From the NCBI GenBank assembly GCA_011526105.1, contig WYAZ01000034.1:1-64000 (forward strand): 64,000 nucleotides of DNA, read 5' to 3'. The position numbers were made by a program, and so were the translations under genes. Below, piece after piece: positions 1-64,000 of the stretch. The stretch comes from Deltaproteobacteria bacterium (GTDB taxonomy: Bacteria > Myxococcota > Kuafuiibacteriia > Kuafuiibacteriales > Kuafuiibacteriaceae). The notes beneath the pieces were generated by a model. That model saw only the letters and a list, made by a program, of their open reading frames with translations, searched no databases and was not told where the DNA came from. Numbering within the stretch: position 1 is the stretch's first letter; every line of letters begins with the position of its first letter.

Positions 1-10
1 CAAGACGCAA

Positions 11-27
11 GGCCCGCAAGGCGGGCC
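11..27 (-). terminator. Perfect 7-bp GC stem-loop (GGCCCGC-AAG-GCGGGCC) about 100 nt downstream of the minus-strand lipoprotein gene; possible intrinsic terminator
   Basis: Inverted repeat read directly at 11-17/21-27. On the minus strand it is followed by UUGCGUCUUG, which is only moderately U-rich. A second weaker hairpin lies at 60-77 and a 12-mer direct repeat ggcgggccgacg at 20-31 and 70-81. Confidence 0.3.
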
Positions 28-124
28 GACGAATGCGCTATCCTGCGATAACGCGAGGAGGCCCAACACGGCGGGCCGACGCGGATCGGCCGAAATCGCG
101 ACCGAGGGGGTTTTGAGATGAGCT

Positions 125-331
125 CTAATGCTGCGAGACGCAGACGAGGCAAGGTTCGGTCTCACCGACCTTGCAGACCCGGCGATCACAGACGCCCAGT
201 GGGCCCTCGGAAAGCTTGCACTTCTCGTAAGCCTGCTTGCACTCCGAGGTCGGCGCCACCCCCCTGACTTCGGGGCAGCCAGTGGCGAGGAAGCCGAGCA
301 GCAGCACGGACGCGACGCGTCGGAGGCTCAC
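125..331 (-). CDS. Small Cys-rich lipoprotein (68 aa), last gene of the PHP operon
   Basis: Signal peptide with lipobox LATGC. Eight Cys in 45 mature residues. ATG overlaps the stop of the upstream PHP gene (ATGA, 4-nt overlap). Confidence 0.5.
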   Translation of the reverse strand: MSLRRVASVLLLGFLATGCPEVRGVAPTSECKQAYEKCKLSEGPLGVCDRRVCKVGETEPCLVCVSQH

Positions 332-1260
332 GTCGACGCCTCCGACGCGTCGCGGCGGTCGAAGTCGAAGAGGCGCGAGGCGAAAGCGAGCACGCCGAGC
401 AGGCCGAGCACCGAGAGCGTTCGACCGAACAGGTCGAGCCAGCCTAATGGCGCGTAGCTGTAGTCCGAACGAGCCTCGATGGGGGCGGCCTCCAAGGACT
501 TCACGAGCGCCTCGGGGCCGAAGGCTCGGCCATCCGGCGCCACCGCCACGGTGCGACCTTCGCGAATCGCTTCGAGCACCCCCTCCTCCGAGGCCTCAGA
601 GACAAACAGGTAGGTCCGACAAATGCCGAGGCTCTTCATCCCGTGGAAGTCGGAGGAGCCGATCGCTGCGAGCCTCGGATGAGAAGGCTGATGCCGCTCG
701 AAGAAGCTCACCATGTCCTGATAGCTAAACCCGCGCTCGCGATCCTGGCGGAAGGCGATCGGATGGACCACTTCGGCCCCGTCGAGTAGATCAATCACCT
801 CGGCGTAGATGTCCCAGTACATCTCCACCGGATGGGCAGCAATGGCGACCGCGCCCTGCGCGTGGATGTCTTCGAGCAGCGAGCGCAGCGGGAGCCTCCA
901 GGAGGCGGTTCTCGTGAGCCCCAGCGCAATGAGATGGAACTTGTGCGTCGTGACCTCTTCTCCGATCAGGACCATGGGTCCGCCGAAGCGGCGTGCGAAC
1001 CAGGCCGCCATCTGGGCGGGGAAGATGATGTTGTGCTCGGTGATCCCGATGACGTCGAGGCCAGCCCGATGGGCCACGAGCACCGCGTCGAAGGGAAAGA
1101 GCAGGCCGTCGCTGTAACGCGTGTGAACGTGAAAGTCGCCTTGAAGGACCCGGAATCCTGCGCGCTCGTCCACCGGGCGCTCCGCGGTCTGATCACTCCA
1201 CATGCCCAGGGCGAGGCCAGCAAGGAGCATCGAGAGGGATGCGGCCCAGGCGCGACTCAT
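328..1260 (-). CDS. Secreted PHP-domain metal-dependent phosphoesterase
   Basis: The ORF-track ORF 328..1770 is N-terminally over-extended. The internal ATG at 1258-1260 gives MSRAWAASLSMLLAGLALGMW (signal peptide) followed by the PHP motifs FHVHTRYSDG...GITEHN...AHP. The start overlaps the upstream membrane gene by 4 nt. Confidence 0.75.
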   Translation of the reverse strand: MSRAWAASLSMLLAGLALGMWSDQTAERPVDERAGFRVLQGDFHVHTRYSDGLLFPFDAVLVAHRAGLDVIGITEHNIIFPAQMAAWFARRFGGPMVLIGEEVTTHKFHLIALGLTRTASWRLPLRSLLEDIHAQGAVAIAAHPVEMYWDIYAEVIDLLDGAEVVHPIAFRQDRERGFSYQDMVSFFERHQPSHPRLAAIGSSDFHGMKSLGICRTYLFVSEASEEGVLEAIREGRTVAVAPDGRAFGPEALVKSLEAAPIEARSDYSYAPLGWLDLFGRTLSVLGLLGVLAFASRLFDFDRRDASEAST

Positions 1261-1853
1261 GCGGTGCCGACACCGATGATCGGGGGCAGCTGCCCGACCA
1301 CCCAGAAGTAGCCCACGAGCGTTGTGCCGTAGAGGCCGTAGTAGCTCGAGGCGGCGTAGAAGCCGCGACGCGACCCGAGTCCGAAGCCGCGTCGAAAACA
1401 TGCGAGCGTGAGCAGCATCGACCAGCCCACCGCCACGAGCACACCGAGCGGGAGCAGCCCCGAGCTCACCAGGAACCCGAGCGTCGCCCAGCCGTTCGGA
1501 CTGAACAGGGCCAGCGCGGCGACGAGGGTGAGAAAGAACAGCCATGGGCCCTGACCGACGAAGAAGAGGTCGACGGAAGTGCCGAGCGAGACCTGCTTCC
1601 CGAACACACGGAGCACGACCCGCATCCAGAGGATCTGAAGCAGCGGGCTGAAGAACCAGGCGAGCGCCGAGAGCAGAAGGTGCGACAGCAGCAGGCGACC
1701 AGAGGTGGTCAGCGAGACGAAGGAGCCAACAACTACGAACCACTGAAGCGGCCTTCGGATCAGACGCCAAGCGCCCGATCGATCGCCCAGCTCAGCGAGG
1801 GATGCAAAGGTCCGCTCGGGCCGGAGCATGGCTCGAAGCTCGAAGGACCACAT
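1257..1853 (-). CDS. Integral membrane protein (multi-TM, unknown function), first gene of the PHP operon
   Basis: 198-aa ORF with 5-6 hydrophobic helices. Translationally coupled (ATGA) to the PHP gene. Confidence 0.55.
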   Translation of the reverse strand: MWSFELRAMLRPERTFASLAELGDRSGAWRLIRRPLQWFVVVGSFVSLTTSGRLLLSHLLLSALAWFFSPLLQILWMRVVLRVFGKQVSLGTSVDLFFVGQGPWLFFLTLVAALALFSPNGWATLGFLVSSGLLPLGVLVAVGWSMLLTLACFRRGFGLGSRRGFYAASSYYGLYGTTLVGYFWVVGQLPPIIGVGTA

Positions 1854-1911
1854 GCGTGTGGAGCTTAGCCGAAGGCGGGTCTACGCGCCCGCACCGAGGG
1901 GCCAACCGACG

Positions 1912-3504
1912 CTACAAGAAGAAGTTGAGGTCGAGGTAGTAAGTGCTCAGGTTCTGGGCCCCGTTGCCGAAGCTGTCCAACCAGGGATTCACAACGGCGG
2001 TCGAGTTGTTCCCGCTCTGGATATAGGGATTCTGAAGGGTGTAGATCCCAAGGCGAGTCGCGAAGTACGAGGTGAATTGGTAGCCGAGCTCGAACGAGCC
2101 GAACAGGAGGTCGATCTGACCGCCCGAGTCGTTCGCGTTCTGGGAAGCGCCCGGCGTGAAGGCCAGACCCGTGGTCGGGCTGTCTCCGCCGTAGTGCAGG
2201 AACCGGTGGTCCATGCCGGCCGCGAGGGAGATATTGAAGTTCCCGAACAGCGTGTAGATGAGCGAGGCGCTGTAGTTGAGCCCCCAGCTGATGGGCAGGA
2301 TGTTGGTGTAACAGTCCGACTGCGTCTCCTTGTTGAAGGCGCGGCAGGAGTTCACCAAAGAAGCGGCGTCGTCGGTGTCGAGGATGACCTGGTTCGGTCC
2401 GAGGTCTCCACGAAAGCCACCCGAGATGACCGCGGTCAGTGATCCTGGCCCCACCTCGGCGAAGGTCTTGAAGGTGTTGAACGAGCTGTTGATGCGAAGG
2501 ATACGATCGACCGCGGCCGACTGTTTGGAGGTCGGAAGCCGGAAGATCAGATTCCCGCCGAAGTTGATGCCCGTGGTTTCTTCTGTGAAGAAGACCGGCG
2601 ACACCGCGCCAAACATCAAGTCGCCGAATTGGAACTCGTTGGGGGCAACCACAGCCACCGCGCTGTTCGAGTTGGAGATCGCCTGGCTGAAGTCGAAGCC
2701 AGCCACCGCGCGGAGCTTGGGATCGAAGGCCCAGAACCCGCGAACGAAAACGCTGTAGCCAAAGGCGGTGGTGCCGTCTGCACCGTCGATGGCGACACCT
2801 GGGTCGGCCCGAGTGGCCACTGCGCCACCGCTGCCGGTGAAGGCGCCGGCGCCGAGGGTGCCTTCGAGTGTGATGTTGAGACTCCAAGGCTTGTCACCCG
2901 TGGCCGGCGCACCGGTCGCGGCCATCTGAGCGAGGGCATTCTTGTCCTTCTTCTTCTCCTTTTCGTCGCCCGCAGGTTCATCCTCGGCGGGGGCAGCGGC
3001 GTCCGTCGGCGCCGATACCGTGGGTGCAGGTGCAGCAGCAGGCGCGGGCGCGGCGGCCGGCGCGGGCGCGGGCGCAGGCGCAGGGGTCGGAGCCGGCGCG
3101 GGCTCGGGAACCACCGCCGGTTCTTCGCCCTTCACCGCGAAGCTGAGGATGATGGTCTCGGCGTTGGCCGAAGCGCCAAAGGACAGGGCCTTGAGCTGGT
3201 CGTTGACGCAGCCGGCGTAGGTTTCATCGAGCGAGGTGTCTACGTTCGAGATCTCGGTGACCGCGCCCGTGGGATCCACAGAGAGACGCACCGAGTGCGT
3301 CGCGATCCCTTCGCGCGTCCCACAGCCCGCGAGCCCGCTGAGCGCGCTCTGCACGGTCGTGGTGACCGCGGCGCCGTCACGAACGACGGCGCCCTCGGTG
3401 ACGCTCGCTATCTGCGCGTCCCCCGCGAGCTCGACGATCGTCTCGGCGAGCGCGAGCTGGGGCAGCAGCACGAGCGCGCCGGCCAAGCTACCGATCGCGA
3501 GCAT
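1912..3504 (-). CDS. Secreted protein with an N-terminal domain, a Pro/Ala-rich linker and a C-terminal beta-rich domain (possible outer-membrane beta-barrel)
   Basis: The ORF 1912..3747 is trimmed to the ATG at 3502-3504, giving the signal peptide MLAIGSLAGALVLLPQLALAET. The linker is PAPAPTPAPAPAPAPAAAPAPAAAPAP. The C-terminal 350 aa has alternating aromatic and Gly/Asn/Ser beta-strand character and ends NFFL. Confidence 0.6.
   Translation of the reverse strand: MLAIGSLAGALVLLPQLALAETIVELAGDAQIASVTEGAVVRDGAAVTTTVQSALSGLAGCGTREGIATHSVRLSVDPTGAVTEISNVDTSLDETYAGCVNDQLKALSFGASANAETIILSFAVKGEEPAVVPEPAPAPTPAPAPAPAPAAAPAPAAAPAPTVSAPTDAAAPAEDEPAGDEKEKKKDKNALAQMAATGAPATGDKPWSLNITLEGTLGAGAFTGSGGAVATRADPGVAIDGADGTTAFGYSVFVRGFWAFDPKLRAVAGFDFSQAISNSNSAVAVVAPNEFQFGDLMFGAVSPVFFTEETTGINFGGNLIFRLPTSKQSAAVDRILRINSSFNTFKTFAEVGPGSLTAVISGGFRGDLGPNQVILDTDDAASLVNSCRAFNKETQSDCYTNILPISWGLNYSASLIYTLFGNFNISLAAGMDHRFLHYGGDSPTTGLAFTPGASQNANDSGGQIDLLFGSFELGYQFTSYFATRLGIYTLQNPYIQSGNNSTAVVNPWLDSFGNGAQNLSTYYLDLNFFL
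2990..3110. repeat. GC-rich low-complexity hexanucleotide-like repeat (gcgggc/gcaggc)n encoding the PA-rich linker
   Basis: Read directly: gcaggtgcagcagcaggcgcgggcgcggcggccggcgcgggcgcgggcgcaggcgcagg. Confidence 0.4.
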
Positions 3505-3756
3505 CGGTCGGGTGTGAGTCTGGTTCTTGAAGTCGTTGTATGTCGGCACCGTCACTACCTCGTGCGCCCGTCCCCAAGCGCAACCACTAGCCGGTACCAA
3601 ACCCGTTCCAGGCTTGCTACTGGAGAGTGACGTACAGGGAAAGCCAGAGGTCTGTGACGCAGGCACGTCATTCGGCCTGCAACTTTGGGGGTTTACGGTC
3701 GTGGTCTGATGTCCGACGTCGGCTCCGGCCGGGGACGTCTTCGGCAATATTTCAAC

Positions 3757-5934
3757 CTACAGCACGGTCTCGAAGCGATAGGTCAGCTTGAGGGTCAGGC
3801 TCCGTTCTCCCTGCCCTGGCTCCAGGAGGTCGAGGTCCTCCCGGTAGACGAAGAAGAGGTCGCTGCCAGGGAGGTACCTCCATCGCACCCGCAAGAGCGC
3901 GATGGCTCGATCCGCGACGTCGTTCATCTGGAAGTTGGTCTCGAAGGAGAGCCGATTGTCGATCGCGAGCACCGCGCCGGTGCTGAGCGTGAAGGTACTG
4001 AGCGCGGGATGATGGGGAAGGTCCATGAAGGCTAGGTCCGTGGCCCCGAACCATCGAAGATGCGACCCCAAGTTCAGCGTCCCTTCGAGTCGCAGCGCGT
4101 GGATGGCGCCGCCGAAGAAGTAATCACCCCCGTTGTAGATGAGCGCGAGGCTCGGGTTCCGGCCTTCGGGGCTTCGCAGCGCCGCTCGAACGTTGAAGCC
4201 CTGATAGAGGCCCGGCGCGATCGAGACGTCCGGAAAGAGCTCGAACTCGGTCTGCACCACGTCCGAGATCATCTCCGCCCGCAGCTCGGCCTGAAACCCA
4301 TTGCGCCACCGCACCACCCCGTCGAGGTGAAAGCGCTGTTCGAGCACGTCGCGGAAGTCCTCCGAAGTGGTGAGCTCCGCGAGCGCCGCGGCCCGCAGCG
4401 AAGCGAGCCCGTAGTCGGAGGTTCGATGGATCCAAGGAAGCTCAGCACGACTTCGGGCCGCCCCTGCTCGGCGGACGAAGCCAATCGCGGGATCGAAGTC
4501 GTCGGTCACGACCAGCACCGAGACCACCGGCTGGACCTCGTAGCCGCGAAACTGCAACGCAGCTTGCGCGGCATGCCCAACCCGGCTCGTCTCGATCGCC
4601 TCATCGAGGGTGCTCGCCCAAAACCCCGACAGCTCGATACGATCTTGGAAGCGCACCGCGCCGTCGAGGCCGAAGCCCAGGTTCGGCGCCCCAAACAACC
4701 CCTCGCGACCAGGACCCGAGACGAGGCCGCGATGCGTGAAGATGGCGCCGAGATGCGAGGTGTCCGTGAGGTTGTAGCGCAGCCGGGCCACCGCAGCGTT
4801 GGACGCTTCGTCCGCCTGGCCCGCGCCGGTGACGGTCTCGAGGAGTCCAAACTCCACGGGTCCCCGACGGCCGTACGTCTTGAGGCCGCCGAGCACCGGC
4901 AAGATGCGCGCTGCATCATCGAGACCGATGCGGCGAGAGAAGAAGAGCTGCGCGACCCCAGATTCTCCGACATCAAAGATCTCGAGGCCCGACAAGAAGA
5001 ACGGACGACGCTCGGGCAAGAAGAGCGGGAACCGATTCAGATTCACGACCGGGTCGTCGAGGTCGACCTGTGCAAAGTCGGTGAGGATGGACGCTTCGAC
5101 GAAGACGTTGTCCGCCACGTTCATGCGAAGCTCTCCGCCGAGCTTGCCTTCGAAGGGTGAGAGACCTTCGCGGTCGCGGTAGCCACCGAGCGCATAGGGC
5201 AACAGCATGAGCGGCACGCCTCCCCCCATGCCTTGGAGTCCCGACAGGCTCCCGTAGTAGAGCGCGGCGACGGGACCAAACTCGGGCGGCAGGTGCGACC
5301 AGTCGTAGGTCGCGAGGCGATCGTTGTGGTCCCGCGTCACGTTGAAGCCGATGGTGCGCTCCCCCTCGAGGTCGGAGAGCCCCAGGGCCGAGACCGGGAT
5401 CCTGAACTCCGCGCTCCAGAAACCTTCCCCCACGAAGGCCTCCGCCTCCCAGAGCATGTCGTACTCGCGGCGAAACGTGCGCCCGTTATCGAGCGCGATG
5501 TAGTCGATGAGGGCGCCGGCCGGGTTGATGCCGAAGCCCAGCGTGGTGCGGCTGTCGCGGCGCGGGTCGATCTTCACGGTGACCGCGTCGTCTTGGTAGA
5601 GGCGAAAGCTATCGAAGGTGAGCTCGAGCGCCCGAGGCTCGCTCTCAACCCCCGCGATGAGGTGGCAGCGCACACCGACGTAGAGCGCCTCCTCGTCATA
5701 GAGCACGTGGACCTCGGTCGGCGCGGCAGGCTCGGCCATTGGGACGGGGATGCGCTCGATGAAGTGACGGGTGTAGGCGGCCTGCGCCCATCCGGGCTCA
5801 TCCAGACGTCCGTCGATGGAGATCGCGTGCGCCCCGCGGTGCACTGCCTGCAGCCTCGGGCGCTCCTCGCCCCAGCCGGGCGGACAGAGGCAGAGGATTC
5901 CCGAAACGGCGATGACCTGGGCGGCACGAACCAA
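3757..5934 (-). CDS. Large secreted protein with a CBM9/DOMON-like N-terminal domain and a DUF5916-like C-terminal region (family names from memory)
   Basis: The ORF 3757..6126 runs to an ATG at 6048, but that N-terminus is not signal-like. An in-frame TTG at 5932-5934 gives M-VRAAQVIAVSGILCLCPPGWG (signal peptide) directly before AISIDGRLDEPGWAQA, which resembles a CBM9-like start. The start is uncertain between 5934 and 6048. Confidence 0.55.
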   Translation of the reverse strand: MVRAAQVIAVSGILCLCPPGWGEERPRLQAVHRGAHAISIDGRLDEPGWAQAAYTRHFIERIPVPMAEPAAPTEVHVLYDEEALYVGVRCHLIAGVESEPRALELTFDSFRLYQDDAVTVKIDPRRDSRTTLGFGINPAGALIDYIALDNGRTFRREYDMLWEAEAFVGEGFWSAEFRIPVSALGLSDLEGERTIGFNVTRDHNDRLATYDWSHLPPEFGPVAALYYGSLSGLQGMGGGVPLMLLPYALGGYRDREGLSPFEGKLGGELRMNVADNVFVEASILTDFAQVDLDDPVVNLNRFPLFLPERRPFFLSGLEIFDVGESGVAQLFFSRRIGLDDAARILPVLGGLKTYGRRGPVEFGLLETVTGAGQADEASNAAVARLRYNLTDTSHLGAIFTHRGLVSGPGREGLFGAPNLGFGLDGAVRFQDRIELSGFWASTLDEAIETSRVGHAAQAALQFRGYEVQPVVSVLVVTDDFDPAIGFVRRAGAARSRAELPWIHRTSDYGLASLRAAALAELTTSEDFRDVLEQRFHLDGVVRWRNGFQAELRAEMISDVVQTEFELFPDVSIAPGLYQGFNVRAALRSPEGRNPSLALIYNGGDYFFGGAIHALRLEGTLNLGSHLRWFGATDLAFMDLPHHPALSTFTLSTGAVLAIDNRLSFETNFQMNDVADRAIALLRVRWRYLPGSDLFFVYREDLDLLEPGQGERSLTLKLTYRFETVL

Positions 5935-6046
5935 GCTGGGGCTCGTACCCAAGGCCACACGAGGGGTCAACGCATCGCGTTTCAGGTCGAAGTGGAGACG
6001 AGGGAAGAGATCCCGAGCGGCAAGGTTTATGATGAGTTCAGGCCTC

Positions 6047-6745
6047 ATGATCGGCGAAGAGAAGAATGAACTGGCGAGGATCCCTGCGCGCCTCCAGCCG
6101 ATGATGTTGACGCATCTCTTCATCACCGGAGACGTCGAGCAGTTTCGTCGGTGGCGAGATCAGGTCGAGACGATCCGTCAGACCGAGGCCGTCTACCTCG
6201 AACACGATCCCTTCTTGAAGCGCATCCTCCGGCGTAAGGAGGTCTGGGCCCGAGTTCGAAAGACCGGCCAGCTCGGTGCCATGCTCACACTCGGTCCGGG
6301 CGTGATCTGGATGGCCTGGCTCATCCCGGCCTACGCGATCGGTCACGGTTTTGGCTGGGCCGCGGCCCTCACGTACCTCTTGCCGGTCCCGCTCGCGTTC
6401 CGCGTCGCGCGGACGCTGTTCGAGAAGAGCGCGATGGCCGGCATGCGAGACCATCGGCGAGGCTCGGCGCTCCGGCGACGTGTGCTCGCGTGGCTGCGAG
6501 GTGCGGGACGAAGCTACGCCTCGGGCTTCGCCTTTGGCTTCACGCTCACCTTCTTGCAGGGGCTGATCTCATGGTTCATGACCCCGGCGCCCACGCTCGG
6601 CGCCGAGCTCGTCACGGACTTCGTGCTCGGCACCTGGGCCGGCATGTTCACCGGAGGCGTGGCGGTGATGATGACCCCGCTTCTGACCCGACCCGCGCCA
6701 ACGGATGATTCGCTGGCGCTCTCCGCCGTCACCCAAGACCGCTGA
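6047..6745 (+). CDS. Hypothetical membrane protein
   Basis: ATG at 6047 (MIGEEKNELARIP...), in frame with the ORF 5816..6745, whose 5' part is antisense to the neighbouring gene. Several hydrophobic helices (GVIWMAWLIPAYAIGHGFGWAAALTYLLPVPLAF). An alternative start lies at MMLTHLF. Confidence 0.45.
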   Translation: MIGEEKNELARIPARLQPMMLTHLFITGDVEQFRRWRDQVETIRQTEAVYLEHDPFLKRILRRKEVWARVRKTGQLGAMLTLGPGVIWMAWLIPAYAIGHGFGWAAALTYLLPVPLAFRVARTLFEKSAMAGMRDHRRGSALRRRVLAWLRGAGRSYASGFAFGFTLTFLQGLISWFMTPAPTLGAELVTDFVLGTWAGMFTGGVAVMMTPLLTRPAPTDDSLALSAVTQDR

Positions 6746-6761
6746 GGTCTCGAGCTCGGCT

Positions 6762-7031
6762 CTAGAGCTTCTCGCGGCGGTGAACCGCTTTGAGGATCAC
6801 ATCGAGCGCGCTGGTCGCTCGCTCGAGCGCAGCCACCGCCTTCGTGAGCTCTTGGCACTCAGTCTTGAACTCGGTCTGTACGACCTTGTTCTTCTTTGCG
6901 GCGTCGAGGGTCCCTTCGGCGCGCTTCGCGAGTTGGTCGAGCCAACCGCGAGCCGCCTCTCCCTCGAACAGCACCGCGTCCGCACGGTCCATGAGATCTC
7001 GCGCGTTCACTCGTTCGGTTCTGCCTGACAT
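6762..7031 (-). CDS. Small helical/coiled-coil protein (about 89 aa), unknown function
   Basis: Internal ATG at 7029-7031 gives MSGRTERVNARDLMDRADAVLFEGEAARGWLDQLAKRAEGTLDAAKKNK.... Upstream of it the ORF is Arg/Pro-rich junk. Confidence 0.4.
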   Translation of the reverse strand: MSGRTERVNARDLMDRADAVLFEGEAARGWLDQLAKRAEGTLDAAKKNKVVQTEFKTECQELTKAVAALERATSALDVILKAVHRREKL

Positions 7032-7098
7032 CGTCCGCTGAAAAATACCCAAGTCGAGATGTTTGCCTACGAAAAACCGACGAGCGAGGGTTTTACTG

Positions 7099-8145
7099 AT
7101 GGCGCCGAGCATGCGGCTTTGGCAGAAGTGCCGCGTGGAATACCGCCTCCTGGGCCCCACCGGGGTCCGAGTCTCGTCTCTTTGCCTCGGAACAATGTCT
7201 TTCGGCGGTGAATCCGACGAAGCGGCCTCCGGCGCCATGTTTCACCGCGCCCGGGAGCTGGGGATCAACGTTTTCGACGCCGCCGACGTGTACCAGGGCG
7301 GGGCGTCCGAGCGCATCCTCGGCCGGCTCATCGCCTCCTGCCGCGACGAGGTCGTGGTGAAGACGAAGGCCTACTTCCCGACCGGGCGCGACATCAACGC
7401 TCGCGGAAGCTCCCGCCTGCATCTGGTGCGTGCGGTCGAGGGGAGCCTCGAGCGACTGAACACCGACCGCATCGACCTCTTCTATCTGCACCGCTTCGAC
7501 GAGCTCGCCTCGATGGAAGAGACGATGCGTGCGCTCGACGATCTCGTCCGCCAGGGCAAGGTGCTCTACTTGGGCGCGAGCAACTTCGCGGCCTGGCAGT
7601 TCCAAAAGGCGCTCGGCCTCGCGGAAGCACGCCGCCTCAGCCCCTTCGTGGCGATTCAGCCCATGTACAACCTCGTGAAGCGACAGGCGGAGGTCGAGAT
7701 CCTCCCGATGGCGCTGGCCGAGAACGTCGCGGTGTTCCCGTACAGCCCGCTCGGCGGCGGTCTCCTCTCTGGAAAATACCGCCGAGATGCGCGCCCGACC
7801 GAGGGACGCCTGCAGCGGGTGAAGATGTACACCGATCGCTACGGAGCGGACGCGTACTTCGAGATCGCCGAGCGCTTCACCGCGTTGGCGGCCGAGCTCG
7901 GGCACCACCCAGCGAGCTTGGCGGTGGCCTGGGTCATCAGTCACCCCGCGGTCACCTCTGCGATCCTGGGCGCACGTGACCTCGCGCAGCTCGAGCCCTC
8001 GCTCCTCGGGGCGAAGGTCGAGATGAATGCAGAGCTGCGCGCACGCATCTCCGCGCTCTCTCCCGAGCCCGCCCCAGCGACGGATCGAAACGAGGAGCGG
8101 ACCGGGAACGACTTCGGCAAGCGCCTGCTCTCGGAGCGCAAGTAG
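7099..8145 (+). CDS. Aldo/keto reductase family oxidoreductase
   Basis: VEYRLLGPTGVRVSSLCLGTMSFGG...LGINVFDAADVYQGGASE...IDLFYLHRFD...LYLGASNF are typical AKR motifs. The track start at 7063 is TTG. ATGs lie at 7099 and 7111 and a GTG at 7135, so the start is ambiguous. Confidence 0.8.
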   Translation: MAPSMRLWQKCRVEYRLLGPTGVRVSSLCLGTMSFGGESDEAASGAMFHRARELGINVFDAADVYQGGASERILGRLIASCRDEVVVKTKAYFPTGRDINARGSSRLHLVRAVEGSLERLNTDRIDLFYLHRFDELASMEETMRALDDLVRQGKVLYLGASNFAAWQFQKALGLAEARRLSPFVAIQPMYNLVKRQAEVEILPMALAENVAVFPYSPLGGGLLSGKYRRDARPTEGRLQRVKMYTDRYGADAYFEIAERFTALAAELGHHPASLAVAWVISHPAVTSAILGARDLAQLEPSLLGAKVEMNAELRARISALSPEPAPATDRNEERTGNDFGKRLLSERK

Positions 8146-8157
8146 GCGACTCGCCGG

Positions 8158-9192
8158 CTACGCCGGCCGCATGAAGCGAGAGAGGAACTCGTTCGGCTGC
8201 AAATGCCCCCGCAAGGTGCGCAGCGTCCGTACGAAGTCGAGCGCCGAACGAAGGCCGGCGTAGGCGGTAAGACCGATCAGGAGCTGCTCGAACTGGACGG
8301 GCGTGGCGCCCGAGAGCCACAAGCCGACGGCGAGGAGCGGCGTTCCGATGATGAGCAGCGGGTCTGGCTGCGCTTTGACGGAGAGCAAGTGACCGATCAG
8401 CACACGTCCGGCCAGCGTGGGCGTGAGGAGTGCGAGGAGAAACTGCGGCGGGCGAGCGCCGATGTCTGGGATGAGCAGAAAGATGGCGCCCACAAACAAC
8501 ACCGGCGCGAAGATCAGCGCCGGCTCGAAGAGCCGCTTTCGGACCCGAAGAATCGGGCCGATGATGGTGGAGGCACACGCCGCGAACGCCGCGACGAACA
8601 GCAGATCGATCGCGGTGTAGTGCATGACCAAAGCCGTACTGCGAAGAACCTCGGGCCCCACGACCGCGCCCGCGACGTAGAACGACGCGGTGACGACGAT
8701 GCCTTCCACGTTGCCCACGCGACCCATGAAGACCTGACCGGTGACCTGCTGCTCCCAGAAGGTCATGCCGTAGGAGAGGCAGGCCACCAGCATGATGATG
8801 ACGCCGCGGTCGGAGCTCAGGCCGAAACAGATGACCGCTCCAAGGAACATGAACGTGAGGTTGAACGCGTCCAGCCAGTGATCGAGAAACTCGCCCAGCG
8901 GACTCGATGTACCGGTGCGACGCGCTTGCGCCCCATCGATGTTGTCGAAGGTGAGGTAGGCAAAGATGAGTCCGACCATGAGCGCCATGGTCAGCCGCGT
9001 GGGTTCGAGGAAGACCGCAATGAGGAACGCGCTGACCGAGCAGGTGGTCCCCATGAGGGTCAGGTCGTTCGCCGCAAAGGTCGGGGGCACGATCCCGAGA
9101 ACCGGCTGCCAGACGAATCGCTTGAGCAGCGGGACCAAGATCGAGTGGTCCTCGACGTGGTAGCGCTCAGTCACGGGGCGAGAGGATGGCAA
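8158..9192 (-). CDS. CDP-alcohol phosphatidyltransferase family membrane protein
   Basis: The signature D-G-x2-A-R-x8-G-x3-D-x3-D is present as DGAQARRTGTSSPLGEFLDHWLD. About 8 TM helices. Confidence 0.75.
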   Translation of the reverse strand: MPSSRPVTERYHVEDHSILVPLLKRFVWQPVLGIVPPTFAANDLTLMGTTCSVSAFLIAVFLEPTRLTMALMVGLIFAYLTFDNIDGAQARRTGTSSPLGEFLDHWLDAFNLTFMFLGAVICFGLSSDRGVIIMLVACLSYGMTFWEQQVTGQVFMGRVGNVEGIVVTASFYVAGAVVGPEVLRSTALVMHYTAIDLLFVAAFAACASTIIGPILRVRKRLFEPALIFAPVLFVGAIFLLIPDIGARPPQFLLALLTPTLAGRVLIGHLLSVKAQPDPLLIIGTPLLAVGLWLSGATPVQFEQLLIGLTAYAGLRSALDFVRTLRTLRGHLQPNEFLSRFMRPA

Positions 9193-9271
9193 ACTACCTT
9201 TGGGCGGCGCAAGAGCCAGACCGAAGAATGACGGTGACGCCCCGTGCGAACTCGGTTTCGCAGCCCGCGAT

Positions 9272-10084
9272 TCAGAACTTCAGGCCAGCGCCCAGAGTGA
9301 GACCCCAGGCTTCGGTGCCGCTCGCGAACGAGGGTCCGAACGGCTCGTTGAGATTGATGTTGAGCTGGGCTCGGGCGTAGGCAGGGCCGAGCTTGAGCTG
9401 CACAAACGGCCCGACCGAGAGCTGATTGCTGTTGTCTTGGGTGGGCAGCGTCACGAAGCGCAGGTAGGCGCCGAGGTCAACGATGGGCAGGGGGATGATG
9501 GCCTCCGCTCCGAGCTGCAGCGCCAGGTTGGTGTCTCCCGCGAGATCGCCGGCCGGGATCATCACCGCGATCGCGCCGTCGGCGGCGAGCATGAAGCTGT
9601 CCGAGAGCTTGAGCTCGAGTCGAGCCGGAGCGGCGACCGAGAGCGTCTGGTAGCCATAGGTCCATGGGTTCCAGTTGCCGAGGGTCTGAGCCGCGCCGCC
9701 CACTGCTGCTGCCGCCGCCCCCTCCGTCGCGCGGTAAAGGGGCGCGGCGACCCCGAGCCCCACCTTGAAGCGCATGGAAGAGACCGACCGGGTGTAGTAG
9801 CCAGCGATGAAGGGGTTCATCAGTGCCACTCCGCTGTCTGCGCTGGTCCCAGACTGGCTCAGAAAAGCGAAGCCAGCATCCGCGTGGACCGCGAAGCTGT
9901 CGGACACCGGCACGAAGACGTGAAACTGTGGTGCAACGGAGAGGAGGTCACCCGCACCCCCGACGGCGGTGCCAAAGGTCACCTGAGCCCCGATCGCTGG
10001 ATCGAAGGCGTGCGAGACGGCGGGCGCGCCGAGCGCGGCGGCGGCAACGAGGGTGGATGCGGACAACAAGATCTTTCGAGTCAC
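9272..10084 (-). CDS. Secreted outer-membrane beta-barrel-like protein (hypothetical)
   Basis: Signal peptide MTRKILLSASTLVAAAALGAPAVSHA. Alternating hydrophobic beta-pattern. C-terminal ...LGAGLKF with a terminal Phe. Confidence 0.55.
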   Translation of the reverse strand: MTRKILLSASTLVAAAALGAPAVSHAFDPAIGAQVTFGTAVGGAGDLLSVAPQFHVFVPVSDSFAVHADAGFAFLSQSGTSADSGVALMNPFIAGYYTRSVSSMRFKVGLGVAAPLYRATEGAAAAAVGGAAQTLGNWNPWTYGYQTLSVAAPARLELKLSDSFMLAADGAIAVMIPAGDLAGDTNLALQLGAEAIIPLPIVDLGAYLRFVTLPTQDNSNQLSVGPFVQLKLGPAYARAQLNINLNEPFGPSFASGTEAWGLTLGAGLKF

Positions 10085-10191
10085 GGGTTCCTCCGAGTAA
10101 GCCTTGCTTACACGGACCTAGACTCGATGTCGCGGATTCTCGTTCGCTCTTGATCGCGCTCACTCGTGCGAAAGGGACGTCGAGATGTTCT

Positions 10192-12957
10192 CTAGCGGCC
10201 TTTCTTCTTGCGTTTGGGAGAAGCCCTTTCGGGCTCGGGCGCGGGCGCAGCCTCGGGAGCGAGTTCGGGTTCCTTCTCGAGGAGGAAGGTGAGGTGTTGG
10301 TCTTTGTCGAGCACGATGCGTCGGTCCTTCGAGCGGTAGCCGGGAGCGCTCACCTCGATGTGAACACTCGAGCCAGACCTCGGGCGACGAACCGTACTCT
10401 CCACCAGATCCCCGGCGACAAAGACAACCGCGTGCGACGGCTCGACCTCGAAGCTGAGCTCGATCTGCTCCGCCTCGACCGCGGGCACCGACGGTGCGGG
10501 CACGGGCGGTTCCACCGGCGCCGCCTCGGCGGCCTCCCCCACCGGCGGCACGACCGCCTTCAGCTCAGCGGCGACGGCAGGCGCAGCGGACGGGGGCACA
10601 CTCGGCGCCGCCCCAGCCGGCCCCGAGAGCCGATTCATCAGCGCCGGTCCTTTCAGCGCCGCGAACGCGCCGACCGCCACGATGAGCGCGAACAAGAGCA
10701 GCAGCTTCGCTGCGCGTCCCGAGGTTTCACGCTCGATCATCGGAACGAGCTGGCTCGACTCCAGCGACTCGGAACCCATCAGATGAGCATCCGAACCGGA
10801 CTCGATGCGTCCGAGGGGCGCGCGAAAGACGACCGCGGTCTCGGGCTTGTCCGCCCGCGCCGGAGTGCCGGAGCGAAGCCCCGAGGGCTTCCTAGCTTCT
10901 CCCGCCGAGAGCTCGAGGCTGGGTTTCGAGATGTCCAGGAAAGGGTCGTGACCATTGAGCTGGCTCGTACTCGCCAACGCGGCGAGCGCGCGGTCGATCG
11001 GAGGTGCCGTCTCGGCGCTCACCTCGTCGAGCAGTCGAGGATCGAGTTCCAGGAGGCCGCTCGTGAGCTTCTGTCCGCGCGGAGGCTCGGGCGTGGGCAT
11101 CACCCCGGAGATCGGCGGCGGCGCGGGCGGCGCACGATGCGAGAGCGAGTCGCGAGGAGGCTGCGTCGCATCCTGAAAAGCTGGGGTCAATGGGCGGAGC
11201 GGGGTCTCCGTCCGCGGTGGCGGCTCCCCTCTAAAGGGGGTCGGGGCCCGCTGAGTGGAGGGCGGCTGCGGCGTACCCTCGAGGAACAGGTCCAACGCCG
11301 CATCGGCCGCGGCGAGAATCGGGCTGACCGCACGCGGCGCAGGTTCGGAATCACCCCGCAGCGTATCTTCCTCGGACATCACGGAAGGCGCTTTGGTCTC
11401 CCGATCCGTGGCCTCCCTACTCGTGAGCCCGAGCCGTTCGTCGTTCGTGTCGGGTGCTTCGCCGAGCGACACCTCGTCAATCGAGAGCTCTACGTCCTCG
11501 GGGCCGTTCAAAGGTGCGCGTCCTTGGTCGGTGCGATCCTCGATGGTGACGTCTTCGGGGCTCCTTCGGGCGTGACTCCTCGACTGATGATCTGTGGCCG
11601 GCTCTCCGTGGAAGGTCTTGAAGGTGCCGTCGCCTTCCGCGATCTTGATCACCGCATCGGATTGAAGAGTCAGCGGCTCCTGTGAACCGCTGACCAGCTT
11701 GGCCGACGGGTACCCTTGAGCGGTGGGGGCCTCAGCGTTCTGAGTGAGTGGCTCGGCTACGGTCTGATCTCGCAGGAAGTTCTGCGTCGTCAGAACCGCT
11801 CCCGGATTCCCATCCATTTGATCCGTCCGGTCGCGGCTCGGCGCCACCGGCACGGGCTCGCGAGGTAATGCGGCGGAGACGTTGAGACTGATGATTCCGC
11901 TGCTGTCGAGACCATCACTCGACTCGCTCTCGAGCTTTCGGAGCCCGTGGCATTCCATCTCGAGGCGCCGCTCGAGACGATCCGTGCAGAGACGATGCAC
12001 GAGATCCGAGACGTCCGTGGAGGCGATGAGCTGGCCGCTACCCGCGAGGCACATGCGCAGGGCGTCACCCAGCTCACGTGCGGTCTGATAGCGCTCGTCC
12101 GGCTCGCGACGGAGCGCCTTCATGACGACGCGCTCGAGGCTCGGCGGATAATCCGCACGGATGCCTACCGGCGGAGGAACCTGCGCCTGCCGCACTTTGG
12201 CCGCGGTAGCGAAGTCGTTGGGCGCCGCGAAGAGGCGCTTGCCGACGGTCGACTCCCAAAGGACGATACCGAGCGCGAAGATGTCGAGACGGCGGTCGAG
12301 GTTCTTGCCGAGGATCTGCTCGGGCGCCATGTACGCGACAGTTCCCTTCTGCGTACCGGTTCGAGTCTTGGGGTATTGACCTTCCGCCTTGGCCACCCCA
12401 AAGTCGAGGACACGCAAGAAGCCGTCGTAGCCCACCATCATGTTGCGCGGTGAGAGATCGCGGTGAATGACCCCCAAGAACTCGCCGTCGTCATCGCGGA
12501 GCTCATGCGCGAGATGCAGGGCATCGCAGGCCGAAGCGATGAGATGCGCCATCATCTGGTAGGGCATCCCGGGACCACCCTTCCACGCTCGATTGAGGAT
12601 GAAAGAGAGCGTCTCGCCGCGCAGATACTCCATCGCGATGTGCAGCCGTCCGTCCTCCTCGCCCACGTCGAAGACGGAGACGATGCCCGGGTGATGGATA
12701 CGGGCGGCGATGCGCGCCTCGTTGATGAACATCTGCGCGAAGGCGTCATCCGATGACAGGTGCTCGTGGATCCGCTTCACCGCAAAGAGGCGACTGAATC
12801 CACCGACCCCGACGGTCCGAGCCAGGTACACGGTGGCCATGCCCCCGCCGCCGAGCTCGCCGAGGATCTCATAAGGCCCGATCTGGTCGGGCAGGTTATG
12901 CCTACGCGGCCAACCTTCTGTTTCGCTACCGGACAAAGCCCAGCCGGAGCATAGCAA
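10192..12957 (-). CDS. Eukaryotic-like (Hanks-type) Ser/Thr protein kinase with a disordered linker, a single TM helix and a C-terminal extracytoplasmic domain
   Basis: Gly-loop LGELGGGGMATVY, AVK lysine, catalytic loop HRDLSPRN, DFG, APE (YMAPEQ). Then about 400 aa of low complexity, a TM at AAKLLLLFALIVAVGAFAAL, and a C-terminal roughly 200-aa domain. Confidence 0.85.
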   Translation of the reverse strand: MLCSGWALSGSETEGWPRRHNLPDQIGPYEILGELGGGGMATVYLARTVGVGGFSRLFAVKRIHEHLSSDDAFAQMFINEARIAARIHHPGIVSVFDVGEEDGRLHIAMEYLRGETLSFILNRAWKGGPGMPYQMMAHLIASACDALHLAHELRDDDGEFLGVIHRDLSPRNMMVGYDGFLRVLDFGVAKAEGQYPKTRTGTQKGTVAYMAPEQILGKNLDRRLDIFALGIVLWESTVGKRLFAAPNDFATAAKVRQAQVPPPVGIRADYPPSLERVVMKALRREPDERYQTARELGDALRMCLAGSGQLIASTDVSDLVHRLCTDRLERRLEMECHGLRKLESESSDGLDSSGIISLNVSAALPREPVPVAPSRDRTDQMDGNPGAVLTTQNFLRDQTVAEPLTQNAEAPTAQGYPSAKLVSGSQEPLTLQSDAVIKIAEGDGTFKTFHGEPATDHQSRSHARRSPEDVTIEDRTDQGRAPLNGPEDVELSIDEVSLGEAPDTNDERLGLTSREATDRETKAPSVMSEEDTLRGDSEPAPRAVSPILAAADAALDLFLEGTPQPPSTQRAPTPFRGEPPPRTETPLRPLTPAFQDATQPPRDSLSHRAPPAPPPISGVMPTPEPPRGQKLTSGLLELDPRLLDEVSAETAPPIDRALAALASTSQLNGHDPFLDISKPSLELSAGEARKPSGLRSGTPARADKPETAVVFRAPLGRIESGSDAHLMGSESLESSQLVPMIERETSGRAAKLLLLFALIVAVGAFAALKGPALMNRLSGPAGAAPSVPPSAAPAVAAELKAVVPPVGEAAEAAPVEPPVPAPSVPAVEAEQIELSFEVEPSHAVVFVAGDLVESTVRRPRSGSSVHIEVSAPGYRSKDRRIVLDKDQHLTFLLEKEPELAPEAAPAPEPERASPKRKKKGR

Positions 12958-13011
12958 GACCGTGGGTTGGAGGTGAGTCCACGGCGGCGCACCGAGTACG
13001 CGCTTGGAGGT

Positions 13012-14295
13012 CTATGTGAGCGCTATGCGACGTGCTCGATCTCGGCGCCACCAATAGAGGCCGGCAGTGCCCGCAGTGGCCCCGGCAATGAGGGCGAGCA
13101 CCCCCATGGCAGCGCCCCAGCTCTCGCTGTTCGCGAGCCGAGCCACACCCACCAGGGAGATGACGGTGCCGAAGTAGCCCACGGCGTCGGCAATCCCTGC
13201 CGCGGTGGCGCTGGCTTTCTTGCCGCCAAGGTCGAGCGAGATGGCGCCGGAGAGGAAGGCGTAGGGACCAATGAGGAGAAATCCAGTCGCGGAGATGAGG
13301 ACGACCGGCCAGAGCGCCGCGCTTCCTTCCTCGACCCCGGCGAGTCCGACCAGACAGAGCGTCGCGGGCACGAGGAATAGAAACATCACCGGGCCTCGTC
13401 GCGTCGCGAAGAAACGATCGCTCAGATAGCCGGCGGCGAGGATCGAGAGTCCGCCGAAGAACGGAAAGGCGCCGCTCCAACGGGCGGCATCGCTGGCTGA
13501 GAGGTGCGTGACCTGCACGAGGTACGTTGGGGTCCAGAAGTTGAAGGTCTCACGAAGCACGGTGAGGCCGAAGGACATCACACACACCAAGAGGAAGGTC
13601 GGGCTCTTCAGGAGCGGGAGCAAGAGATCAGCGAGGCTCTCCGGTCGCAGCTCGTTCCCTCGATCGCCGTAGAGGTTTGTCTTGCGAGCCTCAGGCTCCT
13701 CCTCACCCACGTCCTTCGGGCTCTCCTTCAGCACGCGGCTCACGCCAAAGGCTACCGCCAGCAGAATGGCTGCCGAGGCCCCAAAGATGCCGCGCCAACC
13801 CAGGCCCAAGGAGAGGAGCTGGCCCAGCAAGAGCTTTGCGAACGCGTCACCAAAGAGATAGCTGAGCGCGAGCACCCCCATGATGGTGCCGAGGCGTTCG
13901 GGCGGAAACCAGGTGGATGCGATCTTGACGAGCGCCCCCCACCCCACCGACTGAACGAAGCGATTGAGCGACCACGCCATCACGAACGTCGCAAAGCCGC
14001 CCGACAGACCGAAGGCCACCGTCGCGAAGGCCGAGAGCAGCATCCCGAGCAAGAACATGCGACGGCCGCCCGCGAAGTCGCAGAGTGTTCCGCCGATCAG
14101 CTTTCCCGTCGCGTAGAAGAACAGACCGATGGAGGCGATGAGGCCGAGCTTCTCCTCGTCGATGCCCGCGCTCCGATACTCCGCGAGGAGCAGCGGGGCG
14201 GCCACCGAGAGGTTTGACCGGCAAATATAGTAGCCCGCGTACCCGACCGTCAGCGCGACGAGCGTGGTCCTCTGCCAACGCGTGAGCGGTTTCAT
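13012..14295 (-). CDS. MFS transporter, organophosphate:Pi antiporter (OPA; GlpT/UhpC-like) family
   Basis: 12 TM. The N-terminal YICRSNLSVAAP matches the OPA-family signature region (GlpT YLVRKNFALAMP). Confidence 0.8.
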   Translation of the reverse strand: MKPLTRWQRTTLVALTVGYAGYYICRSNLSVAAPLLLAEYRSAGIDEEKLGLIASIGLFFYATGKLIGGTLCDFAGGRRMFLLGMLLSAFATVAFGLSGGFATFVMAWSLNRFVQSVGWGALVKIASTWFPPERLGTIMGVLALSYLFGDAFAKLLLGQLLSLGLGWRGIFGASAAILLAVAFGVSRVLKESPKDVGEEEPEARKTNLYGDRGNELRPESLADLLLPLLKSPTFLLVCVMSFGLTVLRETFNFWTPTYLVQVTHLSASDAARWSGAFPFFGGLSILAAGYLSDRFFATRRGPVMFLFLVPATLCLVGLAGVEEGSAALWPVVLISATGFLLIGPYAFLSGAISLDLGGKKASATAAGIADAVGYFGTVISLVGVARLANSESWGAAMGVLALIAGATAGTAGLYWWRRDRARRIALT

Positions 14296-14321
14296 CTTTG
14301 GGCGCCCTCAGGACGCTTCAA

Positions 14322-15581
<1,260 letters not shown>

Positions 15582-15668
15582 GGCGCGGGACCATAGCGCC
15601 CCTCCGGCCCGCGACCAAGCACGATTCGAGCTCTTTTCCCCCTCCTCTAGGCGGCGTAGCCTGGCTCC

Positions 15669-16553
15669 ATGGGCGGTCGCTTGCATCTGGTCGATGGCAC
15701 CTACGAGCTCTTCCGCGCCCACTACTCCAAGCGTCCGTCCCATCGCCTACCCAGCGGGCAGGACGGCAAGGCGGTGCTCGGTCTGACCCACTCGCTGTTG
15801 GCGCTGCTCGACGATCCCTCGGAGAGGGTGACCCACATCGCGGTGGCCTTCGACCGTCCCATCGAGTCCTTTCGAAACGAGCTCTTCGACGGCTACAAGA
15901 CCGGCGAGGGGATCGATCCGGATCTCTACGCGCAGTTCGAACTCGCGGAGAAAGCCACCGCCGCTCTCGGTATCGTGGTCTGGCGCATGATCGACTTCGA
16001 GGCGGATGACGCGCTCGCCACCGCGGCCAAGAAGTTCTCGAAGAACGTAGATCAAGTGCGCATCATGACCCCTGACAAGGACCTCGGTCAGATCGTATCT
16101 GGGAAACACATCGTTCAAGTGGACCGCATGCGGAACCGGGTCTTCGACGAAGCTGGGGTCGAAGCACGGATGGGCGTGCCTCCCAAGAGTGTCCCGGACC
16201 TACTCGCGCTCGTCGGCGACAGCGCGGACGGCATCCCGGGCCTTCCGGGCTTCGGTGAGAAGTCCGCGGCGAAGCTTCTCGCGCGCTACCACAAGCTCGA
16301 GAAGATCCCGCCAAAGGCCGAAGACTGGGACGTGGAGCTTCGGGGGGCCGAACGCCTCGCGAACACGCTTCGAACGCACCAGTCACAGGCCAGGTTGTAC
16401 CGCAAGCTCGCCACCCTCGTGACCAAGGTGCCGCTGAGGGAACGATTCTCCGATCTGCGGTTTCGAGGGGTGCCGAGGAAGAAGTTCGCCCCCTGGTGTG
16501 TGAAGATGGGCCGAGCCAAGCTGATGGAGCGGCCGAGGCGGTGGGCGGAGTGA
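15669..16553 (+). CDS. 5'-3' exonuclease (FEN-like, Pol I N-terminal-domain family; ExoIX/Xni-like)
   Basis: [21 protein letters not shown]...[39 protein letters not shown] (H3TH) motifs. Confidence 0.8.
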
Positions 16554-16560
16554 GAACAGA

Positions 16561-18777
16561 ATGAACGGCCCGGTGCTCGTGATCGACGATGGCAGCGCCG
16601 TCGTGTTCGAGCTGCGTTCGGTCCTGGGCCGACTCCGGATCGAGAACGAGCGCGCGTTGTCGGGTCCGCACGCGCTCCTCTTGGCAGACCGGCTGCGCCC
16701 CAGCCTCGTGCTCACGGATGTCTTCGTACCGGGAACGAACGGGGTCGCGCTGTCCCGCGCTCTCGAGGCACGGGGCATCGAGACCGTGATCCTGAGCAGC
16801 ACCGCACCCGCCTTCTCGTCGTCGGGCGCCCCCAACGCCGCCGTCATCCTGCGGGACGATCCATGGCGCGCGCCGTTGCTCAAACACTTGTTGCCGAAGG
16901 CCGGCGTACTCTCTGAGCGCACCAAGGCCGAGCTGGCGGCGTGGAGCCGGGGCGAGCCGCTCGGCTCCAACGGTCATGGGCCGGCCGAAGAAGGCGACTT
17001 TCGACCCGCTCCGCCCGCGAGATCCGAGGGCGCTGCGGATCTCGCGTCGATCCTCACGCGCATCGATGCACTCGAGGACTGCACCGCGATCACCCATCTC
17101 TTGCTCGCTGAGCTCGAGGGCACGACCGAGGTCGAAGCGCGGCTCGCGCCGCTTCGAAGGCACCCTCGGTCACAAGTCCGGCAGGCCGCGTTTCAGGCGA
17201 GCGCAGCCCTGTGCCGAGCAGAAGACGCCGCCGAGCTCGTGGCCGCAGCCGATGAGTCCAAGGCGCTGCTCTTTGTCCTCATCGGCGCGAGCACACGCGG
17301 CCCAGAGGGCCTCCCCTTTCTCGAGCACATCGCACTTCGCACCAGCGCTCCAGCGACCTTGCGCGTGAAGGCGCTCGCCGTCCACACACGCCGATCGACC
17401 ACCTCCGGCTCGAGCACGTGGCTCGCGACGCTCGTCGCAGATCCGTCCACGGAGGTGGTCCACGCTGCCCTTCGAGCGCTCGCATCGAAGGGCGTGGACA
17501 TGCTCGTACCGCTGCTCTCGAGGGTCGACCTCGGCCCAGAGACGCGAGCCGCCGCGCTGCTCGTCCTCGGACTTCGCGCCCCGCGCTCGAGCTTCGACGA
17601 AGGCATGGCCATCGCGCTCGAAGACCCGTCCGACCTCGTGCGCGCCGCGGCCTACGAGCTGGGATTCAAGCGTCTCGGGGGACGATGTGCATCGCTGCTC
17701 GAGCGACTCGTGGCGGAGGCCTCCGAGGGTGCGGGCTTCGCGGCGCTCGCCGGCGTCTTGGATCTGGACGAGGCGGGCTTCGGAGTCCTCGAGGCGATGG
17801 AGGCTTCGCCGCTGCTGCCTGCGGTGCGACGCGAGGTCGCCCGCGCCCTCTTTGAACGTTTCGGAAGAGGCGAAGCACCGAGCGAAGACCACGAACACCT
17901 GGTCGAAGACCTCAAAGAAGAGCTGGTCGAGACGCGCCCCGAAGCCCCCGCGGACTTCGTGGGCGACGAGCGCTTGGACCACGACTTCTACTCGGGCCCA
18001 ACCGAGCCACGGCGGCCGGCGGTGAGCGAACCGGCCCCGCCGCGGCCCAAGACCCCGCCCCCACGCCCACGCTCGATCAAGAGCAAGGCGCGAGCCCCCG
18101 CCGCCGAACCGGGTCCCTCGCCGCGTGAACTGCGTGCGCGACTCGACGCCGCCGAAGCGCAGGGCCAGGCGGGTTTTGCGGTCGTGGTGGAGATCGCGAG
18201 AGAGAAGCGCGCGCCCGTCGACCTCCGGACTCGCGCGATCCGACTCCTCGGCACTTCGCTCGCCGGTCCCGAGGCCTTCGTCGTGCTCGATGCTCTGCTC
18301 CTCGACGAAGCCGCTTCGGTTCAGAACGCGGCCCTCGGCGTGTTCATGGTCGCCAAGAAGCAACACCACGAGCGCTTCATCGAGGTCGCCACGCGCGTCG
18401 AGACCTCGGCCAAGGTCCGCGCGCGTGCGGTTCGGCACCTCGGGGCCCGGTACGCACGCGAGGAGATCACCGAACCCCTCGAGCGCCTCCTCTTTGATGG
18501 CTCGACACTCGTGCGGCGCGCTGCCCTCGAAGCGTTGTTCCCGACGCTCCGTGGTCTCGACGGGGACGGACTCGAGGAGGGCCTGCTCAATCTCATGGGG
18601 CATCACGCCTCCGACCGCGTCCGCGTCTCGGCCGCGCACGCCATCGGTGCTTTTGGAAGCGAGCGATCGCTGTCGGCCATCGACAGCTTGCTCACCTCGT
18701 TGTTTCAAGCATCGGAGGTGGGCCAGGCCGCGCGCCTCGCGGTCGTGCGGCTTCGCAAGCGGCTTGCGGCCGAGTAA
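16561..18777 (+). CDS. Response-regulator receiver domain protein with a C-terminal HEAT/PBS-lyase-like repeat domain
   Basis: N-terminal REC fold (VLVIDDG...LVLTDVFVPGTNG). Repeated ...VR..A..AL... helical HEAT-like units (PSTEVVHAALRALAS, DRVRVSAAHAIGAFG). Confidence 0.7.
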   Translation: MNGPVLVIDDGSAVVFELRSVLGRLRIENERALSGPHALLLADRLRPSLVLTDVFVPGTNGVALSRALEARGIETVILSSTAPAFSSSGAPNAAVILRDDPWRAPLLKHLLPKAGVLSERTKAELAAWSRGEPLGSNGHGPAEEGDFRPAPPARSEGAADLASILTRIDALEDCTAITHLLLAELEGTTEVEARLAPLRRHPRSQVRQAAFQASAALCRAEDAAELVAAADESKALLFVLIGASTRGPEGLPFLEHIALRTSAPATLRVKALAVHTRRSTTSGSSTWLATLVADPSTEVVHAALRALASKGVDMLVPLLSRVDLGPETRAAALLVLGLRAPRSSFDEGMAIALEDPSDLVRAAAYELGFKRLGGRCASLLERLVAEASEGAGFAALAGVLDLDEAGFGVLEAMEASPLLPAVRREVARALFERFGRGEAPSEDHEHLVEDLKEELVETRPEAPADFVGDERLDHDFYSGPTEPRRPAVSEPAPPRPKTPPPRPRSIKSKARAPAAEPGPSPRELRARLDAAEAQGQAGFAVVVEIAREKRAPVDLRTRAIRLLGTSLAGPEAFVVLDALLLDEAASVQNAALGVFMVAKKQHHERFIEVATRVETSAKVRARAVRHLGARYAREEITEPLERLLFDGSTLVRRAALEALFPTLRGLDGDGLEEGLLNLMGHHASDRVRVSAAHAIGAFGSERSLSAIDSLLTSLFQASEVGQAARLAVVRLRKRLAAE

Positions 18778-18781
18778 CTGT

Positions 18782-21700
18782 TCAGCGCACGGGCGGCTTC
18801 GCGCGAGGCGAAGGCAGCGGAGGCGGCTTGCCGCCATCGATCGAGGCGAGTTTCAAAACCTCGATGAGCTCGAGCAGCGGCCGTGAGAGGCTGCGTAGGG
18901 TCTCGAGGTTATTCGACTGCGACGAGACGAGCGGGCGCAGAGTGGACTCCATGCTCGCGAGATGGCTCGCGAGCATGGCCTCGAGCTTCGGATCGGTCTT
19001 CTGCTCGACGAGGATCTCGAGCTCCGGCCTCGCGAGGCGTTTGAGCGTCGCCTCGAGGTGCTGAAGCTGCGGCAACAGGAGCGCTTCCGCTTGACCGCTC
19101 TTCTCCTGGGACCTCGCGCTCACCTCGACCGCCTGCGCGATGTGCCCACGGATGCCGTCGAGCTGGTCGGAGAGCCCAGTGAGCGTTCCAATCGCCCGCG
19201 TCATGGGGTCTTCGTCCTTGCCGCCTTGGAGCTGCACCCGCCGGAAGCTCTTGCGCATCTCTTCCCATCGAGCGACCTCGTCCGGGGTCATGCGCCCTCG
19301 AAGCTCGGAGAGCTTGAGCAAGTTCTGTTCGGCCCCGGTCGTGAGCGTCTGAGCCTCGCCCACGTAGTGATCACCGATCATCGCGAGGAGCTCGTCGTCG
19401 TTCATGGCGGAGACGACCTTCTCGGCGAGCTTGTTCATGTTGCGGTAGCTGCCTTGCAGCTTGAACGGCGGCTCGGTCCGGAAGTTGTCGTCCATGGAGG
19501 CCGACCGGATGTACTCCTTGTTCACCTTGAGCAGCACCGCCTGCACTTGGAAGAGCTTCTGGAGCACCCCGATGATCTCCTCGGACTCGACCTTGGAGTA
19601 CGAATGCTGGAAGTCGGTGGTGGGGACGTCCTCGCCCTGCGCCAGCCGGATGAAGCGGTAGACGTCCTCTTGCGAGCGCGTGGCCAGCGGCGCCAAAACC
19701 GGGTTCGAGGTGAGCGCGTTTTCTACGTAGGACAGCGCGAAGACGTCTTCCTTGCCCGCGAGGATGTCGCCGAGGTTGTAGGTATCGGCGCGGTTCGCGA
19801 GCATGTCCGGGATCTGGAACTTGTCACCGGACTCCGTGTACGGATTTCCGGCCATGACCACCGCGAACTTCTTGCCGCGAAGGTCATAGGTTCGGGTGTT
19901 GCCCTTCCACACCCCTTCGATGCGACGCTGCCCGTCGCAGAGCGAAATGAACTTCTGCAGAAGCTCGGGATGCGTGTGCTGGATGTCGTCCAGATACAGC
20001 ATCACGTTGCTGCCCATCTCGAGCGCGAGGTTGATCTTCTCGACCTCTTGGCGCGCGGTGGCGTTGGGCGCCTCGGCGGGATCGATGGACGTGACGTTGT
20101 GACCCAGCGACGGACCGTTGATCTTCATGAAGACCATCCCGAGCCGGCTCGAGATGTACTCCATCAGCGTCGTCTTGCCGTAGCCAGGCGGCGAGATCAG
20201 GAGCAACAGACCCATGAGGTCGGTGCGTTTGGCGGCGCCCACCGCCCCCACCTGCTTGGCGAGATTGTCTCCGATGATCGGCAGGTAGACCTCGTTGAGC
20301 AGTCGATTCCGGACGAACGAGGTGAGCACCCGCGGCTTGAACTCATCGAGCCTTAGCCGCTTGCGCTCCCGTTCGAGGAGCGCGTGGCGAGCCTCGCGAA
20401 ACGCCATGAACCCAGGGACCCGGGTGGTCATGAACGCGCCGAGCCGCGACAAGAACTCGTCGAGCCGGAGCCCAAGCTTCTGGGACTGAATGCGCTGGTG
20501 TTGGCCCAGCAGCCCGTCGACCGTGACCTGCGTGAGCGCCGCGACCTCCTCGCGCTCGAGTCGAGTGGTCATCACCAGCACCGCGGCCTCGCGCACGACC
20601 GGGGTGTAGCGGGCTGCCTCCTCGGGGGACTTGCTGCTCAGGAACGCGTGAACCCACGCCTCGGCCAGCTCGAAGCGCTCGCGCACTTCAGCCTCGATCG
20701 AGCGAAGGTCCTCCTCGAAGGCCTGGCGTGTGCCATCGAGCCGCATCTGATCAAACAAGTGGTCGCGGAGCTCGACCGCCTCGCGGCTCGTGGTGAAACG
20801 GGGGTGGGGGTTCGCGAGCTCCTCGAAGAGATACCGACCCGCGACCTGCAAGTCGTGTTCGGGTGCATCGATCTCGTGCTCGGTCAGAAAGGTCGAGATC
20901 GCCACCGAGAGCTCGCGGGCAAAGCTGTCCACCGCGTCAGATCGCGAAAAGGCCGTGCGCAGACGGCCAAGGCTCTGAGCCCGGCGGTGCCACTTCGCGC
21001 GTTCCGCCTCGACGTTGAAGTTCGCCCAGAACAAGCACGCGAGCGCTCGGGCGTTCGGAGCGTAGCGGAGGAGACCGGCGGTCTCGCGCATGGCCACGAG
21101 CTTCTGCAGAAGCAGCGTCGCGTCGGCATCATGGAGACCACGCTCGTAGCCCTCCTCGTAGCGGGTGTTCGCGTACGCGCGTACGATCTCGAGCAGGTCC
21201 TTCTCGTCCACCGCCGCCCGATGGAGCTGAGCGAGGTCGAGCCCGTTTAGGCTTCTCTCGGCGTCAAAGAGGATGCTCGCCGCCAAGAACTCGCCGCGGT
21301 AGACGCTCGGATCTTCCGAGACGAGCTGCTGGTCCCAGTACGCCTTGGTCTCGAGGAACGCGGGGTCAGTGATGGGCTCGTAGAAGTCCGTCCCGGTGAG
21401 GTGCAGCGCCATGCCACCGTCGCGCGGAACGATGGTGAGCTCGAAGTTCTGCGTGTTGACCGAGAACTTGTGTTTGCCGAGCTTGATGACGTTGTCGCCG
21501 CCCTCGAAGAGCTCGACCTTGTCTCGCAGGTTACGGAGCGCGTTCTGGCGACCGCTCTTGAGCTTCGCCTCGAACTCGTCCGCCTTGACCTCGTCGCCCA
21601 CCGCACGCAGATCTTCGACGAGCTGACGCAGCTTCATGATCATCGCGTCGGAGGCGAAGTACGCGTTTAGCTCGTCTTCGAGCTTGAAGCTCTTGGTGCG

Positions 21701-24085
21701 TCGGTCCACACCTTCGAGGATGCGCTCGGCGGCCTTGGCCAGGTTTTGCGCGCGGCGCTGACGCTCGTCGAGCAGCTGCTGCTTCTTGGCGCCAAAGGCC
21801 TCGTAGACCTCTTCGCGCTTCGCGGAGAGCTGGGCCAAGAAGTCGTCGAACTCGGAGAACCGGCTCTCGAGTTCCTCGAGCTGGACCAGGAGGCGAGAGA
21901 GCCCCTCTTCGCACTTCTCGGCGGTGTCGGACATCGACAAGCCGCTCGAGACCGCCTGACCAAAGAGCTTGAACTGCGCGCCGAACTCGGCGCGGCCCTC
22001 GGTGCCGAGCAGCTCTTTGCGATGCGCCTGGAGCGTGGCGCGGACGCGGTTGAGCTGTCCAAAGACCTCCGAGATGCCTTCGAGGATCTGCGTGCGCTGC
22101 GTGATGTCGTCGATCTGCAGGCCGCTCACCACCTCGGAGAGCAGATTGAGGCCTTCGGACAAGGCTTCGATCTCGGCCGCGACCGGCTGGATCTCATGAG
22201 CCTTGTGGATGCTCGCGATCTGCTTGTGAGTCTCCTCGATCCGCCCGACCAGAGGCGAGAGTGAATCCTCGGACAGCAGGAAGCGCACACAGGCGTCGCT
22301 GACCTCCTCGAAGCGCGCCTTCACGCTCTCTTCGAGGGCATCCACCGCCGCGAGATCGATGTACCGAAGCTCGCGCAGCGTGATGAGGTGCCCGCGTTGC
22401 CCGCGCAGCGCGGACAGCGCCTTCAGGTACTCCTCGACCCGCCCTAGAGCGTCCGGGCGCAGGTCCACGAACATCTTGTCCTGGACGTCCTTGGCTTCCG
22501 CCAGAGCTTCATCCGCGCGACGTTTGATCGCCTGCACCTTCTCGAACTCATCGACCACGCCTTCCGCGTTCTTCTTGATGTCGTCGAGCGTGGCCCTGAG
22601 GTTCTCGGTCTCGCCTTTGTCGAGCCAGAAGTAGGTGTCGATCACGCGGTTTACGTGCGCGATGAGGTCTTCGTAGAGCTGCCTGGTGGGGCGTGGGTTC
22701 TCGATCAGCTTCTTGATGCTGTACGCATCCGAGATGCCACGCACGAGCTCGGCGTTGCCGATGTTTGTGAGGAAGGAGTCTTCTTTGGGCGCCTTCGCCG
22801 CGAACTCCTCCGAGCAGAAGGGCGTCTGCCAGATCTGCATGGGGTGGACGCGCACCGGCTCCTCGCTGACGGAGCGAAACACTACGAGGCTCCCGTCCTC
22901 GAACAGCGTGTATCCGTGGCACTGGATCGGGTTCTGCACCTCCTTGCGGATCAGGTTGTAGGGCAGAAGCAAGATCCGGCCGCTCTCTCGGTGGAGAAAG
23001 ACATAGAGCACGTCCTCTCCGTTGGGGGAGCGCACGACGCGCAAGAACTCGAGATCGGTGATGGCCTCGTCGAAGACCTTGGTGTCCCCGGTCTGAAGGT
23101 AGTAGCCGCCGGGGAAGACGATGCCGTGGTTCTCGGGGAGCTGCAGGCACGCGAGGCCGAGGGCGTCGATGCGTTTGACCGTCTTGGTGCGTGTATTGAA
23201 GACGAGATACCGAAAGGCCTCTTCCTTGTACGGGAGCACCTTCAAGAGAATCAGTCCGCCGAGCTTGGCGTAGTGGATCTCGGCGTCATCGAGCGCCTGC
23301 CGCGGCTCTTGAACCGGCTCGGCGTAGATGCCTTTGCCATCATTGGTGTTGTCTTCGATCTTGATGGTGAGATCGCCGCCCACCGTCTCCACAAACACCT
23401 CGTTCAAGATGTTCACGTGCGGATGACGCCCATGCACATGGCTGTCTCGGTCCGTGGCGGTCCACTCGAAGTCGTGGGAGGGTGGAAAGGCGTTGTCCTC
23501 ATCCCCGCGGTTGTCGATGTACGTGACCTTCCCGCGTGGATCGAGCGCCCAGCGGAACACCTTGACGTCATGGATGTTCTGGCCGACCTGAAAGACCGCG
23601 AGCAGCTTGCCTTCGGACCGGATGCGAAGCTGCAGGAGCTTAGCGTCCTTGTAGTACTGGTAGAGCTCCTGGAACTCTTTGACGAAGGTGGGATCTTGGA
23701 GAAAACCGCCGCCCTCACTCAGGGCCAAGTTACCTAGGTCGAAGCCGCCGGCCTCGTTGCGCTCGAAGCGGTGGAGCGCAAACACGTCGCCGACCTTGGT
23801 GGTGGTCCGAAGCCCCAGGTGCACGTTGTACCCAAAGAGCAGTACCCCTCCCACGCTGACGATGTCCCGGGGGATGCAGTTGTTCTCGGTGCGCACGCGC
23901 TCGTTGCCGATGACGTTGAGCTCGGTGCCTCCGAACTTCTGCTTGCGCTTGTCGTTGAGTCGATCGGTGCGCGCCCCCAGGGCCTTCGCGGCCTCGAGCA
24001 GGCGAGCACGGATGACCTCGTAGCTCCCGGTCTCGAGGGCGGCCGCATCGGCCCCCGCTTGTGGTGTCTCGGCTCCGCTCGACAT
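18782..24085 (-). CDS. Giant (about 1767 aa) AAA+ ATPase. It has a beta-rich N-terminal domain, about 800 aa of helical/coiled-coil region, an AAA_5/MoxR-McrB-like P-loop core and a helical Pro-rich C-terminus. It is co-operonic with flotillin
   Basis: Walker A LLLISPPGYGKTTLMEY (residues about 1296-1312; nt about 20160-20205). Walker B VMLYLDDIQ. Sensor region VVMAGNPY. The track start at 24091 is GTG. The ATG at 24083-24085 is preceded by GGAG at an 8-nt spacing. The gene starts 37-43 nt downstream of the flotillin stop. Confidence 0.8.
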   Translation of the reverse strand: MSSGAETPQAGADAAALETGSYEVIRARLLEAAKALGARTDRLNDKRKQKFGGTELNVIGNERVRTENNCIPRDIVSVGGVLLFGYNVHLGLRTTTKVGDVFALHRFERNEAGGFDLGNLALSEGGGFLQDPTFVKEFQELYQYYKDAKLLQLRIRSEGKLLAVFQVGQNIHDVKVFRWALDPRGKVTYIDNRGDEDNAFPPSHDFEWTATDRDSHVHGRHPHVNILNEVFVETVGGDLTIKIEDNTNDGKGIYAEPVQEPRQALDDAEIHYAKLGGLILLKVLPYKEEAFRYLVFNTRTKTVKRIDALGLACLQLPENHGIVFPGGYYLQTGDTKVFDEAITDLEFLRVVRSPNGEDVLYVFLHRESGRILLLPYNLIRKEVQNPIQCHGYTLFEDGSLVVFRSVSEEPVRVHPMQIWQTPFCSEEFAAKAPKEDSFLTNIGNAELVRGISDAYSIKKLIENPRPTRQLYEDLIAHVNRVIDTYFWLDKGETENLRATLDDIKKNAEGVVDEFEKVQAIKRRADEALAEAKDVQDKMFVDLRPDALGRVEEYLKALSALRGQRGHLITLRELRYIDLAAVDALEESVKARFEEVSDACVRFLLSEDSLSPLVGRIEETHKQIASIHKAHEIQPVAAEIEALSEGLNLLSEVVSGLQIDDITQRTQILEGISEVFGQLNRVRATLQAHRKELLGTEGRAEFGAQFKLFGQAVSSGLSMSDTAEKCEEGLSRLLVQLEELESRFSEFDDFLAQLSAKREEVYEAFGAKKQQLLDERQRRAQNLAKAAERILEGVDRRTKSFKLEDELNAYFASDAMIMKLRQLVEDLRAVGDEVKADEFEAKLKSGRQNALRNLRDKVELFEGGDNVIKLGKHKFSVNTQNFELTIVPRDGGMALHLTGTDFYEPITDPAFLETKAYWDQQLVSEDPSVYRGEFLAASILFDAERSLNGLDLAQLHRAAVDEKDLLEIVRAYANTRYEEGYERGLHDADATLLLQKLVAMRETAGLLRYAPNARALACLFWANFNVEAERAKWHRRAQSLGRLRTAFSRSDAVDSFARELSVAISTFLTEHEIDAPEHDLQVAGRYLFEELANPHPRFTTSREAVELRDHLFDQMRLDGTRQAFEEDLRSIEAEVRERFELAEAWVHAFLSSKSPEEAARYTPVVREAAVLVMTTRLEREEVAALTQVTVDGLLGQHQRIQSQKLGLRLDEFLSRLGAFMTTRVPGFMAFREARHALLERERKRLRLDEFKPRVLTSFVRNRLLNEVYLPIIGDNLAKQVGAVGAAKRTDLMGLLLLISPPGYGKTTLMEYISSRLGMVFMKINGPSLGHNVTSIDPAEAPNATARQEVEKINLALEMGSNVMLYLDDIQHTHPELLQKFISLCDGQRRIEGVWKGNTRTYDLRGKKFAVVMAGNPYTESGDKFQIPDMLANRADTYNLGDILAGKEDVFALSYVENALTSNPVLAPLATRSQEDVYRFIRLAQGEDVPTTDFQHSYSKVESEEIIGVLQKLFQVQAVLLKVNKEYIRSASMDDNFRTEPPFKLQGSYRNMNKLAEKVVSAMNDDELLAMIGDHYVGEAQTLTTGAEQNLLKLSELRGRMTPDEVARWEEMRKSFRRVQLQGGKDEDPMTRAIGTLTGLSDQLDGIRGHIAQAVEVSARSQEKSGQAEALLLPQLQHLEATLKRLARPELEILVEQKTDPKLEAMLASHLASMESTLRPLVSSQSNNLETLRSLSRPLLELIEVLKLASIDGGKPPPLPSPRAKPPVR

Positions 24086-24128
24086 CGTCACTGCTCCGGA
24101 CCAGACCTAGAGGCCCAAGAGAACGTCT

Positions 24129-26177
24129 CTAGTTCTTCTTCGACTTCGCCTGTGGGAGATCGTCGATGCCCAACTCGCGCGCTTGATCGATCAGCGTCTG
24201 GATCTTCTGCCGGATGGGGTCATCCGCCCCGACCATGAGCTTTCCGAGCAAGGCGGAAAGCGACAGGCTCTGAAGCGTGCCGGCGTCGAGCGCGGGCCGA
24301 GACAAGACGTCCTTCAGGTCTTGCGGGAAGCTGCTCTTCCCGCTCGTGTAGTCCTTGAAGATGGTGTCGAGCGTGTTGCTGTGGTCGAGCGCCCCATCGA
24401 CCGACTGCCCGAGCGACACCGCCTTGATGAAGCGATCGAAGAACTGGCCGTCGCCACCCACGATGTTGATCTTGGCGTGGCTGAAGGCCTCCTTCATGAT
24501 CTCCGCCTGGTTCTTCGCGATCTCGGTTCGAGCCTCGATCGAGCGGAGCTCGACGTCCTTCTCCTTCTCGAGGTTGATGCGGAACTCCTCGTGCTCCCTG
24601 CCCACGCCGTCGAGCGCCTTCATCGCGTCTGCCTTCTGCGCAAGGCCCGTGGCCTCGGCCGCGAGCCGTTTCTCGATGGCGACGGCGTCCGCCAGGCCCT
24701 TCTCGCGCAGCACGCTGGCCTGAGCCAGACCCTGCTGCTCGGTGACCTTCGCCTCCGCCATGCCCGTCTTCTCGATGGCGACCGCGTCGGCTTCTCGGAC
24801 GCGGACCTTGGCCAGGCCCGAGGCGGCCTCTTCGGCCTGCACCCCTTCGGCCAGCCGGATCTTCGCCTTGGCGCGCTTGTCCGAGGCCTCGAGGTCGGCC
24901 TCGGCCAAGGTGAGGGTCTCTTTGGCCTTAAACTTGGCGACCTCGCTTTGGGCCTCGGCGCTCTTGATCGTCTTGACCAAGCTCTCCTGCGCTTCCGCCT
25001 CGGCGCCGATGATCATCGCCTCCTTGGTGCGCTTGGCCTCCGCGACCACCCGCAGGTCTTTGATGCGCTCTTCTTCCTCGGCCACGGTCTTGTCGACGGC
25101 GATGCGCGCCCGAATGACGTCGGCGATCTCCTTCTTCTCGACCTCGACTTCTTTCTCCTTGGCGATGGTGTTGAGCGCGACCTCTCGCTCGCGGGCGATG
25201 ACCTCGATTTGGCGGTCCTTCTCGACCCGCTCGGTCTCGACCGCGATCACGCGTTCGCGGTTCTTCTGGGCGACCTGCACCTGCCGCTGCCGGTTCTCTT
25301 CGTTGATCTCGACCTCTTCCTTGGCCTTGATCCGAGCGAGCTCGGCCTTCTTGAACTCCTCCGCCTGAACACGCTTGGTCTCAGCCTCTTCGCGCGCCTT
25401 CATGGTGTTGATCTCGCGCTGCTGCTTGGCGACGGCGTCGGCCTGCTGGCGGTCGAGAGCCAGAACCGCCTCTTCGGCCTCGACGTTCTGCTTCTTCATC
25501 GCCTTGCGCTCGGTCTGGCGCAGATCGTTGGTCATGACGTTCTGCACCGTGGTGAGCTCGGTAATCTTTCGGATACCCTGGGCGTCCAAGATGTTGTTCG
25601 GATCCATCGCCTCGAGCGGGGTCTGCTCGAGGAAGTCGATGGCCGCGTCCTCGAGCGCGTAGCCGTTGAGATCTCGACCGATGACTTCGATGATGGAGTC
25701 TTTGAAGCTGTCGCGTTCCTTGTAGAGGTCCTCGAACTCGAGTCGCTTACCAACGGTCTTCAGGGCTTCGGAGAACTTCGCCTGAAAGAGATCCTCGAGT
25801 GTGCCCTGCTGCGAGGCTCGGGCGCAGCCGATGGCCTGCGCCACCTTGAGCACGTCGTCGACGGTCTTGTTCACGCGAACGAAGAAGGTGACCTTGATGT
25901 CGGCGCGGATGTTGTCCGAGCAGATGAGGCCGTCTTTGCCGCGGCGATCGATCTCGATGGTCTTGACCGAGATGTCCATGACCTCGGCCCGATGCAAGAT
26001 CGGATAGACCAGGCCGCCGGTGAAGGTGACCTCGGGCTCGCCGCGAACCTTGTTGATGATGAGGGCGTTGCCCTGATCCACCTTCCGGTATCCGTGGAAG
26101 ACCAGGTAGCCGAACCCCAGCATGATGATCGCGACACCCGCGATCGTGAACCCCATGAGAATCCAGGTCTGAAACAT
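24129..26177 (-). CDS. Flotillin / SPFH (band-7) family protein, YqiK/FloT-like
   Basis: N-terminal TM, then the SPFH domain, then a very long Ala/Glu/Lys-rich coiled coil (EAEEA/KAKE repeats) and a C-terminal flotillin tail. A GAGAGG Shine-Dalgarno lies 6 nt upstream of the ATG at 26177. Confidence 0.9.
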   Translation of the reverse strand: MFQTWILMGFTIAGVAIIMLGFGYLVFHGYRKVDQGNALIINKVRGEPEVTFTGGLVYPILHRAEVMDISVKTIEIDRRGKDGLICSDNIRADIKVTFFVRVNKTVDDVLKVAQAIGCARASQQGTLEDLFQAKFSEALKTVGKRLEFEDLYKERDSFKDSIIEVIGRDLNGYALEDAAIDFLEQTPLEAMDPNNILDAQGIRKITELTTVQNVMTNDLRQTERKAMKKQNVEAEEAVLALDRQQADAVAKQQREINTMKAREEAETKRVQAEEFKKAELARIKAKEEVEINEENRQRQVQVAQKNRERVIAVETERVEKDRQIEVIAREREVALNTIAKEKEVEVEKKEIADVIRARIAVDKTVAEEEERIKDLRVVAEAKRTKEAMIIGAEAEAQESLVKTIKSAEAQSEVAKFKAKETLTLAEADLEASDKRAKAKIRLAEGVQAEEAASGLAKVRVREADAVAIEKTGMAEAKVTEQQGLAQASVLREKGLADAVAIEKRLAAEATGLAQKADAMKALDGVGREHEEFRINLEKEKDVELRSIEARTEIAKNQAEIMKEAFSHAKINIVGGDGQFFDRFIKAVSLGQSVDGALDHSNTLDTIFKDYTSGKSSFPQDLKDVLSRPALDAGTLQSLSLSALLGKLMVGADDPIRQKIQTLIDQARELGIDDLPQAKSKKN

Positions 26178-26290
26178 CGTTTGCCTCTCTAAATCGGGTC
26201 CTACCGAGCCGCAAGGCCCGGCCAGAAACCGCCGCAGAGCCGCCCTTTCGAGGCGAGCTCAGTTCGTATAGGACCGGCCTGAGCCGGGTC

Positions 26291-27016
26291 TCACTGCGAT
26301 TCGCGCTGCGCAGCCCGAGCCGCGCTCGAGCTCGCTTTGCTGGCCTCCGGTTGCTCGGGCTGAACCGGCTCGACGAGGAAGACCTGCTTCTCCGGATCGT
26401 AGTTCACGATCAGAGCTTCGGTGCCCTTCCTGAGATCGTTGGTCTGTGAGCAGCGGATCTGGATGAGGAGCCCTGCCCCACCGTCGATCACCGTGGCTTG
26501 CCCGAAGCTCTCCGTCACCTTGCCGGTGGTGACCTCGCAGACCTCGCCCACGAAGTGCTTCAATCGTCCGCCCTGATGCGTGCGAAAGAGCGGACCGAGC
26601 GGCCAGACCAAGATCGAAGTGATGGGCACCGCAGCGACCAGCGACACCACGAACACGAGCGCCCCGATGATCGCGTTCGGCAAGAACGGAAGATGCGGTG
26701 CGACGTGCACCATGCCTAGAAAAGAAAGTACCCATGATGACAAGACGGTGAGACTCAGGACCACGGTGACGGGCGCGTTTCGGAGTTTCAGCGCGTGGAC
26801 CAAGCCGGCGAGTCCAAGACCCGCCTCCGCCGCCCCTTCTGCCGCCGCTTCTGCCGCCCCCTCCGCGAGACCTTCAGCCGCACCTTCCGCAGCGTCGAGG
26901 ATCTCGACGTCGAGGACACCCAGGATCACGAAGCCCCAGTAGAGCATCACGAGCCCGAGCAGCGTGGTGAAGATGACCGTGGGGAAGGCGACGATCTGCG
27001 CTAGAAACTCACTCAT
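26291..27016 (-). CDS. NfeD-like / YqiJ-family inner-membrane protein (partner of flotillin)
   Basis: TM helices, an acidic (AEGAA)n linker, and a C-terminal OB-fold-like beta-domain (GEVCEVTTGKVTESFGQATVIDGGAGLLIQIRC...ALIVNYDPEKQVFLVEP). Position upstream of flotillin as in yqiJ-yqiK. Confidence 0.65.
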   Translation of the reverse strand: MSEFLAQIVAFPTVIFTTLLGLVMLYWGFVILGVLDVEILDAAEGAAEGLAEGAAEAAAEGAAEAGLGLAGLVHALKLRNAPVTVVLSLTVLSSWVLSFLGMVHVAPHLPFLPNAIIGALVFVVSLVAAVPITSILVWPLGPLFRTHQGGRLKHFVGEVCEVTTGKVTESFGQATVIDGGAGLLIQIRCSQTNDLRKGTEALIVNYDPEKQVFLVEPVQPEQPEASKASSSAARAAQRESQ

Positions 27017-27149
27017 CGTCCAGATGCCCCCGCTCTCTCTCCGTCAACCTCCGGCGGCCTTCGTAGACACGAGTCCGCGCCGGTCCAGCGACGATGGCAC
27101 GAATCCCGACGGGTGGGGAGGCTTGCCCGAAAGCGAGCGCCCCCCCACG

Positions 27150-27632
27150 ATGCGTCGGGTGAGCTCCGCCGCCGACCTTACCTACCTCAGACGCGCCGTC
27201 GAGCTCGCGCTCGAGGCCGAGCGCGCCGGTAACATGCCCATCGGCTCGGTGTTGGTGCTCGAGGGTCACATCGTCGCCGAGGGGGCCAACGAGATCCTGG
27301 TGCCGCAGTACCACCCAGGAAAACACGCGGAGATGGTCACACTCTCGAAGCTACCGGCCGCGCTGTGGCCGCGCGCGAGTGAACTCTCTTGTTACTCCAC
27401 GCTCGAGCCTTGCCTGATGTGTATGGGCTCGCTCCTCCTGCATGGCGTCGGGCGCGTGGTGTACGGCGCGAAGGACGACGAGGGCGGCGCGGAGTACATC
27501 ACGAAGCACTTGCCGCCCTACTACCAGGACGAGCATCGGAGTTTTCGGGTCGAGGGCCCACTCCTCGAAGCCGAGTGCAGACCGCTCTACAAACGCGCGA
27601 GGGCTCGGTTTCGGTCGCTGCCTTGTGGGTGA
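27150..27632 (+). CDS. Nucleoside/nucleotide deaminase, CMP/dCMP (cytidine-deaminase-like, TadA/guanine-deaminase) family
   Basis: The ORF 26964.. is trimmed to the ATG at 27150 (MRRVSSAADLTYLRRAVELA...). Zinc motifs HAEM and PCLMC are present. Confidence 0.75.
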   Translation: MRRVSSAADLTYLRRAVELALEAERAGNMPIGSVLVLEGHIVAEGANEILVPQYHPGKHAEMVTLSKLPAALWPRASELSCYSTLEPCLMCMGSLLLHGVGRVVYGAKDDEGGAEYITKHLPPYYQDEHRSFRVEGPLLEAECRPLYKRARARFRSLPCG

Positions 27633-27914
27633 GTGAGAAGAAAGACTGTTCCGAACGACGAAGTCAGCGGGGGAGCCGTTGAACCGCGGCACCAGGTCAT
27701 TTGTGGCCGCCCCACTGCCTTCGTCGTCCGGAACAGAACCGCGAAAATCCTATTCGCAGCTCGAGCTAGTTCAAGGGTCGTGCCACTCGGGATCGGCCCC
27801 TTCGAGCCGTTGGTGCGGGGTCGCTGTTGGGTGGAACCAACAAAGCAGCACCGTGTGTCGGCTCGATCATGCAACAGCGCTGGGATCTTTGGCGGGCTCG
27901 GCTATGATGCGCCG

Positions 27915-28601
27915 GTGGAGTTGATCTTGGTTCGACACGCGCAGCCGGTCTGGGTCGAGGAAGGCAAGAGCGTGCTCAACCCACGGCTCTCCGAGCTCGG
28001 CCTCGAGCAATCGCGGCGACTCGCCGAGGAGGTCCGAAGCTGGAGCCGGCCCACGGAGCTTTGGGTGTCGCCCACGCGGCGAAGCCAAGAGACCGCCGCG
28101 CCCCTCGCCGAGGTGCTCGAGCTCGCGCCCGTGATTCACGATTGGCTCGAAGAAGTCAGGCTCCCGCCCGAGTGGGACGGCCGAGATGCGGTCGAGGTCG
28201 GCGAAGCGATTCGCGGCGGACGGCAGCGGCCCGAAGAAGAATGGTGGGACGGACCGCCCGGCGGGGAGAGCTTTCGCGCGTTCTGGGCACGTGTCACCGA
28301 GGGTCTGTGCGGCGAGCTCGAGACTCGCGGGCTCGCCGTCGAAGCCGATGACCCGCAGCATCTGTTTCACGGTGAGCGATCAGAGCATCGTGTGCTGATG
28401 GTCGCGCACGCGGGCACCAACGCGGTGCTGCTCTCTCGCCTCCTCGGTCTGCCGCCGGTACCTTGGGCGTGGGAGCGATTTGGCGCCATGCACACCTCGG
28501 TCACACGGCTGCGCGCCCAAAGTTTGCTCGGCGCGAGCATCTTCGCGCTCCGAGTCTTCTCGGACGTGGGCCATCTGCCCAAAGAGATGCGCAGTCGCTG
28601 A
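27915..28601 (+). CDS. Histidine phosphatase (phosphoglycerate-mutase-like) family protein
   Basis: In-frame GTG at 27915 gives M-ELILVRHAQP, an RHG-type motif at the very N-terminus as is typical for this family. Later ...SPTRRSQETA. The upstream part of ORF 27633.. has no family-like features. Confidence 0.6.
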   Translation: MELILVRHAQPVWVEEGKSVLNPRLSELGLEQSRRLAEEVRSWSRPTELWVSPTRRSQETAAPLAEVLELAPVIHDWLEEVRLPPEWDGRDAVEVGEAIRGGRQRPEEEWWDGPPGGESFRAFWARVTEGLCGELETRGLAVEADDPQHLFHGERSEHRVLMVAHAGTNAVLLSRLLGLPPVPWAWERFGAMHTSVTRLRAQSLLGASIFALRVFSDVGHLPKEMRSR

Positions 28602-28602
28602 G

Positions 28603-28628
28603 ACGTCGCGAGAGGCCGAACGACGTCC
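28603..28628. terminator. Hairpin GACGTCG-N12-CGACGTC between convergent genes; possible bidirectional terminator
   Basis: Read directly: gacgtcgcgagaggccgaacgacgtc. It fills the 28-nt gap between the stops at 28601 (+) and 28630 (-). Confidence 0.3.
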
Positions 28629-28629
28629 T

Positions 28630-29502
28630 CTATTCCGCCGTGACGTCGAGTTTGCTCGAGGGGCCTCCGCGAGGGTTGTGCTCCGTCGCCTTCAGGTCGT
28701 CGAGGAGGTCTTGGACGGCGGCGCGGACGCGGGCGTCCAGACCCTCAACGGTGTCGTCGGCCGCGGGGCAGATCGCGGGCCCAATGCGATAGCGCAGCTT
28801 GGCTGGGATGGGGATGTGCGGCAGCGGACCGACCGCGAGGCCCCAAGGGAGCGACAGATGCACGGGCCAGACCCGAGCACGCGCGATCTTGGGGAGCCCA
28901 ACCGCGCTCGCGAGCCGCGCGCCGCGCGCGATCACGTAGAGCGTCTCGTGTGCGCCAGCGTGGGCGATCGGCACGATCGGTACACCCGCTTCGAGGGCGA
29001 GTCGCGCATAGCCCTTTCGTCCGCCGAAACAGACCTTGTAGCGATCGCGATAGGGTCGCCAGGTGTCGAAGTCGCCTCCCGGCATGATCAACAGGTCGCG
29101 ACGATGATCGCGGAGCGTGGAGAGCGCGACCTCGGGGTCCGCGATGAGCGCGCCGCGTCGGCTGAAATACTCGCCGGTTCGCCGGGTCGCCAAGATGATC
29201 TCGTGCACGAGGATGTGGACCGCGCGCCGTGTACCAAAATGGCGATACCAAGAGATGAGCAGCCCCCAAGCGTCTGGGACCGTCGTACCGCCGGAGTGAT
29301 TCGAGATCAGTAGAACGGGTGCGGACGGAACGTTTTCCCAACCCTGGACGTCGAGGCCGAAGTAGCATCCATCACCGAAGAGCCTATCCACTCGGTGGAG
29401 CGTCTGCTCAGTCAGAGCGGCGTCGAAGGCTTCGGGCGAGCTTCCCCAGGGAAGCTGCTCGCGACCTTGGAACAGATGGACCAGACGGCTCTTGACCTGC
29501 AT
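28630..29502 (-). CDS. Lysophospholipid (1-acyl-sn-glycerol-3-phosphate-like) acyltransferase family protein
   Basis: The ORF is trimmed to the ATG at 29500-29502 (MQVKSRLVHLF...). PlsC-type motif NHSGGTTVPD (NHx4D) and downstream PGG (IMPGGDFD). Confidence 0.7.
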   Translation of the reverse strand: MQVKSRLVHLFQGREQLPWGSSPEAFDAALTEQTLHRVDRLFGDGCYFGLDVQGWENVPSAPVLLISNHSGGTTVPDAWGLLISWYRHFGTRRAVHILVHEIILATRRTGEYFSRRGALIADPEVALSTLRDHRRDLLIMPGGDFDTWRPYRDRYKVCFGGRKGYARLALEAGVPIVPIAHAGAHETLYVIARGARLASAVGLPKIARARVWPVHLSLPWGLAVGPLPHIPIPAKLRYRIGPAICPAADDTVEGLDARVRAAVQDLLDDLKATEHNPRGGPSSKLDVTAE

Positions 29503-29584
29503 GGGCGCTCCGGCGCTCGAACACCCTAGCAGATCTCTGCGAGCCGAGCGGAGTCGCTGGAACGCCTGTGAGGCGAACGAACGC

Positions 29585-31174
29585 TCACTCCGGTTCGACC
29601 CAGGCCTCCATGGCCAGGCCTCGATTACCGCCGACCAGCAGCCGCGTTCCGTCAAAGGCGATAGAGGAGAGTCGAAGCCCGGCCCCAACCTCCAGTGCAC
29701 CGGCGCAACCATCGTCGAGACGGATCGTGAGCAGGTGTCCAACGCAGGCCTCCGCGATCAGAACGAGATAGGGCACCCCGCGAACCCTGATGTGCACGGC
29801 ATCGGGGACGTAGCCCCCGTAGGTGCGGTGTCCGCATGCGTCGACCCCTCCACAGTCGCCGGCGAACTCAGCCATCGAGTACGGAAGGTCTGCCCAGACG
29901 CCCGTGGGGAGCCTAGCTGAAATCGCGCCCAACCTCCCCACGACGAAGAGTTGTCCCGTGGCTCGGTCCACCATCTGGGCTCGGATCCGCACGAGCTCAC
30001 CGAGGAGTTCGACACTGGACTGAAGCCGTGAGCTGGCGTCGACCGACACGAGCGCGACCGCATCTTGGGGCCCGGAGATCATCAACCCGGGCAGTCCCCC
30101 CTGCACGCCCGTCACGCGCATCCGTCGCATCTCCAGATCTACGCCGATGCGCCCTGCCTGCTGATATCGGACCCCTGCTGCGGTGGCGGTGTAGACCGCG
30201 CTACGGACCCCCACCGCAACCACGGCGCGACTCGTAGGATCGAGGGCGACACCCATGAGTCCCTCCGACGTGATGGTCTCGGTCCGCACAAAGCGCAGAC
30301 CGTCCCCGTCGAGCGCAAAGCGGGCGATCTCCCCCTGCTGTATGGCGGCATCCTCCGGCGAAGTGGCGGAGACCAGAAGAAGAGGGTCTGAGGCGTGAGC
30401 GTCGTCGATCGAGAGTGAGGTCATGAGACCTGACTGCGACAGCCCGCTCATTCGATAACGCGCATCGGTGCGCAGCGGCGCCCCGCGCTCGAGGAGGTAG
30501 AGATACTTGGAGGTTCGGGCGAGCAGGCGATCACCACTCACCGGCTCGATCTGCCGGAACTCCTCGTAGACCTCGCTCGGGGAAGCGTCATCGATCAAGG
30601 ACGCTTTCACGCCGAAAGCCTGAAAGGATCCCAAAGGCGGCCCACACGAAGCGGTCTCCAAGGGGACCACGAGGGTCAGGTTCGACAGTCGGAGGCGCTC
30701 GCGGTCGTCGATGGGGGCGAGACCGTCGGCCTCGATCTTTTGGGCCGAGAAGCCAGCCGGGAGCGGAAGACGCAGGGTGCCGTCGCCGAGCCGTCCGCTG
30801 GAACACGACTCCGTTTCCGCGAGGAGTTCGAGCCCCGCGAGATCCGGCACAACATCGGACCGAAGGCTCGATAGTGAAGCCTTCGGGAGCGTGACGAGGT
30901 AGGTCGGCTGGGCGGCGGAGAGCGGCGTGCGAATCAGCACTCTGGCTTCTGAGTTCGAGTAGGGCCCTTCGATGACCGTCGTTCTCTCTTGGAACTGAAC
31001 CACGAAGGCGATCTCTTCGACCGGTGGATACGGGACGAAGACGACCGACTCGGAAGGACACGCGCATGAAAGGAGCACGCACAGCCTCCCCAGAGCGAGC
31101 TTGCATTCCCGGATCCACACAGGCGACGTCAGAGGCTCCGCACGGGTCGCTGCGACCTGCCTCAGTGCATCCAC
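29585..31174 (-). CDS. Hypothetical secreted protein / putative lipoprotein
   Basis: N-terminal hydrophobic stretch with a Cys-containing lipobox-like LSCAC. No recognisable catalytic motifs. The 5' end overlaps the stop of the upstream gene by 13 nt, so the start is uncertain. Confidence 0.45.
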   Translation of the reverse strand: MDALRQVAATRAEPLTSPVWIRECKLALGRLCVLLSCACPSESVVFVPYPPVEEIAFVVQFQERTTVIEGPYSNSEARVLIRTPLSAAQPTYLVTLPKASLSSLRSDVVPDLAGLELLAETESCSSGRLGDGTLRLPLPAGFSAQKIEADGLAPIDDRERLRLSNLTLVVPLETASCGPPLGSFQAFGVKASLIDDASPSEVYEEFRQIEPVSGDRLLARTSKYLYLLERGAPLRTDARYRMSGLSQSGLMTSLSIDDAHASDPLLLVSATSPEDAAIQQGEIARFALDGDGLRFVRTETITSEGLMGVALDPTSRAVVAVGVRSAVYTATAAGVRYQQAGRIGVDLEMRRMRVTGVQGGLPGLMISGPQDAVALVSVDASSRLQSSVELLGELVRIRAQMVDRATGQLFVVGRLGAISARLPTGVWADLPYSMAEFAGDCGGVDACGHRTYGGYVPDAVHIRVRGVPYLVLIAEACVGHLLTIRLDDGCAGALEVGAGLRLSSIAFDGTRLLVGGNRGLAMEAWVEPE

Positions 31175-32748
31175 TTCGACCTCGGGTGTCGCCGCCGGCC
31201 GACGAGGACCGCAGCGACAAACAGGAGCAGCCCTGGACTGAACGAGGTCCTTGCGCGGGTGGCGCCACAGCCGCAGCCCGATGTGAGCGCCTCACCTCCC
31301 GCGTCCGCCGCCAGCCCGGCGTCGGTCGTTGCGGCATCCATCGCAGCTCGATCATCGCGCCCGGCATCGGCGACGACCCCGCCATCGGCATGGTCGGCAT
31401 CGGCCTCACCGAAGTCTGCCGAACCTGCGTCGATGAGTCCCGCGTCCGGAAGCGGCGGAACCGACGTCCCGGTCGGCTTGAAGTCGGGCTCGATCATCCA
31501 CCCGGGCGCAGCGCCCGCGACAAAAGCGTACGCACCGATGTCCGCGACGCCATTGCGCGGGCGGCGGTCAAAGTCGTCGAGCGGTAAGTGAGTCGCCGCT
31601 CCGGCGGCTACGAGAGCACCGCCCTCGGCGGGATAGAGGTTGATGGGTGGCTGTCCCAAGTAGTGGCCTTGAACCAGATCCGCTAGGCTCGCGTTCGCGA
31701 AGCCGCTCGGCGCCGCACCGACGCCCGCGTTTCCCGCGAGGGTGATCATGCCCGGCGATCCCCCGGACACAAAGATCGCACGGCCATTCTCCGCGTAGAG
31801 CGCGTTGTTGGCCACGACCACCGTCCCGGTGTTGCCACGGATGCTGATCGCATCATTCGTGGAGGTCAAAATGGTGTTGTTCACCACGACGAGATTGGCA
31901 GGTGCCCCAGCCTGGTGCGGCTGCATCGCGATCCCGTCCGAGCCCGCGGAGAGGATGAGGTTGTTGCGAATGATCGCGTCCGCGGAAGACTGCACCCCGT
32001 GATCCCCGCAGTGCCAGAGCACGTTTCGCTCGATGATGTTCGGTCCACCGTTGCCCGCCGCGCTGTAGGTGAGGATGCAGGGGTAGTTGGTGTCATGGAT
32101 GACGTTGTCTCGGATGACGTTGTCGAAGCTGCCTTCCTTGAGTTCGATGCCATCCCCTTGCTCCACCCCTGCCGCGTTGGTGTGATGCACGTAGTTTCCT
32201 TCGATCACGCTGTCGCGGAGTCGGCAGCCATCGTTATTGCAGCCGAGGTACATGCCTTCGCCCGTGCCGCCGGTGTCGTGGATGTGATTGCGACGGATGA
32301 CGAGCGACTGGTAGACCGTGCCGGTGTCGTTGGCGCGCAGCGCCACGTCGGCAGTGTCGTGGATCTCGCAGTCTTCGATGGTGAGATAGCGAGCGGACAT
32401 GATCCGGATGCCGGCGGAACCACCGGAGAACTCGATGCCGCGCAGCTCGAGATACTCGCCGTTCTCAATCTCGACGATGTTGTGATCTGCGTTGGGCCGA
32501 TCGAGACGCGGTCGCTCTCCGGTCTTGGCGCGAATGACGATCGGCCGAGCGGCGGTCCCGACGAGATCGATGGCAAGCCTTCCCGCCAGGGTATAGGTGC
32601 CGCCGCGCAGCACCAGCTCGTCGCCGGGTTCCAGCGCCGCGATGGCCGCGCGCAGGTCGTCGCCGGGTCCAATCTCGGAACCGGCCGCCCAAACCGCGCC
32701 GGTCCAGGCAAACGAGAGCAAGAAGAAGAAGAAGAAGAAGCTTCGCAT
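31162..32748 (-). CDS. Secreted right-handed parallel beta-helix repeat protein with a C-terminal MYXO-CTERM-like sorting domain
   Basis: Signal peptide MRSFFFFFFLLSFAWTGAVWA. Repeated N/D/H-rich beta-helix rungs (IRRNHIHDTGG, VIEGNYVHHTN, IRDNVIHDTN, IIERNVLWHCGD, IIRNNLILS, VVVNNTILTS, VVANNALY). The C-terminus SGCGCGATRARTSFSPGLLLFVAAVLVGRRRHPRSK (Cys motif, TM, basic tail) resembles MYXO-CTERM. Confidence 0.75.
   Translation of the reverse strand: MRSFFFFFFLLSFAWTGAVWAAGSEIGPGDDLRAAIAALEPGDELVLRGGTYTLAGRLAIDLVGTAARPIVIRAKTGERPRLDRPNADHNIVEIENGEYLELRGIEFSGGSAGIRIMSARYLTIEDCEIHDTADVALRANDTGTVYQSLVIRRNHIHDTGGTGEGMYLGCNNDGCRLRDSVIEGNYVHHTNAAGVEQGDGIELKEGSFDNVIRDNVIHDTNYPCILTYSAAGNGGPNIIERNVLWHCGDHGVQSSADAIIRNNLILSAGSDGIAMQPHQAGAPANLVVVNNTILTSTNDAISIRGNTGTVVVANNALYAENGRAIFVSGGSPGMITLAGNAGVGAAPSGFANASLADLVQGHYLGQPPINLYPAEGGALVAAGAATHLPLDDFDRRPRNGVADIGAYAFVAGAAPGWMIEPDFKPTGTSVPPLPDAGLIDAGSADFGEADADHADGGVVADAGRDDRAAMDAATTDAGLAADAGGEALTSGCGCGATRARTSFSPGLLLFVAAVLVGRRRHPRSKWMH
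32720..32740. repeat. (AAG)7 trinucleotide microsatellite inside the signal-peptide coding region (encodes the poly-Phe FFFFFF on the minus strand)
   Basis: Read directly: aagaagaagaagaagaagaag at 32720-32740. Confidence 0.7.
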
Positions 32749-32884
32749 GACGCAGAATCTACACCAGCCCTCACTGTGGCGAGCAAGCGACCTCGGGTGG
32801 AATGCCCACCAGGTCGAGCCCGCCCAGACGAAATGCAGACCGCGCGCCGGTGTACTTCGAGATCGCTTGTGCTATCCGAAGCGC

Positions 32885-33760
32885 ATGGAGCTGGGCACGC
32901 GAGCCAAACCGGCATGGCGCGGTGCCGGGGTGTACGCGGCGGCTCTCTTGCCTTGCCTCGTCGCCGGCGTCCTTCGTGGGGGCCTGCCCCTCATCGCCCT
33001 CACGACGCTCGTGTCCGTGCTGACCGCGTTCCTCTTTGCGAAGCTGAGCAGCCGGCCTCGAATCCCCGGCGCTGGGCTGGCTGGGTTAATCTTCGCACTC
33101 ACGCTGCCGTCCGATACCCCGCTGCTGCAGGCCGCGGCCTCCATGGTGTTCGGACTCGTTGTCGCTCGCGAGATCTTCGGCAAAGTCGAGCGCAGCTTCG
33201 TCCACCCAGCCGTGCTCGCGCACGTGTTCCTGAGCCTCACCTGGCCGGGCGCACTCGCATCCGCGGCCCGATGGCTCCCACCGGACGGAGTCGTGCTCAC
33301 TCCCACGCTCGAGTCCATGCTGTTCACCTCGGCGGGCGGCGCCCTCGGCAACGCCTCCGCCCTCGCCTGCTTCATCGGCGCGGCAATCCTCCTCGTCTCG
33401 CGTCTCATCTCGTGGCGAGTGCTCGCGTCCATCCCCATCGGCGTGGCGGCCGGCATTGGACTCCTCGGACATCCGAGCGCCGCAGGACCGCTCTTCGTGT
33501 CGTCGCATCTTTTGCTGGGGGGTGCGCTGTTCGCGAGCGTGTTCCTCGCCGCTGACCCAGACAGCTCGCCGCGGGACCGCTCGGCGCAATGGTTCCACGG
33601 CTTCTTGGTGGGATTTCTCATCCTGCTTTTCCGAGTCACCGATCCATCCAGCCCCGACGGAGTCATCCCCGCGATCCTCATCGCGAGTGTGTTTGCGCCC
33701 CTGTTCGATCGAGCCGCGGTCGCCGGCCGGCGCGGCGTCGCCGGGGTGAGCCATGTCTGA
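32885..33760 (+). CDS. nqrB: Na+-translocating NADH:quinone oxidoreductase subunit B-like (NqrB/RnfD family); short form
   Basis: Homology blocks LIFALTLPSDTPLLQAAASMVFGLVVAREIFG, LAADPDSSP, LIASVFAPLFD match NqrB/RnfD. Only about 291 aa from the ATG at 32885 (an upstream in-frame TTG at 32867 is possible). The stop overlaps the nqrC start (ATGTCTGA). Confidence 0.75.
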   Translation: MELGTRAKPAWRGAGVYAAALLPCLVAGVLRGGLPLIALTTLVSVLTAFLFAKLSSRPRIPGAGLAGLIFALTLPSDTPLLQAAASMVFGLVVAREIFGKVERSFVHPAVLAHVFLSLTWPGALASAARWLPPDGVVLTPTLESMLFTSAGGALGNASALACFIGAAILLVSRLISWRVLASIPIGVAAGIGLLGHPSAAGPLFVSSHLLLGGALFASVFLAADPDSSPRDRSAQWFHGFLVGFLILLFRVTDPSSPDGVIPAILIASVFAPLFDRAAVAGRRGVAGVSHV

Positions 33761-34577
33761 GCACGCCACCACCGGCGCTTCAGGACGCGGTCCGCCGTCT
33801 CCGCGCAGCACGACCCTCCGCACGATCACGGTGACGCTCTTCGTGTGTCTCGCGTGTTCAATGCTGGTCTCCATCTCGACCGTGGTTCTGCGGCCCATCC
33901 AACGCGAGAACCAGAGACAGGCGCGCGAAGCTCAGATCGCCGCGATTTTGACCCGCGAGCCTGCGCTCCGCGAGTTGCTGGGCGACGTGAACACCGCCAC
34001 CCTCGAATCGCGCGTCGTCGAGCTCGTATCGGGGACGATCATGGAAGACATGGACGCCGCCGCGCTCGATCCGGTCCGCTCGGCGCGAGAGCCCGAATCG
34101 AGCCGAGAGCTCCCGGCCGAACGCGACCTTGCGCGCATCCAGCGCCAAGCGCGACACGTGGCCGTCACCTTCGTTCGACGCGAGGGGACGCTGCACGCCA
34201 TCGTGGTGCCAATCTACGGGCGCGGCTACGGCTCGATCATCCGAGGCTCGCTCGCGCTCGCGGGTGACGCCAACACGATCATCGGCCTCGCGATCAGCGA
34301 ACACGGTGAGACGCCGGGCATCGGCAGCGAGATCACCGAGCCCGAGTGGACCGGACTCTGGCCGGGCAAGAAGCTTCGAGACGACAAGGGCCAGCTGCGG
34401 ATTCACGTCGCACTCGATGAGACCAGCGCCGCAGCCGACGACGCCGAGTTTCACGTCGATGGCATCAGCGGCGCCACCAAGAGCTGCGACGGCGTAGGCA
34501 ACATGGTTCGGTTCTGGGTTGGCGAGGATGGGTTCGGACCGTTCTTAGGCCGCGTGGGAGGCGGAGAGATCCGATGA
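33753..34577 (+). CDS. nqrC: NADH:quinone oxidoreductase subunit C (FMN-binding)
   Basis: N-terminal TM. The FMN-attachment motif DGISGATKS (SGAT) is present. Confidence 0.8.
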   Translation: MSEHATTGASGRGPPSPRSTTLRTITVTLFVCLACSMLVSISTVVLRPIQRENQRQAREAQIAAILTREPALRELLGDVNTATLESRVVELVSGTIMEDMDAAALDPVRSAREPESSRELPAERDLARIQRQARHVAVTFVRREGTLHAIVVPIYGRGYGSIIRGSLALAGDANTIIGLAISEHGETPGIGSEITEPEWTGLWPGKKLRDDKGQLRIHVALDETSAAADDAEFHVDGISGATKSCDGVGNMVRFWVGEDGFGPFLGRVGGGEIR

Positions 34578-35197
34578 GTCGCTTCATCCAGACCCTCACG
34601 AGGCCCGTCCTCGAAGACAACCCCATCACAGTGCAGCTGCTGGGGCTCTGCTCCGCCCTCGCGGTCACCAAGAGCCTCGAGACCGCTTTCGCCATGAGCG
34701 CGGCGGTCGCCGCGGTGCTGGTGGGCAGCAACGCCGTCATCAGCCTGCTCCGAGGAGTCATCCCGCACCCCACGCGCCTCGTCGTCCAGATCACGATCAT
34801 CGCCTCGATGGTGATCGTCACCGACCAGCTCATCGCGGCCTTTGCCCCCGAGCTCAGCCGCCAGCTCTCCATCTTCGTGAGCCTCATCATCACGAACTGC
34901 ATCATCCTCGGGCGCGCCGAGGCCTTTGCGATGACGCATGGCGTGACCGAGAGCATCGCCGACGCCCTCGGCAATGCGCTCGGCTATCTCCTGCTCCTGA
35001 CTTGTGTCGGGGCCATCCGTGAGCTGCTGGGCCGGGGCGCGCTCTTCGGGCATCAGCTTCTGCCTTTGGCTCGAGAGGGCGGCTGGTTTCAGCCGCTCGA
35101 GATCTTGCACCTGCCCCCGGCCGGCTTCTTCCTCATCGCGCTCTTCATCGGCCTGTCGAGTGTCCTGCGGAATCGCAGCGCAAAGGCGGCGCCATGA
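34574..35197 (+). CDS. nqrD: NADH:quinone oxidoreductase subunit D
   Basis: Strong similarity to NqrD (LEDNPITVQLLGLCSALAVT...IITNCIILGRAEAFAM...). 4-nt overlap with nqrC. Confidence 0.85.
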   Translation: MSRFIQTLTRPVLEDNPITVQLLGLCSALAVTKSLETAFAMSAAVAAVLVGSNAVISLLRGVIPHPTRLVVQITIIASMVIVTDQLIAAFAPELSRQLSIFVSLIITNCIILGRAEAFAMTHGVTESIADALGNALGYLLLLTCVGAIRELLGRGALFGHQLLPLAREGGWFQPLEILHLPPAGFFLIALFIGLSSVLRNRSAKAAP

Positions 35198-35808
35198 TGA
35201 CGCTCTTCCTCGAGGCGGTGTTCGTCGAGAACCTCGCGCTCGCCTTCTTCCTCGGGATCTGCACGCTGCTCGGAGGCTCACGCCGGCTTTCCACCGCAGT
35301 CGGGCTGGGCATCGCGATCACGGTGGTCATGACCATCACGCTCCCGATCAACCACCTCATCCATCGCTTCCTTCTCGCGCCGGGCGCCTGGGCGTGGGCC
35401 GGCATGGCCGAGCTTGACCTCAGTCATCTGTCGCTCATCTGCTTCATCGGATCGATCGCCGCGATGGTGCAGATCCTCGAGATGGTCCTCGATCGCTTCT
35501 TTCCCGCCCTCGCCCGCGGCCTCGGGATCTTCTTGCCGCTCATCACGGTCAACTGCGCCATCCTCGGCGGCTCACTGTTCATGGTCGACCGGCACTACGA
35601 CCTCGGCCAAACGGTCGTGTATGCGGTCGGCAGCGGGGTCGGATGGGCCCTCGCGGTGGCCGCACTCGCCGCGATCCGTGAACGGGTCGACGGTGAGCAT
35701 CTCCCGGAGGGCTCGGCCTCGGATTCTGCCAGCCAGGCCCTCGTGTTTGCGGTGATTGGCATCATGTCGACGGCCTACATGGCCTTCTCCGGGGTGCGTC
35801 TGCCATGA
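35194..35808 (+). CDS. nqrE: NADH:quinone oxidoreductase subunit E
   Basis: FVENLALAFFLGICTLL...LPLITVNCAILGGSLF is NqrE/RnfA-like. 4-nt overlap on each side. Confidence 0.85.
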   Translation: MMTLFLEAVFVENLALAFFLGICTLLGGSRRLSTAVGLGIAITVVMTITLPINHLIHRFLLAPGAWAWAGMAELDLSHLSLICFIGSIAAMVQILEMVLDRFFPALARGLGIFLPLITVNCAILGGSLFMVDRHYDLGQTVVYAVGSGVGWALAVAALAAIRERVDGEHLPEGSASDSASQALVFAVIGIMSTAYMAFSGVRLP

Positions 35809-37028
35809 CCGAGGTCGTCATGACCGTGGTCCTCTTCAACGGGATCATCTTGGTGTTCACCGCGTTGATCCTGATCGCGCGCGCGCTCGTGGTGGGCACC
35901 GGCACCGCCCGGATCACGATCGACGGACGCGAGCCCTTCGAGACCGAGCTCGGACGCAAGCTCCACAACGTGCTCATGGATGCCGGCATCCCCATCGCCG
36001 CCGCCTGCGGCGGAAAGGGCACCTGCGGCTTGTGTCGCGTGCGAGTCAGCGGTGTGCTCGACCCGCCCCTGGCCACCGAGCTGGCGATCCTCGACGAACA
36101 CGCGCTCGCCCGAGGCCTTCGCCTCTCGTGCCAGATCACGACCCGCGGCGATCTCGAGGTCGGACTGCCCGAGGGCCTGCCCACCCACCAGGAGCTCGAG
36201 TGCCGCGTGCGTTCGTCGCGCAACCTGACCCCGCTCATCAAAGAGATCGTGCTCGAGCTCCCCGAGGGCGCCTCCTTCCAGTTTCGCGCCGGGAGCTTCG
36301 TCCAGATCAACTGCCCGCCGCATCAAACCGTCCTTGGACGAGTGCCGGTCGACGAGTCGTGCCGCGCCGCCTGGGATGCGCTGGGGATCGATCACCTCGT
36401 CGCGAACTGCCCGCAGCCCACGAGCCGCGCCTACTCGATGGCGAATCACCCGGGTGAGGGGCACTTCATCATGTTGCTGGTTCGCCTCGCGCTGCCCCCG
36501 CCGGGCGTGCCACCAAACACGCCGCCCGGCCTCGTCTCGAGCTATCTGTTCAGCCTCGAACCAGGCCGAACCGTGCGGCTCAGCGGACCCTTCGGCCACT
36601 TCGTCGCGACCGACACCGACAAGGAGATGATCTTCGTGGGCGGCGGCGTGGGCATGGCCCCCATGCGGGCCCACGTCTTCGAGCAGCTCGAGTTTCTCCA
36701 TAGCCAGCGAAAGATCAGCTTCTGGTACGGAGCCCGCTCGGAACGCGAGCTGATCTACGCGGAAGAGTTCGAGGCCCTCGCGAAGAAACACCCCAACTTC
36801 ACATGGTCCGTCGCGCTGTCGGAGCCCAGCCCCGACGACGAATGGCACGGCGCAGTCGGCTTCATCCACGATCACCTGCACCGCTCCTATCTCGCGGGCC
36901 ATGCGGCACCGTCGGACTGTGAGTACTATCTATGCGGACCGCCTTTGATGGTGCGCGCGGTGGTGGCGATGCTCGAGCGCTTGGGCGTGAGCCGAAGCTC
37001 GGTGTTCTATGATGACTTTGGCGGCTGA
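35805..37028 (+). CDS. nqrF: NADH:quinone oxidoreductase subunit F (2Fe-2S ferredoxin + FAD/NAD(P)-binding reductase)
   Basis: N-terminal TM. Ferredoxin Cys cluster CGGKGTCGLCRV...C, RAYSMAN (FAD) and GGGVGMAPMRAH (NAD) motifs. This subunit is diagnostic of Nqr as opposed to Rnf. Confidence 0.85.
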   Translation: MTEVVMTVVLFNGIILVFTALILIARALVVGTGTARITIDGREPFETELGRKLHNVLMDAGIPIAAACGGKGTCGLCRVRVSGVLDPPLATELAILDEHALARGLRLSCQITTRGDLEVGLPEGLPTHQELECRVRSSRNLTPLIKEIVLELPEGASFQFRAGSFVQINCPPHQTVLGRVPVDESCRAAWDALGIDHLVANCPQPTSRAYSMANHPGEGHFIMLLVRLALPPPGVPPNTPPGLVSSYLFSLEPGRTVRLSGPFGHFVATDTDKEMIFVGGGVGMAPMRAHVFEQLEFLHSQRKISFWYGARSERELIYAEEFEALAKKHPNFTWSVALSEPSPDDEWHGAVGFIHDHLHRSYLAGHAAPSDCEYYLCGPPLMVRAVVAMLERLGVSRSSVFYDDFGG

Positions 37029-37049
37029 GGCCCAAGGAGCAGAAGACTC

Positions 37050-37445
37050 ATGATCCAAACGGCGCGCGTAGAGGAGTTCATGGCGAGAGAGCTCGTGGTG
37101 GTCAGGCCCAACACGGAGATCCACGAAGCGGTCGCACTCATGCTCGATCGGCGCGTCTCCGGACTGCCGGTCGTGGACGAGGGCGGTCACCTCGTCGGCA
37201 TCCTGACCGAGCAAGACTGTTTGAGAGTCGCCTTTCAGAGCCACTATCATCAGGCGCCGGCGGGCACGGTGGCGAACGCCATGACCTCGAATCCCACGAC
37301 CATCGATGCCCAAGACGACATCATGACCGCGATCGACGTCTTCCTTCGGGCCTCGTTTCGGAGACTCCCGGTGCTCGCCGGGGGCACGCTGGTCGGCGTG
37401 CTCAGCCGCCGCGATGCGCTCCGGGTGCTCAGGACGCAGGCTTGA
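37050..37445 (+). CDS. CBS-pair domain protein
   Basis: Two CBS motifs (GLPVVDEGGHLVGILTEQD and RLPVLAGGTLVGVLSRRD). Confidence 0.75.
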   Translation: MIQTARVEEFMARELVVVRPNTEIHEAVALMLDRRVSGLPVVDEGGHLVGILTEQDCLRVAFQSHYHQAPAGTVANAMTSNPTTIDAQDDIMTAIDVFLRASFRRLPVLAGGTLVGVLSRRDALRVLRTQA

Positions 37446-37761
37446 GGGACATGAGCCACTTCGAGAGCGCGTTCAACTCGGCTTCTTCGCCCCGAAACTT
37501 CGGCGGATGCAGCTTGTCCTCGAGCTTCTCTTTCTTCTCGAGATAACGAACGAGCCAATCGAGCTTTCGCTTCGTCGAGAGTCCAGAGAGATCCGAGATC
37601 TTCATCTCGGCGCTGTCCTTCTGGAGCGCCACGATGCCTTCGCTCTTGATGCTGTGGCAGACGTTGCACTTCTTCGCGAGGAAGACCTTCTTCCCGTCTG
37701 GCTCTTCGCCCGCCGCGGCCAACGAGAGGGAGAGGCTGAGAATGTGGCTCAAAAGGGTCAT
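37429..37761 (-). CDS. Small secreted mono-haem c-type cytochrome
   Basis: The ORF is trimmed to the ATG at 37759-37761 (MTLLSHILSLSLSLAAAGEE signal). A single CxxCH motif (CNVCH). Overlaps the 3' end of the CBS gene convergently by 17 nt. Confidence 0.6.
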   Translation of the reverse strand: MTLLSHILSLSLSLAAAGEEPDGKKVFLAKKCNVCHSIKSEGIVALQKDSAEMKISDLSGLSTKRKLDWLVRYLEKKEKLEDKLHPPKFRGEEAELNALSKWLMSLKPAS

Positions 37762-37944
37762 CGCTCGCTCCGATCCGGGCCTCGTTCGGCCCGAGCTGTT
37801 CGTCCTCACCGCGACGCGCGATTGAGACGGTACTTCGTCGAACTATCTTTCGGGGGGATCGTAGGCAAGCCGAACCGAAAAAGGGATACCCGTCAGACCC
37901 CGCGAGATTTGCCGCCGTCCGCACGTTCCGGCATCATTCGCGCG

Positions 37945-38865
37945 GTGGTGCCGTTCGCCGCATCCTGGGTCGTCGCTGCGATCGCCGCATCGAGCCCCGC
38001 GGACACTGGCACCCCGATCATCATCTTGCTGCCCGCCGAGAGCCAGACGGCTTCGGTTGCGGCGGCCTATCTCCAGAACGAGCTCGAGCTCGTGCTTCAG
38101 CTCGAGACCGCGTCTTTGGATGAACCTCGAGCGCTGCTGGCGCGGGCGCGCTCGAAGTGGCCCTCGGCCCTGATCGTGCTTCTGCACCCGGACCGCAACG
38201 AGACCTGGATGTCTCGCCCGCATGAGGCGGAGCCGGTGGTGCGCCGCCTCAATCATCCGCCCGGGAGCTCCGCGTATCCCCTCGCGATCGCGGCCGCGGA
38301 GCTCGTTCGAAACGCCACCGCGCCCAAACCCTTGCCGCCCAAACCCGAGCTGGAGCTCGCGTTCTCGGTGGGGCTCGGCATCTCGGGGTCTCCGGGCGTC
38401 GAGCGAACCTTGGCGCAGCCGGTCTTCGGTCTGGAGTTGCGCCTCGGAACGCACGGGCTTTGGAGCTCGGTCGGGCTCCGGGTCCGCGGGCCTTCTTCCT
38501 CGAACACCGACGTCGGCGGCAACATCTTCGTGGACTACAGCCGCACCGACCTCGCGCTGCAGCTCGGCTTCGGTCCAGAGCTCGACCGCTGGCACCTCGC
38601 CCTGCTCGTCGAGGCCGGACTGAGCGTGGTCTCGGTCGATGCGCAGCGGGGGGCCGAACTTCTCGGCTCGAACCGCCGTCTGCCCTTCTGGCTCGGCTTG
38701 GGCGCGCAGATACGCCGGCCGCTCTTCTCAGGCTTGGGTGCGGTGGTGTGTGTGGAGCTGATCCGCGTGCTCAGCCCAGCGGACTTTCGCGGCGGGCCGG
38801 ACATCGTCTTTTCGGAGGGGGATTGGCGACTTCAGTCGCAAGCGGCCCTGGAGTGGGTGCTGTGA
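37945..38865 (+). CDS. Hypothetical secreted protein (beta-rich)
   Basis: The long ORF 37414..38865 is antisense to the cytochrome gene at its 5' end. In-frame GTGs at 37945 and 37948 give VVPFAASWVVAAIAASSPADTG (signal-like). The start is uncertain. Confidence 0.4.
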   Translation: MVPFAASWVVAAIAASSPADTGTPIIILLPAESQTASVAAAYLQNELELVLQLETASLDEPRALLARARSKWPSALIVLLHPDRNETWMSRPHEAEPVVRRLNHPPGSSAYPLAIAAAELVRNATAPKPLPPKPELELAFSVGLGISGSPGVERTLAQPVFGLELRLGTHGLWSSVGLRVRGPSSSNTDVGGNIFVDYSRTDLALQLGFGPELDRWHLALLVEAGLSVVSVDAQRGAELLGSNRRLPFWLGLGAQIRRPLFSGLGAVVCVELIRVLSPADFRGGPDIVFSEGDWRLQSQAALEWVL

Positions 38866-38941
38866 ACGCCATCGGTCTTTCTCACTTTCTGGGGATGCGG
38901 CGACTGACTGCAGGTGGGATCCTTCCCCTTCGAGATCCGGC

Positions 38942-39547
38942 GTGACGGCAGAAGTGATGTCCCAGGACGCACCGACTCCCGCCAGGCCTTCGCTGGTCGC
39001 ACGGGCCAAGGCCGGCGATCCCGCGGCTCTAGCCGAGCTGGTGCGGACGGAAAGCCCCAAAGTGGCGGGTCTGCTCGTGCGGCTTCTCGGTCCCCGGCAG
39101 GATCTCGAGGACCTGGTTCAGATCGTGTTCCTCGAGCTCTGCCGAGCGCTGCCCGGCTTTCGCGGCGACAGCAGCATCTCGACCTTCATCGGGGGAATCG
39201 CGGTTCAGGTCGCGCGACGCGCGATGCGCCCGACCGCCTGGCAACGACGCCGCGCCGAGTGGCCCAAGACGGAACCCGCCTCTTTGGAGTCCGACCCCGA
39301 GGACCAGGTGAGTCTCCGCGATCAGATTCGGCGGCTCCACGAACTGCTCGAAGAAGTACCGCCCAAGAAACGAGTCGCCTTCCTTCTTTGGGCGGTGGAT
39401 GGCCGCACCGCCGACGAGGTCGCGACCCTCACGAAGTGCAGCCTCCCCACCGCTCGCAAGCGCATCTACGACGTGCGGCGACAGCTCCGCGACCGGGCCC
39501 AGGGCGACCCGTTGCTCGCGCACTGGGTCGGTGAGGAGGTCCCATGA
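38942..39547 (+). CDS. RNA polymerase sigma-70 factor, ECF subfamily
   Basis: Region 2 (DLVQIVFLEL...) and region 4 (ADEVATLTKCSLPTARKRIYDVRRQLR). 4-nt overlap with the downstream anti-sigma gene. Confidence 0.85.
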   Translation: MTAEVMSQDAPTPARPSLVARAKAGDPAALAELVRTESPKVAGLLVRLLGPRQDLEDLVQIVFLELCRALPGFRGDSSISTFIGGIAVQVARRAMRPTAWQRRRAEWPKTEPASLESDPEDQVSLRDQIRRLHELLEEVPPKKRVAFLLWAVDGRTADEVATLTKCSLPTARKRIYDVRRQLRDRAQGDPLLAHWVGEEVP

Positions 39548-40761
39548 TCGACCCCAAAGAACAGCGGCGCGACCGCGAGTTCGCCGCCTTCGGCAACGAC
39601 GCGCTCAGCTCGTCCGCGATCGATCGGCTCGCGGAACGCATCGCCGCCGACGGCCCTCGGGTCGTCCGCCGCGCAAAGTTCGTGCGCACCGCGGTGCGTG
39701 TCGGCCCGGTGGTCGCGCTCCTCCTCTTTGCGTTGATCTGGGGAACACGCCCTGGTCCGCCGCCGGCGGCTCCGGCTTTGGCCGACAGCACCCGAGCGTG
39801 CGAGCGCTGGTCTCCGATATCGACCTCGGCGATCTCGTCCGGCCGCATCGACCTTGGGCACCTCGGCGAAGGACGAAGCTCCGAAGAAGCCAGGATCGAC
39901 CTTCGGGTGGCAGAACGCTGCCGCACCGTCCTCCACCTCGCGCAGGGCTCGGTGGCCATTCACGCGAAGGACCTCGGCGGCGGAACGCTCATCGTCGAGA
40001 CGCCGCAGGGCCGAGCTCGAGTCGTGGGAACGATCTTCTCGGTCTCGCAGCGCGGTGAGGTCTTTGCGGTCGAAGTCGTCGAGGGCACGGTCGAAGTCGA
40101 AGCTCACGAAGAGCAAATCTTGCTGCGGGCCGGAGAACGCACCGCCCTCGCCGAAGGCCGACTGAAGACGCGAGCCATGACAGAGACCGAGCGCGAGGCG
40201 CTTCTGATCGGAGTTCGAGACGGCCTAGCTCAGGCCGACGAATCGGAAGCTCTGTTCGATGGGGCGGAGCTCGACGCGCCCTCGGAGTCTCCCGAAACCG
40301 CGCGCCCCCGGGTGAGGCCCAACCGCCGCAACGCCGAACGGAAGACGAAAGTCGACGACCACGCACCCGCGGTGTCCCCCCCCCCGACCTCCGAGAGCGC
40401 GGAGCAGCTCGTCGCGCGGGCCGCCCAGCTCAAGACGAAGGCGCCTGATGCGGCACGGGCCCTGTACCTTCGGGCGGGCTCGATGTCCGGACCGACGGCA
40501 GAGGCGGCCTGGATCGCGCTCGCGCGGCTCGAGCTCTCTCGTGCACGTCCCGCATCCGCGGTCGACGCGCTCAATGATCGCCAGCGACGTTTCCCTTCGG
40601 GCGGCATGGTCCTCGAGGCCGCTGGCATCGAGCTCGAGGCTCTGCACGCCCTCGGCAAGTCGGAGGCGGTGCGGCGCCTCGCTCGCGAGATCGTCGATCG
40701 CTGGCCCGAATCTCAGCAGGCCAAGAAAGCCGAGAGCCTGCTCGACCGGAAGCCTCGATGA
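39544..40761 (+). CDS. Anti-sigma factor, FecR-domain, single-pass membrane protein
   Basis: TM VGPVVALLLFALIWG. FecR-like beta region (GGGTLIVETPQGRARVVGTIFSVSQ). C-terminal TPR-like helical region. Confidence 0.7.
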   Translation: MIDPKEQRRDREFAAFGNDALSSSAIDRLAERIAADGPRVVRRAKFVRTAVRVGPVVALLLFALIWGTRPGPPPAAPALADSTRACERWSPISTSAISSGRIDLGHLGEGRSSEEARIDLRVAERCRTVLHLAQGSVAIHAKDLGGGTLIVETPQGRARVVGTIFSVSQRGEVFAVEVVEGTVEVEAHEEQILLRAGERTALAEGRLKTRAMTETEREALLIGVRDGLAQADESEALFDGAELDAPSESPETARPRVRPNRRNAERKTKVDDHAPAVSPPPTSESAEQLVARAAQLKTKAPDAARALYLRAGSMSGPTAEAAWIALARLELSRARPASAVDALNDRQRRFPSGGMVLEAAGIELEALHALGKSEAVRRLAREIVDRWPESQQAKKAESLLDRKPR

Positions 40762-42719
40762 TCTCAGCCCGACTTTGGGGCCGAGCGTGCCTCGGCCTGC
40801 TGTTGCTCGTCGCGTGTGACCGACGCGAGATCCTGTTGTTCGACGCGAGCGGTCCCCCCGAGCTGGCCGGGATTCGACGCGTCGAAGTCCGGCCCTCGAT
40901 GGCCACCGTCGTCGCCGACGGCCGGACACGGCCCGCCGATCTCGCGTTTCAGGCGATCGGCATCTTCGAGGACGGAGAGCGCGACATCACCTCGCTCACG
41001 ACGTGGAGGCTCTCCCGCCCCGAGCTGGGCACGGTCGGCGTCGGCGTGTTCCGCGCACACGGCACGATCGGTGGGGACACCATGATCGGCGCGCGAGTGG
41101 GAGACCTCGATGCAGAGGCGTCGATCCAGGTGCAGCTCTCGGTGACGGACCTCGATCCTTCGGCGCCCGGTGACGCGATGGCCTTCTTCCCCGAGAACAT
41201 CTCGGGTGATGCCCTGCGCAGCAGCCCCACCATCATCTATCCGAGCGACAGCACCACGTTCCCCAAAAACGTCTCGAACACGCTCTTTCAGTGGCACGAC
41301 TCGGCCGGCTCGGATCTGTTTGAGGTTCGCTTCGACAGCGCGGTGGCGAGCATCCGGCACTATACCAAGGACCGAAGTTTCGCTCTCGATGACCTGGCCC
41401 GAGGGTGGCTCCCCCATACACACTCAGGTCGATCGCTCACCATGACGGTTCGAAGCGTCTCCACGACCTCCACCGGCACCGTCTATCGCTCGGACGCCAT
41501 TGAGCTTCACTATTCCGCTTCAGACGTGAGCGGCGCGATCTACTACTGGTCGACGGGTGCTCGCGGCATCATGCGCGCCTCACTCGATCGCGAGGCCGCG
41601 GTGGCCTTCTACCCTGGACCCGAGAGCGACCGCTGCGCGTCGTGCCACACCGTCTCTCGCGACGGACGGCGCCTCGCGGCGGCGTATGACGGCGAGAAGC
41701 TCCGCGTCGTTTCGATCCCCGAGAATCAACTCATCGAGCCTCCCTCCGGGGCCTCCGAGGCGGAGTTCGGCTGGGGCAGCTTCGACCCGAGCGGCGAGCG
41801 GCTCATCATCGCGCACAAGGGCCGCCTGAGCATGCTCACCGTGGGGTCCGGGGCACGCGCCGACGTCCCGCTCCCTTCGGGCTTTTATGGGACCCATCCC
41901 GACTGGTCGCCCGATGGTCGGCAGATCGCGCTCGCGGTGGCGGACAAGTCGACGAACAACAAAGACACTAAAGGGACGAGCCTCGCGCGCTTGCTCGTGC
42001 AGCCCGATGGGTCCATCTCCGGCCTCGAGGTGCTCGAGCCCAGCCTGGCCGATGACGACACCCTCGTCTTTCCGAGCCACTCGCCGGACGGTCGCTGGAT
42101 CGCGTTTGTTCGCGCGCGCGGCAAGTCCAAGGACAACCGTGAGGCCGAGATCTATCTCATCCGCTCGGACGGAACTGGACCCACCATCTTGCTCGAGGCG
42201 CTCAACCGAAGGGTGGGGCCTGAAAGCGGGGTGCGTTCGATCAGCAACTCGATGCCCACGTGGGGCCCGACCCTCGGCACCGGGATGGACTGGCTCGCGT
42301 TCTCGTCCACACGCGACTACGGCGCCGTGATCGTCGATACGAAGCGCGATCAGCTCTGGAGTGCGGTCATCGATCTCTCCAAAGCTGCGAGCGGCGTCGA
42401 CCCCAGCGGCCCCGCCTACTGGCTGCCATTTCAACAGACTGAGGAAGGTAATCATCGCGCGTTCTGGACATCGAACCCTAACGACGAATGCCCCTCGACC
42501 ATCGAGCTCTGCAACGGAGTCGACGACGACTGCGACGGTGTGGTCGACGAGGACTGCTGTACGTCCGTGGAGGAGATCTGCGGCGATGGCATCGACAATG
42601 ACTGCGACCTCGCCCGCGACGAAGGCTGTGGCTGCACCGACACCGAAGACTGCACCAACCGCCTCGACGACGACTGCGACGGACTCATCGACCTGGAAGA
42701 CGAGGACTGTGGGGTATGA
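40758..42719 (+). CDS. Lipoprotein with a TolB-like beta-propeller region and C-terminal MopE-like Cys-rich (putative metal-binding) repeats
   Basis: Lipobox LLLVAC. Repeats SPDGRQIA / SPDGRWIAF typical of TolB/WD40-like propellers. C-terminal CNGVDDDCDGVVDEDC, CGDGIDNDCDLARDEGC and CTNRLDDDCDGLIDLEDEDC. 4-nt overlaps place it in the sigma/anti-sigma operon. Confidence 0.7.
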   Translation: MISARLWGRACLGLLLLVACDRREILLFDASGPPELAGIRRVEVRPSMATVVADGRTRPADLAFQAIGIFEDGERDITSLTTWRLSRPELGTVGVGVFRAHGTIGGDTMIGARVGDLDAEASIQVQLSVTDLDPSAPGDAMAFFPENISGDALRSSPTIIYPSDSTTFPKNVSNTLFQWHDSAGSDLFEVRFDSAVASIRHYTKDRSFALDDLARGWLPHTHSGRSLTMTVRSVSTTSTGTVYRSDAIELHYSASDVSGAIYYWSTGARGIMRASLDREAAVAFYPGPESDRCASCHTVSRDGRRLAAAYDGEKLRVVSIPENQLIEPPSGASEAEFGWGSFDPSGERLIIAHKGRLSMLTVGSGARADVPLPSGFYGTHPDWSPDGRQIALAVADKSTNNKDTKGTSLARLLVQPDGSISGLEVLEPSLADDDTLVFPSHSPDGRWIAFVRARGKSKDNREAEIYLIRSDGTGPTILLEALNRRVGPESGVRSISNSMPTWGPTLGTGMDWLAFSSTRDYGAVIVDTKRDQLWSAVIDLSKAASGVDPSGPAYWLPFQQTEEGNHRAFWTSNPNDECPSTIELCNGVDDDCDGVVDEDCCTSVEEICGDGIDNDCDLARDEGCGCTDTEDCTNRLDDDCDGLIDLEDEDCGV

Positions 42720-42775
42720 CGCCCTGGTCTTCTCATTTTTCGTCGGTCCGGCGACTCACTGCCATGGAGTTCAAA

Positions 42776-43519
42776 ATGACCAAAAATCTGTCTCATCTCC
42801 TGCTCGTGCTCCCCATCACCGCGCTCGGCATCACCGCCTGCGGCGGAGGTGGGAGTTCTGAATACGACCCCATCGCCACCGGGCTCTCCGGCCTGATGGC
42901 CGACCCAGACGCGGGCGAGACCCAAACCTTCAAAGACCTGGTCCTCGCGTGGCGTGGCCAGACCCCGGTCGACCTCAGCCTCGACGGCGACGACATCTAC
43001 GTGGGGCGCCGCGGGGAGCTCGACTTCCGATTTGAGCTCGACTGCCTCGACACCAGCGCCAAGATCGTGCGCTGCGACGCGAAGTCGGACGCCGACGCCA
43101 AGATCAGCTGGAAGGGGAAGATCGAGAACACGCGCCACAAGCTCGAGATCGACCGCAACGCCAGGATCAAGGTGACCTCCTTGGATGAGAACCGCCTCCG
43201 CATCCAAGGCGACCTCGACTACTCCATCCAGTCGGACTTCAAGGACAAGGACGAGGACTACCGCCACAAGTACGACTTCGATGCGGACGCGAAATACGAC
43301 GTGGTGGTCATGCGCTCCGATGGCGCGATCGAGTCGGGCAAGCTCGAGGCCGATATCCAGGCCAAGGAAAAGCTCGAAGAGGACGACACCAAGATCAAGT
43401 CCGAGCTCAAGACGAAGATGGTCGTGACCTTCCTGGATGGAGAGACCTCGGAGGTCGACTTCGACAGCAAGTCGAAGTACAAGCTGCACCTCGTGAACGG
43501 GGCGCTGGAGCTCGAGTAG
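42776..43519 (+). CDS. Hypothetical lipoprotein (Asp/Lys-rich)
   Basis: MTKNLSHLLLVLPITALGITACGGGG lipobox. An alternative ATG lies at 42764. Confidence 0.55.
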   Translation: MTKNLSHLLLVLPITALGITACGGGGSSEYDPIATGLSGLMADPDAGETQTFKDLVLAWRGQTPVDLSLDGDDIYVGRRGELDFRFELDCLDTSAKIVRCDAKSDADAKISWKGKIENTRHKLEIDRNARIKVTSLDENRLRIQGDLDYSIQSDFKDKDEDYRHKYDFDADAKYDVVVMRSDGAIESGKLEADIQAKEKLEEDDTKIKSELKTKMVVTFLDGETSEVDFDSKSKYKLHLVNGALELE

Positions 43520-43553
43520 TCGAGTTCGCTTCCCACCCCGGGGCGACCCCCGT

Positions 43554-44023
43554 ATGAAGTCGATCCTCTACGATGACGCGCTGACGGCGGTGCTGCCGCA
43601 AGATCGAAGGGCGCGCGAAAGCGTAGCTCATGCCAGTTGAGGCGCCCTGATCTCTCATCGAGTACCCCTCCTCGCTCTCCGATTCGCACGTTCCGCGCAC
43701 GCGGAAGCACAGCCTCCACGACATGCTCGACATCACCATCTGTGAGAGGCTCTGTGGTGTAGAAGGAGAGCTTGTCGCCCTCGATGCAAAGACGCTCCGA
43801 CACTTCTTCGACCCCGCCTCCGGACGCGCCGCGATTCACATGGTGAGTGCGTGAGCGACCGAGAACCGCGTGGTGCTCGGGCAGGTCAGAACAGCCGACA
43901 GGTCGAATGAGATCACCGCGATTCCTCGGCTTCTCGAGCTACTGAAACTACGGTGCGGCGCCGTGACCATCGACGCGATGGGACGAGGCGTACCCGCTCC
44001 GCCTGCTCGGCATTCACGTTTGA
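43554..44023 (+). pseudogene. ISAs1-family (YhhI / H-repeat-associated, DDE_Tnp_1) transposase remnant. It is N-terminally truncated, carries frameshifts and stops, and has an internal deletion
   Basis: Translated fragments: SILYDDALTAVL, ELVALDAKTLRHFFDPASGRAAIHMVSA, (stop) [41 protein letters not shown]. These correspond to YhhI blocks DVIAIDGKTLRHSYD..RGAIHVISA and [37 protein letters not shown]. It then jumps to the family C-terminal tail RWDEAYPLRLLGIHV*. Confidence 0.7.
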
Positions 44024-44101
44024 TGCGATCGCCCTGGCGATTGCCCGGCCCCGAATCCTGTGCCATACGACACAGATAGATGACCTCAGACGGATAAACA
44101 G

Positions 44102-45157
44102 ATGTCCTCGAACATACTTGCAATACGGTTCTCGGCTCTTGGCGATGTTGCTATGACATTGCCAGTGCTGTATTCGGCTGCAAGAGCACACCCCAACCAC
44201 ATGTTCTATGTGCTCACTTCAAAGTCCTTTGCAGACCTATTTACAAACCAGCTACCCAACATGGAACCGATCGGAGTCGACCTGGAGGAGTATCGAGGAG
44301 TAAGTGGGTTGATGCGACTCGCCAGAAAGACCCGCACGAGCTACGCGATAGATGCAGTTGCTGACTTGCACGATGTCATGCGAAGTCAGGTGCTGCGCAC
44401 CTACTTCATGATAGGTGGCAAACGTGTTGCATACATCCGAAAAGAGAGATCCACGAAGAAAGCAATCATCAAACGCAAAGCCCCGTTGGCTCCCGTCAAG
44501 CACTCAATAGATAGGTACAGGGATGTGTTTTCGCAACTCGGACTAGAGGCCGAAATGAGCTTCACGTCCTATTTCGAGAGCCAGCCTCGCCCTCTGGAGC
44601 AGCTGAAAAGCCTGTCCTTCAACACGGGAAAGACGAACCTAGGTATTGCCCCCTTTGCTACGTACGCAGAGAAGGTGTACCCGATTGATAGAATGGAAGA
44701 GGCGGTGAAGGCCATCTCCGAAAGAGACAACACCCATATCTATCTATTTGGAGGGGGAAGCAAAGAGAAAGATAAACTGGAGGAGTGGGAGGCTAAGTAT
44801 TCGAATGTAACATCGGTGGTAGGCAAACTGTCGTTGAAGCATGAATTGCTTCTAATTTCTTTTCTGTCTGTTCTCGTCTCCATGGACTCGGCCAATATGC
44901 ATCTGGCATCGTTGGTCAACACACCCGTACTTTCCATTTGGGGCGCTACGCATCCATATCTAGGCTTCTATGGTTTCAAACAGTCCCCTCGTGATGCCGT
45001 GCAGTTGTCCGACCTCGATTGTCGCCCGTGTTCTGTGTTCGGCAATGTGCCCTGTTGGCGTGGCGACCATGCCTGCATGAACGGCATACCGGCACAAGCA
45101 GTTATCGACAGAATCGAAATGATGCTTCAGGAATACGACAGACCATCCTCGCGATGA
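44102..45157 (+). CDS. Glycosyltransferase family 9 (ADP-heptose:LPS heptosyltransferase-like), in a low-GC island
   Basis: N-terminal ILAIRFSALGDVAMTLPVL and C-terminal VSMDSANMHLASLVNTPVLSIWGATHP are GT9 signatures. About 48-50% GC with an A/T-rich third codon position, against about 70% in the flanks. No Shine-Dalgarno (aaacagATG). Confidence 0.85.
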   Translation: MSSNILAIRFSALGDVAMTLPVLYSAARAHPNHMFYVLTSKSFADLFTNQLPNMEPIGVDLEEYRGVSGLMRLARKTRTSYAIDAVADLHDVMRSQVLRTYFMIGGKRVAYIRKERSTKKAIIKRKAPLAPVKHSIDRYRDVFSQLGLEAEMSFTSYFESQPRPLEQLKSLSFNTGKTNLGIAPFATYAEKVYPIDRMEEAVKAISERDNTHIYLFGGGSKEKDKLEEWEAKYSNVTSVVGKLSLKHELLLISFLSVLVSMDSANMHLASLVNTPVLSIWGATHPYLGFYGFKQSPRDAVQLSDLDCRPCSVFGNVPCWRGDHACMNGIPAQAVIDRIEMMLQEYDRPSSR

Positions 45158-45276
45158 AGAGATCTCGAGGCGAACTCGATCGCGCCCCTCATCTCTGTAG
45201 ACGTCCCGTGAAGCCTTTGTGACGCCAAGATCGAATCTCTCGAGCGTAGCGACCGGTTCCTTCTCCCCCCCGCGAT

Positions 45277-45521
45277 GACGACCGTGCGGTTGACTCTGCT
45301 CGGCACCGCCAAAGAGAGCTTCGGGCTCGATCGACAGCTGAGGGGCAGTACCGACAAGCGACGATTCAAGGTCACGGGGCGAAAAGCCCCTGGACGCTAC
45401 GCCGCATCGCCCTCAACCTCTTGAAGCAGGACACGGGCGAGAAGGTCGGGGTCAAGAGCAAGCGCTCGCCGCGCGATGGGACAAGGGCTACATGCTCCAC
45501 TTGCTCGGCATCCACGTTTGA
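45277..45521 (+). pseudogene. Second ISAs1-family transposase remnant (C-terminal roughly 85 codons only, frameshifted)
   Basis: Fragments TVRLTLLGTAKESFG..LDRQLRGSTDKRRFKVTGRKAP...LRRIALNLLKQDTGEKVGVKSKRSP...ARWDKGYMLHLLGIHV*. These match the YhhI C-terminus TVRYYISSADLTAEKF...[22 protein letters not shown]...[33 protein letters not shown]. Confidence 0.6.
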
Positions 45522-45665
45522 TGCGATTGCCCTGGTTCCGGCCTCGGGGCATTCACGGGGTTCGGGGCCCCGACCCCGGGGCCCGCCACGCAGGTTTCCC
45601 TTGCGTGTCCCCCTCGAGCCGAGTCATCTGCGAACCGAGCCACCCGCCGCGGCTCGAGAAGCTCC

Positions 45666-47600
45666 ATGTCACTGCTCGCCCTCGACGACATCACTCTGCA
45701 TCTGGGTCAGCGAACGCTGTTCGAGCAGCTCACGCTCGCGGTGGAGCGCGGGGACCGGCTTGGGCTCGTGGGCCCCAACGGCAGCGGCAAGAGCACCCTG
45801 CTTCGGGTGGTCGTCAACCAGATCGCGCCCGATAGCGGAAGGATCGTCTTCTCGAAAGGCGCGCGGCTCGGATACCTGCCTCAGGAGCTCTCCGAGCTCG
45901 GAGAGGGCACCTTGCTCGAGCAAGTGATCGCCGCCGCGCCCGGCCGCATCGACGTTGAAGCGCGGCTCACCGAGATCGAAGAGGCGCTCATGGTGAGCAC
46001 CGAGGAGTCCGAGCAACTCGATCTCGCGGAAGAGCTGGCCGATCTGCATCGGCGGCTCGTGGACCTCGACCTCGACTACGCTCCGCACAAGGCGCAGACC
46101 ATCCTCGCCGGTCTCGGCTTCAAGACCACCGACTTCGACCGACCGGTGAGCGAGTTCTCGGGAGGCTGGCGCATGCGCGCTGCGCTCGCCGGGCTTCTAT
46201 TCCAGAAGCCCGATGTGCTGCTGCTCGACGAGCCAACCAACCACCTCGACATGCCCTCCGTCGCGTGGCTCAACAAGTTCCTCGCCACCTACTCGGAGGC
46301 CTTTGTCCTCATCTGTCACGACCGTGAGTTCCTCAACCGGCACGTGAACCGCATCGCCAGCTTTGAGGTCGAGGGCCTCAGAACCTACAAAGGCAACTAC
46401 GACGCCTACGTCGAGCAGCGCCGGCTCGAGCTCGAGCTCCTCGAGAACAAGGTCAAGAAGGACGACGCGAAGAAGCGCGAGCTCGAAGCCTTCGTCACCC
46501 GCTTCAAGGCCAAAGCCTCAAAGGCGCGGCAGGCCCAGAGCAAAGCGAAGCAGATCGAGCGCATGCAGGAGGACATGGTCGACATCCCCAGGCCTCGGCA
46601 GACGATCTCCATCCGTTTCCCGCCCACCGAACGCACCGGAGACAACGTCCTCCGTCTGTCGGATCTCGGCTTCTCCTACGGCAACCACCGGGTCTTCTCG
46701 GGCGCGAACCTGCTCGTACGCCGCGGAGACAAGGTCGCCATCGTGGGCGTCAACGGCGCCGGCAAGACGACGCTGCTCAAGATCATCGCCGGCGAACTCA
46801 CGAACTACGAGGGCAAGATAGAGCCCGGCAGTCGCGTGAAGATGAGCTACTTCGCGCAGCACCACGCCGAGGTGCTCGACCGGAGCAATACCGTGCTCGA
46901 GGAAGTGGGCCACGCCGCTCCCAAGAAGGGGCAGACCGAGCTCCGCGGGCTGCTCGGCGCGTTCCTCTTCTCGGGTGACGACGTCGAAAAGCCCATCGGG
47001 GTGCTCTCCGGCGGCGAGCGGGCGCGTGTCGCGCTCGCCAAGCTCCTCGTGGACCCAGGCAATCTGCTCCTCCTCGACGAACCGACCAACCACTTGGACA
47101 CCGAGTCGGCGCAGCGGCTCACGGACTCACTCGAGGGCTATGACGGTACGCTCATCTTCGTGTCGCACAGCTTGGACTTTGCGAAGCGGCTCTCCACCCG
47201 GGTGTGGGACGTGCACGACGGAAAGGTCGAGACCTATCCCGGCTCGCTTGCCGACTACATCGAGCAGTACAGCGCAGTGGATGAGGCGCCGAAGGCCTCG
47301 GTGGCCCCTAAGGCGCCGGTCAAAGCTCAGGTCCAGAGCCGGGAGCAGAACAAGAAGGAGCAGGCCGAGCAGCGAAAGCAACGGGCCGGCTTAGAGAAGG
47401 CGGTCCTGGAGCTCGAAGGCGAGATCGCCCGGCTCGAGGCTGAGCAAGGCGAGCTCGAAGCGAGACTCGCGCATCCCAGTACGCAGCAGGATCCGGAAGA
47501 GGCGCGCTCGGTCGCCCAGCGTTACGAAGCGGTCCGAAGCCAGGCCAGCATGATGCTCGAGCGGTGGGAGATGATCTCGGCAGAGCTGGCCGAGTTGTAG
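45666..47600 (+). CDS. ABC-F family ATPase (two ABC cassettes with a C-terminal coiled coil; EttA/Uup/YheS-like translation-associated factor)
   Basis: Two Walker A motifs (GPNGSGKST and GVNGAGKTT). Two LSGG signatures (FSGGWRMR and LSGGERAR). Inter-domain linker and C-terminal charged helix. No TM domain. Confidence 0.9.
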   Translation: MSLLALDDITLHLGQRTLFEQLTLAVERGDRLGLVGPNGSGKSTLLRVVVNQIAPDSGRIVFSKGARLGYLPQELSELGEGTLLEQVIAAAPGRIDVEARLTEIEEALMVSTEESEQLDLAEELADLHRRLVDLDLDYAPHKAQTILAGLGFKTTDFDRPVSEFSGGWRMRAALAGLLFQKPDVLLLDEPTNHLDMPSVAWLNKFLATYSEAFVLICHDREFLNRHVNRIASFEVEGLRTYKGNYDAYVEQRRLELELLENKVKKDDAKKRELEAFVTRFKAKASKARQAQSKAKQIERMQEDMVDIPRPRQTISIRFPPTERTGDNVLRLSDLGFSYGNHRVFSGANLLVRRGDKVAIVGVNGAGKTTLLKIIAGELTNYEGKIEPGSRVKMSYFAQHHAEVLDRSNTVLEEVGHAAPKKGQTELRGLLGAFLFSGDDVEKPIGVLSGGERARVALAKLLVDPGNLLLLDEPTNHLDTESAQRLTDSLEGYDGTLIFVSHSLDFAKRLSTRVWDVHDGKVETYPGSLADYIEQYSAVDEAPKASVAPKAPVKAQVQSREQNKKEQAEQRKQRAGLEKAVLELEGEIARLEAEQGELEARLAHPSTQQDPEEARSVAQRYEAVRSQASMMLERWEMISAELAEL

Positions 47601-47608
47601 CTTGATCC

Positions 47609-48463
47609 TCAACCGCCTCGGGCGGTCGGCCAAACTTCCAGCGCCGGTGAGTAGGCAGAGAGCCTGACCCGCATGACCTCGATGGCCTCGACGTTCTCGT
47701 CGATGAGCACGAAGCCCCGTCCGTGTTTCGCCGCGGCCTCCCCGGTGGTGCCACTGCCAGCAAAGAAGTCCAGCACGGTGTCGCCGGGCACGGAGTGCAC
47801 ACACACGATGCGCTCGAGGACGGAGAGCGGCTTCTGCGTGGGGTAGCCGGTGCGTTCTTTGGAGGTGGTGGGCACGATCGTGTTCCACCAGACGTCCGTG
47901 GGTGTTTTGCCACGCGCGGCCTTCTCGGCCCCCACCAGACTCGGCGCCATGTACGGGATGCGATCAATCGCGTCATACTCGAAGACGTAGTTCTCCGGAT
48001 CCTTCGCGTACCAGAAGATCACGTCGTGTTTGGAAGGCCAGCGCCTCTTCGGACGGCCACCATAGTCATAGGACCAGACGATCTCGTTCATGAAGGAGAC
48101 CCGACCAAAGATCTCGTCGAGCAAAATCTTGACGTAGTGCGACTCCCGCGGATCCACGTGCAGGAACAGGGAGCCGTCTTCGGGAAGCAGACGCCGAGCC
48201 TCGAGGAGGCGTGGTTCGAGGAAGCTCGCGTAGTCGTCGAAGTGATCTCGATAGGCCCGCTTCTCGCCTTCCTCACTCCGATACCGACGACCCCCGAAGC
48301 CAAGCCGGTCACCCGCCTCATCCTGAACGACCTTGAGACGAGCGCTCTCTTGGGTTCGGCCGGTGTTAAAAGGCGGATCGATGTAGATGAGGCGAAAGCG
48401 CTGGCCCGGGAGGTCTCGTAGAACCTCGAGGTTCTCGCCATGGATGATGCGCCGGTCCAGCAC
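47609..48463 (-). CDS. Beta-class DNA N6-adenine (or possibly N4-cytosine) methyltransferase, apparently without a cognate restriction endonuclease
   Basis: Motif IV IDPPFN precedes motif I FFAGSGTTG (beta-class order). Overall architecture like CcrM/M.HinfI-type enzymes. The stop is 8 nt from the ABC-F stop, convergent. Confidence 0.8.
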   Translation of the reverse strand: MLDRRIIHGENLEVLRDLPGQRFRLIYIDPPFNTGRTQESARLKVVQDEAGDRLGFGGRRYRSEEGEKRAYRDHFDDYASFLEPRLLEARRLLPEDGSLFLHVDPRESHYVKILLDEIFGRVSFMNEIVWSYDYGGRPKRRWPSKHDVIFWYAKDPENYVFEYDAIDRIPYMAPSLVGAEKAARGKTPTDVWWNTIVPTTSKERTGYPTQKPLSVLERIVCVHSVPGDTVLDFFAGSGTTGEAAAKHGRGFVLIDENVEAIEVMRVRLSAYSPALEVWPTARGG

Positions 48464-48555
48464 TGAGGCACCCTAGGCCAAAGCACGGACGGGTTCCAGC
48501 CGTTTGCCTCAGGCCTTCTTAAGTCGACTCGGGTTCGGGTAGAATTGCTGAGCCA

Positions 48556-49074
48556 ATGATCGATGGACCCATTCGGCGCGCCGTCAAGTGGGTTGCGCGC
48601 ACCCTGTACCTCAACCAGCTCCGATTCAGTCGCGCGTGGCGCCGCATGAGAGGTGAGAGGCCCCATGCGCTCGGTGGTGCGTGTGAAGGCTGCGCGAAGT
48701 GTTGTGAGGAGCCGGCGATTCAGGTCTCGGCCGCCTTTAATCCACCCCGGGTCTTGGCTCGCGGCTTTGTCGCGTGGCAGCGCCGGGTCAACGGCTTCGA
48801 GCTCACGCGGGTGGATGAGGATCAAGGGGTGCTGTACTTCCGCTGCACCCACTTCGATCCTTCGACGCGACGCTGCGACAGCTATGGTTCGCGTCCGGGG
48901 ATGTGCCGAGACTATCCGCGGATGCAGCTCTATCAGCCCAACCCCGAACTCTTCGCGGGCTGCGGCTATCGGGCCATTGCACCCAATGCATCGGGACTGC
49001 TCAAAGTGCTCGAAGACCAGCCCATGACCGAGGCGCAGCGCGAGAAGCTGAAGGATGGCTTGCGCCTTCGATAG
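48556..49074 (+). CDS. YkgJ-family Cys-cluster (putative Zn/Fe-chelating CxxCxxCC) protein
   Basis: CEGCAKCC ... CTHFD...RRCDSYGSRPGMCRDYP. Confidence 0.65.
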   Translation: MIDGPIRRAVKWVARTLYLNQLRFSRAWRRMRGERPHALGGACEGCAKCCEEPAIQVSAAFNPPRVLARGFVAWQRRVNGFELTRVDEDQGVLYFRCTHFDPSTRRCDSYGSRPGMCRDYPRMQLYQPNPELFAGCGYRAIAPNASGLLKVLEDQPMTEAQREKLKDGLRLR

Positions 49075-49092
49075 TCATGACTGCGCGGAGCC

Positions 49093-50465
49093 TCACTGCG
49101 AGGGGAGGTTCACCGTCCAGATCGTCGTCCGCGTGAAACCTTCGATTCGATGGGAGGGCACGACAAGTGCACGGTCGCGAATGCTGACGTCGATGCCGTG
49201 GGGTGGGTCACCGGGCAGACTTCGGGTGCAGAGTCCATCCGGGCCTACGATGATGAGCGTGGATGGAACTGCGGCGCCGAACACGAACCGACCTTCGCCC
49301 ATCCGGGCGCCGTTTCGGATATCGAGAGCCCCGCTCGTGTAACAGTCTTCCGACGTGTCGAGGTCAGGCACACAAGTCCACGCGCCTCCGTAGCGAGCCA
49401 GGAAGCTCTTGCCGGGCCGGTAGAGAACCCGTGCGCTCTCGTCGGCGAGAAGCCGCGTCTCGGGTGGAACATCCTCTCGATGCTCGATGGTCCAGCTCGA
49501 TCCGTCGAAGTCCCAGACCCCATCGGAGAGCAGCGCCACCGCCTTTTGGTCGCTCAGGACGTGCATGATCAGGCTACGCGCGGGGGCGCTGAACACGTGA
49601 GTGCGCTGACGATCGTCGACACGGAGCACCGAGCATTCTGCCTCGACGCACAGCTGATCCCACACGTACATCTCGCCCGCGAGCCCGGCGCTGAATCGAG
49701 GATCGGTGCCGAGCACGGGCGCTATCGTCGCGCTGCTCGTATTCGGGTCGATCTCGAAGAGCCCTCCCTCGAACAGGCCAAAGACACGCCCAAATCCGTT
49801 GGAAGTGAGATGTGATGGGCTGCGCACGAAGCCGATGGGCGCGTAAGGCTCGATGCTACCATCGGCCCGCAGGACCATGAGGCGGTCGCGCTCATCGTTC
49901 TCGCGCAGCCGCATGAAGTAGTGATCTCGATCGCCGAATGCAATCCGCGGTACGGCGTCGGTCACGCTCAGAGTTCGCGACTCGAGCGTCAGCTCATCGC
50001 AGTAGGTTCGGCGAGTCTCCGGCCCACGAAACCGCAAATCGACAGTCGATGCCTCCGCCAAGGTCGCGGGTTCGAGCGAGATCGCACCCGGCAGGTCGGT
50101 CGACCGCAGCTCCCCTCGAAGGATCTGTTGCGGCTTCGCTCGAACCGGCGCCCCTTCCCCTCCGAAGGCCAACCCCCGCCGCTCCATGGCCCCGCCGACG
50201 AAAGCCGAGTAGAGGTGGACAACGGTCTGATAGTCCGCGTCCCAGCTGAGGCCGACCTGGATGCGATCACTCGCTGGCGTGACCACGACCGGCTCTGCCG
50301 CGAGGCTCTGCCCGGCGGCGTCGAGGAAGAAGACGACCGCGTACTGGTCGTCCCCCCAGCTGCGTGCGAGCGTGACGGGTTCGGAAGCTTGGCAGGCCAG
50401 GAGCCCACCCGCGATCCAGCCGACAATAAGCTGGGTCGCGAGATGGCTCCTGGGCCGACGGGCGT
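49093..50465 (-). CDS. Hypothetical lipoprotein
   Basis: Lipobox ...IVGWIAGGLLACQASEP near the N-terminus. There is no canonical ATG/GTG/TTG between the lipobox and the icd stop. A CTG at 50463-50465 or an upstream start overlapping icd are both possible, so the start is uncertain. Confidence 0.45.
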
Positions 50466-51797
50466 TCAGCCCATGTTCTCGATGATGAGCGACCCGAACT
50501 CGGAGCACTTCACCAGTTTGGCCCCTTCCATCTGCCGATGGAAGTCGTAGGTCACGGTCTTGTTGCCGATGGTGCGATCGAGGCCGTTGAGCACCAGATC
50601 TGCGGCCTCGCCCCAACCCATGTGCCGGAGCATCATCTCGCCGGACAGGATGACGGAACCCGGATTCACCTTGTCCTGATCCGCGTACTTCGGCGCCGTC
50701 CCGTGGGTGGCTTCGAAGATGGCGTGGCCAGTGACGTAGTTGATGTTGCCGCCGGGGGCGATACCGATGCCGCCCACCTGCGCCGCGAGCGCATCCGACA
50801 GGTAGTCGCCGTTCAGGTTCAAGGTCGCAATGACGTCGAACTCGCTGGGACGGGTGAGCACCTGCTGAAGGGTGATGTCCGCGATGGCGTCCTTCAGGAT
50901 GATCTTACCGCTCTTCACCGCCGCGTCGTACTCGGCGTTCGCCGCTGCCTCTCCCTTGTCGGCCTTGGTGCGCTCCCACTGCGAGTGGCCCGAGCCACCC
51001 CAGCCGTAGGTCTTGTCGGCGAACTCTTTCTCGCCCAGCTCGAAGCCCCACATCATGAACGCACCCTCGGTGAACTTCATGATGTTGCCCTTGTGGACGA
51101 AGGTAACGCTCTTTCGGCCCTGCTTGATCGCGTACTCGATCGCGGCGCGCACGAGGCGGTCGGTGCCCTGATGCGAGACCGGCTTGATGCCGAGGCCAGT
51201 GGTCTCCGGGAAGCGGATCTTCTTGTAGAGGTCCGGGAAGTTCTCCTTCATCATCGAGAGCATCTTCTTGGTGTCGTCGGCGCCCGCCTCGAACTCGATG
51301 CCGGCGTAGATGTCTTCGGTGTTCTCGCGGAAGATCACCATGTTTACCGCGCCAGGGTTCTTCACCGGCGAAGGCACGCCTTGGAACCAGCGAACCGGGC
51401 GCAAGCAGACGTAGAGATCGAGCATCTGACGAAGCGCCACGTTGAGCGAACGGATGCCGCCTCCGATCGGCGTGGTGAGCGGTCCCTTGATACCGACGAG
51501 GTACTCTCTAAAGGCAGTGACGGTCTCGTCCGGGAGCCAGTTCTTGGTGAGGTTGAAGGCCTTCTCGCCCGCGAGAACCTCGTACCAAGCGATCTTCTTC
51601 TTGCCCTTGTAGGCCTTCTCGACGGCGGCATCGAGGACGCGCACGGAGGACTTCCAGATGTCGCGGCCGGTGCCGTCACCTTCGATGAAGGGGATGATGG
51701 GGTGGTCGCCGACGTTCAGGACGCCGTTCTTGCCGATGGTGATTTTGTCGCCCTTGGGGGGCGTGAAGTCGAAGTCTTTCATGAATGTCGAGGGCAT
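50466..51797 (-). CDS. icd: NADP-dependent isocitrate dehydrogenase (homodimeric, E. coli Icd type)
   Basis: The ORF is trimmed to the ATG at 51795-51797 ([11 protein letters not shown]...). Conserved blocks [43 protein letters not shown]-terminal [13 protein letters not shown]. Confidence 0.9.
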
Positions 51798-51838
51798 ACC
51801 GCCGGCCTCTCGCCGGGGCAAGTGCCCAGACACCGAGG

Positions 51839-52081
51839 CTAGATGCGACCTAGGAGCATACGCTGGACGAGCTGTATCAAAAGGATGAGGAAGATCGGAG
51901 AGATGTCGAAGCCACCGGTTTTCTCCGGGGGGAGGACCGCGCGGAACGGGGCGTAGAGGGGGGCGGTGATCTTGGTGGTAAAGCTGCGCGGGAACTTGTG
52001 CGCGGGCATGACCCAAGAGAGCACGGCGTCCGCGATCAAGAAGTAGACGAAGAAGTTGAGTCCCTGGATCAGCGCTGCCAT
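51839..52081 (-). CDS. YggT-family small membrane protein
   Basis: 80 aa, two TM. Resembles YggT/Ycf19. Confidence 0.6.
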
Positions 52082-53307
52082 GTGATGCCCTTAACCTCCG
52101 ACCGAGGGCCGGTATTTCGGAGCAGCCAAACCAAAGAGACGGCCGCTGCGAGCATGATCCCCCCCGCGACCTCCAAAGGCAAGGCCGCGCCGTGCGCGAG
52201 CAAGCCGGCGAGCCCGAGCACGACGAAGAGCCGGACCACCTCGAGCCTCGGCGCCCACGCGCGGCGCTCGAGAAGTCCACCGATCGAGACCAAGGTGACG
52301 AGCGCGAGCAGCGCCGCTCCCGCACGTGCGCTCTCACTCAGCGCGCGTGCGTGCTGAAGAAAGAGCATCGTGCCGGGCACCATGGGGATGAACTGCAGGC
52401 CCGCGTAGACGGAGAGCGAGAGCGGGCGCTCGGTCTCGTACTTCGGTAGATCGAGCGGCGCATGCGGGGGCGCCTCGACCCCGCTCGGCATCCATCCCGG
52501 ACGCTTCAGCCAGAGCCGCAAGGCGTCTTGCCAACGGTCGCTCCCCTTCGATTGACGATAGAGCTCGGCGTAGTAGTGAAAGTTCGCCCAAAGCGGGTTC
52601 CAGCTTCGAAACGCGTGGGTCACGCCGTAGACCGGCTCCTCCTCCTCGCGTTGATAGGTCCCAAAGAGCATGTCCCAGATGATGAGCGTGCCGCCGTGAT
52701 TTCGGTCGAGGTACTTGGGGTTGCGGCCGTGGTGCACGCGGTGATGAGACGGCGTGTTCAAGACCCACTCGAGCGGTCCCATCCGCCCGATGAGCCGCGT
52801 GTGAATCCAGAACTGATAGAGCACGTTGATGGAGAGCATCGCGCCGAACATGAGGGGCGGAAAGCCGAGCACCGCGAGCGGAAGATAAAACACCCACGAA
52901 AACGCGGGCTGAAACGCGGCCTGCCTCAAAGCCACCGCGAGGTTGTACTCCTCGCTCTGATGGTGGACCACGTGCGCGCCCCAGAGCAGGTTCACTTGGT
53001 GGCTCGTGCGATGGAACCAGTAGTAGAAGAAGTCGACGCCGATGAAGAGCAGGGCCCACGACCACACCGTGTCTGTAGGCAAGGTGGTGATGCGAAGGCG
53101 ATCGTAGATCGCCACGTAGGCCCCGATGGTCAGCACGCGGATGAAGACCCCGAAGATTTGCTGCAGCACCCCGCAACCGAGATCCGAGAGGGTGTCGGAC
53201 AAGCGATACACCGCACGTCCCTTCCATCGCGCCACCGCCCACTCGACGCCGATGAGAAGAAAGAAGAAAGGAATCGCCAGCGCGATGTAGTTCACGCCTT
53301 TGCCCAT
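52069..53307 (-). CDS. Fatty-acid hydroxylase superfamily / sterol-desaturase-family membrane protein
   Basis: Three His boxes (HRTSH, HVVHH, HHRVHH) in a 4-TM context. Additional C-terminal membrane domain. Confidence 0.8.
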
Positions 53308-53389
53308 GGCTCATGGTTTCTTCGGAGACCACGGCGGTCAAGCGGGCGTCTCGCGGACAGACTCGTGCTACGTACCGCGGCCTCCCTTC

Positions 53390-54673
53390 ATGCACGACCG
53401 GCGCGTCACCATCCTCCTGACCGCGCTCATGTTCATGAGCGGCGCCGACCTGCTCATCATGACGCCCATTCTGCCTCAGCTCAGCCGCGAGCTCGGGGTG
53501 GATGTCGAGATGGGCGGGCTCTGGGTGACCGCGTACGGCGGTGCGACCGCGCTCTTCGCGCTGCTGTTCGGGCCCGTCTCGGACGCCAAGGGACGCAAGC
53601 CGGTGCTCGTAGCCGGGATGCTCACCATGGGCCTGGGCACCCTGGCTTGCGGTCTCGCCACCGGCTTCTCGAGCATGCTCGCGGCCCGAATGCTCGCGGG
53701 GGCGGGCTCCGGTCTGCTCGTCACCTCCACCACCAGCTACGTCGGCGACCACTACGAACCGGCGGCTCGAGCCGAAGCGATGGGCTACGTGATGGGCGGC
53801 TTCTTCCTCTCGCTCATCCTCGGCGTCCCTCTGGGCGCCTGGCTGACCGCTTGGGTGGGATGGAAGTTCATGTTCTTCGTCTTCTCGGGCGGGGTCTTCA
53901 TCGTGGCCTTGGGTCTGCACCTTGGTCTTCCGAGTCCAAGGTACGAGAACAAGCTCGGCAAGGTCGCGCTCGGGGCCGCGCTCAGCGCGTATGCACGCCT
54001 CCTGCGAGACCGCAAGGTGCTCGGGATCCTCATCATGTCGCTCGGCATCGGGCTGAGCATGACGATGTTCAGCGTCTATTCGAGCCCGTGGATGGCCGAA
54101 CAATTCGGCCTCGACACCGCCGAGCGCGGCCTCGTCTATGCCATCGGCGGACCGGCGGTCTTTCTCGGCGGACCCCTCGCCGGTCGCCTCTCCAACGCCG
54201 TGGGTCGCGTGTCCATGGTGGTGGCCGGCAGCAGCCTCATGGCGGTCATGCAGATCGTCATCTCACAGAGTCACCTGCTCGGCGCCTCCATCGGGGCGGG
54301 CCTCGGCGCGAGCCTAGAGGAGTTTGCCACCTTCGGCTCAGTCCCGTGGCCGATCGCCGCGCCCACCGTGGTGAGCTTTTTCCTCATCATGGTCGCGGGC
54401 TCGAGCCGCTCGGCCCCGTTTCAGACCCTCGCCATCGAGGTGGTCTCCGCCGAGGACCGCGGCGCGCTTGCGGCCGTGCGCAACTCCTTCAATCAAACCG
54501 GCAGCGCGCTCGGGGCAGCGCTCGGCGGCCTCATCTGGGCGGGCGCCGCTGAATCCCGCTACACTTGGTTGTGCGGAATCTCGGCGGGGCTGGGTCTAGG
54601 CGGCGTTCTGGTCATGAGAGTTCTAGTCGGGCGCGATCCTCCGCGGGATCACGCCCCTTCCTTCGAGGGCTGA
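53390..54673 (+). CDS. MFS transporter
   Basis: The ORF 53300.. is trimmed to the ATG at 53390 (MHDRRVTILLTALMFMSGADLL...). 12 TM. MFS motif A-like GPVSDAKGRKPVL. Confidence 0.75.
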   Translation: MHDRRVTILLTALMFMSGADLLIMTPILPQLSRELGVDVEMGGLWVTAYGGATALFALLFGPVSDAKGRKPVLVAGMLTMGLGTLACGLATGFSSMLAARMLAGAGSGLLVTSTTSYVGDHYEPAARAEAMGYVMGGFFLSLILGVPLGAWLTAWVGWKFMFFVFSGGVFIVALGLHLGLPSPRYENKLGKVALGAALSAYARLLRDRKVLGILIMSLGIGLSMTMFSVYSSPWMAEQFGLDTAERGLVYAIGGPAVFLGGPLAGRLSNAVGRVSMVVAGSSLMAVMQIVISQSHLLGASIGAGLGASLEEFATFGSVPWPIAAPTVVSFFLIMVAGSSRSAPFQTLAIEVVSAEDRGALAAVRNSFNQTGSALGAALGGLIWAGAAESRYTWLCGISAGLGLGGVLVMRVLVGRDPPRDHAPSFEG

Positions 54674-54675
54674 AG

Positions 54676-55107
54676 ATGCGATTTCACGAGACGATTCACG
54701 GGGTCTACTTCGATGATCTGGATGCCTTTCAGATCCTGCACAACGCGCGTTATCTCTTGCTCTTCGAGCACGGCATCGGCGCGTTCTGGAGGCATTTGGG
54801 CTGGGCCGGCGAGCTCGACTTCAACTCGAATCCCGACCAGTACCACCTCGTTCGCACCAACCACATCGAGTACCTCTCACCGGTGCGTGGCACCAAAGAG
54901 GTCCGCGTGCGGGTGTGGGTGGAGAAACTCGGTCGGACCAGCCTGACCTTTGGCTTTCGCGTGCTGCCGCTGGACGAAGATGTCGATCACGCGCGCGGAA
55001 CCCGCGTCATCGTGCGGGTGGATCCAGAGACCAAGCTGCCCAGCGAGTGGTCGGAGTCGTTCCGGCAGAGCGTGGCGCCCTACCGAAAAGACACGAATCC
55101 GCTCTAG
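54676..55107 (+). CDS. Acyl-CoA thioesterase, hotdog fold (YbgC/4HBT-like)
   Basis: MRFHETIHGVYFDDLDAFQILHNARYLLLFE is a typical 4HBT N-terminus with the catalytic Asp. 143 aa. Confidence 0.7.
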   Translation: MRFHETIHGVYFDDLDAFQILHNARYLLLFEHGIGAFWRHLGWAGELDFNSNPDQYHLVRTNHIEYLSPVRGTKEVRVRVWVEKLGRTSLTFGFRVLPLDEDVDHARGTRVIVRVDPETKLPSEWSESFRQSVAPYRKDTNPL

Positions 55108-55760
55108 CTGGTCGGCCGCCAGTGGACCTCGCGCAGGAAGTTGCCGTGCAGGTACTCGCGCTCGATCATCTCCGCCATGGCCTCGGGGTCTCTGTATTCT
55201 TCCCAGGACACCCGGATGACCGGCACCTTGCGCGAGATGTCACGAATGAAGTCTTCGTACGATCGATGGAGCGCCTGCAGGTATTCGAGTGAGAGGCCCG
55301 ACTCGACGTCTCGTGAGCGCTGCTGCACGCGCTCGAGCGAGGTCTCGGGTTTGAGATCGAGATAGATGATGAGGTGCGGCCTGCACATGAAGTTGCTCAT
55401 GTGCCGAAAGAGCTGGAGGTAGGTCCGGTAGTCCCGCTCCTCCATGAGCTTCTGATCCACCAGAGTCCTCGCGAAGACCGCGTCCTCGTAGATGGTGCGA
55501 TCCTGAACCGCCCCGCCCCCACGCCAGATGATCTCCTGGTGCTGCTGAAAACGACGATTGAGCAGGTAGATCTGAGTGGCGAACGAGTAACGCGCGGTGT
55601 CGCGATAGAAGTCGGCGAGGTACTCGTTGTCTTCGACCGGCTCGAAGTAGACCGGTAGATCCAGGTGGCGCCCTAGGGTCTTGGCCAGCGTGGTCTTGCC
55701 CGCCCCGATGAGGCCGGCCACACCGATGAAGAGGTCTTGCAGCGCTTCTCTTTGCTTCAT
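55104..55760 (-). CDS. Deoxynucleoside kinase (dCK/dGK family)
   Basis: P-loop IGVAGLIGAGKTT, YFEPV, ...ERS... motifs. Track start 55790 is GTG. The ATG at 55760 (MKQREALQDLF) is preferred. Its stop overlaps the thioesterase stop as CTAG. Confidence 0.8.
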   Translation of the reverse strand: MKQREALQDLFIGVAGLIGAGKTTLAKTLGRHLDLPVYFEPVEDNEYLADFYRDTARYSFATQIYLLNRRFQQHQEIIWRGGGAVQDRTIYEDAVFARTLVDQKLMEERDYRTYLQLFRHMSNFMCRPHLIIYLDLKPETSLERVQQRSRDVESGLSLEYLQALHRSYEDFIRDISRKVPVIRVSWEEYRDPEAMAEMIEREYLHGNFLREVHWRPTS

Positions 55761-55795
55761 GTTCGAATAGCCCTTGGTGGGGTCAGGCACTTAGC

Positions 55796-57340
55796 ATGGA
55801 AGCCGGAAGTACAGGCCGAAAAACGGGCGCGCGCAAGACGGGCCGGTTTGATTCAGCGCGGCTTGTCCGGGTATGGTCGAGGGCGGTGAAGCTTCCCCCG
55901 TCATCACCGCCGCCGGACTCCGGCGGAGCCAAGAAGACCTACGACAAGGACAAGACCGCTACACGGCGCATGGTGGCGGGGGCGGCGGGCGGCATGCTCG
56001 GCGTCGACTACGAAGACTCGAGGCGCGCGGATCCCAACACCAAAGCCAAACCACCCAAGGAGCTCCCGGGCACCACCGATCGGCGCATGGCGGAGAAGCA
56101 GGCGCAGATCGCGCAGGGCCAAGCACAATCGAACCGTGCCTCCGAAAAAGGCGAGCTCGGCGTCGGTCGCGACGAAGCCTACGTCGTGCGCCCCGAGGAA
56201 GACGCGCCCACCAAAGAGAAGAAGAAGAAACCGCGTCACATCGCGCGCGATCGCTTTCAGGTCGACAAGGACGCCCCCGAGCTCGTGCGCACCCGCGAGT
56301 GGGATTCGGAGTCGGAGGAAGAGCGCCGAGATCCGGATGAGCAGGAGCTCGAGCTCGCGGACTGGTTCAGCAGCGACTCTGTTCTCCCGGAGGGCGGCCC
56401 GTCGGTCTCGAGAGCGCACCTCTTCGACGAGGACCGAAAGCCCGAGCCCGGAGACCCTTCCCTTCGCGACCCGGAGAGCATCCAGCGTGCCCTCGGCGCG
56501 CCCGCATCCTATGCGAAACATGTGATGATCCTCGCGGAGGCCTTTCGTCGCACCACCGGCGCGACGCGCAGCGAAGCACTCAGCTACTTGGGCGCGATGT
56601 TCGTGGGGCTCAAGGACCGCTCGTTTGGGCGGCTCGCGCTCAAGGAGTTCGGACCGTCCACGGGCATCCTGGACATCTATCCGCTCGAGGTCATGGAGCA
56701 CGTGCTCGAGAACCATCCCGGCTACCTGCCCAAGGCCGGCTTTGGCACCATCTTTCGCAAGGAAGGCGAAGAGAGACGCAAGCTCGTCGCCAAGGTCGAT
56801 GAAGAGATCGTGCTCGAGTATCCCGAGAGCTTGAAGGTGCGCGGCTTCGCTCTGAAAGGCGGAGGTTGTCCGGGCTACGTCTTCGAGCCGGGCGCGGAGC
56901 CCGGGCAATACCGACTGGTGTTCAGCTCTGCCGGTCGTTTCGACGTGCTGCTGTCCGCCACCAACCGCGCGGGCTACACGATGATCGATCGACTCGAGGT
57001 CGAGGTGGAAGACGCGAAAGGCAAGAAGGCCCCGAGCAAGACGACCGCGCTGGCTGCGTATCCAGAGCGCGACGAGTCCCGTGTCGCCAGGTGGCCGTGG
57101 CCCGAGGTGGAGCCGCTCGATCCGCGCGCGCTTCTCGAAGAGGCGGAGAGCGCAGTCTCGAGTCGCGCGAGCCCGCTCATGACCGCGGCCGAGCTGGCGT
57201 GGAGACAGACCGCCGCCAAAGTGGGTGAAGGCAACCTCGCGGCCGGCCCGTTCCGTGTGAACGACGACAGCGAGGAGGCCGAAGGCGAAGACACCGACGT
57301 CGGCGTGCCTGCATTCGGCTCAGAAGAATCCAAATCGTAG
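55796..57340 (+). CDS. Hypothetical protein with a disordered basic/acidic N-terminal half and a structured C-terminal domain
   Basis: The C-terminal region has a balanced composition (ILDIYPLEVMEHVLENHPGYLPKAGFGTIFRKEGEERRKLVAKVDEEIVLEYPESLKVRGFALKGGGCPGYVFEP) whereas the antisense ORFs are Arg/Ala/Gly-rich junk. The start is uncertain. Confidence 0.45.
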   Translation: MEAGSTGRKTGARKTGRFDSARLVRVWSRAVKLPPSSPPPDSGGAKKTYDKDKTATRRMVAGAAGGMLGVDYEDSRRADPNTKAKPPKELPGTTDRRMAEKQAQIAQGQAQSNRASEKGELGVGRDEAYVVRPEEDAPTKEKKKKPRHIARDRFQVDKDAPELVRTREWDSESEEERRDPDEQELELADWFSSDSVLPEGGPSVSRAHLFDEDRKPEPGDPSLRDPESIQRALGAPASYAKHVMILAEAFRRTTGATRSEALSYLGAMFVGLKDRSFGRLALKEFGPSTGILDIYPLEVMEHVLENHPGYLPKAGFGTIFRKEGEERRKLVAKVDEEIVLEYPESLKVRGFALKGGGCPGYVFEPGAEPGQYRLVFSSAGRFDVLLSATNRAGYTMIDRLEVEVEDAKGKKAPSKTTALAAYPERDESRVARWPWPEVEPLDPRALLEEAESAVSSRASPLMTAAELAWRQTAAKVGEGNLAAGPFRVNDDSEEAEGEDTDVGVPAFGSEESKS

Positions 57341-57778
57341 ACCGAGGCCCGCCTCTACGAGCGCCTCGAGCTCGGGGGACAAGACGAGGGCCGGCGCGAT
57401 CTCGGCGTACAACTCCGCTTCTCCGGCCGGCAGAAGAACCGAGAATCCGAACGGCACTCTGAGCCCGAACGCGGAGTCTTGCTCTGCCTCCAGGGTCCAG
57501 CGCAGGCCCGCGCCAAACCAGAACAGACCACGCGCGATGGAGGCGAGTTCACCTCCGAGGTCGGGCGGCCGATAGACGAGGTCGAGACGAGATCCGAGTT
57601 CGGTTCGATCCGAAGGCGGAGTCAGGGTGAGATGCGCCGCAAAGCGGGGACTCAGATCGAGCGCGGCGCTGAGCCCGACCGGGGCGCCGAGCACCAGTCC
57701 GGCGCGGAAGGAGGGCTCGGGGGCCGAGGCCCACATCAAACCGATCGCGGAGAGCATCAAACTGTGCGTGAGAATCAT
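57320..57778 (-). CDS. Small secreted beta-barrel-like outer-membrane protein (hypothetical)
   Basis: Signal peptide MILTHSLMLSAIGLMWASAPE. Ends ...GLGLRFGFF (C-terminal Phe). Confidence 0.5.
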   Translation of the reverse strand: MILTHSLMLSAIGLMWASAPEPSFRAGLVLGAPVGLSAALDLSPRFAAHLTLTPPSDRTELGSRLDLVYRPPDLGGELASIARGLFWFGAGLRWTLEAEQDSAFGLRVPFGFSVLLPAGEAELYAEIAPALVLSPELEALVEAGLGLRFGFF

Positions 57779-57788
57779 GACCGGGCGG

Positions 57789-60398
57789 CTACTTTCGCGG
57801 TCGCAGTCCGGTCAGACGTTGCAGATAGCGACTCGCCGCGATCGCGGTGGTGGCCGTGTGCGTGGATGGAGTCATGAACGGCCGACGCGCCTGCCGGAGC
57901 TCCGGGTCGGCGGGTGCGCGAGGCTCGAGAAAGGTGTCGCTTGCGTAGATGGCCGCGAGGACCTCGAGGTGCCCGTCGAGCGTAGAGATCTCATCGGGTC
58001 GATCACCCGCGGTTCCGCAAGTTGGACAAAAGCGGCTGAGCTCGGAGATGTCGAAGATCTCCGAGGGTAGCCGACGCCTGGGCGCAAAGATGGCGGTCTG
58101 ATACTCCATGAGCGGCTGGTCATCGGTGACGAGCGGCGCAGCCTGCGTCGCCCGCCGAAGGGCCGCCGGACCGCCCGCGAAGGTGCCGATGAGCTCCGAG
58201 GCAGTACCGAGGTAGTTGGCCTCCAAATCGGCCGCGACTGCCGGCCTCGCCGAGATGAGCCTCTTTAAACGGTCGAAGTCCACCCGAGTCGGCTCGCCCT
58301 TCACGCCCACGAGAATCAGCTCCGCCCGGTCACCCGAGAGCAGCACCGCCTCTGGGAATACAGCGAGGAAGGTCGCGATGACCGAGCGCGCCATGGACTC
58401 TGTGAGTTGATAGATCGGAAGCCACTGCGTGAACCAACCACCGGGCCGGAGCGAGCGCTCCACGATCTGATAGAACTCGAGCGAGTACAACGCGGCCACG
58501 CCGGCGTGGCCGAGCGGCGGCGGCTCGGCGGTCACGAGGTCGTAGCTGCCGGGCTCACTCATGCGAAGGTGCTGGCGACCGTCATTCACGAACACCCGCA
58601 CCTTCGGGTCCATGAGTGCGCCGTGATTGGTGGCGGAGAAGTGATGCCCAAACTTCAGGATGTCTTCGGAAAGGTCAATGACCTCGATCGTTTCGAGTGG
58701 ATGCAAGCTCGCCGCGTGCAGCGTGTTACCAACCCCGAAGCAAATGACCGCCGCCTTCGAAGCTGCCTCCATCTGAAGGAGTGGAAGGTGCGCAAAGAGC
58801 CGCATGTAGCGCTGGCCACCCCACGAGGTGCCGGACATCGAAAAACCGTTGGTGAGGAGCCGCCGTCCGCTGTTTGGATGCTCGGTCACGATGATCGTCT
58901 CGGTGGTGCCCTCGCGCACCGCCACGACCTGACTTCCGGCGAGGCGGCTCGGAATCGTTCGAAGGAGAAGGGTGTCAGACGGGAGACTCGCGAAGAACCC
59001 AAAGACGAGGAACACCGGAACCGCCGCCGCGGACCACGGCACGATCCGAACCCGAGGGTCCACGCCCGCCCTGTCGTCCTCACCGCGTACCACGAGCAGG
59101 ATTCCGATCGCACCGACGGACAAAGCCGCGAGAGCAATGGCGGTGTGCTGCAGACCGAGCCACGGCAAGAGCACGAAGCCCGCGACTAAGGACCCGAGTG
59201 CCGCCCCGACACTGTTCGCGAGATACAGGGTACCGGCGCGGCGGCCGACGGAACCCAAGGCGCGTTGCGCGGCCGCGTTGGCGAGCGGAAAGCTCGCACC
59301 CATGGCGGCCGACGGGAGCACCACCGCCCAGAGCATGGGCTTCCAGATGAGTTCCAGGCCGAGGATGCGCCAGGTCCAGGTCGCCTCCACCGAGACGACC
59401 TCTCGAAGCGCCGCGTCCTGGGCGTGGATGTCTGCCGAACCCACGAAGTAAAGTCCCCCCAGCGCCGACGCAACAAAGAGCATTTGGAGCCCGGCGTAGG
59501 CTGCTCTGGGGGATGCACCTCGAGCCAGAAGACCACTTGCGACCGCGGTTCCGATCCACATGCTGATCAGCATCGTCGCGAGAAGGAGCGAGAAGACGAG
59601 GCGCTGAGAGCCGAGCAGAGAGGACAGATGCCGAAACCAGAGCATCTCCATTCCCATGGAGACAAAGCCGGTGGTCGCGAGCACGACGGCCATCGCGATG
59701 AGCACCCGAGGCGACTTGGACTCGACCTCGGTGTGCTTGTCGATCTCGGGTCTCGCGGAGCCGCGCGAGACCAGAAGGAGCGCGCCGAGCCCCGCAACGA
59801 CGTTGAGCCCGGCCGCGATCAGCTGGGTCTGAAAGAGCCCTACCGCCGGCACGAGCCACAGGTCGGTGAGCAGAGCACCGATGGCTGCCCCCAGGGTGTT
59901 GGCGCCGTACAGCGCCGCAACGTCTCGCCCGGCCTCGGCGCCGGTAGCGCGGACGCGGTGCCGAATGAGGAGCGTCAAGGTGCCACCCATGATGAGCGTG
60001 ATGGGAAGCAACAACACCGTAGCGAGCAGATAGCGCAGCAGAGACGAACCCGCCGAGAGCCGATGCCAAGCATCGCTTCCCACCGAGTAGGTGGCGCTCT
60101 CGGTGAAGACCGGCCCAAAGAGCGGCAACACGATCGCGGCCAAGAGGGCCAAGGCGGCGATCAGGAGCTCCGAGATCGAATAGGCGCGGAGCGACCATCC
60201 GGGTCGGACGAGGAACCGGCGGTCCGCGAGTGTCCCCGCAATGCGGCTTCCGAGCCCGAGCCCGAGCATGAAGAGCGCGGTGACCAAGGAGGCGGAGTGC
60301 ACCGTGCTGCCAAAGTGAATGCCGAGTTCGCGCACCCAGATGACTTGGTAGATGAGCCCGCTCGCGCCCGAGAGGCAGAAGACCAGGAGCAGAGGCAT
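57789..60398 (-). CDS. Fused polytopic membrane domain / spermidine-synthase-like (polyamine aminopropyltransferase) protein
   Basis: About 500-aa N-terminal multi-TM domain, followed by an aminopropyltransferase fold (VICFGVGNTL...VIDLSEDI...DGRQHL...YDLVTAEPPPLGHAGVAALYSLEFY). Confidence 0.8.
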   Translation of the reverse strand: MPLLLVFCLSGASGLIYQVIWVRELGIHFGSTVHSASLVTALFMLGLGLGSRIAGTLADRRFLVRPGWSLRAYSISELLIAALALLAAIVLPLFGPVFTESATYSVGSDAWHRLSAGSSLLRYLLATVLLLPITLIMGGTLTLLIRHRVRATGAEAGRDVAALYGANTLGAAIGALLTDLWLVPAVGLFQTQLIAAGLNVVAGLGALLLVSRGSARPEIDKHTEVESKSPRVLIAMAVVLATTGFVSMGMEMLWFRHLSSLLGSQRLVFSLLLATMLISMWIGTAVASGLLARGASPRAAYAGLQMLFVASALGGLYFVGSADIHAQDAALREVVSVEATWTWRILGLELIWKPMLWAVVLPSAAMGASFPLANAAAQRALGSVGRRAGTLYLANSVGAALGSLVAGFVLLPWLGLQHTAIALAALSVGAIGILLVVRGEDDRAGVDPRVRIVPWSAAAVPVFLVFGFFASLPSDTLLLRTIPSRLAGSQVVAVREGTTETIIVTEHPNSGRRLLTNGFSMSGTSWGGQRYMRLFAHLPLLQMEAASKAAVICFGVGNTLHAASLHPLETIEVIDLSEDILKFGHHFSATNHGALMDPKVRVFVNDGRQHLRMSEPGSYDLVTAEPPPLGHAGVAALYSLEFYQIVERSLRPGGWFTQWLPIYQLTESMARSVIATFLAVFPEAVLLSGDRAELILVGVKGEPTRVDFDRLKRLISARPAVAADLEANYLGTASELIGTFAGGPAALRRATQAAPLVTDDQPLMEYQTAIFAPRRRLPSEIFDISELSRFCPTCGTAGDRPDEISTLDGHLEVLAAIYASDTFLEPRAPADPELRQARRPFMTPSTHTATTAIAASRYLQRLTGLRPRK

Positions 60399-60587
60399 CA
60401 GAGCGACCCATAGCAGGGAGCAATTCGACCGGCCAGCCTGCGCCTTGCGCGGCCTGGCTCACGGCCTGGAAAGACCGCGCGTGCTTCGACTGCGCATTGC
60501 CAGGACGGCCAGCCTGGGGTATCGCAGAGTGATGCCCCCTGACCGATGCTCGCGATCCACACGGGCGAATCGTCGCGATCCGAGGTG

Positions 60588-63032
60588 ATGAGCGAGGGCA
60601 ATCGAGTGGACTCGGGCAAAAAACAGACATCGCTCTGGCCGCTCGCTCTGATTGTCTTGGCCTCCCTGAGCTACGTCTTCGGCGCCGCCCTTAGTCCCGA
60701 CGAGGTCCTTTACAAACGAGATCACTCCGTCGCCTTTCGTGGGCTGCTGCATGAAGTCGTGGAGGCCCTTTCAAACGGGTACTTCCCTGCATGGCATCCG
60801 TTCCGCGGTGGTGGGGAGCCGCTCGCCGCCTACCCGAACGCCATGGCCTGGAGCCCGCTGCTCGCCGCTTTCGCGCTGCCCGGCACCTTCGACACCCTCT
60901 ACGACGTGTTCGTGATTCTCCACTTCGCGGTGGCCGGGCTCGGAGTCGCGTTTCTCGCCCGACAGCTCCGCATGGCGCCCGTCCCTTGCCTGATGGCTGG
61001 GCTCCTCTACGCCATCAGCGGACCACTGCTCTCACTCAACAACCTGCTACCCAACCTCCACACTGCGGTGTTCGGACCTTGGGCGCTCGGGTTCTGCGCG
61101 AGGCTCCTCGTGCGGAAGGATCTGGGGAGCTTCCTGCTTGCCAGCGCCAGCATCGGCCTGCACGCAGCACTGACCGACCCCGCATACCTCACCTGCTCGG
61201 CTTTCATCTTCCTCGGGATCTTCGGACCCACCGCGTTCGCAGAGAAGAGCAGCGCGTCCGCAAGGAACGGGGTGCGTGTGCTCGCAGCGGGGTTGTTTGG
61301 CGCCGCACTGATCGCCCTGCCTGCGCTGATGACGCTGGACCTCCTCCGCGACACGCCGCGCGGCGACGGATTCCGCTACAGCCTCCTCTCGCACTTCTCG
61401 CTGCGGCCGATGCGCATGGCCGAGTTCATTGTGCCTCGACTCTCGGGATCCTCTACCGTGAGTTGGCTGGCCGATCAGTTTCGGGTCACCGGGCCGAGGC
61501 TCTACCTCGACTCCGTCTATCTCGGGGTGAGCGCGCTGCCTCTGTTCGTGCTCGGAGCGCGCCTCCGCCGAAGCCGACCTTGGGTGCTCCTGTGGTTCCT
61601 CTTTCTGCTCTTGATGCTGGGTCACAACACCTTCGTGCACGAGCTCTTTGTTCGGTCCGTGCCCGGGCTCCAGATGTCGCGCTTCCCGATCAAGTTCTCG
61701 TACGGTCTCGCGGTCTGCACGAGCCTGCTCGGGGGCTTTGCGCTCGACGCGCTCCTTCGCGGAGAGATTTCCGAGCGAGCTCAGCGAGTGGGGGCCGGCG
61801 TGAGTCTCCTCGTGTTTGGGGCGGCGGTGTTCGTCGTGCGCGTCTTTGGTCTCGGACGCCTCTCTCCGGAGGTCAGCCCTTTGCCTCCAGATCGGGTGGA
61901 GACGCTCATCGAGCTCGGGCTCTCACATGCTTTGCTCTTTGGGCTTCTGACCGCCTTGCTCTTGTTCCTCTGGACGCGAATCCCGACGCGGTGGGCCGTC
62001 GCCCTGCTCTTCGCGCTCGTCGGAGCCGACCTCGCGCTCCAGGGTCAACCGTTCCTGCCGACCGCGCCCCTAGACCTCTACACACGCCCGCCGATCGCGA
62101 GCTCGGTGCTCGCCGACGAGACCTATCCGGTCGTCTTCCTGAGCGACGAGCACAAGCTCCCTCCGAAGATCGAGAATCCGGACGAGGTCGATCACATCCG
62201 CTATGACGGAGAGCGCCTGGACCCCGCCACCGCCCCCCTGGTAGGCATTCAACACCTCTTCGACACCGACCTGAGCTCCAACCGCTCCAAAGAGTGGGGC
62301 GCCCTGCACGACGTCGTCATGCGCGCAAAGGCCCCCACTCGTCTGGCGATCCTTGGGCGGCTGGGCGTGAGCCACCTGCTCATCGACACCGAGGCGGATA
62401 CGCTGCCGGGACTTCTGCTCGTCGGGCGCGCACCCACGACCGGCGGTGAGTCCGTTGCTGCATTTCGGCTGCTTCGTCGCCGCTCCTTCGCTGAGTGGGT
62501 GCCGGCCGCTCGCATTGCGAGCACGTGGCCGGAGGTTCTCGCTACGCTCAGCTCGACTACGACGTCCCTCGATCTGGCGGTGATCGATGAGCGCGTAGAG
62601 AGCGGCGCGGCCGGAGCGTTGACCGCGACCTCGGCTTTCACCCGGCGCGCGTTGGCGGTGCGCGAGGCCCGGGCCGGGCTTATCGAGGTCCAAGTGGACG
62701 CTGAAGCGCCTGGTCTCGTCGTCGTCGCTCAAAGCTACGATCGCGGATGGCGCGCTCTCGTCGACGACACCCCCACCCCGGTTCTCCGGGTCGAGGGACT
62801 GCGAGTCGGAGTCGTGGTTCCAGCCGGAGCCTCGCGCTTGAAGCTCGACTACGAGCCCCCTTTGCTGAAGCTGGGTACCGGTCTGTCGCTCGCGGCGGGG
62901 CTCGTCTGGCTCGGGCTGCTGATCCTCTCGTTGCTGCGTCTTCTTCGCACCAAACCCGCGAGGACCATGCCAACCGAGAGCACGAAAGAGACCATCGACA
63001 GCGGAAGCCAGGCGCGAAAGAGCGACGCGTAA
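60588..63032 (+). CDS. YfhO-family polytopic membrane protein (putative glycosyl/lipid transferase)
   Basis: About 13 TM helices across 450 aa, then a large extracytoplasmic domain and a final C-terminal TM (LSLAAGLVWLGLLILSLLRLL), which is the YfhO architecture. ATG at 60588 preferred over the track start. Confidence 0.7.
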   Translation: MSEGNRVDSGKKQTSLWPLALIVLASLSYVFGAALSPDEVLYKRDHSVAFRGLLHEVVEALSNGYFPAWHPFRGGGEPLAAYPNAMAWSPLLAAFALPGTFDTLYDVFVILHFAVAGLGVAFLARQLRMAPVPCLMAGLLYAISGPLLSLNNLLPNLHTAVFGPWALGFCARLLVRKDLGSFLLASASIGLHAALTDPAYLTCSAFIFLGIFGPTAFAEKSSASARNGVRVLAAGLFGAALIALPALMTLDLLRDTPRGDGFRYSLLSHFSLRPMRMAEFIVPRLSGSSTVSWLADQFRVTGPRLYLDSVYLGVSALPLFVLGARLRRSRPWVLLWFLFLLLMLGHNTFVHELFVRSVPGLQMSRFPIKFSYGLAVCTSLLGGFALDALLRGEISERAQRVGAGVSLLVFGAAVFVVRVFGLGRLSPEVSPLPPDRVETLIELGLSHALLFGLLTALLLFLWTRIPTRWAVALLFALVGADLALQGQPFLPTAPLDLYTRPPIASSVLADETYPVVFLSDEHKLPPKIENPDEVDHIRYDGERLDPATAPLVGIQHLFDTDLSSNRSKEWGALHDVVMRAKAPTRLAILGRLGVSHLLIDTEADTLPGLLLVGRAPTTGGESVAAFRLLRRRSFAEWVPAARIASTWPEVLATLSSTTTSLDLAVIDERVESGAAGALTATSAFTRRALAVREARAGLIEVQVDAEAPGLVVVAQSYDRGWRALVDDTPTPVLRVEGLRVGVVVPAGASRLKLDYEPPLLKLGTGLSLAAGLVWLGLLILSLLRLLRTKPARTMPTESTKETIDSGSQARKSDA

Positions 63033-64000
63033 CGGAATCGAACCCGATGTTCACCCGGTGGAACGAACGCCGCCAAGTACCCGGCCTCCGCGTTTAGGAC
63101 CTCGGTCTCCGCTCCGTCGACCTCCACTTCCCACCGGCTCCGGTGGACCTCCTGTACAACCACGAGCGCTCTGCAGCTCGTGCGCACCTCTAGTTCGATG
63201 ACCTCGGCGGACCTCACGCTCGTGGCTCGCGCGCTCGGTATGCAGCCCTCCGATGACTCGGCGGGGACGGCCTCGGGAACGTCCCAGAGCAGCGCGCTCT
63301 TCGCCGCGGGCGGCTCAGTCAGCCACGACAGAGCCTGAGTCGAGCTGGAGCTCAACTGGTTCCATGACGGAAAGGCCGAGACCCTAGGCCTGGCAGAAGA
63401 GATCTCGTAGACAGAGATGCGACGGCCCCCGACGTCGCTTGCCTCTGCCAGGCGAGGCCAGGCTAGATCGACGGTGGTGATCATTCGTGAGACCCCAGCC
63501 CGCCGCAAGAGTGCGTGGAGTTCATCGGGACGGAGACCTTCCAGCGCACCTTGATAGAGCCGTTGAACGCGGTTGGATCCCAGTCCCTCGAGTTCGATGG
63601 AAGCAAGCGCCCTGAACTGAGCCCACGCAAGATGCCCCAGCGACCCGCGGGCATGGACCGCGGACTCGAAGGGGGTCTGTCCCGGGCGGGTGGGGACCGG
63701 AGGCACGGCACCCGGGAACACGCGCGTGCCGAGGCCCGAGACCGCGCTCTCGAGCGCGGGCGGCATCCGCTCCGCCGAGACTGGCGCGGTCATGATCGCG
63801 AAGTGAGCGCCCACCAACAGATCGAACATCAGCGTGGTCACCAGAGCCGGACCCAGCCAGGGTGACCCTCGCAGCCGAGGGGTCGCGAGGAGCGCCACCA
63901 GGACCGCAGAAAAGCCCAGCGCCGGCCAGACTCGGGCGCGGATGGCGGTCAGCGCCATCTGGACCGGATCGCCATCTCGAAAGTACTCGAAGACGAGCTT
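62849..64000 (-). CDS. Second YfhO-like membrane protein, 3' portion only (gene continues beyond the window end)
   Basis: The reading frame stays open to 64000. The C-terminal architecture (extracytoplasmic domain, terminal TM MVSFVLSVGMVLAGLV and a basic tail) parallels the neighbouring gene. Confidence 0.5.
   Translation of the reverse strand, partial: KLVFEYFRDGDPVQMALTAIRARVWPALGFSAVLVALLATPRLRGSPWLGPALVTTLMFDLLVGAHFAIMTAPVSAERMPPALESAVSGLGTRVFPGAVPPVPTRPGQTPFESAVHARGSLGHLAWAQFRALASIELEGLGSNRVQRLYQGALEGLRPDELHALLRRAGVSRMITTVDLAWPRLAEASDVGGRRISVYEISSARPRVSAFPSWNQLSSSSTQALSWLTEPPAAKSALLWDVPEAVPAESSEGCIPSARATSVRSAEVIELEVRTSCRALVVVQEVHRSRWEVEVDGAETEVLNAEAGYLAAFVPPGEHRVRFRYASLFRAWLPLSMVSFVLSVGMVLAGLVRRRRSNERISSPSQTSPAASDRPVPSFSKGGS

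What the first reader, a model, noticed from the sequence alone, without database searches (positions are those of the whole stretch)
43554..45545. The low-GC gene is bracketed by two same-orientation ISAs1-family transposase remnants (IS-mediated capture)
Upstream (43554-44023) and downstream (45277-45521) of the GT9 gene, on the same strand, lie degraded pieces of an ISAs1/YhhI-type DDE transposase. The diagnostic block [27 protein letters not shown] and the C-terminal tail ...RWD(K/E)xYxLxLLGIHV* are both recognisable. Neither remnant is functional, so the cargo gene is now fixed. The arrangement looks like a composite-transposon-like or IS-internal insertion that delivered the foreign gene
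Basis: partly seen in the sequence, partly recalled or inferred. Interest (0 to 1): 0.65.

Follow-up and report, generated by a model that had tools for sequence, protein, structure and literature searches.

The report
Bacteroidales sugar-transferase gene between ISAs1 remnants
A myxobacterium-like genome carries a 2-kb insert, absent from a sister species, in which a cell-envelope glycosyltransferase gene taken from Bacteroidales sits between two dead ISAs1 insertion sequences; this is a well-resolved but ordinary case of transposon-associated gene transfer.

Summary
Window 43538-44037 is a decayed ISAs1 element that keeps both ends (NCBIfam ISAs1 89 bits). About 45353-45535 is the last ~180 bp of a second, different ISAs1 element on the same strand.

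Between them lies an intact GT9 gene (44102-45157). It is the only low-GC stretch in 64 kb, and its nearest relatives are Bacteroidales (80% aa).

Three new points:
- The right end of the left IS directly abuts the last ~14 codons of DUF4254, the gene that precedes GT9 in Bacteroidales. So an ISAs1 transposed into Bacteroidales-type DNA next to GT9.
- A sister species (~80% nt identity) has an empty site. The insert is 43538-45535 to within a few bases, bounded by the outer IS termini.
- The same structure occurs in many sequencing runs and in strains 99.3-99.8% identical. GT9 is GC-ameliorated and conserved while the IS parts decay.

Best reading (0.5): a composite-like ISAs1-bounded unit transposed here as a whole, then lost its transposases by deletion.

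Target-site duplication is equivocal (6/8). About 195 bp (45158-45352) remain unassigned.

This is a known kind of event. Interest is modest.

The parts
43530..43537 (.). Left copy of a possible target-site duplication (TTCCCACC), 11-18 nt after the stop codon of the upstream lipoprotein gene (42716-43519).
   Evidence: It matches 45536-45543 (TTCCGGCC) at 6 of 8 positions (6 of 10 if the duplication is 10 bp). My binomial estimate of chance is about 0.01-0.03. A related ISAs1 copy has a perfect 10-bp duplication. The sister-species site is too diverged to decide.
43538..44037 (+). IS-A: a decayed ISAs1-family element that keeps both ends. Its pieces are:
- left inverted repeat remnant, 43538-43548, followed by a 9-nt deletion
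- transposase N-terminal piece, 43645-43764
- a ~190-bp deletion at 43757/43768
- catalytic-domain piece, 43762-43983, with an in-frame TGA at 43852
- a ~555-bp internal deletion across the direct repeat CGCGATGGGAC at 43974-43984
- C-terminal tail RWDEAYPLRLLGIHV*, 43976-44023
- right inverted repeat TTTGATGCGATCGCCCTGG, 44019-44037
   Evidence: NF033564 89.3 bits. Custom HMM E 2.4e-34 and 2.5e-7. Colinear alignment to the intact 1252-bp IS on L107. The left repeat matches 9/11; such matches occur 60 times in 128 kb, so about 1% chance at this position.
44038..44083 (+). 3' remnant (~14 codons, ...DCPAPNPVPYDTDR*) of a DUF4254-type gene, the conserved upstream neighbour of this GT9 gene in Bacteroidales. 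It starts within 2-3 nt of the IS-A terminus.
   Evidence: The nucleotide match to the Bacteroidales contig L089 starts at window 44054, inside the L089 DUF4254 ORF (3150-3758), and continues into GT9 (78.7% over 1068 nt). The DUF4254-GT9 pair is conserved in three Bacteroidales contexts.
44102..45157 (+). Intact glycosyltransferase family 9 gene (351 aa). It has a foreign, Bacteroidales-like origin and is partly GC-ameliorated. Its last 3-4 codons lie beyond the homologs' stop codon.
   Evidence: - Pfam PF01075, E 3e-25.
- Best homologs 80% aa; all but one of the named hits are Bacteroidales.
- GC 0.506 and GC3 0.58, against 0.78-0.88 in neighbours.
- The only GC<0.57 stretch in 64 kb.
- 147/157 invariant residues kept.
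- 59 AT-to-GC against 9 GC-to-AT changes on its branch.
- C-terminal alignment.
45158..45352 (.). Unassigned spacer 'X' (195 bp, about 0.6 GC) between GT9 and the second IS remnant.
   Evidence: No ISAs1 signal at protein or DNA level. No match in any fetched locus, in the window or in plasmids. It carries an SNP and a 3-nt indel in a variant strain.
45353..45535 (+). IS-B: the 3' terminal ~170-180 bp of a second, different ISAs1 element. It holds frameshifted coding for ...GHGAKSPWTLRRIALNLLKQDTGEKVGVKSKR / LAARWDKGYMLHLLGIHV* (45367-45521) and the right inverted repeat TTTGATGCGATTGCCCTGG (45517-45535).
   Evidence: - tblastn to the L107 transposase, E 1.4e-16.
- 87-90% nt identity to the L107 IS.
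- Plasmid ISAs1 hits, E 1e-5.
- HMM positions 328-361, E 2.6e-7.
- A 64-nt direct repeat with 43974-44037 at 86%.
- One Logan contig ends at 45534 and another starts at 45505, so this terminus is probably multi-copy in those samples.
45536..45543 (.). Right copy of the possible target-site duplication (TTCCGGCC).
   Evidence: See the first part.
45540..45607 (+). Native stem-loops downstream of the insert (terminator-like, no T-run). The equivalent hairpin follows the lipoprotein gene directly in the sister species.
   Evidence: RNA fold -42.5 kcal/mol, z -2.4. Aligned to the L112 intergenic region.

Best explanation
The 2.0-kb segment 43538-45535 is one inserted unit. Its order is: an ISAs1 element (IS-A), a 1.1-kb piece of Bacteroidales-type DNA (the last ~14 codons of DUF4254 plus a whole GT9 gene), about 195 bp of unknown origin, and the right end of a second ISAs1 element (IS-B).

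**Proposed history.**
1. A Bacteroidales DUF4254-GT9 segment entered a high-GC organism or replicon that carried ISAs1 elements (inferred).
2. IS-A transposed into DUF4254 about 60 bp upstream of GT9. This is shown by the terminus-to-gene junction.
3. A second ISAs1 right end (IS-B) came to lie downstream of GT9.
4. A transposase acting on the left inverted repeat of IS-A and the right inverted repeat of IS-B moved the whole unit. This would be either a composite transposon or an IS using a surrogate distal end. It landed in the intergenic spacer between a lipoprotein gene and an ABC-F gene of this Myxococcota-like lineage, between the stop codon and the terminator-like hairpin. The boundaries are shown; the transposition step is inferred.
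5. Deletions then destroyed both transposase genes. One deletion in IS-A lies across a 9-11-nt direct repeat. These deletions immobilised the unit.

GT9 stayed intact under purifying selection while its base composition drifted toward the host's. It is probably transcribed by read-through from the upstream ECF-sigma/FecR/PD40/lipoprotein operon (inferred).
For: **IS identity and ends.** An intact 1252-bp relative with 19-nt inverted repeats CCAGGGCGATCGCATCTAA / TTTGATGCGATTGCCCTGG lies on L107. The same repeat core and a perfect 10-bp duplication occur in a Thiodictyon plasmid copy.

**Donor-side junction.** The IS-A right terminus (44037) abuts the DUF4254 tail. Nucleotide homology to Bacteroidales runs 44054-45119, and the DUF4254-GT9 synteny holds in Bacteroidales.

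**Empty site.** In sister species L112 the lipoprotein ortholog is followed 70 nt later by the ABC-F upstream region. The window flanks add up to 20 + 50 = 70 nt, so little or no native DNA was lost and the breakpoints fall at the outer IS termini.

**Two IS lineages.** IS-A is 69-79% identical to the L107 IS over most of its length (95% over one 22-nt stretch) and 77% in its tail outside the repeat. IS-B is 85-90% identical. Family-wide, the region kept by IS-A is the more conserved one.

**Foreign origin and long residence of GT9.**

**Fixation and constraint.** The structure is identical in many runs and in three contigs from variant strains. Against the variant contig L114, GT9 has 0.9 SNP per kb (one synonymous change) and IS-A has 8 per kb. 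A second pair of variant contigs (L001/L002) adds two synonymous changes and one conservative change, V192M.

**Possible duplication.** The flanks match 6/8 (sequences).
Against: - No second copy of the unit and no intact IS-A or IS-B copy was seen, so mobility as a unit is inferred only from its boundaries.
- The flanking repeat is imperfect (6/8 or 6/10), and the diverged empty site cannot confirm it.
- IS-B lacks its first ~1060 bp. No left inverted repeat of IS-B abuts the cargo, so a classical two-IS composite needs an extra deletion. Alternatively the unit moved with only a surrogate right end.
- 45158-45352 is unexplained.
- The two flanking IS are 14% different in their shared 64 nt, which is unusual for a freshly made composite transposon.
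- No sigma-70-like promoter was found by a simple scan, and expression is untested.
Confidence: 0.5

Rival explanations
1. In-situ insertion into a resident IS. A single ISAs1 copy already sat in this spacer. A linear fragment, made of the tail of another ISAs1 plus the DUF4254 tail plus GT9, was then inserted into it by microhomology-mediated or homology-facilitated illegitimate recombination at the TIDAMG codons. This split the resident IS into the present left and right parts.
For: - The left part stops at IS position ~634. The sequence at the GT9 stop (45141-45156, GACCATCCTCGCGATG) matches IS positions 617-632 at 14/16. A targeted test gives p 0.03 with strict gap costs and 0.002-0.004 with permissive ones.
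- The left junction lies in an 11-nt microhomology, CGCGATGGGAC.
- The outer termini match the empty-site boundaries.
- Only the IS-B tail causes contig breaks in the Logan assemblies.
- Homology-facilitated illegitimate recombination is an established route for foreign DNA (PMC3240628).
Against: - The 14/16 match is not significant when the whole IS is searched: 259 of 500 shuffles reach the same score. Another IS tile scores as high.
- Part of the match (CCAT) is native GT9 3' sequence.
- The left part and its own tail are both about 74-77% identical to the L107 IS, while the right part is 85-90% identical, although it covers a region that is less conserved family-wide. The left and right parts therefore look like different elements.
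- If 45158-45352 were interior sequence of an element 88% identical to the L107 IS, it should be detectable. It is not.
Confidence: 0.15
2. Foreign DNA first, IS later. A larger Bacteroidales-derived island integrated here by some other route. Two ISAs1 elements then landed in it independently, and IS-adjacent and other deletions trimmed everything except GT9.
For: - IS elements commonly accumulate in foreign islands, and deletional decay is evident here.
- IS-A clearly inserted into DUF4254.
- The region lies at the edge of a 17-kb block that is variable between sister species.
Against: - Both breakpoints coincide with IS termini, and the native flanks add up to the same 70 nt as the empty site. 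Two independent deletions would each have had to stop exactly at the old island borders.
- No other low-GC DNA is left in 64 kb.
- The 6/8 flank match is unexplained under this model.
Confidence: 0.15
3. Artefact: a chimeric assembly or a contaminating Bacteroidales read set joined to a myxobacterial contig at repeated IS sequence.
For: - There is a sharp compositional break.
- Several Logan contigs end near IS sequence.
Against: - Both junctions are crossed by independent contigs from many sequencing runs. One is a 23-kb contig at 99.3% identity that spans everything.
- The gene is only 79% identical at the nucleotide level to any Bacteroidales sequence found, and it is GC-ameliorated.
Confidence: 0.01

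Closest known systems
ISAs1 family insertion sequences (ISAs1, ISEc1/H-repeat, E. coli YhhI/YbfD/YdcC-type transposases)
   Same: - The transposase sequence passes the NF033564 cutoff.
- The termini are of the CAGGG...CCCTG type, within 16-19-nt inverted repeats identical in core to a Thiodictyon ISAs1 copy.
- The close relative on L107 is 1252 bp with a single ORF.
   Different: Both copies here are dead. One has two internal deletions, a stop codon and a 9-nt loss in the left repeat. The other is reduced to its last ~180 bp. The target duplication cannot be shown.
Composite (compound) transposons such as Tn10/Tn5, and IS-plus-surrogate-end transposition units such as ISEcp1-blaCTX-M (from general knowledge)
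   Same: - Cargo lies between IS sequences in direct orientation.
- The inner IS end abuts a truncated donor gene.
- The outer IS ends define the insertion relative to an empty site.
- There may be a flanking direct repeat.
   Different: - The flanking IS belong to two diverged lineages (86% in the shared tail).
- The right-hand IS has no left end.
- There is a single copy, so there is no evidence of repeated mobility.
- The cargo is an envelope glycosyltransferase, not a resistance gene.
- I know of no passenger-carrying ISAs1 derivatives, but I did not check the literature systematically.
H-repeat (ISAs1-family) remnants at recombination junctions of polysaccharide gene clusters, e.g. the Salmonella group D2 O-antigen cluster (PMC3715488)
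   Same: An ISAs1-family remnant sits at the junction where surface-polysaccharide or LPS glycosyltransferase genes of different origin were joined. The element is proposed to have mediated the event and was then left as a remnant.
   Different: - Here a single gene crossed between phyla rather than within a species.
- It was inserted in an unrelated operon spacer rather than in an O-antigen cluster.
- There are two remnants rather than one.
Bacteroidales DUF4254-GT9 gene pair (LPS-core-type glycosyltransferase family 9, Pfam PF01075)
   Same: 80% aa identity over the full length, 147/157 invariant residues kept, and the upstream DUF4254 tail still attached.
   Different: - It stands alone without DUF4254.
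- Its GC is 51%, against 37-43% in the three homolog genes compared.
- The last 3-4 codons are new.
- It scores below the cutoffs of the RfaC/RfaF/RfaQ heptosyltransferase equivalogs, so its substrate is unknown.

Membership tests
ISAs1 family insertion sequence | DDE transposase matching the family profile (NCBIfam NF033564; Pfam PF01609 + PF13808) | tested here: met
   - Left remnant: 89.3 bits against a cutoff of 70.
- Right remnant: too short for the NCBIfam model (no hit), but E 1.4e-16 to an intact relative, and E 1e-5 to annotated ISAs1 transposases.
ISAs1 family insertion sequence | Terminal inverted repeats of ~15-20 bp ending CAGGG...CCCTG | tested here: met
   - Right repeats at 44019-44037 and 45517-45535 match the repeats of the L107 IS at 18-19 of 19 positions.
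- Their CAGGGC(A/G)ATCGCATCA core matches that of the Thiodictyon copy.
- The left repeat is partly kept at 43538-43548 (9/11).
ISAs1 family insertion sequence | Short target-site duplication (10 bp, perfect, in the Thiodictyon copy; 8-10 bp from my memory of ISfinder) | tested here: inconclusive
   The outer flanks TTCCCACC / TTCCGGCC match at 6/8, or 6/10 for a 10-bp repeat. IS-A alone has no flank match (2/8).
ISAs1 family insertion sequence | Intact ~1.2-1.3-kb element with one transposase ORF | tested here: not met
   Both copies are remnants. An intact relative exists only elsewhere (L107).
Composite transposon / IS-bounded transposition unit | IS sequences with usable termini at both outer ends of the cargo | tested here: met
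   The left repeat of IS-A lies at 43538 and the right repeat of IS-B ends at 45535. Both are on the same strand.
Composite transposon / IS-bounded transposition unit | Insertion breakpoints relative to an empty site coincide with the outer IS termini | tested here: met
   Sister species L112 lacks 43538-45535. Its 70-nt spacer equals the window's 20 + 50 nt of flanks. Precision is limited by ~50% identity in the spacer.
Composite transposon / IS-bounded transposition unit | Two complete IS copies, or evidence that the unit has moved more than once | tested here: not met
   The right IS lacks ~1060 bp, including its left end. Every contig found carrying this GT9 (cluster >=90% identity) that extends beyond the gene matches this same locus.
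Glycosyltransferase family 9 (LPS heptosyltransferase-like) | Pfam PF01075 domain over the full length | tested here: met
   E 3e-25, 89 bits against a cutoff of 22. Alignment to homologs covers 93-100% of the query for full-length homologs.
Glycosyltransferase family 9 (LPS heptosyltransferase-like) | Membership of a characterised heptosyltransferase equivalog (RfaC, RfaF, RfaQ, HepIII) | tested here: not met
   All hits are far below the curated cutoffs, for example TIGR02193 at 70.9 against 185.3.
Horizontally acquired gene of Bacteroidales origin | Nearest relatives, composition and residual donor synteny all point to the donor clade | tested here: met
   - All but one of the named top hits are Bacteroidales.
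- GC3 is 0.58, against a host range of 0.78-0.88.
- The DUF4254 tail is retained.
- The gene is absent from the sister species at this locus.

The most novel reading that the evidence does not exclude
The unit is, or was, a passenger-carrying ISAs1 derivative. On this reading it is a transposition unit in which an ISAs1 transposase used its own left end and a surrogate right end, supplied by a truncated relative, to carry a downstream gene. That is an ISEcp1-like or mobile-insertion-cassette-like way of capturing genes, which I am not aware has been described for the ISAs1 family. It would have moved an LPS-type glycosyltransferase between phyla.
Probability: 0.2. Interest if true: 0.5.

Novelty: new member of a known kind. 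Interest (0 to 1): 0.33.

Why it matters
This is a clean, base-resolved natural example of how one housekeeping envelope gene from Bacteroidales became a permanent gene of a Myxococcota-like bacterium. Several traces survive together:
- the donor-side scar (the truncated DUF4254);
- the vehicle (ISAs1 ends);
- the empty site in a sister species;
- the later decay of the vehicle while the cargo is kept and its composition drifts toward the host's.

It adds to the long-noted association of ISAs1/H-repeat remnants with surface-polysaccharide genes. It also suggests that the host's LPS or lipooligosaccharide core may carry a Bacteroidales-type modification. It does not reveal a new mechanism.

Tried and rejected
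1. **Single IS split by the cargo.** This looked attractive because of the 14/16 match at 45141-45156 to the TIDAMG site. It is not significant in a whole-IS search. It is also contradicted by the different divergence of the left and right remnants from the L107 IS.
2. **ISAs1 signal in 45158-45366.** I tried tblastn with the L107 transposase, a 13-sequence HMM run with --max, and local DNA alignment against shuffles. Nothing was found. BLAST and tblastx of this spacer against all loci, the window and plasmids also found nothing.
3. **Other ISAs1 copies.** There are none in the window and none in the 112 fetched loci apart from L107.
4. **GTDB genome scan with the ABC-F protein.** The best relative is 59% identical and shows no synteny, so it gave no empty site. 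The protein database search found the useful sister species instead.
5. **Exact target-site duplication.** It could not be established. The L107 IS flanks are themselves imperfect (6/8, sequences).
6. **Promoter and terminator consensus scan.** It found no promoter and no terminator beyond chance.
7. **Pfam and NCBIfam on the right remnant alone.** No hit, because it is too short and frameshifted.
8. **Literature search for ISAs1 family end and duplication parameters.** It returned nothing usable.
Full report
**What is in the sequence**

The window is about 65% GC. The region 43.5-45.6 kb holds the only stretch below 57% GC in all 64 kb. That stretch is an intact 351-aa ORF at 44102-45157 with a family 9 glycosyltransferase domain (PF01075, E 3e-25). 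Its overall GC is 0.506. Its third-position GC is 0.58, against 0.78-0.88 for the four neighbouring genes.

Upstream on the same strand, three reading frames together spell the pieces of an ISAs1 transposase, including [27 protein letters not shown] and RWDEAYPLRLLGIHV*. Downstream lie ...LRRIALNLLKQDTGEKVGVKSKR and LAARWDKGYMLHLLGIHV*. A 64-nt direct repeat at 86% identity links 43974-44037 and 45472-45535.

**Are the flanks really ISAs1?**

Yes.
- The stitched upstream translation passes the curated cutoff of NCBIfam NF033564, 'ISAs1 family transposase' (89.3 bits against 70, E 2.6e-25).
- A search of 5.8 billion proteins found 1338 relatives. The top hits carry PF01609+PF13808, and the named ones are called ISAs1 or YbfD/YdcC transposases.
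- The downstream piece is too short for those models. By tblastn it hits the C-termini of annotated ISAs1 transposases on plasmids (E 1e-5 to 5e-4).

A scan of metagenome contigs for the shared terminal 20-mer recovered an intact close relative on L107 (JAANMX010015836.1). That element is 1252 bp long. Its 19-nt inverted repeats are CCAGGGCGATCGCATCTAA and TTTGATGCGATTGCCCTGG, and it has one 388-aa ORF ending ...LRRIALNLLKQDTSKKVGIKNKRLAAGWDEGYMLHLLGIHV*.

Its transposase matches window 43762-43983 at E 5e-31 and 45367-45518 at E 1.4e-16. An HMM of 13 full-length relatives places the window pieces colinearly at positions 7-46, 106-179 and 328-361, with a weak fourth piece at 359-376. A plasmid copy in Candidatus Thiodictyon has the same repeat core, CAGGGCAATCGCATCA, and a perfect 10-bp target duplication.

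**Anatomy of the two remnants**

The upstream element (IS-A, 43538-44037) keeps both ends.
- Its left repeat survives as 9 of 11 nt, followed by a 9-nt deletion.
- It then has the N-terminal coding region, a ~190-bp deletion, and the catalytic-domain piece with an in-frame TGA at 43852.
- A jump of ~555 bp across the direct repeat CGCGATGGGAC leads into the last 15 codons, the stop codon and a complete right repeat ending at 44037.

The downstream element (IS-B) is demonstrable only from about 45353-45367 to 45535. That is the last 170-180 bp, including the right repeat. 45158-45352 ('X', about 0.6 GC) gives no signal with any method.

The two remnants are different ISAs1 lineages.
- IS-A is 69-79% identical to the L107 IS over most of its length (95% over one 22-nt stretch). 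In its tail outside the repeat it is 77% identical.
- IS-B is 85-90% identical.
- Family-wide, the region that IS-A retains is the better conserved one.

**Origin of the cargo**

After the identical protein from this same species, the best GT9 homologs are 80% identical and lower. All but one of the named sequences among the top 120 are Bacteroidales: Dysgonomonas, Prevotella, Parabacteroides, Anaerorudis and Viscerimonas. The exception is a MAG labelled Saccharimonadaceae. No Myxococcota sequence appears.

In three Bacteroidales contigs (37-41% GC) the gene sits in a conserved ETF / acyl-CoA dehydrogenase / DUF4254 / GT9 row. Nucleotide homology between the window and the closest of them (78.7%) runs from 44054 to 45119. 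It starts 48 nt before the GT9 start codon, inside the end of DUF4254. At codon level the DUF4254 tail (DCPAPNPVPYDTDR* against DPALNPVLYAKK*) can be followed to within 2-3 nt of the IS-A terminus.

An ISAs1 element therefore transposed into DUF4254, about 14 codons before its stop and about 60 bp upstream of GT9. At the other end the homologs stop at ...EY(V/T)WP*, while the window reads ...EYDRPSSR*, so the foreign DNA ends at about 45143-45146.

Polarised substitutions show 59 AT-to-GC against 9 GC-to-AT changes on the window's branch, compared with 14 against 10 on the sister Bacteroidales branch. The gene has therefore spent a long time in high-GC surroundings.

It still keeps 147 of 157 residues that are invariant in 14 homologs. 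The ten changes are mostly conservative. On its branch 59 codon changes are synonymous and 39 non-synonymous. This indicates continued, if somewhat relaxed, purifying selection.

**Is it real and fixed?**

The source organism is a Myxococcota-like bacterium. The best ABC-F relatives are MAGs labelled Deltaproteobacteria, Myxococcota or Polyangiales. The exact proteins occur on a 135.8-kb NCBI contig.

Logan contigs from many sequencing runs overlap the structure at 100% identity. Three contigs from variant strains (99.3-99.8%) carry it too, and one of them is a 23-kb contig crossing everything.

Against the variant contig L114, GT9 has one synonymous SNP (0.9 per kb). IS-A has 8 per kb, and X has an SNP plus a 3-nt indel. 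A second pair of variant contigs (L001/L002) has two synonymous changes plus V192M, where M is the ancestral residue.

One Logan contig ends at 45534, the last IS base, and another starts 30 nt earlier. That is what a repeated k-mer would produce. The IS-B-type terminus is therefore probably multi-copy in those communities. The IS-A tail causes no such break.

**The empty site**

An ABC-F protein 87% identical led to a sister-species contig, L112, about 80% identical at the nucleotide level. There the lipoprotein ortholog is followed after 70 nt by the ABC-F upstream region, with no IS and no GT9.

The window's native flanks (43518-43537 plus 45536-45585) also add up to 70 nt, and they align in order with that spacer. 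The insert is therefore 43538-45535, bounded by the IS-A left end and the IS-B right end, with little or no loss of native DNA. It sits between the lipoprotein stop codon and a terminator-like hairpin.

The eight bases on either side, TTCCCACC and TTCCGGCC, match at 6 of 8 positions. Chance is about 1-3%. This is compatible with a decayed target duplication but does not prove one.

**Mechanism**

The donor-side junction shows a true transposition of IS-A into Bacteroidales-type DNA. The recipient-side boundaries show that IS termini delimit the insert.

The simplest history is that an IS-A / cargo / IS-B-end unit transposed here as a whole. It would have been either a composite transposon or an IS using a surrogate distal end. 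It then lost its transposases by deletion. I give this 0.5.

Three rivals remain.
- **A resident IS split by microhomology-mediated insertion (0.15).** The 14/16 match behind it is weak, and the two remnants belong to different lineages.
- **An island that arrived first and was later invaded and trimmed by IS (0.15).** Two deletions would each have had to stop exactly at the old borders.
- **An artefact (0.01).**

Because the unit lies upstream of the operon's hairpin and no promoter consensus was found, read-through transcription from the ECF-sigma/FecR/PD40/lipoprotein operon is the likeliest source of expression. This is an inference.

**Comparison with what is known**

The remnants belong to the ISAs1 family by sequence and termini. 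The whole resembles composite transposons and ISEcp1-type capture units. It also recalls the H-repeat (ISAs1) remnants found at junctions of O-antigen gene clusters (PMC3715488).

The GT9 protein falls below the cutoffs of all characterised heptosyltransferase equivalogs, so its substrate is unknown.

Nothing here requires a new kind of element. It is a new and well-documented member of a known kind. Interest is modest (0.33).

Noticed in passing
window 28603-45664: A ~17-kb block is absent from a second sister species (L109-L111, ~79% nt identity). It holds the Na+-NQR/Rnf-type operon, beta-helix proteins, ECF sigma/FecR, a PD40 protein, the lipoprotein gene and the IS-GT9 unit. In that species the His_Phos_1 gene (window ~28601) is followed 15 nt later by the ABC-F gene (window 45665). 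Either the block was deleted there or it is an island here. The IS-GT9 unit sits at its right edge.
   Followed up: partly
window 45158-45352: A 195-bp spacer (about 0.6 GC) between GT9 and the second IS remnant has no detectable relative anywhere. It is polymorphic in a variant strain (one SNP plus a CCC insertion).
   Followed up: yes
window 45505-45534; loci L083 and L085: One Logan contig ends at the last IS base (45534) and another, seen in 9 samples, starts 30 nt earlier. This implies that the IS-B-type terminus is repeated in those metagenomes, so intact copies probably exist in the same genome.
   Followed up: partly
window 44102 vs 44201/44261: Gene callers annotate the GT9 gene from internal starts: 318 aa in Logan contigs and 298 aa in the NCBI record. 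Alignment to 14 homologs supports the full 351-aa ORF starting at 44102.
   Followed up: partly
window 44675 (GT9 codon 192): The window has Val at a position where all 14 Bacteroidales homologs and one variant strain (L001/L002) have Met. The window allele is therefore derived.
   Followed up: yes
window 45537-45557: The native sequence just right of the insert (TCCGGCCTCGGGGCATTCACG) resembles the IS tail (TCCGCCTGCTCGGCATTCACG, 76%). A diverged counterpart is present in the empty site of the sister species, so it is native. This could be chance or a target preference.
   Followed up: partly
L107 42-1517 (- strand) and 1740-2991: The intact 1252-bp ISAs1 relative lies ~220 bp from a 491-aa ORF on the other strand that I took to be another transposase (not checked against any library). 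That short metagenome contig may therefore be an IS cluster.
   Followed up: no
window 47609-48463 (- strand): An N6/N4 DNA methyltransferase gene lies directly downstream of the ABC-F gene and converges on it. It is conserved in the same position in both sister species.
   Followed up: no

What the first reader, a model, noticed from the sequence alone, without database searches (positions are those of the whole stretch)
44050..45160. Single-gene low-GC island: a Bacteroidota-like GT9 heptosyltransferase inside a 70%-GC genome
GC drops abruptly from about 70% to about 48-50% for exactly one gene (44102-45157) and recovers within 10 bp of its stop. Codon third positions are A/T-rich, whereas the flanks are nearly all G/C-ending. 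The ATG is preceded by aaacag with no Shine-Dalgarno, which fits a Bacteroidota origin. The N-terminal block ILAIRFSALGDVAMTLPVL is the classic GT9 signature. This looks like a recent horizontal acquisition of an LPS-core/glycan-modifying enzyme from a distant phylum. The alternative is a chimeric assembly
Basis: seen in the sequence. Interest (0 to 1): 0.75.

Follow-up and report, generated by a model that had tools for sequence, protein, structure and literature searches.

The report
Bacteroidales sugar-transferase gene in a myxobacterium
One cell-envelope sugar-transferase gene (family GT9) from the distant phylum Bacteroidota really was transferred into this high-GC, probably myxobacterial, chromosome, next to dead insertion-sequence copies, and it seems to have been kept working; this is a clean but fairly ordinary case of cross-phylum gene transfer.

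Summary
The low-GC island is real. The 1056-bp ORF at 44102-45157 has GC 0.506, against 0.652 +/- 0.020 for all other windows of that size (z = -7.5). It is not an assembly chimera: at least 9 independent public assemblies reproduce the junctions, including a 99.35%-identical strain.

The protein is a GT9 glycosyltransferase with a GT-B fold. E. coli WaaC is its closest solved structure, and the key residues are conserved. All of its relatives are Bacteroidota, up to 80% identical in Bacteroidales metagenome contigs of 41% GC.

Donor-type DNA starts 48 bp before the ATG. It still carries the last codons of DUF4254, the gene directly upstream of this GT9 in 72 of 76 Bacteroidota genomes. That fixes the direction of transfer.

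The fragment lies between two degraded ISAs1-family transposase remnants that share a 64-nt direct repeat. It sits at the edge of a 17-kb block that is absent at this position in a related species.

The transfer is not recent:
- dS to the nearest relative is 1.26.
- Substitutions on the window's branch are biased towards G/C (73 against 24).

The gene looks maintained:
- All 70 highly conserved columns are intact.
- It shows one synonymous difference between strains, against about 10 per kb in the IS remnants.

"Heptosyltransferase" is unproven, because orthologues head heptose-free Bacteroides core clusters. I rate it a new member of a known kind, of modest interest.

The parts
42776..43519 (+). 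Last host-type gene before the island: a hypothetical protein of 247 aa (267 aa if read from 42716), GC3 0.88.
   Evidence: ORF list; gene calls on independent contigs L004-L007; composition.
43630..44037 (+). Upstream ISAs1-family transposase pseudogene, heavily deleted. Residues ~1-46 lie at 43630-43767 and residues ~104-178 at 43759-43983. The 3' end of the element is at 43974-44037. It has an in-frame stop and host-like GC of about 0.62.
   Evidence: NCBIfam NF033564 transpos_ISAs1, E 4e-23 to 2e-25; tblastn with 120 real ISAs1 transposases; six-frame reading.
43974..44037 (+). Left copy of the 64-nt direct repeat (last codons of the transposase plus the element terminus).
   Evidence: the repeat finder family D1: two copies, 86% identical, spacing 1498. 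The 27-mer search finds only these two sites in the window, against 0 expected.
44054..44101 (+). Donor-derived leader. It holds a remnant of the last codons and stop of the Bacteroidales DUF4254 gene (with a 1-bp deletion) and the ~23-nt DUF4254-GT9 spacer. Weak similarity may begin at ~44043, 6 bp after the IS terminus.
   Evidence: blastn homology to L089-L092 starts at 44054; alignment A2; the compositional change point is also 44054.
44102..45157 (+). GT9 glycosyltransferase gene, 351 aa, intact, GC 0.506. Residues D15, K191, E222, D262 and H267 align with WaaC D13, K192, E222, D261 and H266. It has an invariant C307/C310/C318/C325 motif.
45158..45366 (.). Unassigned spacer. The first ~80 bp keep intermediate GC (0.56-0.58) and may be donor 3' flank. 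No significant homology was found to donors or to transposases.
   Evidence: Strain differences occur at 45176 and 45264.
45367..45535 (+). Downstream ISAs1-family remnant: the C-terminal ~55 residues (frameshifted) plus the right copy of the 64-nt direct repeat at 45472-45535. Five independent assemblies break at 45533.
   Evidence: tblastn E about 1e-8 with 76 HSPs; contig ends.
45666..47600 (+). First host gene after the island: an ABC-F ATPase, GC3 0.86. Synteny with the related species resumes here, at 45665.
28603..45664 (.). 17-kb block absent at this position in a related species, where window 28602 adjoins 45665. The IS remnants and GT9 form its right-hand edge. The rest of the block has host-like composition.
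   Evidence: blastn of L096-L098 against the window; gene content.

Best explanation
This is a genuine cross-phylum horizontal transfer that is no longer recent.

A DNA fragment from a Bacteroidales bacterium entered the chromosome of an uncultivated high-GC bacterium, most likely a member of Myxococcota. The fragment originally contained at least the conserved gene pair DUF4254-GT9. ISAs1-family insertion sequences of host-like composition sit on both sides. The terminus of one of them lies within about 6-16 bp of the truncated DUF4254 gene. IS insertion and IS-mediated deletion or rearrangement therefore most likely trimmed the foreign DNA down to a single gene and placed it at a synteny breakpoint. 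This step is inferred. Both IS copies have since decayed, so the island is now immobile.

The retained gene encodes a GT-B-fold glycosyltransferase of family GT9. It belongs to the Bacteroidota subfamily that heads the lipooligosaccharide core cluster (BT3362-like, by inference from synteny).

The most likely mechanism is that of WaaC. The conserved Asp15 would act as the base, and the C-terminal domain (K191, E222, D262, H267) would hold a nucleotide-sugar. The enzyme would transfer the first core sugar onto Kdo of Kdo-lipid A. That sugar may not be heptose; rhamnose is the residue at this position in Bacteroides. In the new host this would alter the LPS inner core. This step is also inferred.

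The gene is probably transcribed by read-through from the co-oriented upstream genes and translated from its donor-type, SD-less, A-rich leader. Neither has been tested.

Shown: that it is foreign, the direction of transfer, the junctions, the IS remnants, an intact and conserved enzyme, partial amelioration, and low variation between strains. Inferred: the acceptor, the donor sugar, expression, and the order of the IS events.
For: Real junctions:
- Contigs from independent SRA runs match window 42876-46781 at 99.3-100% identity and carry the same junctions: eight loci, plus L100.
- L006 (a 99.35% strain) and L008 span both sides.

Foreign origin:
- The best hits are Bacteroidales at up to 80% identity.
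- All 80 GTDB hits are Bacteroidota at <=49%, apart from one probably misbinned contig.
- Donor-type contigs have GC 0.36-0.42.
- The flanking ABC-F protein has Myxococcota relatives.

Direction of transfer:
- DNA homology to donors begins at 44054, inside the 3' end of DUF4254.
- DUF4254 lies directly upstream in 72 of 76 Bacteroidota loci.

IS context.

Absent from a relative: a related species joins window 28602 directly to 45665.

Enzyme:
- Pfam GT9 scores 89 bits.
- WaaC is the best PDB sequence hit (E 1.5e-11), with catalytic residues aligned.
- The AlphaFold2 model has pLDDT 90 and pTM 0.89.
- Foldseek places WaaC, the V. parvula GT9 and WaaF on top (E 6.5e-18 to 1.4e-14).

Maintained by selection:
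- dN/dS against the nearest relative is 0.088.
- There are 0 deviations at 70 columns that are >=95% conserved in 117 homologues.
- One synonymous difference occurs in 1104 bp between strains, against 9-10 per kb in the flanking pseudogenes.

Age and amelioration:
- dS is 1.26.
- W>S changes are 73 against 24 S>W on the window branch, compared with 19 against 38 on the sister branch.

Role of the subfamily: the Phocaeicola orthologue heads the cluster DUF4254-GT9-Kdo kinase-lipid A acyltransferase-GLF-GTs. This matches the BT3362-BT3380 LOS cluster, in which BT3362 is essential (PMC5850320).
Against: - No expression data are available.
- The simple scan found no sigma-70-like promoter in 43400-45800, and there is no clear SD.
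- Codon adaptation is poor (CAI 0.378).
- The conserved partner DUF4254 and the Kdo kinase were not co-retained, and no LPS genes lie nearby.
- The window branch carries four times more amino-acid changes than its sister branch (42 against 10). Its non-synonymous to synonymous counts are 30:38 against 4:30 (Fisher p = 0.0015). This could mean relaxed constraint rather than adaptation.
- The strain comparison rests on one divergent strain and small counts.
- No vector was found: plasmid and phage hits are <=48% identical.
- No intact copy or left end of the IS was found, so the IS-mediated history is a reconstruction.
- Assignment of the host to Myxococcota rests on one protein with 57-60% identity to named MAGs.
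Confidence: 0.8

Rival explanations
1. Real transfer, but the gene is a functionless passenger. It was stranded between dead IS copies and has not yet been inactivated.
For: - The gene is orphaned from DUF4254 and the Kdo kinase.
- No promoter-like site or SD was found.
- CAI is 0.378 with 9.4% rare codons.
- Non-synonymous change on its branch is elevated.
Against: - The 351-codon ORF is intact despite a long residence, as shown by dS 1.26 and the directional GC shift.
- None of the 70 near-invariant family positions has changed.
- The adjacent IS genes, under no selection, are riddled with stops, frameshifts and deletions.
- Between strains there is one synonymous difference, against about 10 per kb in the flanking pseudogenes.
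Confidence: 0.15
2. Assembly chimera or contamination: a Bacteroidales read cluster was wrongly joined into a high-GC contig.
For: The composition switches abruptly. Repeats lie at 43974-44037 and 45472-45535, and several assemblies break there.
Against: - At least nine assemblies from different sequencing runs give identical junctions.
- Two of them (L006, L008) cross both junctions, and L100 crosses the right one.
- L006 is a distinct strain with 34 differences.
- The gene is only 79% identical in DNA to any Bacteroidales sequence found, and it is compositionally shifted towards the host. A contaminant would not show this.
Confidence: 0.01
3. Native or vertically inherited gene whose low GC is due to selection or local mutation bias. 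Alternatively, transfer in the opposite direction, from Myxococcota to Bacteroidales.
For: None specific. GC3 (0.58) is intermediate rather than donor-like.
Against: - The gene nests among Bacteroidales sequences. Identity runs from 80% down to 45% across the phylum, with no named non-Bacteroidota relative except misbinned contigs.
- It carries the tail of the Bacteroidota-specific neighbour DUF4254.
- The pair is conserved in 72 of 76 Bacteroidota genomes.
- The locus is absent from the related species.
Confidence: 0.02

Closest known systems
E. coli WaaC (RfaC), LPS heptosyltransferase I, CAZy GT9 (PDB 2GT1, 2H1F, 2H1H, 6DFE)
   Same: - GT-B fold.
- Best sequence hit (E 1.5e-11) and best structural hit (Foldseek E 6.5e-18, TM 0.66-0.74) among solved structures.
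- The N-terminal G-D motif is conserved, and K, E, D and H of the nucleotide-sugar site align.
- The position of orthologues at the head of core clusters suggests the same step, adding the first sugar onto Kdo.
   Different: - Only about 20% identical.
- Scores 70.9 bits against the 185.3-bit equivalog cutoff.
- Has an extra C-terminal Cys4 motif.
- The motif next to the catalytic Asp is DSANMH, not DTGLSH.
- Its home phylum builds heptose-free inner cores (PMC13508109), so the donor sugar may differ.
Bacteroides thetaiotaomicron BT3362, an essential putative heptosyltransferase that heads the LOS oligosaccharide cluster BT3362-BT3380 (PMC5850320)
   Same: It is the same Bacteroidota GT9 subfamily as judged by synteny. 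The 48%-identical Phocaeicola orthologue is followed by a Kdo/WaaP-family kinase, a lipid A acyltransferase, UDP-galactopyranose mutase and further GTs.
   Different: - The BT3362 sequence itself was not compared here.
- The window copy stands alone in a foreign genome, without DUF4254, the kinase or any core cluster.
- Its closest (80%) relatives also carry the DUF4254-GT9 pair outside a core cluster.
ISAs1-family (H-repeat) insertion sequences flanking horizontally acquired surface-polysaccharide genes, such as the rfb regions of Salmonella and Vibrio cholerae (from my own knowledge, not checked here)
   Same: ISAs1 transposase remnants bracket a horizontally acquired envelope-glycan gene of atypical GC.
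   Different: - Both copies are decayed fragments in direct orientation.
- No intact element, left end or target duplication was found.
- The cargo is a single gene from another phylum.

Membership tests
CAZy GT9 / Pfam PF01075 Glyco_transf_9 | Match to the family profile above the curated threshold | tested here: met
   PF01075 scores 89.4 bits against a gathering score of 22, E 3e-25, residues 80-286.
CAZy GT9 / Pfam PF01075 Glyco_transf_9 | GT-B two-Rossmann-domain fold closest to solved GT9 enzymes | tested here: met
   The AlphaFold2 model has pLDDT 90.1 and pTM 0.89. The top nine Foldseek PDB hits are all GT9: WaaC, V. parvula 3TOV and WaaF 1PSW.
CAZy GT9 / Pfam PF01075 Glyco_transf_9 | Catalytic and nucleotide-sugar residues of WaaC (D13, K192, E222, D261, H266; roles recalled from the WaaC literature) | tested here: met
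   The phmmer alignment to 2GT1 pairs D15, K191, E222, D262 and H267 with them. D15, K191, D262 and H267 are invariant and E222 nearly so (>=90%) in 56 homologues.
LPS heptosyltransferase I/II/III (WaaC, WaaF, WaaQ equivalogs) | Score above the NCBIfam equivalog cutoff | tested here: not met
   TIGR02193 scores 70.9 against a cutoff of 185.3, TIGR02195 49.8 against 134.6, and TIGR02201 48.1 against 170.2.
LPS heptosyltransferase I/II/III (WaaC, WaaF, WaaQ equivalogs) | Uses ADP-L-glycero-D-manno-heptose; heptose present in the core made by the lineage | not testable with these tools
   No assay is possible. Published Bacteroides and Phocaeicola inner cores are Galf-(1->3)-Rha-(1->5)-Kdo without heptose (PMC13508109), which argues against it for the donor lineage. 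The 64-kb window holds no GT9 paralogue; it was not scanned for ADP-heptose pathway genes.
Bacteroidota core-cluster GT9 subfamily (BT3362-like) | Closest relatives are Bacteroidota, with identity decaying across the phylum | tested here: met
   Identity is 80% to Bacteroidales MAG proteins and 43-49% to Phocaeicola, Dysgonomonas, Chitinophaga and others.
Bacteroidota core-cluster GT9 subfamily (BT3362-like) | DUF4254 gene immediately upstream on the same strand | tested here: not met
   Present in 72 of 76 Bacteroidota loci. In the window only the last ~45-60 bp survive, and there is no DUF4254 elsewhere in the window. The remnant shows that the pair was there originally.
Bacteroidota core-cluster GT9 subfamily (BT3362-like) | Followed by a Kdo/WaaP-family kinase and core glycosyltransferases | tested here: not met
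   True for Phocaeicola L009. It does not hold for the window. In the nearest relatives L089 and L093 the contigs end about 0.5 kb after the gene with nothing called there, and in L094 the next gene is an oppositely oriented SDR.
Bacteroidota core-cluster GT9 subfamily (BT3362-like) | Direct orthology to the BT3362 sequence | not tested
The link is by cluster synteny and the description in PMC5850320.
ISAs1-family insertion sequence | Transposase homologous to the ISAs1 family | tested here: met
   NF033564 scores 82-89.7 bits against a cutoff of 70 for the upstream remnant. The downstream remnant gives tblastn E about 1e-8 against real ISAs1 transposases.
ISAs1-family insertion sequence | Intact transposase ORF and two terminal inverted repeats (a functional element) | tested here: not met
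   There are stops, frameshifts and large internal deletions. No left inverted repeat was detected.
Horizontally acquired genomic islet | Atypical composition, phylogenetic incongruence, association with mobility genes, and absence from a related genome | tested here: met
   z = -7.5; Bacteroidota relatives inside Myxococcota-like flanks; IS remnants; absent at the homologous site of the related species.
Composite transposon | Cargo between two complete IS copies with a target-site duplication | tested here: not met
   Only 3'-end fragments in direct orientation flank the cargo. Neither copy is complete, and no flanking target duplication was seen in the repeat finder.

The most novel reading that the evidence does not exclude
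The orphaned Bacteroidales core-initiating GT9 has been retooled in its new host. It has been cut off from its near-obligate partner DUF4254 and from the Kdo kinase. It carries 42 lineage-specific amino-acid replacements, yet every family-invariant position is intact. On this reading it now installs a Bacteroidota-type first core sugar, or glycosylates a new acceptor, in a myxobacterial envelope. That would change the surface recognised by phages, prey or competitors. If the host is predatory, this would be a gene captured from prey DNA and kept by selection.
Probability: 0.15. Interest if true: 0.55.

Novelty: new member of a known kind. Interest (0 to 1): 0.33.

Why it matters
The case is unusually well delimited, and several things can each be read directly from the sequence:
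- the donor clade;
- the direction of transfer, from the stump of the donor's neighbouring gene;
- the junctions, resolved to within a few bases;
- the associated insertion sequences;
- partial amelioration;
- signs of purifying selection.

That makes it a useful worked example of how single envelope-glycan genes cross phylum boundaries, and of how IS activity trims foreign DNA to one selectable gene.

It also offers a natural experiment on the Bacteroidota DUF4254-GT9 pair. Here the GT9 appears to persist without DUF4254, which bears on whether that uncharacterised partner is needed for activity.

It does not reveal a new kind of system. Transfer of glycosyltransferases between phyla, and IS-flanked surface-polysaccharide genes, are both well known.

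Tried and rejected
- tRNA scan and Rfam scan of the whole window found nothing, so this is not a tRNA-targeted island.
- The promoter and terminator scan of 43400-45800 found no promoter-like site. It found only two terminator-like hits, both inside the gene and at chance level.
- I searched for the host genome among GTDB representatives with the GT9 protein.
- I looked for an intact copy of the IS with the stitched remnant. The best hits were only 68% identical over 46% of the query, so the element's full length and ends remain unknown.
- A local alignment for a left inverted repeat gave only a chance-level 13-nt match.
- The downstream remnant alone gave no NCBIfam hit. It was confirmed instead by tblastn.
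- I aligned the region after the stop codon with donor 3' flanks. The result was not distinguishable from noise, so the right-hand end of donor DNA is known only from composition, 44981-45269.
- I tried to polarise the 17-kb indel with more distant relatives, but there is no conserved synteny.
- Plasmid and phage collections gave no close copy and therefore no vector.
- Literature searches turned up nothing useful: DUF4254 has no functional study, the SRA run numbers give no hits, and there are no Myxococcota-Bacteroidota transfer papers on this gene.
- A 'GT9' hit in PMC13508109 turned out to be 'GT90', and that paper's supplements are not held.
Full report
OBSERVATION

- Its GC content is 0.506. 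All other 1056-bp windows of the 64-kb sequence average 0.652 (sd 0.0196, minimum 0.600), so z = -7.5.
- Third-position GC is 0.58, against 0.78-0.88 for the four neighbouring genes.
- A codon adaptation index trained on 12 neighbouring genes gives 0.378 for this gene and 0.62-0.79 for the others. Rare codons make up 9.4% against 0-3%.

Three details in the finding are inaccurate.
- The background is about 65% GC, and 60-64% just outside the gene, not 70%.
- The low-GC segment starts about 48 bp before the ATG and fades over about 80-100 bp after the stop. The maximum-likelihood boundaries are 44054 and 45236.
- Third positions are not A/T-rich in absolute terms.

IS IT AN ASSEMBLY ARTEFACT? 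NO

The exact protein, or the same protein called from a later start codon, is encoded on contigs assembled independently from many sequencing runs. All of them match the window across the junctions.
- L001-L005, L007 and L008 are 99.96-100% identical to the window.
- L006 is a different strain, with 34 differing alignment columns (31 substitutions and one 3-bp insertion) over 5.2 kb.
- L006 and L008 cross both junctions, and L100 crosses the right one.

In addition, the gene is only 79% identical in DNA to the nearest Bacteroidales sequence, and its composition is shifted towards the host. A contaminant would show neither feature.

WHAT THE GENE IS

The protein matches Pfam Glyco_transf_9 (89 bits, E 3e-25). 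It falls far below the curated cutoffs of every NCBIfam heptosyltransferase equivalog.

The closest solved structures by sequence are E. coli WaaC and a Veillonella GT9 (E 1.5e-11 and 1.2e-9). D15, K191, E222, D262 and H267 align with WaaC D13, K192, E222, D261 and H266.

An AlphaFold2 model built on 56 homologues is confident (pLDDT 90.1, pTM 0.89). Its nine best PDB matches are all GT9 enzymes: WaaC, 3TOV and WaaF.

An invariant motif, C307-x2-C310-x7-C318-x6-C325, sits in the C-terminal region. The iron-finger GT9 enzyme TibC is among the more distant fold hits.

WHERE IT CAME FROM

The best 120 protein hits carry only Bacteroidota names wherever a name is given. The single exception is one probably misbinned Saccharimonadaceae contig.
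- Identity is 80% to a cluster that contains a Bacteroidales MAG protein.
- It is 61-76% to further unnamed metagenome proteins and 45-57% to Dysgonomonadaceae, Prevotella, Parabacteroides and others.
- A scan of one genome per species returned 80 loci, all Bacteroidota apart from one odd MAG label, at 43-49% identity.
- Contigs carrying the closest relatives have GC 0.36-0.42.

In every donor-type context examined, the gene is preceded by a 200-aa DUF4254 gene on the same strand. Across the GTDB loci this holds for 72 of 76 with enough upstream sequence.

Nucleotide homology between the window and the closest relatives runs from 44054 to 45119 at 78.7% identity. It therefore begins inside the last codons of DUF4254 and includes the 23-nt spacer. 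The alignment shows the remnant '...AATCC-GTGC-TACG...ATAG', with a 1-bp deletion.

This stump of the donor's neighbouring gene, together with the phyletic pattern, fixes the direction of transfer as Bacteroidales to host.

THE HOST

The flanking ABC-F protein has a 100% match on a 135.8-kb NCBI contig. It has an 84% match in a related species. Its best named relatives, at 57-60%, are Myxococcota, Myxococcales or 'Deltaproteobacteria' MAGs.

The upstream 653-aa protein carries MopE-like Cys-rich repeats. Assignment to Myxococcota is therefore likely, but it rests on modest identities.

THE SURROUNDINGS

The 580 bp upstream and 510 bp downstream of the gene are not ordinary intergenic DNA.

Upstream, 43630-44037 is a heavily deleted ISAs1-family transposase pseudogene.
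- NCBIfam NF033564 gives E 4e-23 to 2e-25.
- tblastn with real ISAs1 transposases maps residues 1-46 and about 104-178.

Downstream, 45367-45535 is the C-terminal ~55 residues of another copy, which is frameshifted.

The two copies share a 64-nt direct repeat, at 43974-44037 and 45472-45535. The copies are 86% identical, and no further copy exists in the window. The repeat covers the last codons of the transposase and the element terminus.

Five independent assemblies stop at 45533 and one starts at 45505. This implies that further copies of this repeat exist elsewhere in the genome.

The upstream IS terminus (44037) lies 6-16 bp from the first donor-derived base. Both remnants have host-like GC.

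In a related species (about 79% nucleotide identity), window position 28602 is directly joined to 45665. The IS remnants and GT9 therefore lie at the right-hand edge of a 17-kb block (28603-45664) that is absent there. I could not polarise this difference, because more distant relatives share no synteny.

HOW OLD, AND IS IT MAINTAINED?

Against its nearest known relative (L089), dN is 0.111 and dS is 1.26, giving omega = 0.088. Either the true donor lineage is unsampled or the transfer is old. In neither case is it recent relative to anything in the databases.

Using L093 as outgroup, changes on the window's branch are strongly biased towards G/C: 73 W>S against 24 S>W, and 41 against 14 at third positions. 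The sister branch shows the opposite bias, 19 against 38. This is the signature expected of amelioration in a 65% GC genome. An unsampled donor of intermediate GC cannot be excluded.

The window's branch also carries more protein change. It has 42 amino-acid replacements against 10. At single-branch codons the non-synonymous to synonymous counts are 30:38 against 4:30 (Fisher p = 0.0015). That fits relaxed constraint or adaptation after transfer.

Even so, the window protein deviates at none of the 70 columns that are >=95% conserved among 117 homologues.

Between the two host strains, the donor-derived fragment (44054-45157) has a single synonymous difference, 0.9 per kb. The flanking IS pseudogene regions have 9-10 per kb. 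A further variant differs by one residue, V192M.

Together, an intact ORF next to thoroughly decayed IS genes, untouched invariant positions and low strain-level variation favour a gene under purifying selection in its new host. The strain sample is small.

LIKELY FUNCTION

In Phocaeicola faecalis the 48%-identical orthologue heads the cluster DUF4254 - GT9 - Kdo/WaaP-family kinase - lipid A acyltransferase - UDP-galactopyranose mutase - glycosyltransferases.

This matches the B. thetaiotaomicron LOS oligosaccharide cluster. Its first gene, BT3362, is a WaaC/WaaQ homologue and is essential (PMC5850320).

Bacteroides and Phocaeicola inner cores are beta-Galf-(1->3)-alpha-Rha-(1->5)-alpha-Kdo, with no heptose (PMC13508109).

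By analogy with WaaC, which puts heptose on O5 of Kdo, I infer that this subfamily adds the first core sugar to Kdo. That sugar need not be heptose. The label 'heptosyltransferase' is therefore an annotation habit, not a finding.

In the host the enzyme would most plausibly modify the LPS inner core. This is inference: no LPS genes lie nearby, and the partner gene and kinase were not retained.

Expression is unknown.
- All neighbouring genes from 40758 to 47600 are on the + strand, so read-through transcription is possible.
- No sigma-70-like promoter was found.
- The leader is donor-derived, A-rich and lacks a clear SD.

RECONSTRUCTION (INFERRED)

1. A Bacteroidales fragment with at least DUF4254-GT9 entered the cell. 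The vector is unknown, and no close copy exists on known plasmids or phages.
2. An ISAs1 element inserted into, or recombined at, DUF4254.
3. IS-mediated deletions and rearrangement removed the remaining foreign DNA and left the gene at a synteny breakpoint.
4. The IS copies then decayed while the GT9 was kept.

VERDICT

It is neither recent nor demonstrably a heptosyltransferase, and the island includes IS remnants and a stump of the donor's neighbouring gene.

This is a new member of a known kind, an IS-associated, horizontally acquired envelope glycosyltransferase. It is well documented but not surprising to a specialist. Interest 0.33.

Noticed in passing
window 28603-45664: A 17-kb block is absent between the His_Phos_1 gene and ABC-F in a related species (L096-L098, about 79% nt identity). 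It holds three minus-strand genes, an NQR Na+-translocating NADH:quinone reductase operon, a CBS protein, cytochrome c, ECF sigma/FecR/PD40-MopE, orf247, the IS remnants and GT9. Apart from GT9 its composition is host-like. Whether it is an insertion here or a deletion there is unresolved.
   Followed up: partly
window 45505-45535 (also 43974-44037): Five independent Logan contigs end at 45533 and another begins at 45505, inside the 3' end of the IS. This implies additional copies of this ISAs1-family repeat elsewhere in the genome. No intact copy was recovered.
   Followed up: partly
window 40758-42719: The 653-aa PD40/MopE-like Cys-rich protein accounts for 21 of the 34 differences between the window and strain L006 (12.5 per kb). 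That compares with 0-2.5 per kb in orf247 and ABC-F, so it may be a fast-evolving surface protein.
   Followed up: no
loci L009-L088 (Bacteroidota genomes); L089, L093, L094: DUF4254, which has no functional literature, lies directly upstream of this GT9 subfamily on the same strand in 72 of 76 genomes. This is a near-obligate gene pair whose role in core biosynthesis appears unstudied.
   Followed up: partly
GT9 protein residues 305-327 (window ~45014-45082): The invariant motif D-C-R-P-C-x7-C-x6-C (C307, C310, C318, C325; H323 is conserved in the closest relatives but variable in the wider set) lies in a region of lower model confidence. It resembles the metal-binding Cys finger of some GT9 enzymes; TibC appears among the fold hits.
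   Followed up: no
P0030; L043: Bacteroidota-type copies of this GT9 are labelled 'Candidatus Saccharimonadaceae' and 'Citrobacter freundii' MAGs. These are most likely misbinned contigs rather than further transfers.
   Followed up: no
window 47609-48463 (-): An N6/N4 DNA methyltransferase (284 aa) with no adjacent restriction gene is called, and it is conserved at the same position in the related species. It is probably an orphan methylase.
   Followed up: no
window 44261 and ~44216: Automatic gene callers on other assemblies started this gene at internal Met codons (298- and 318-aa products). This drops the N-terminal motif that holds the catalytic Asp15. Public annotations of this gene are therefore probably truncated.
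   Followed up: yes
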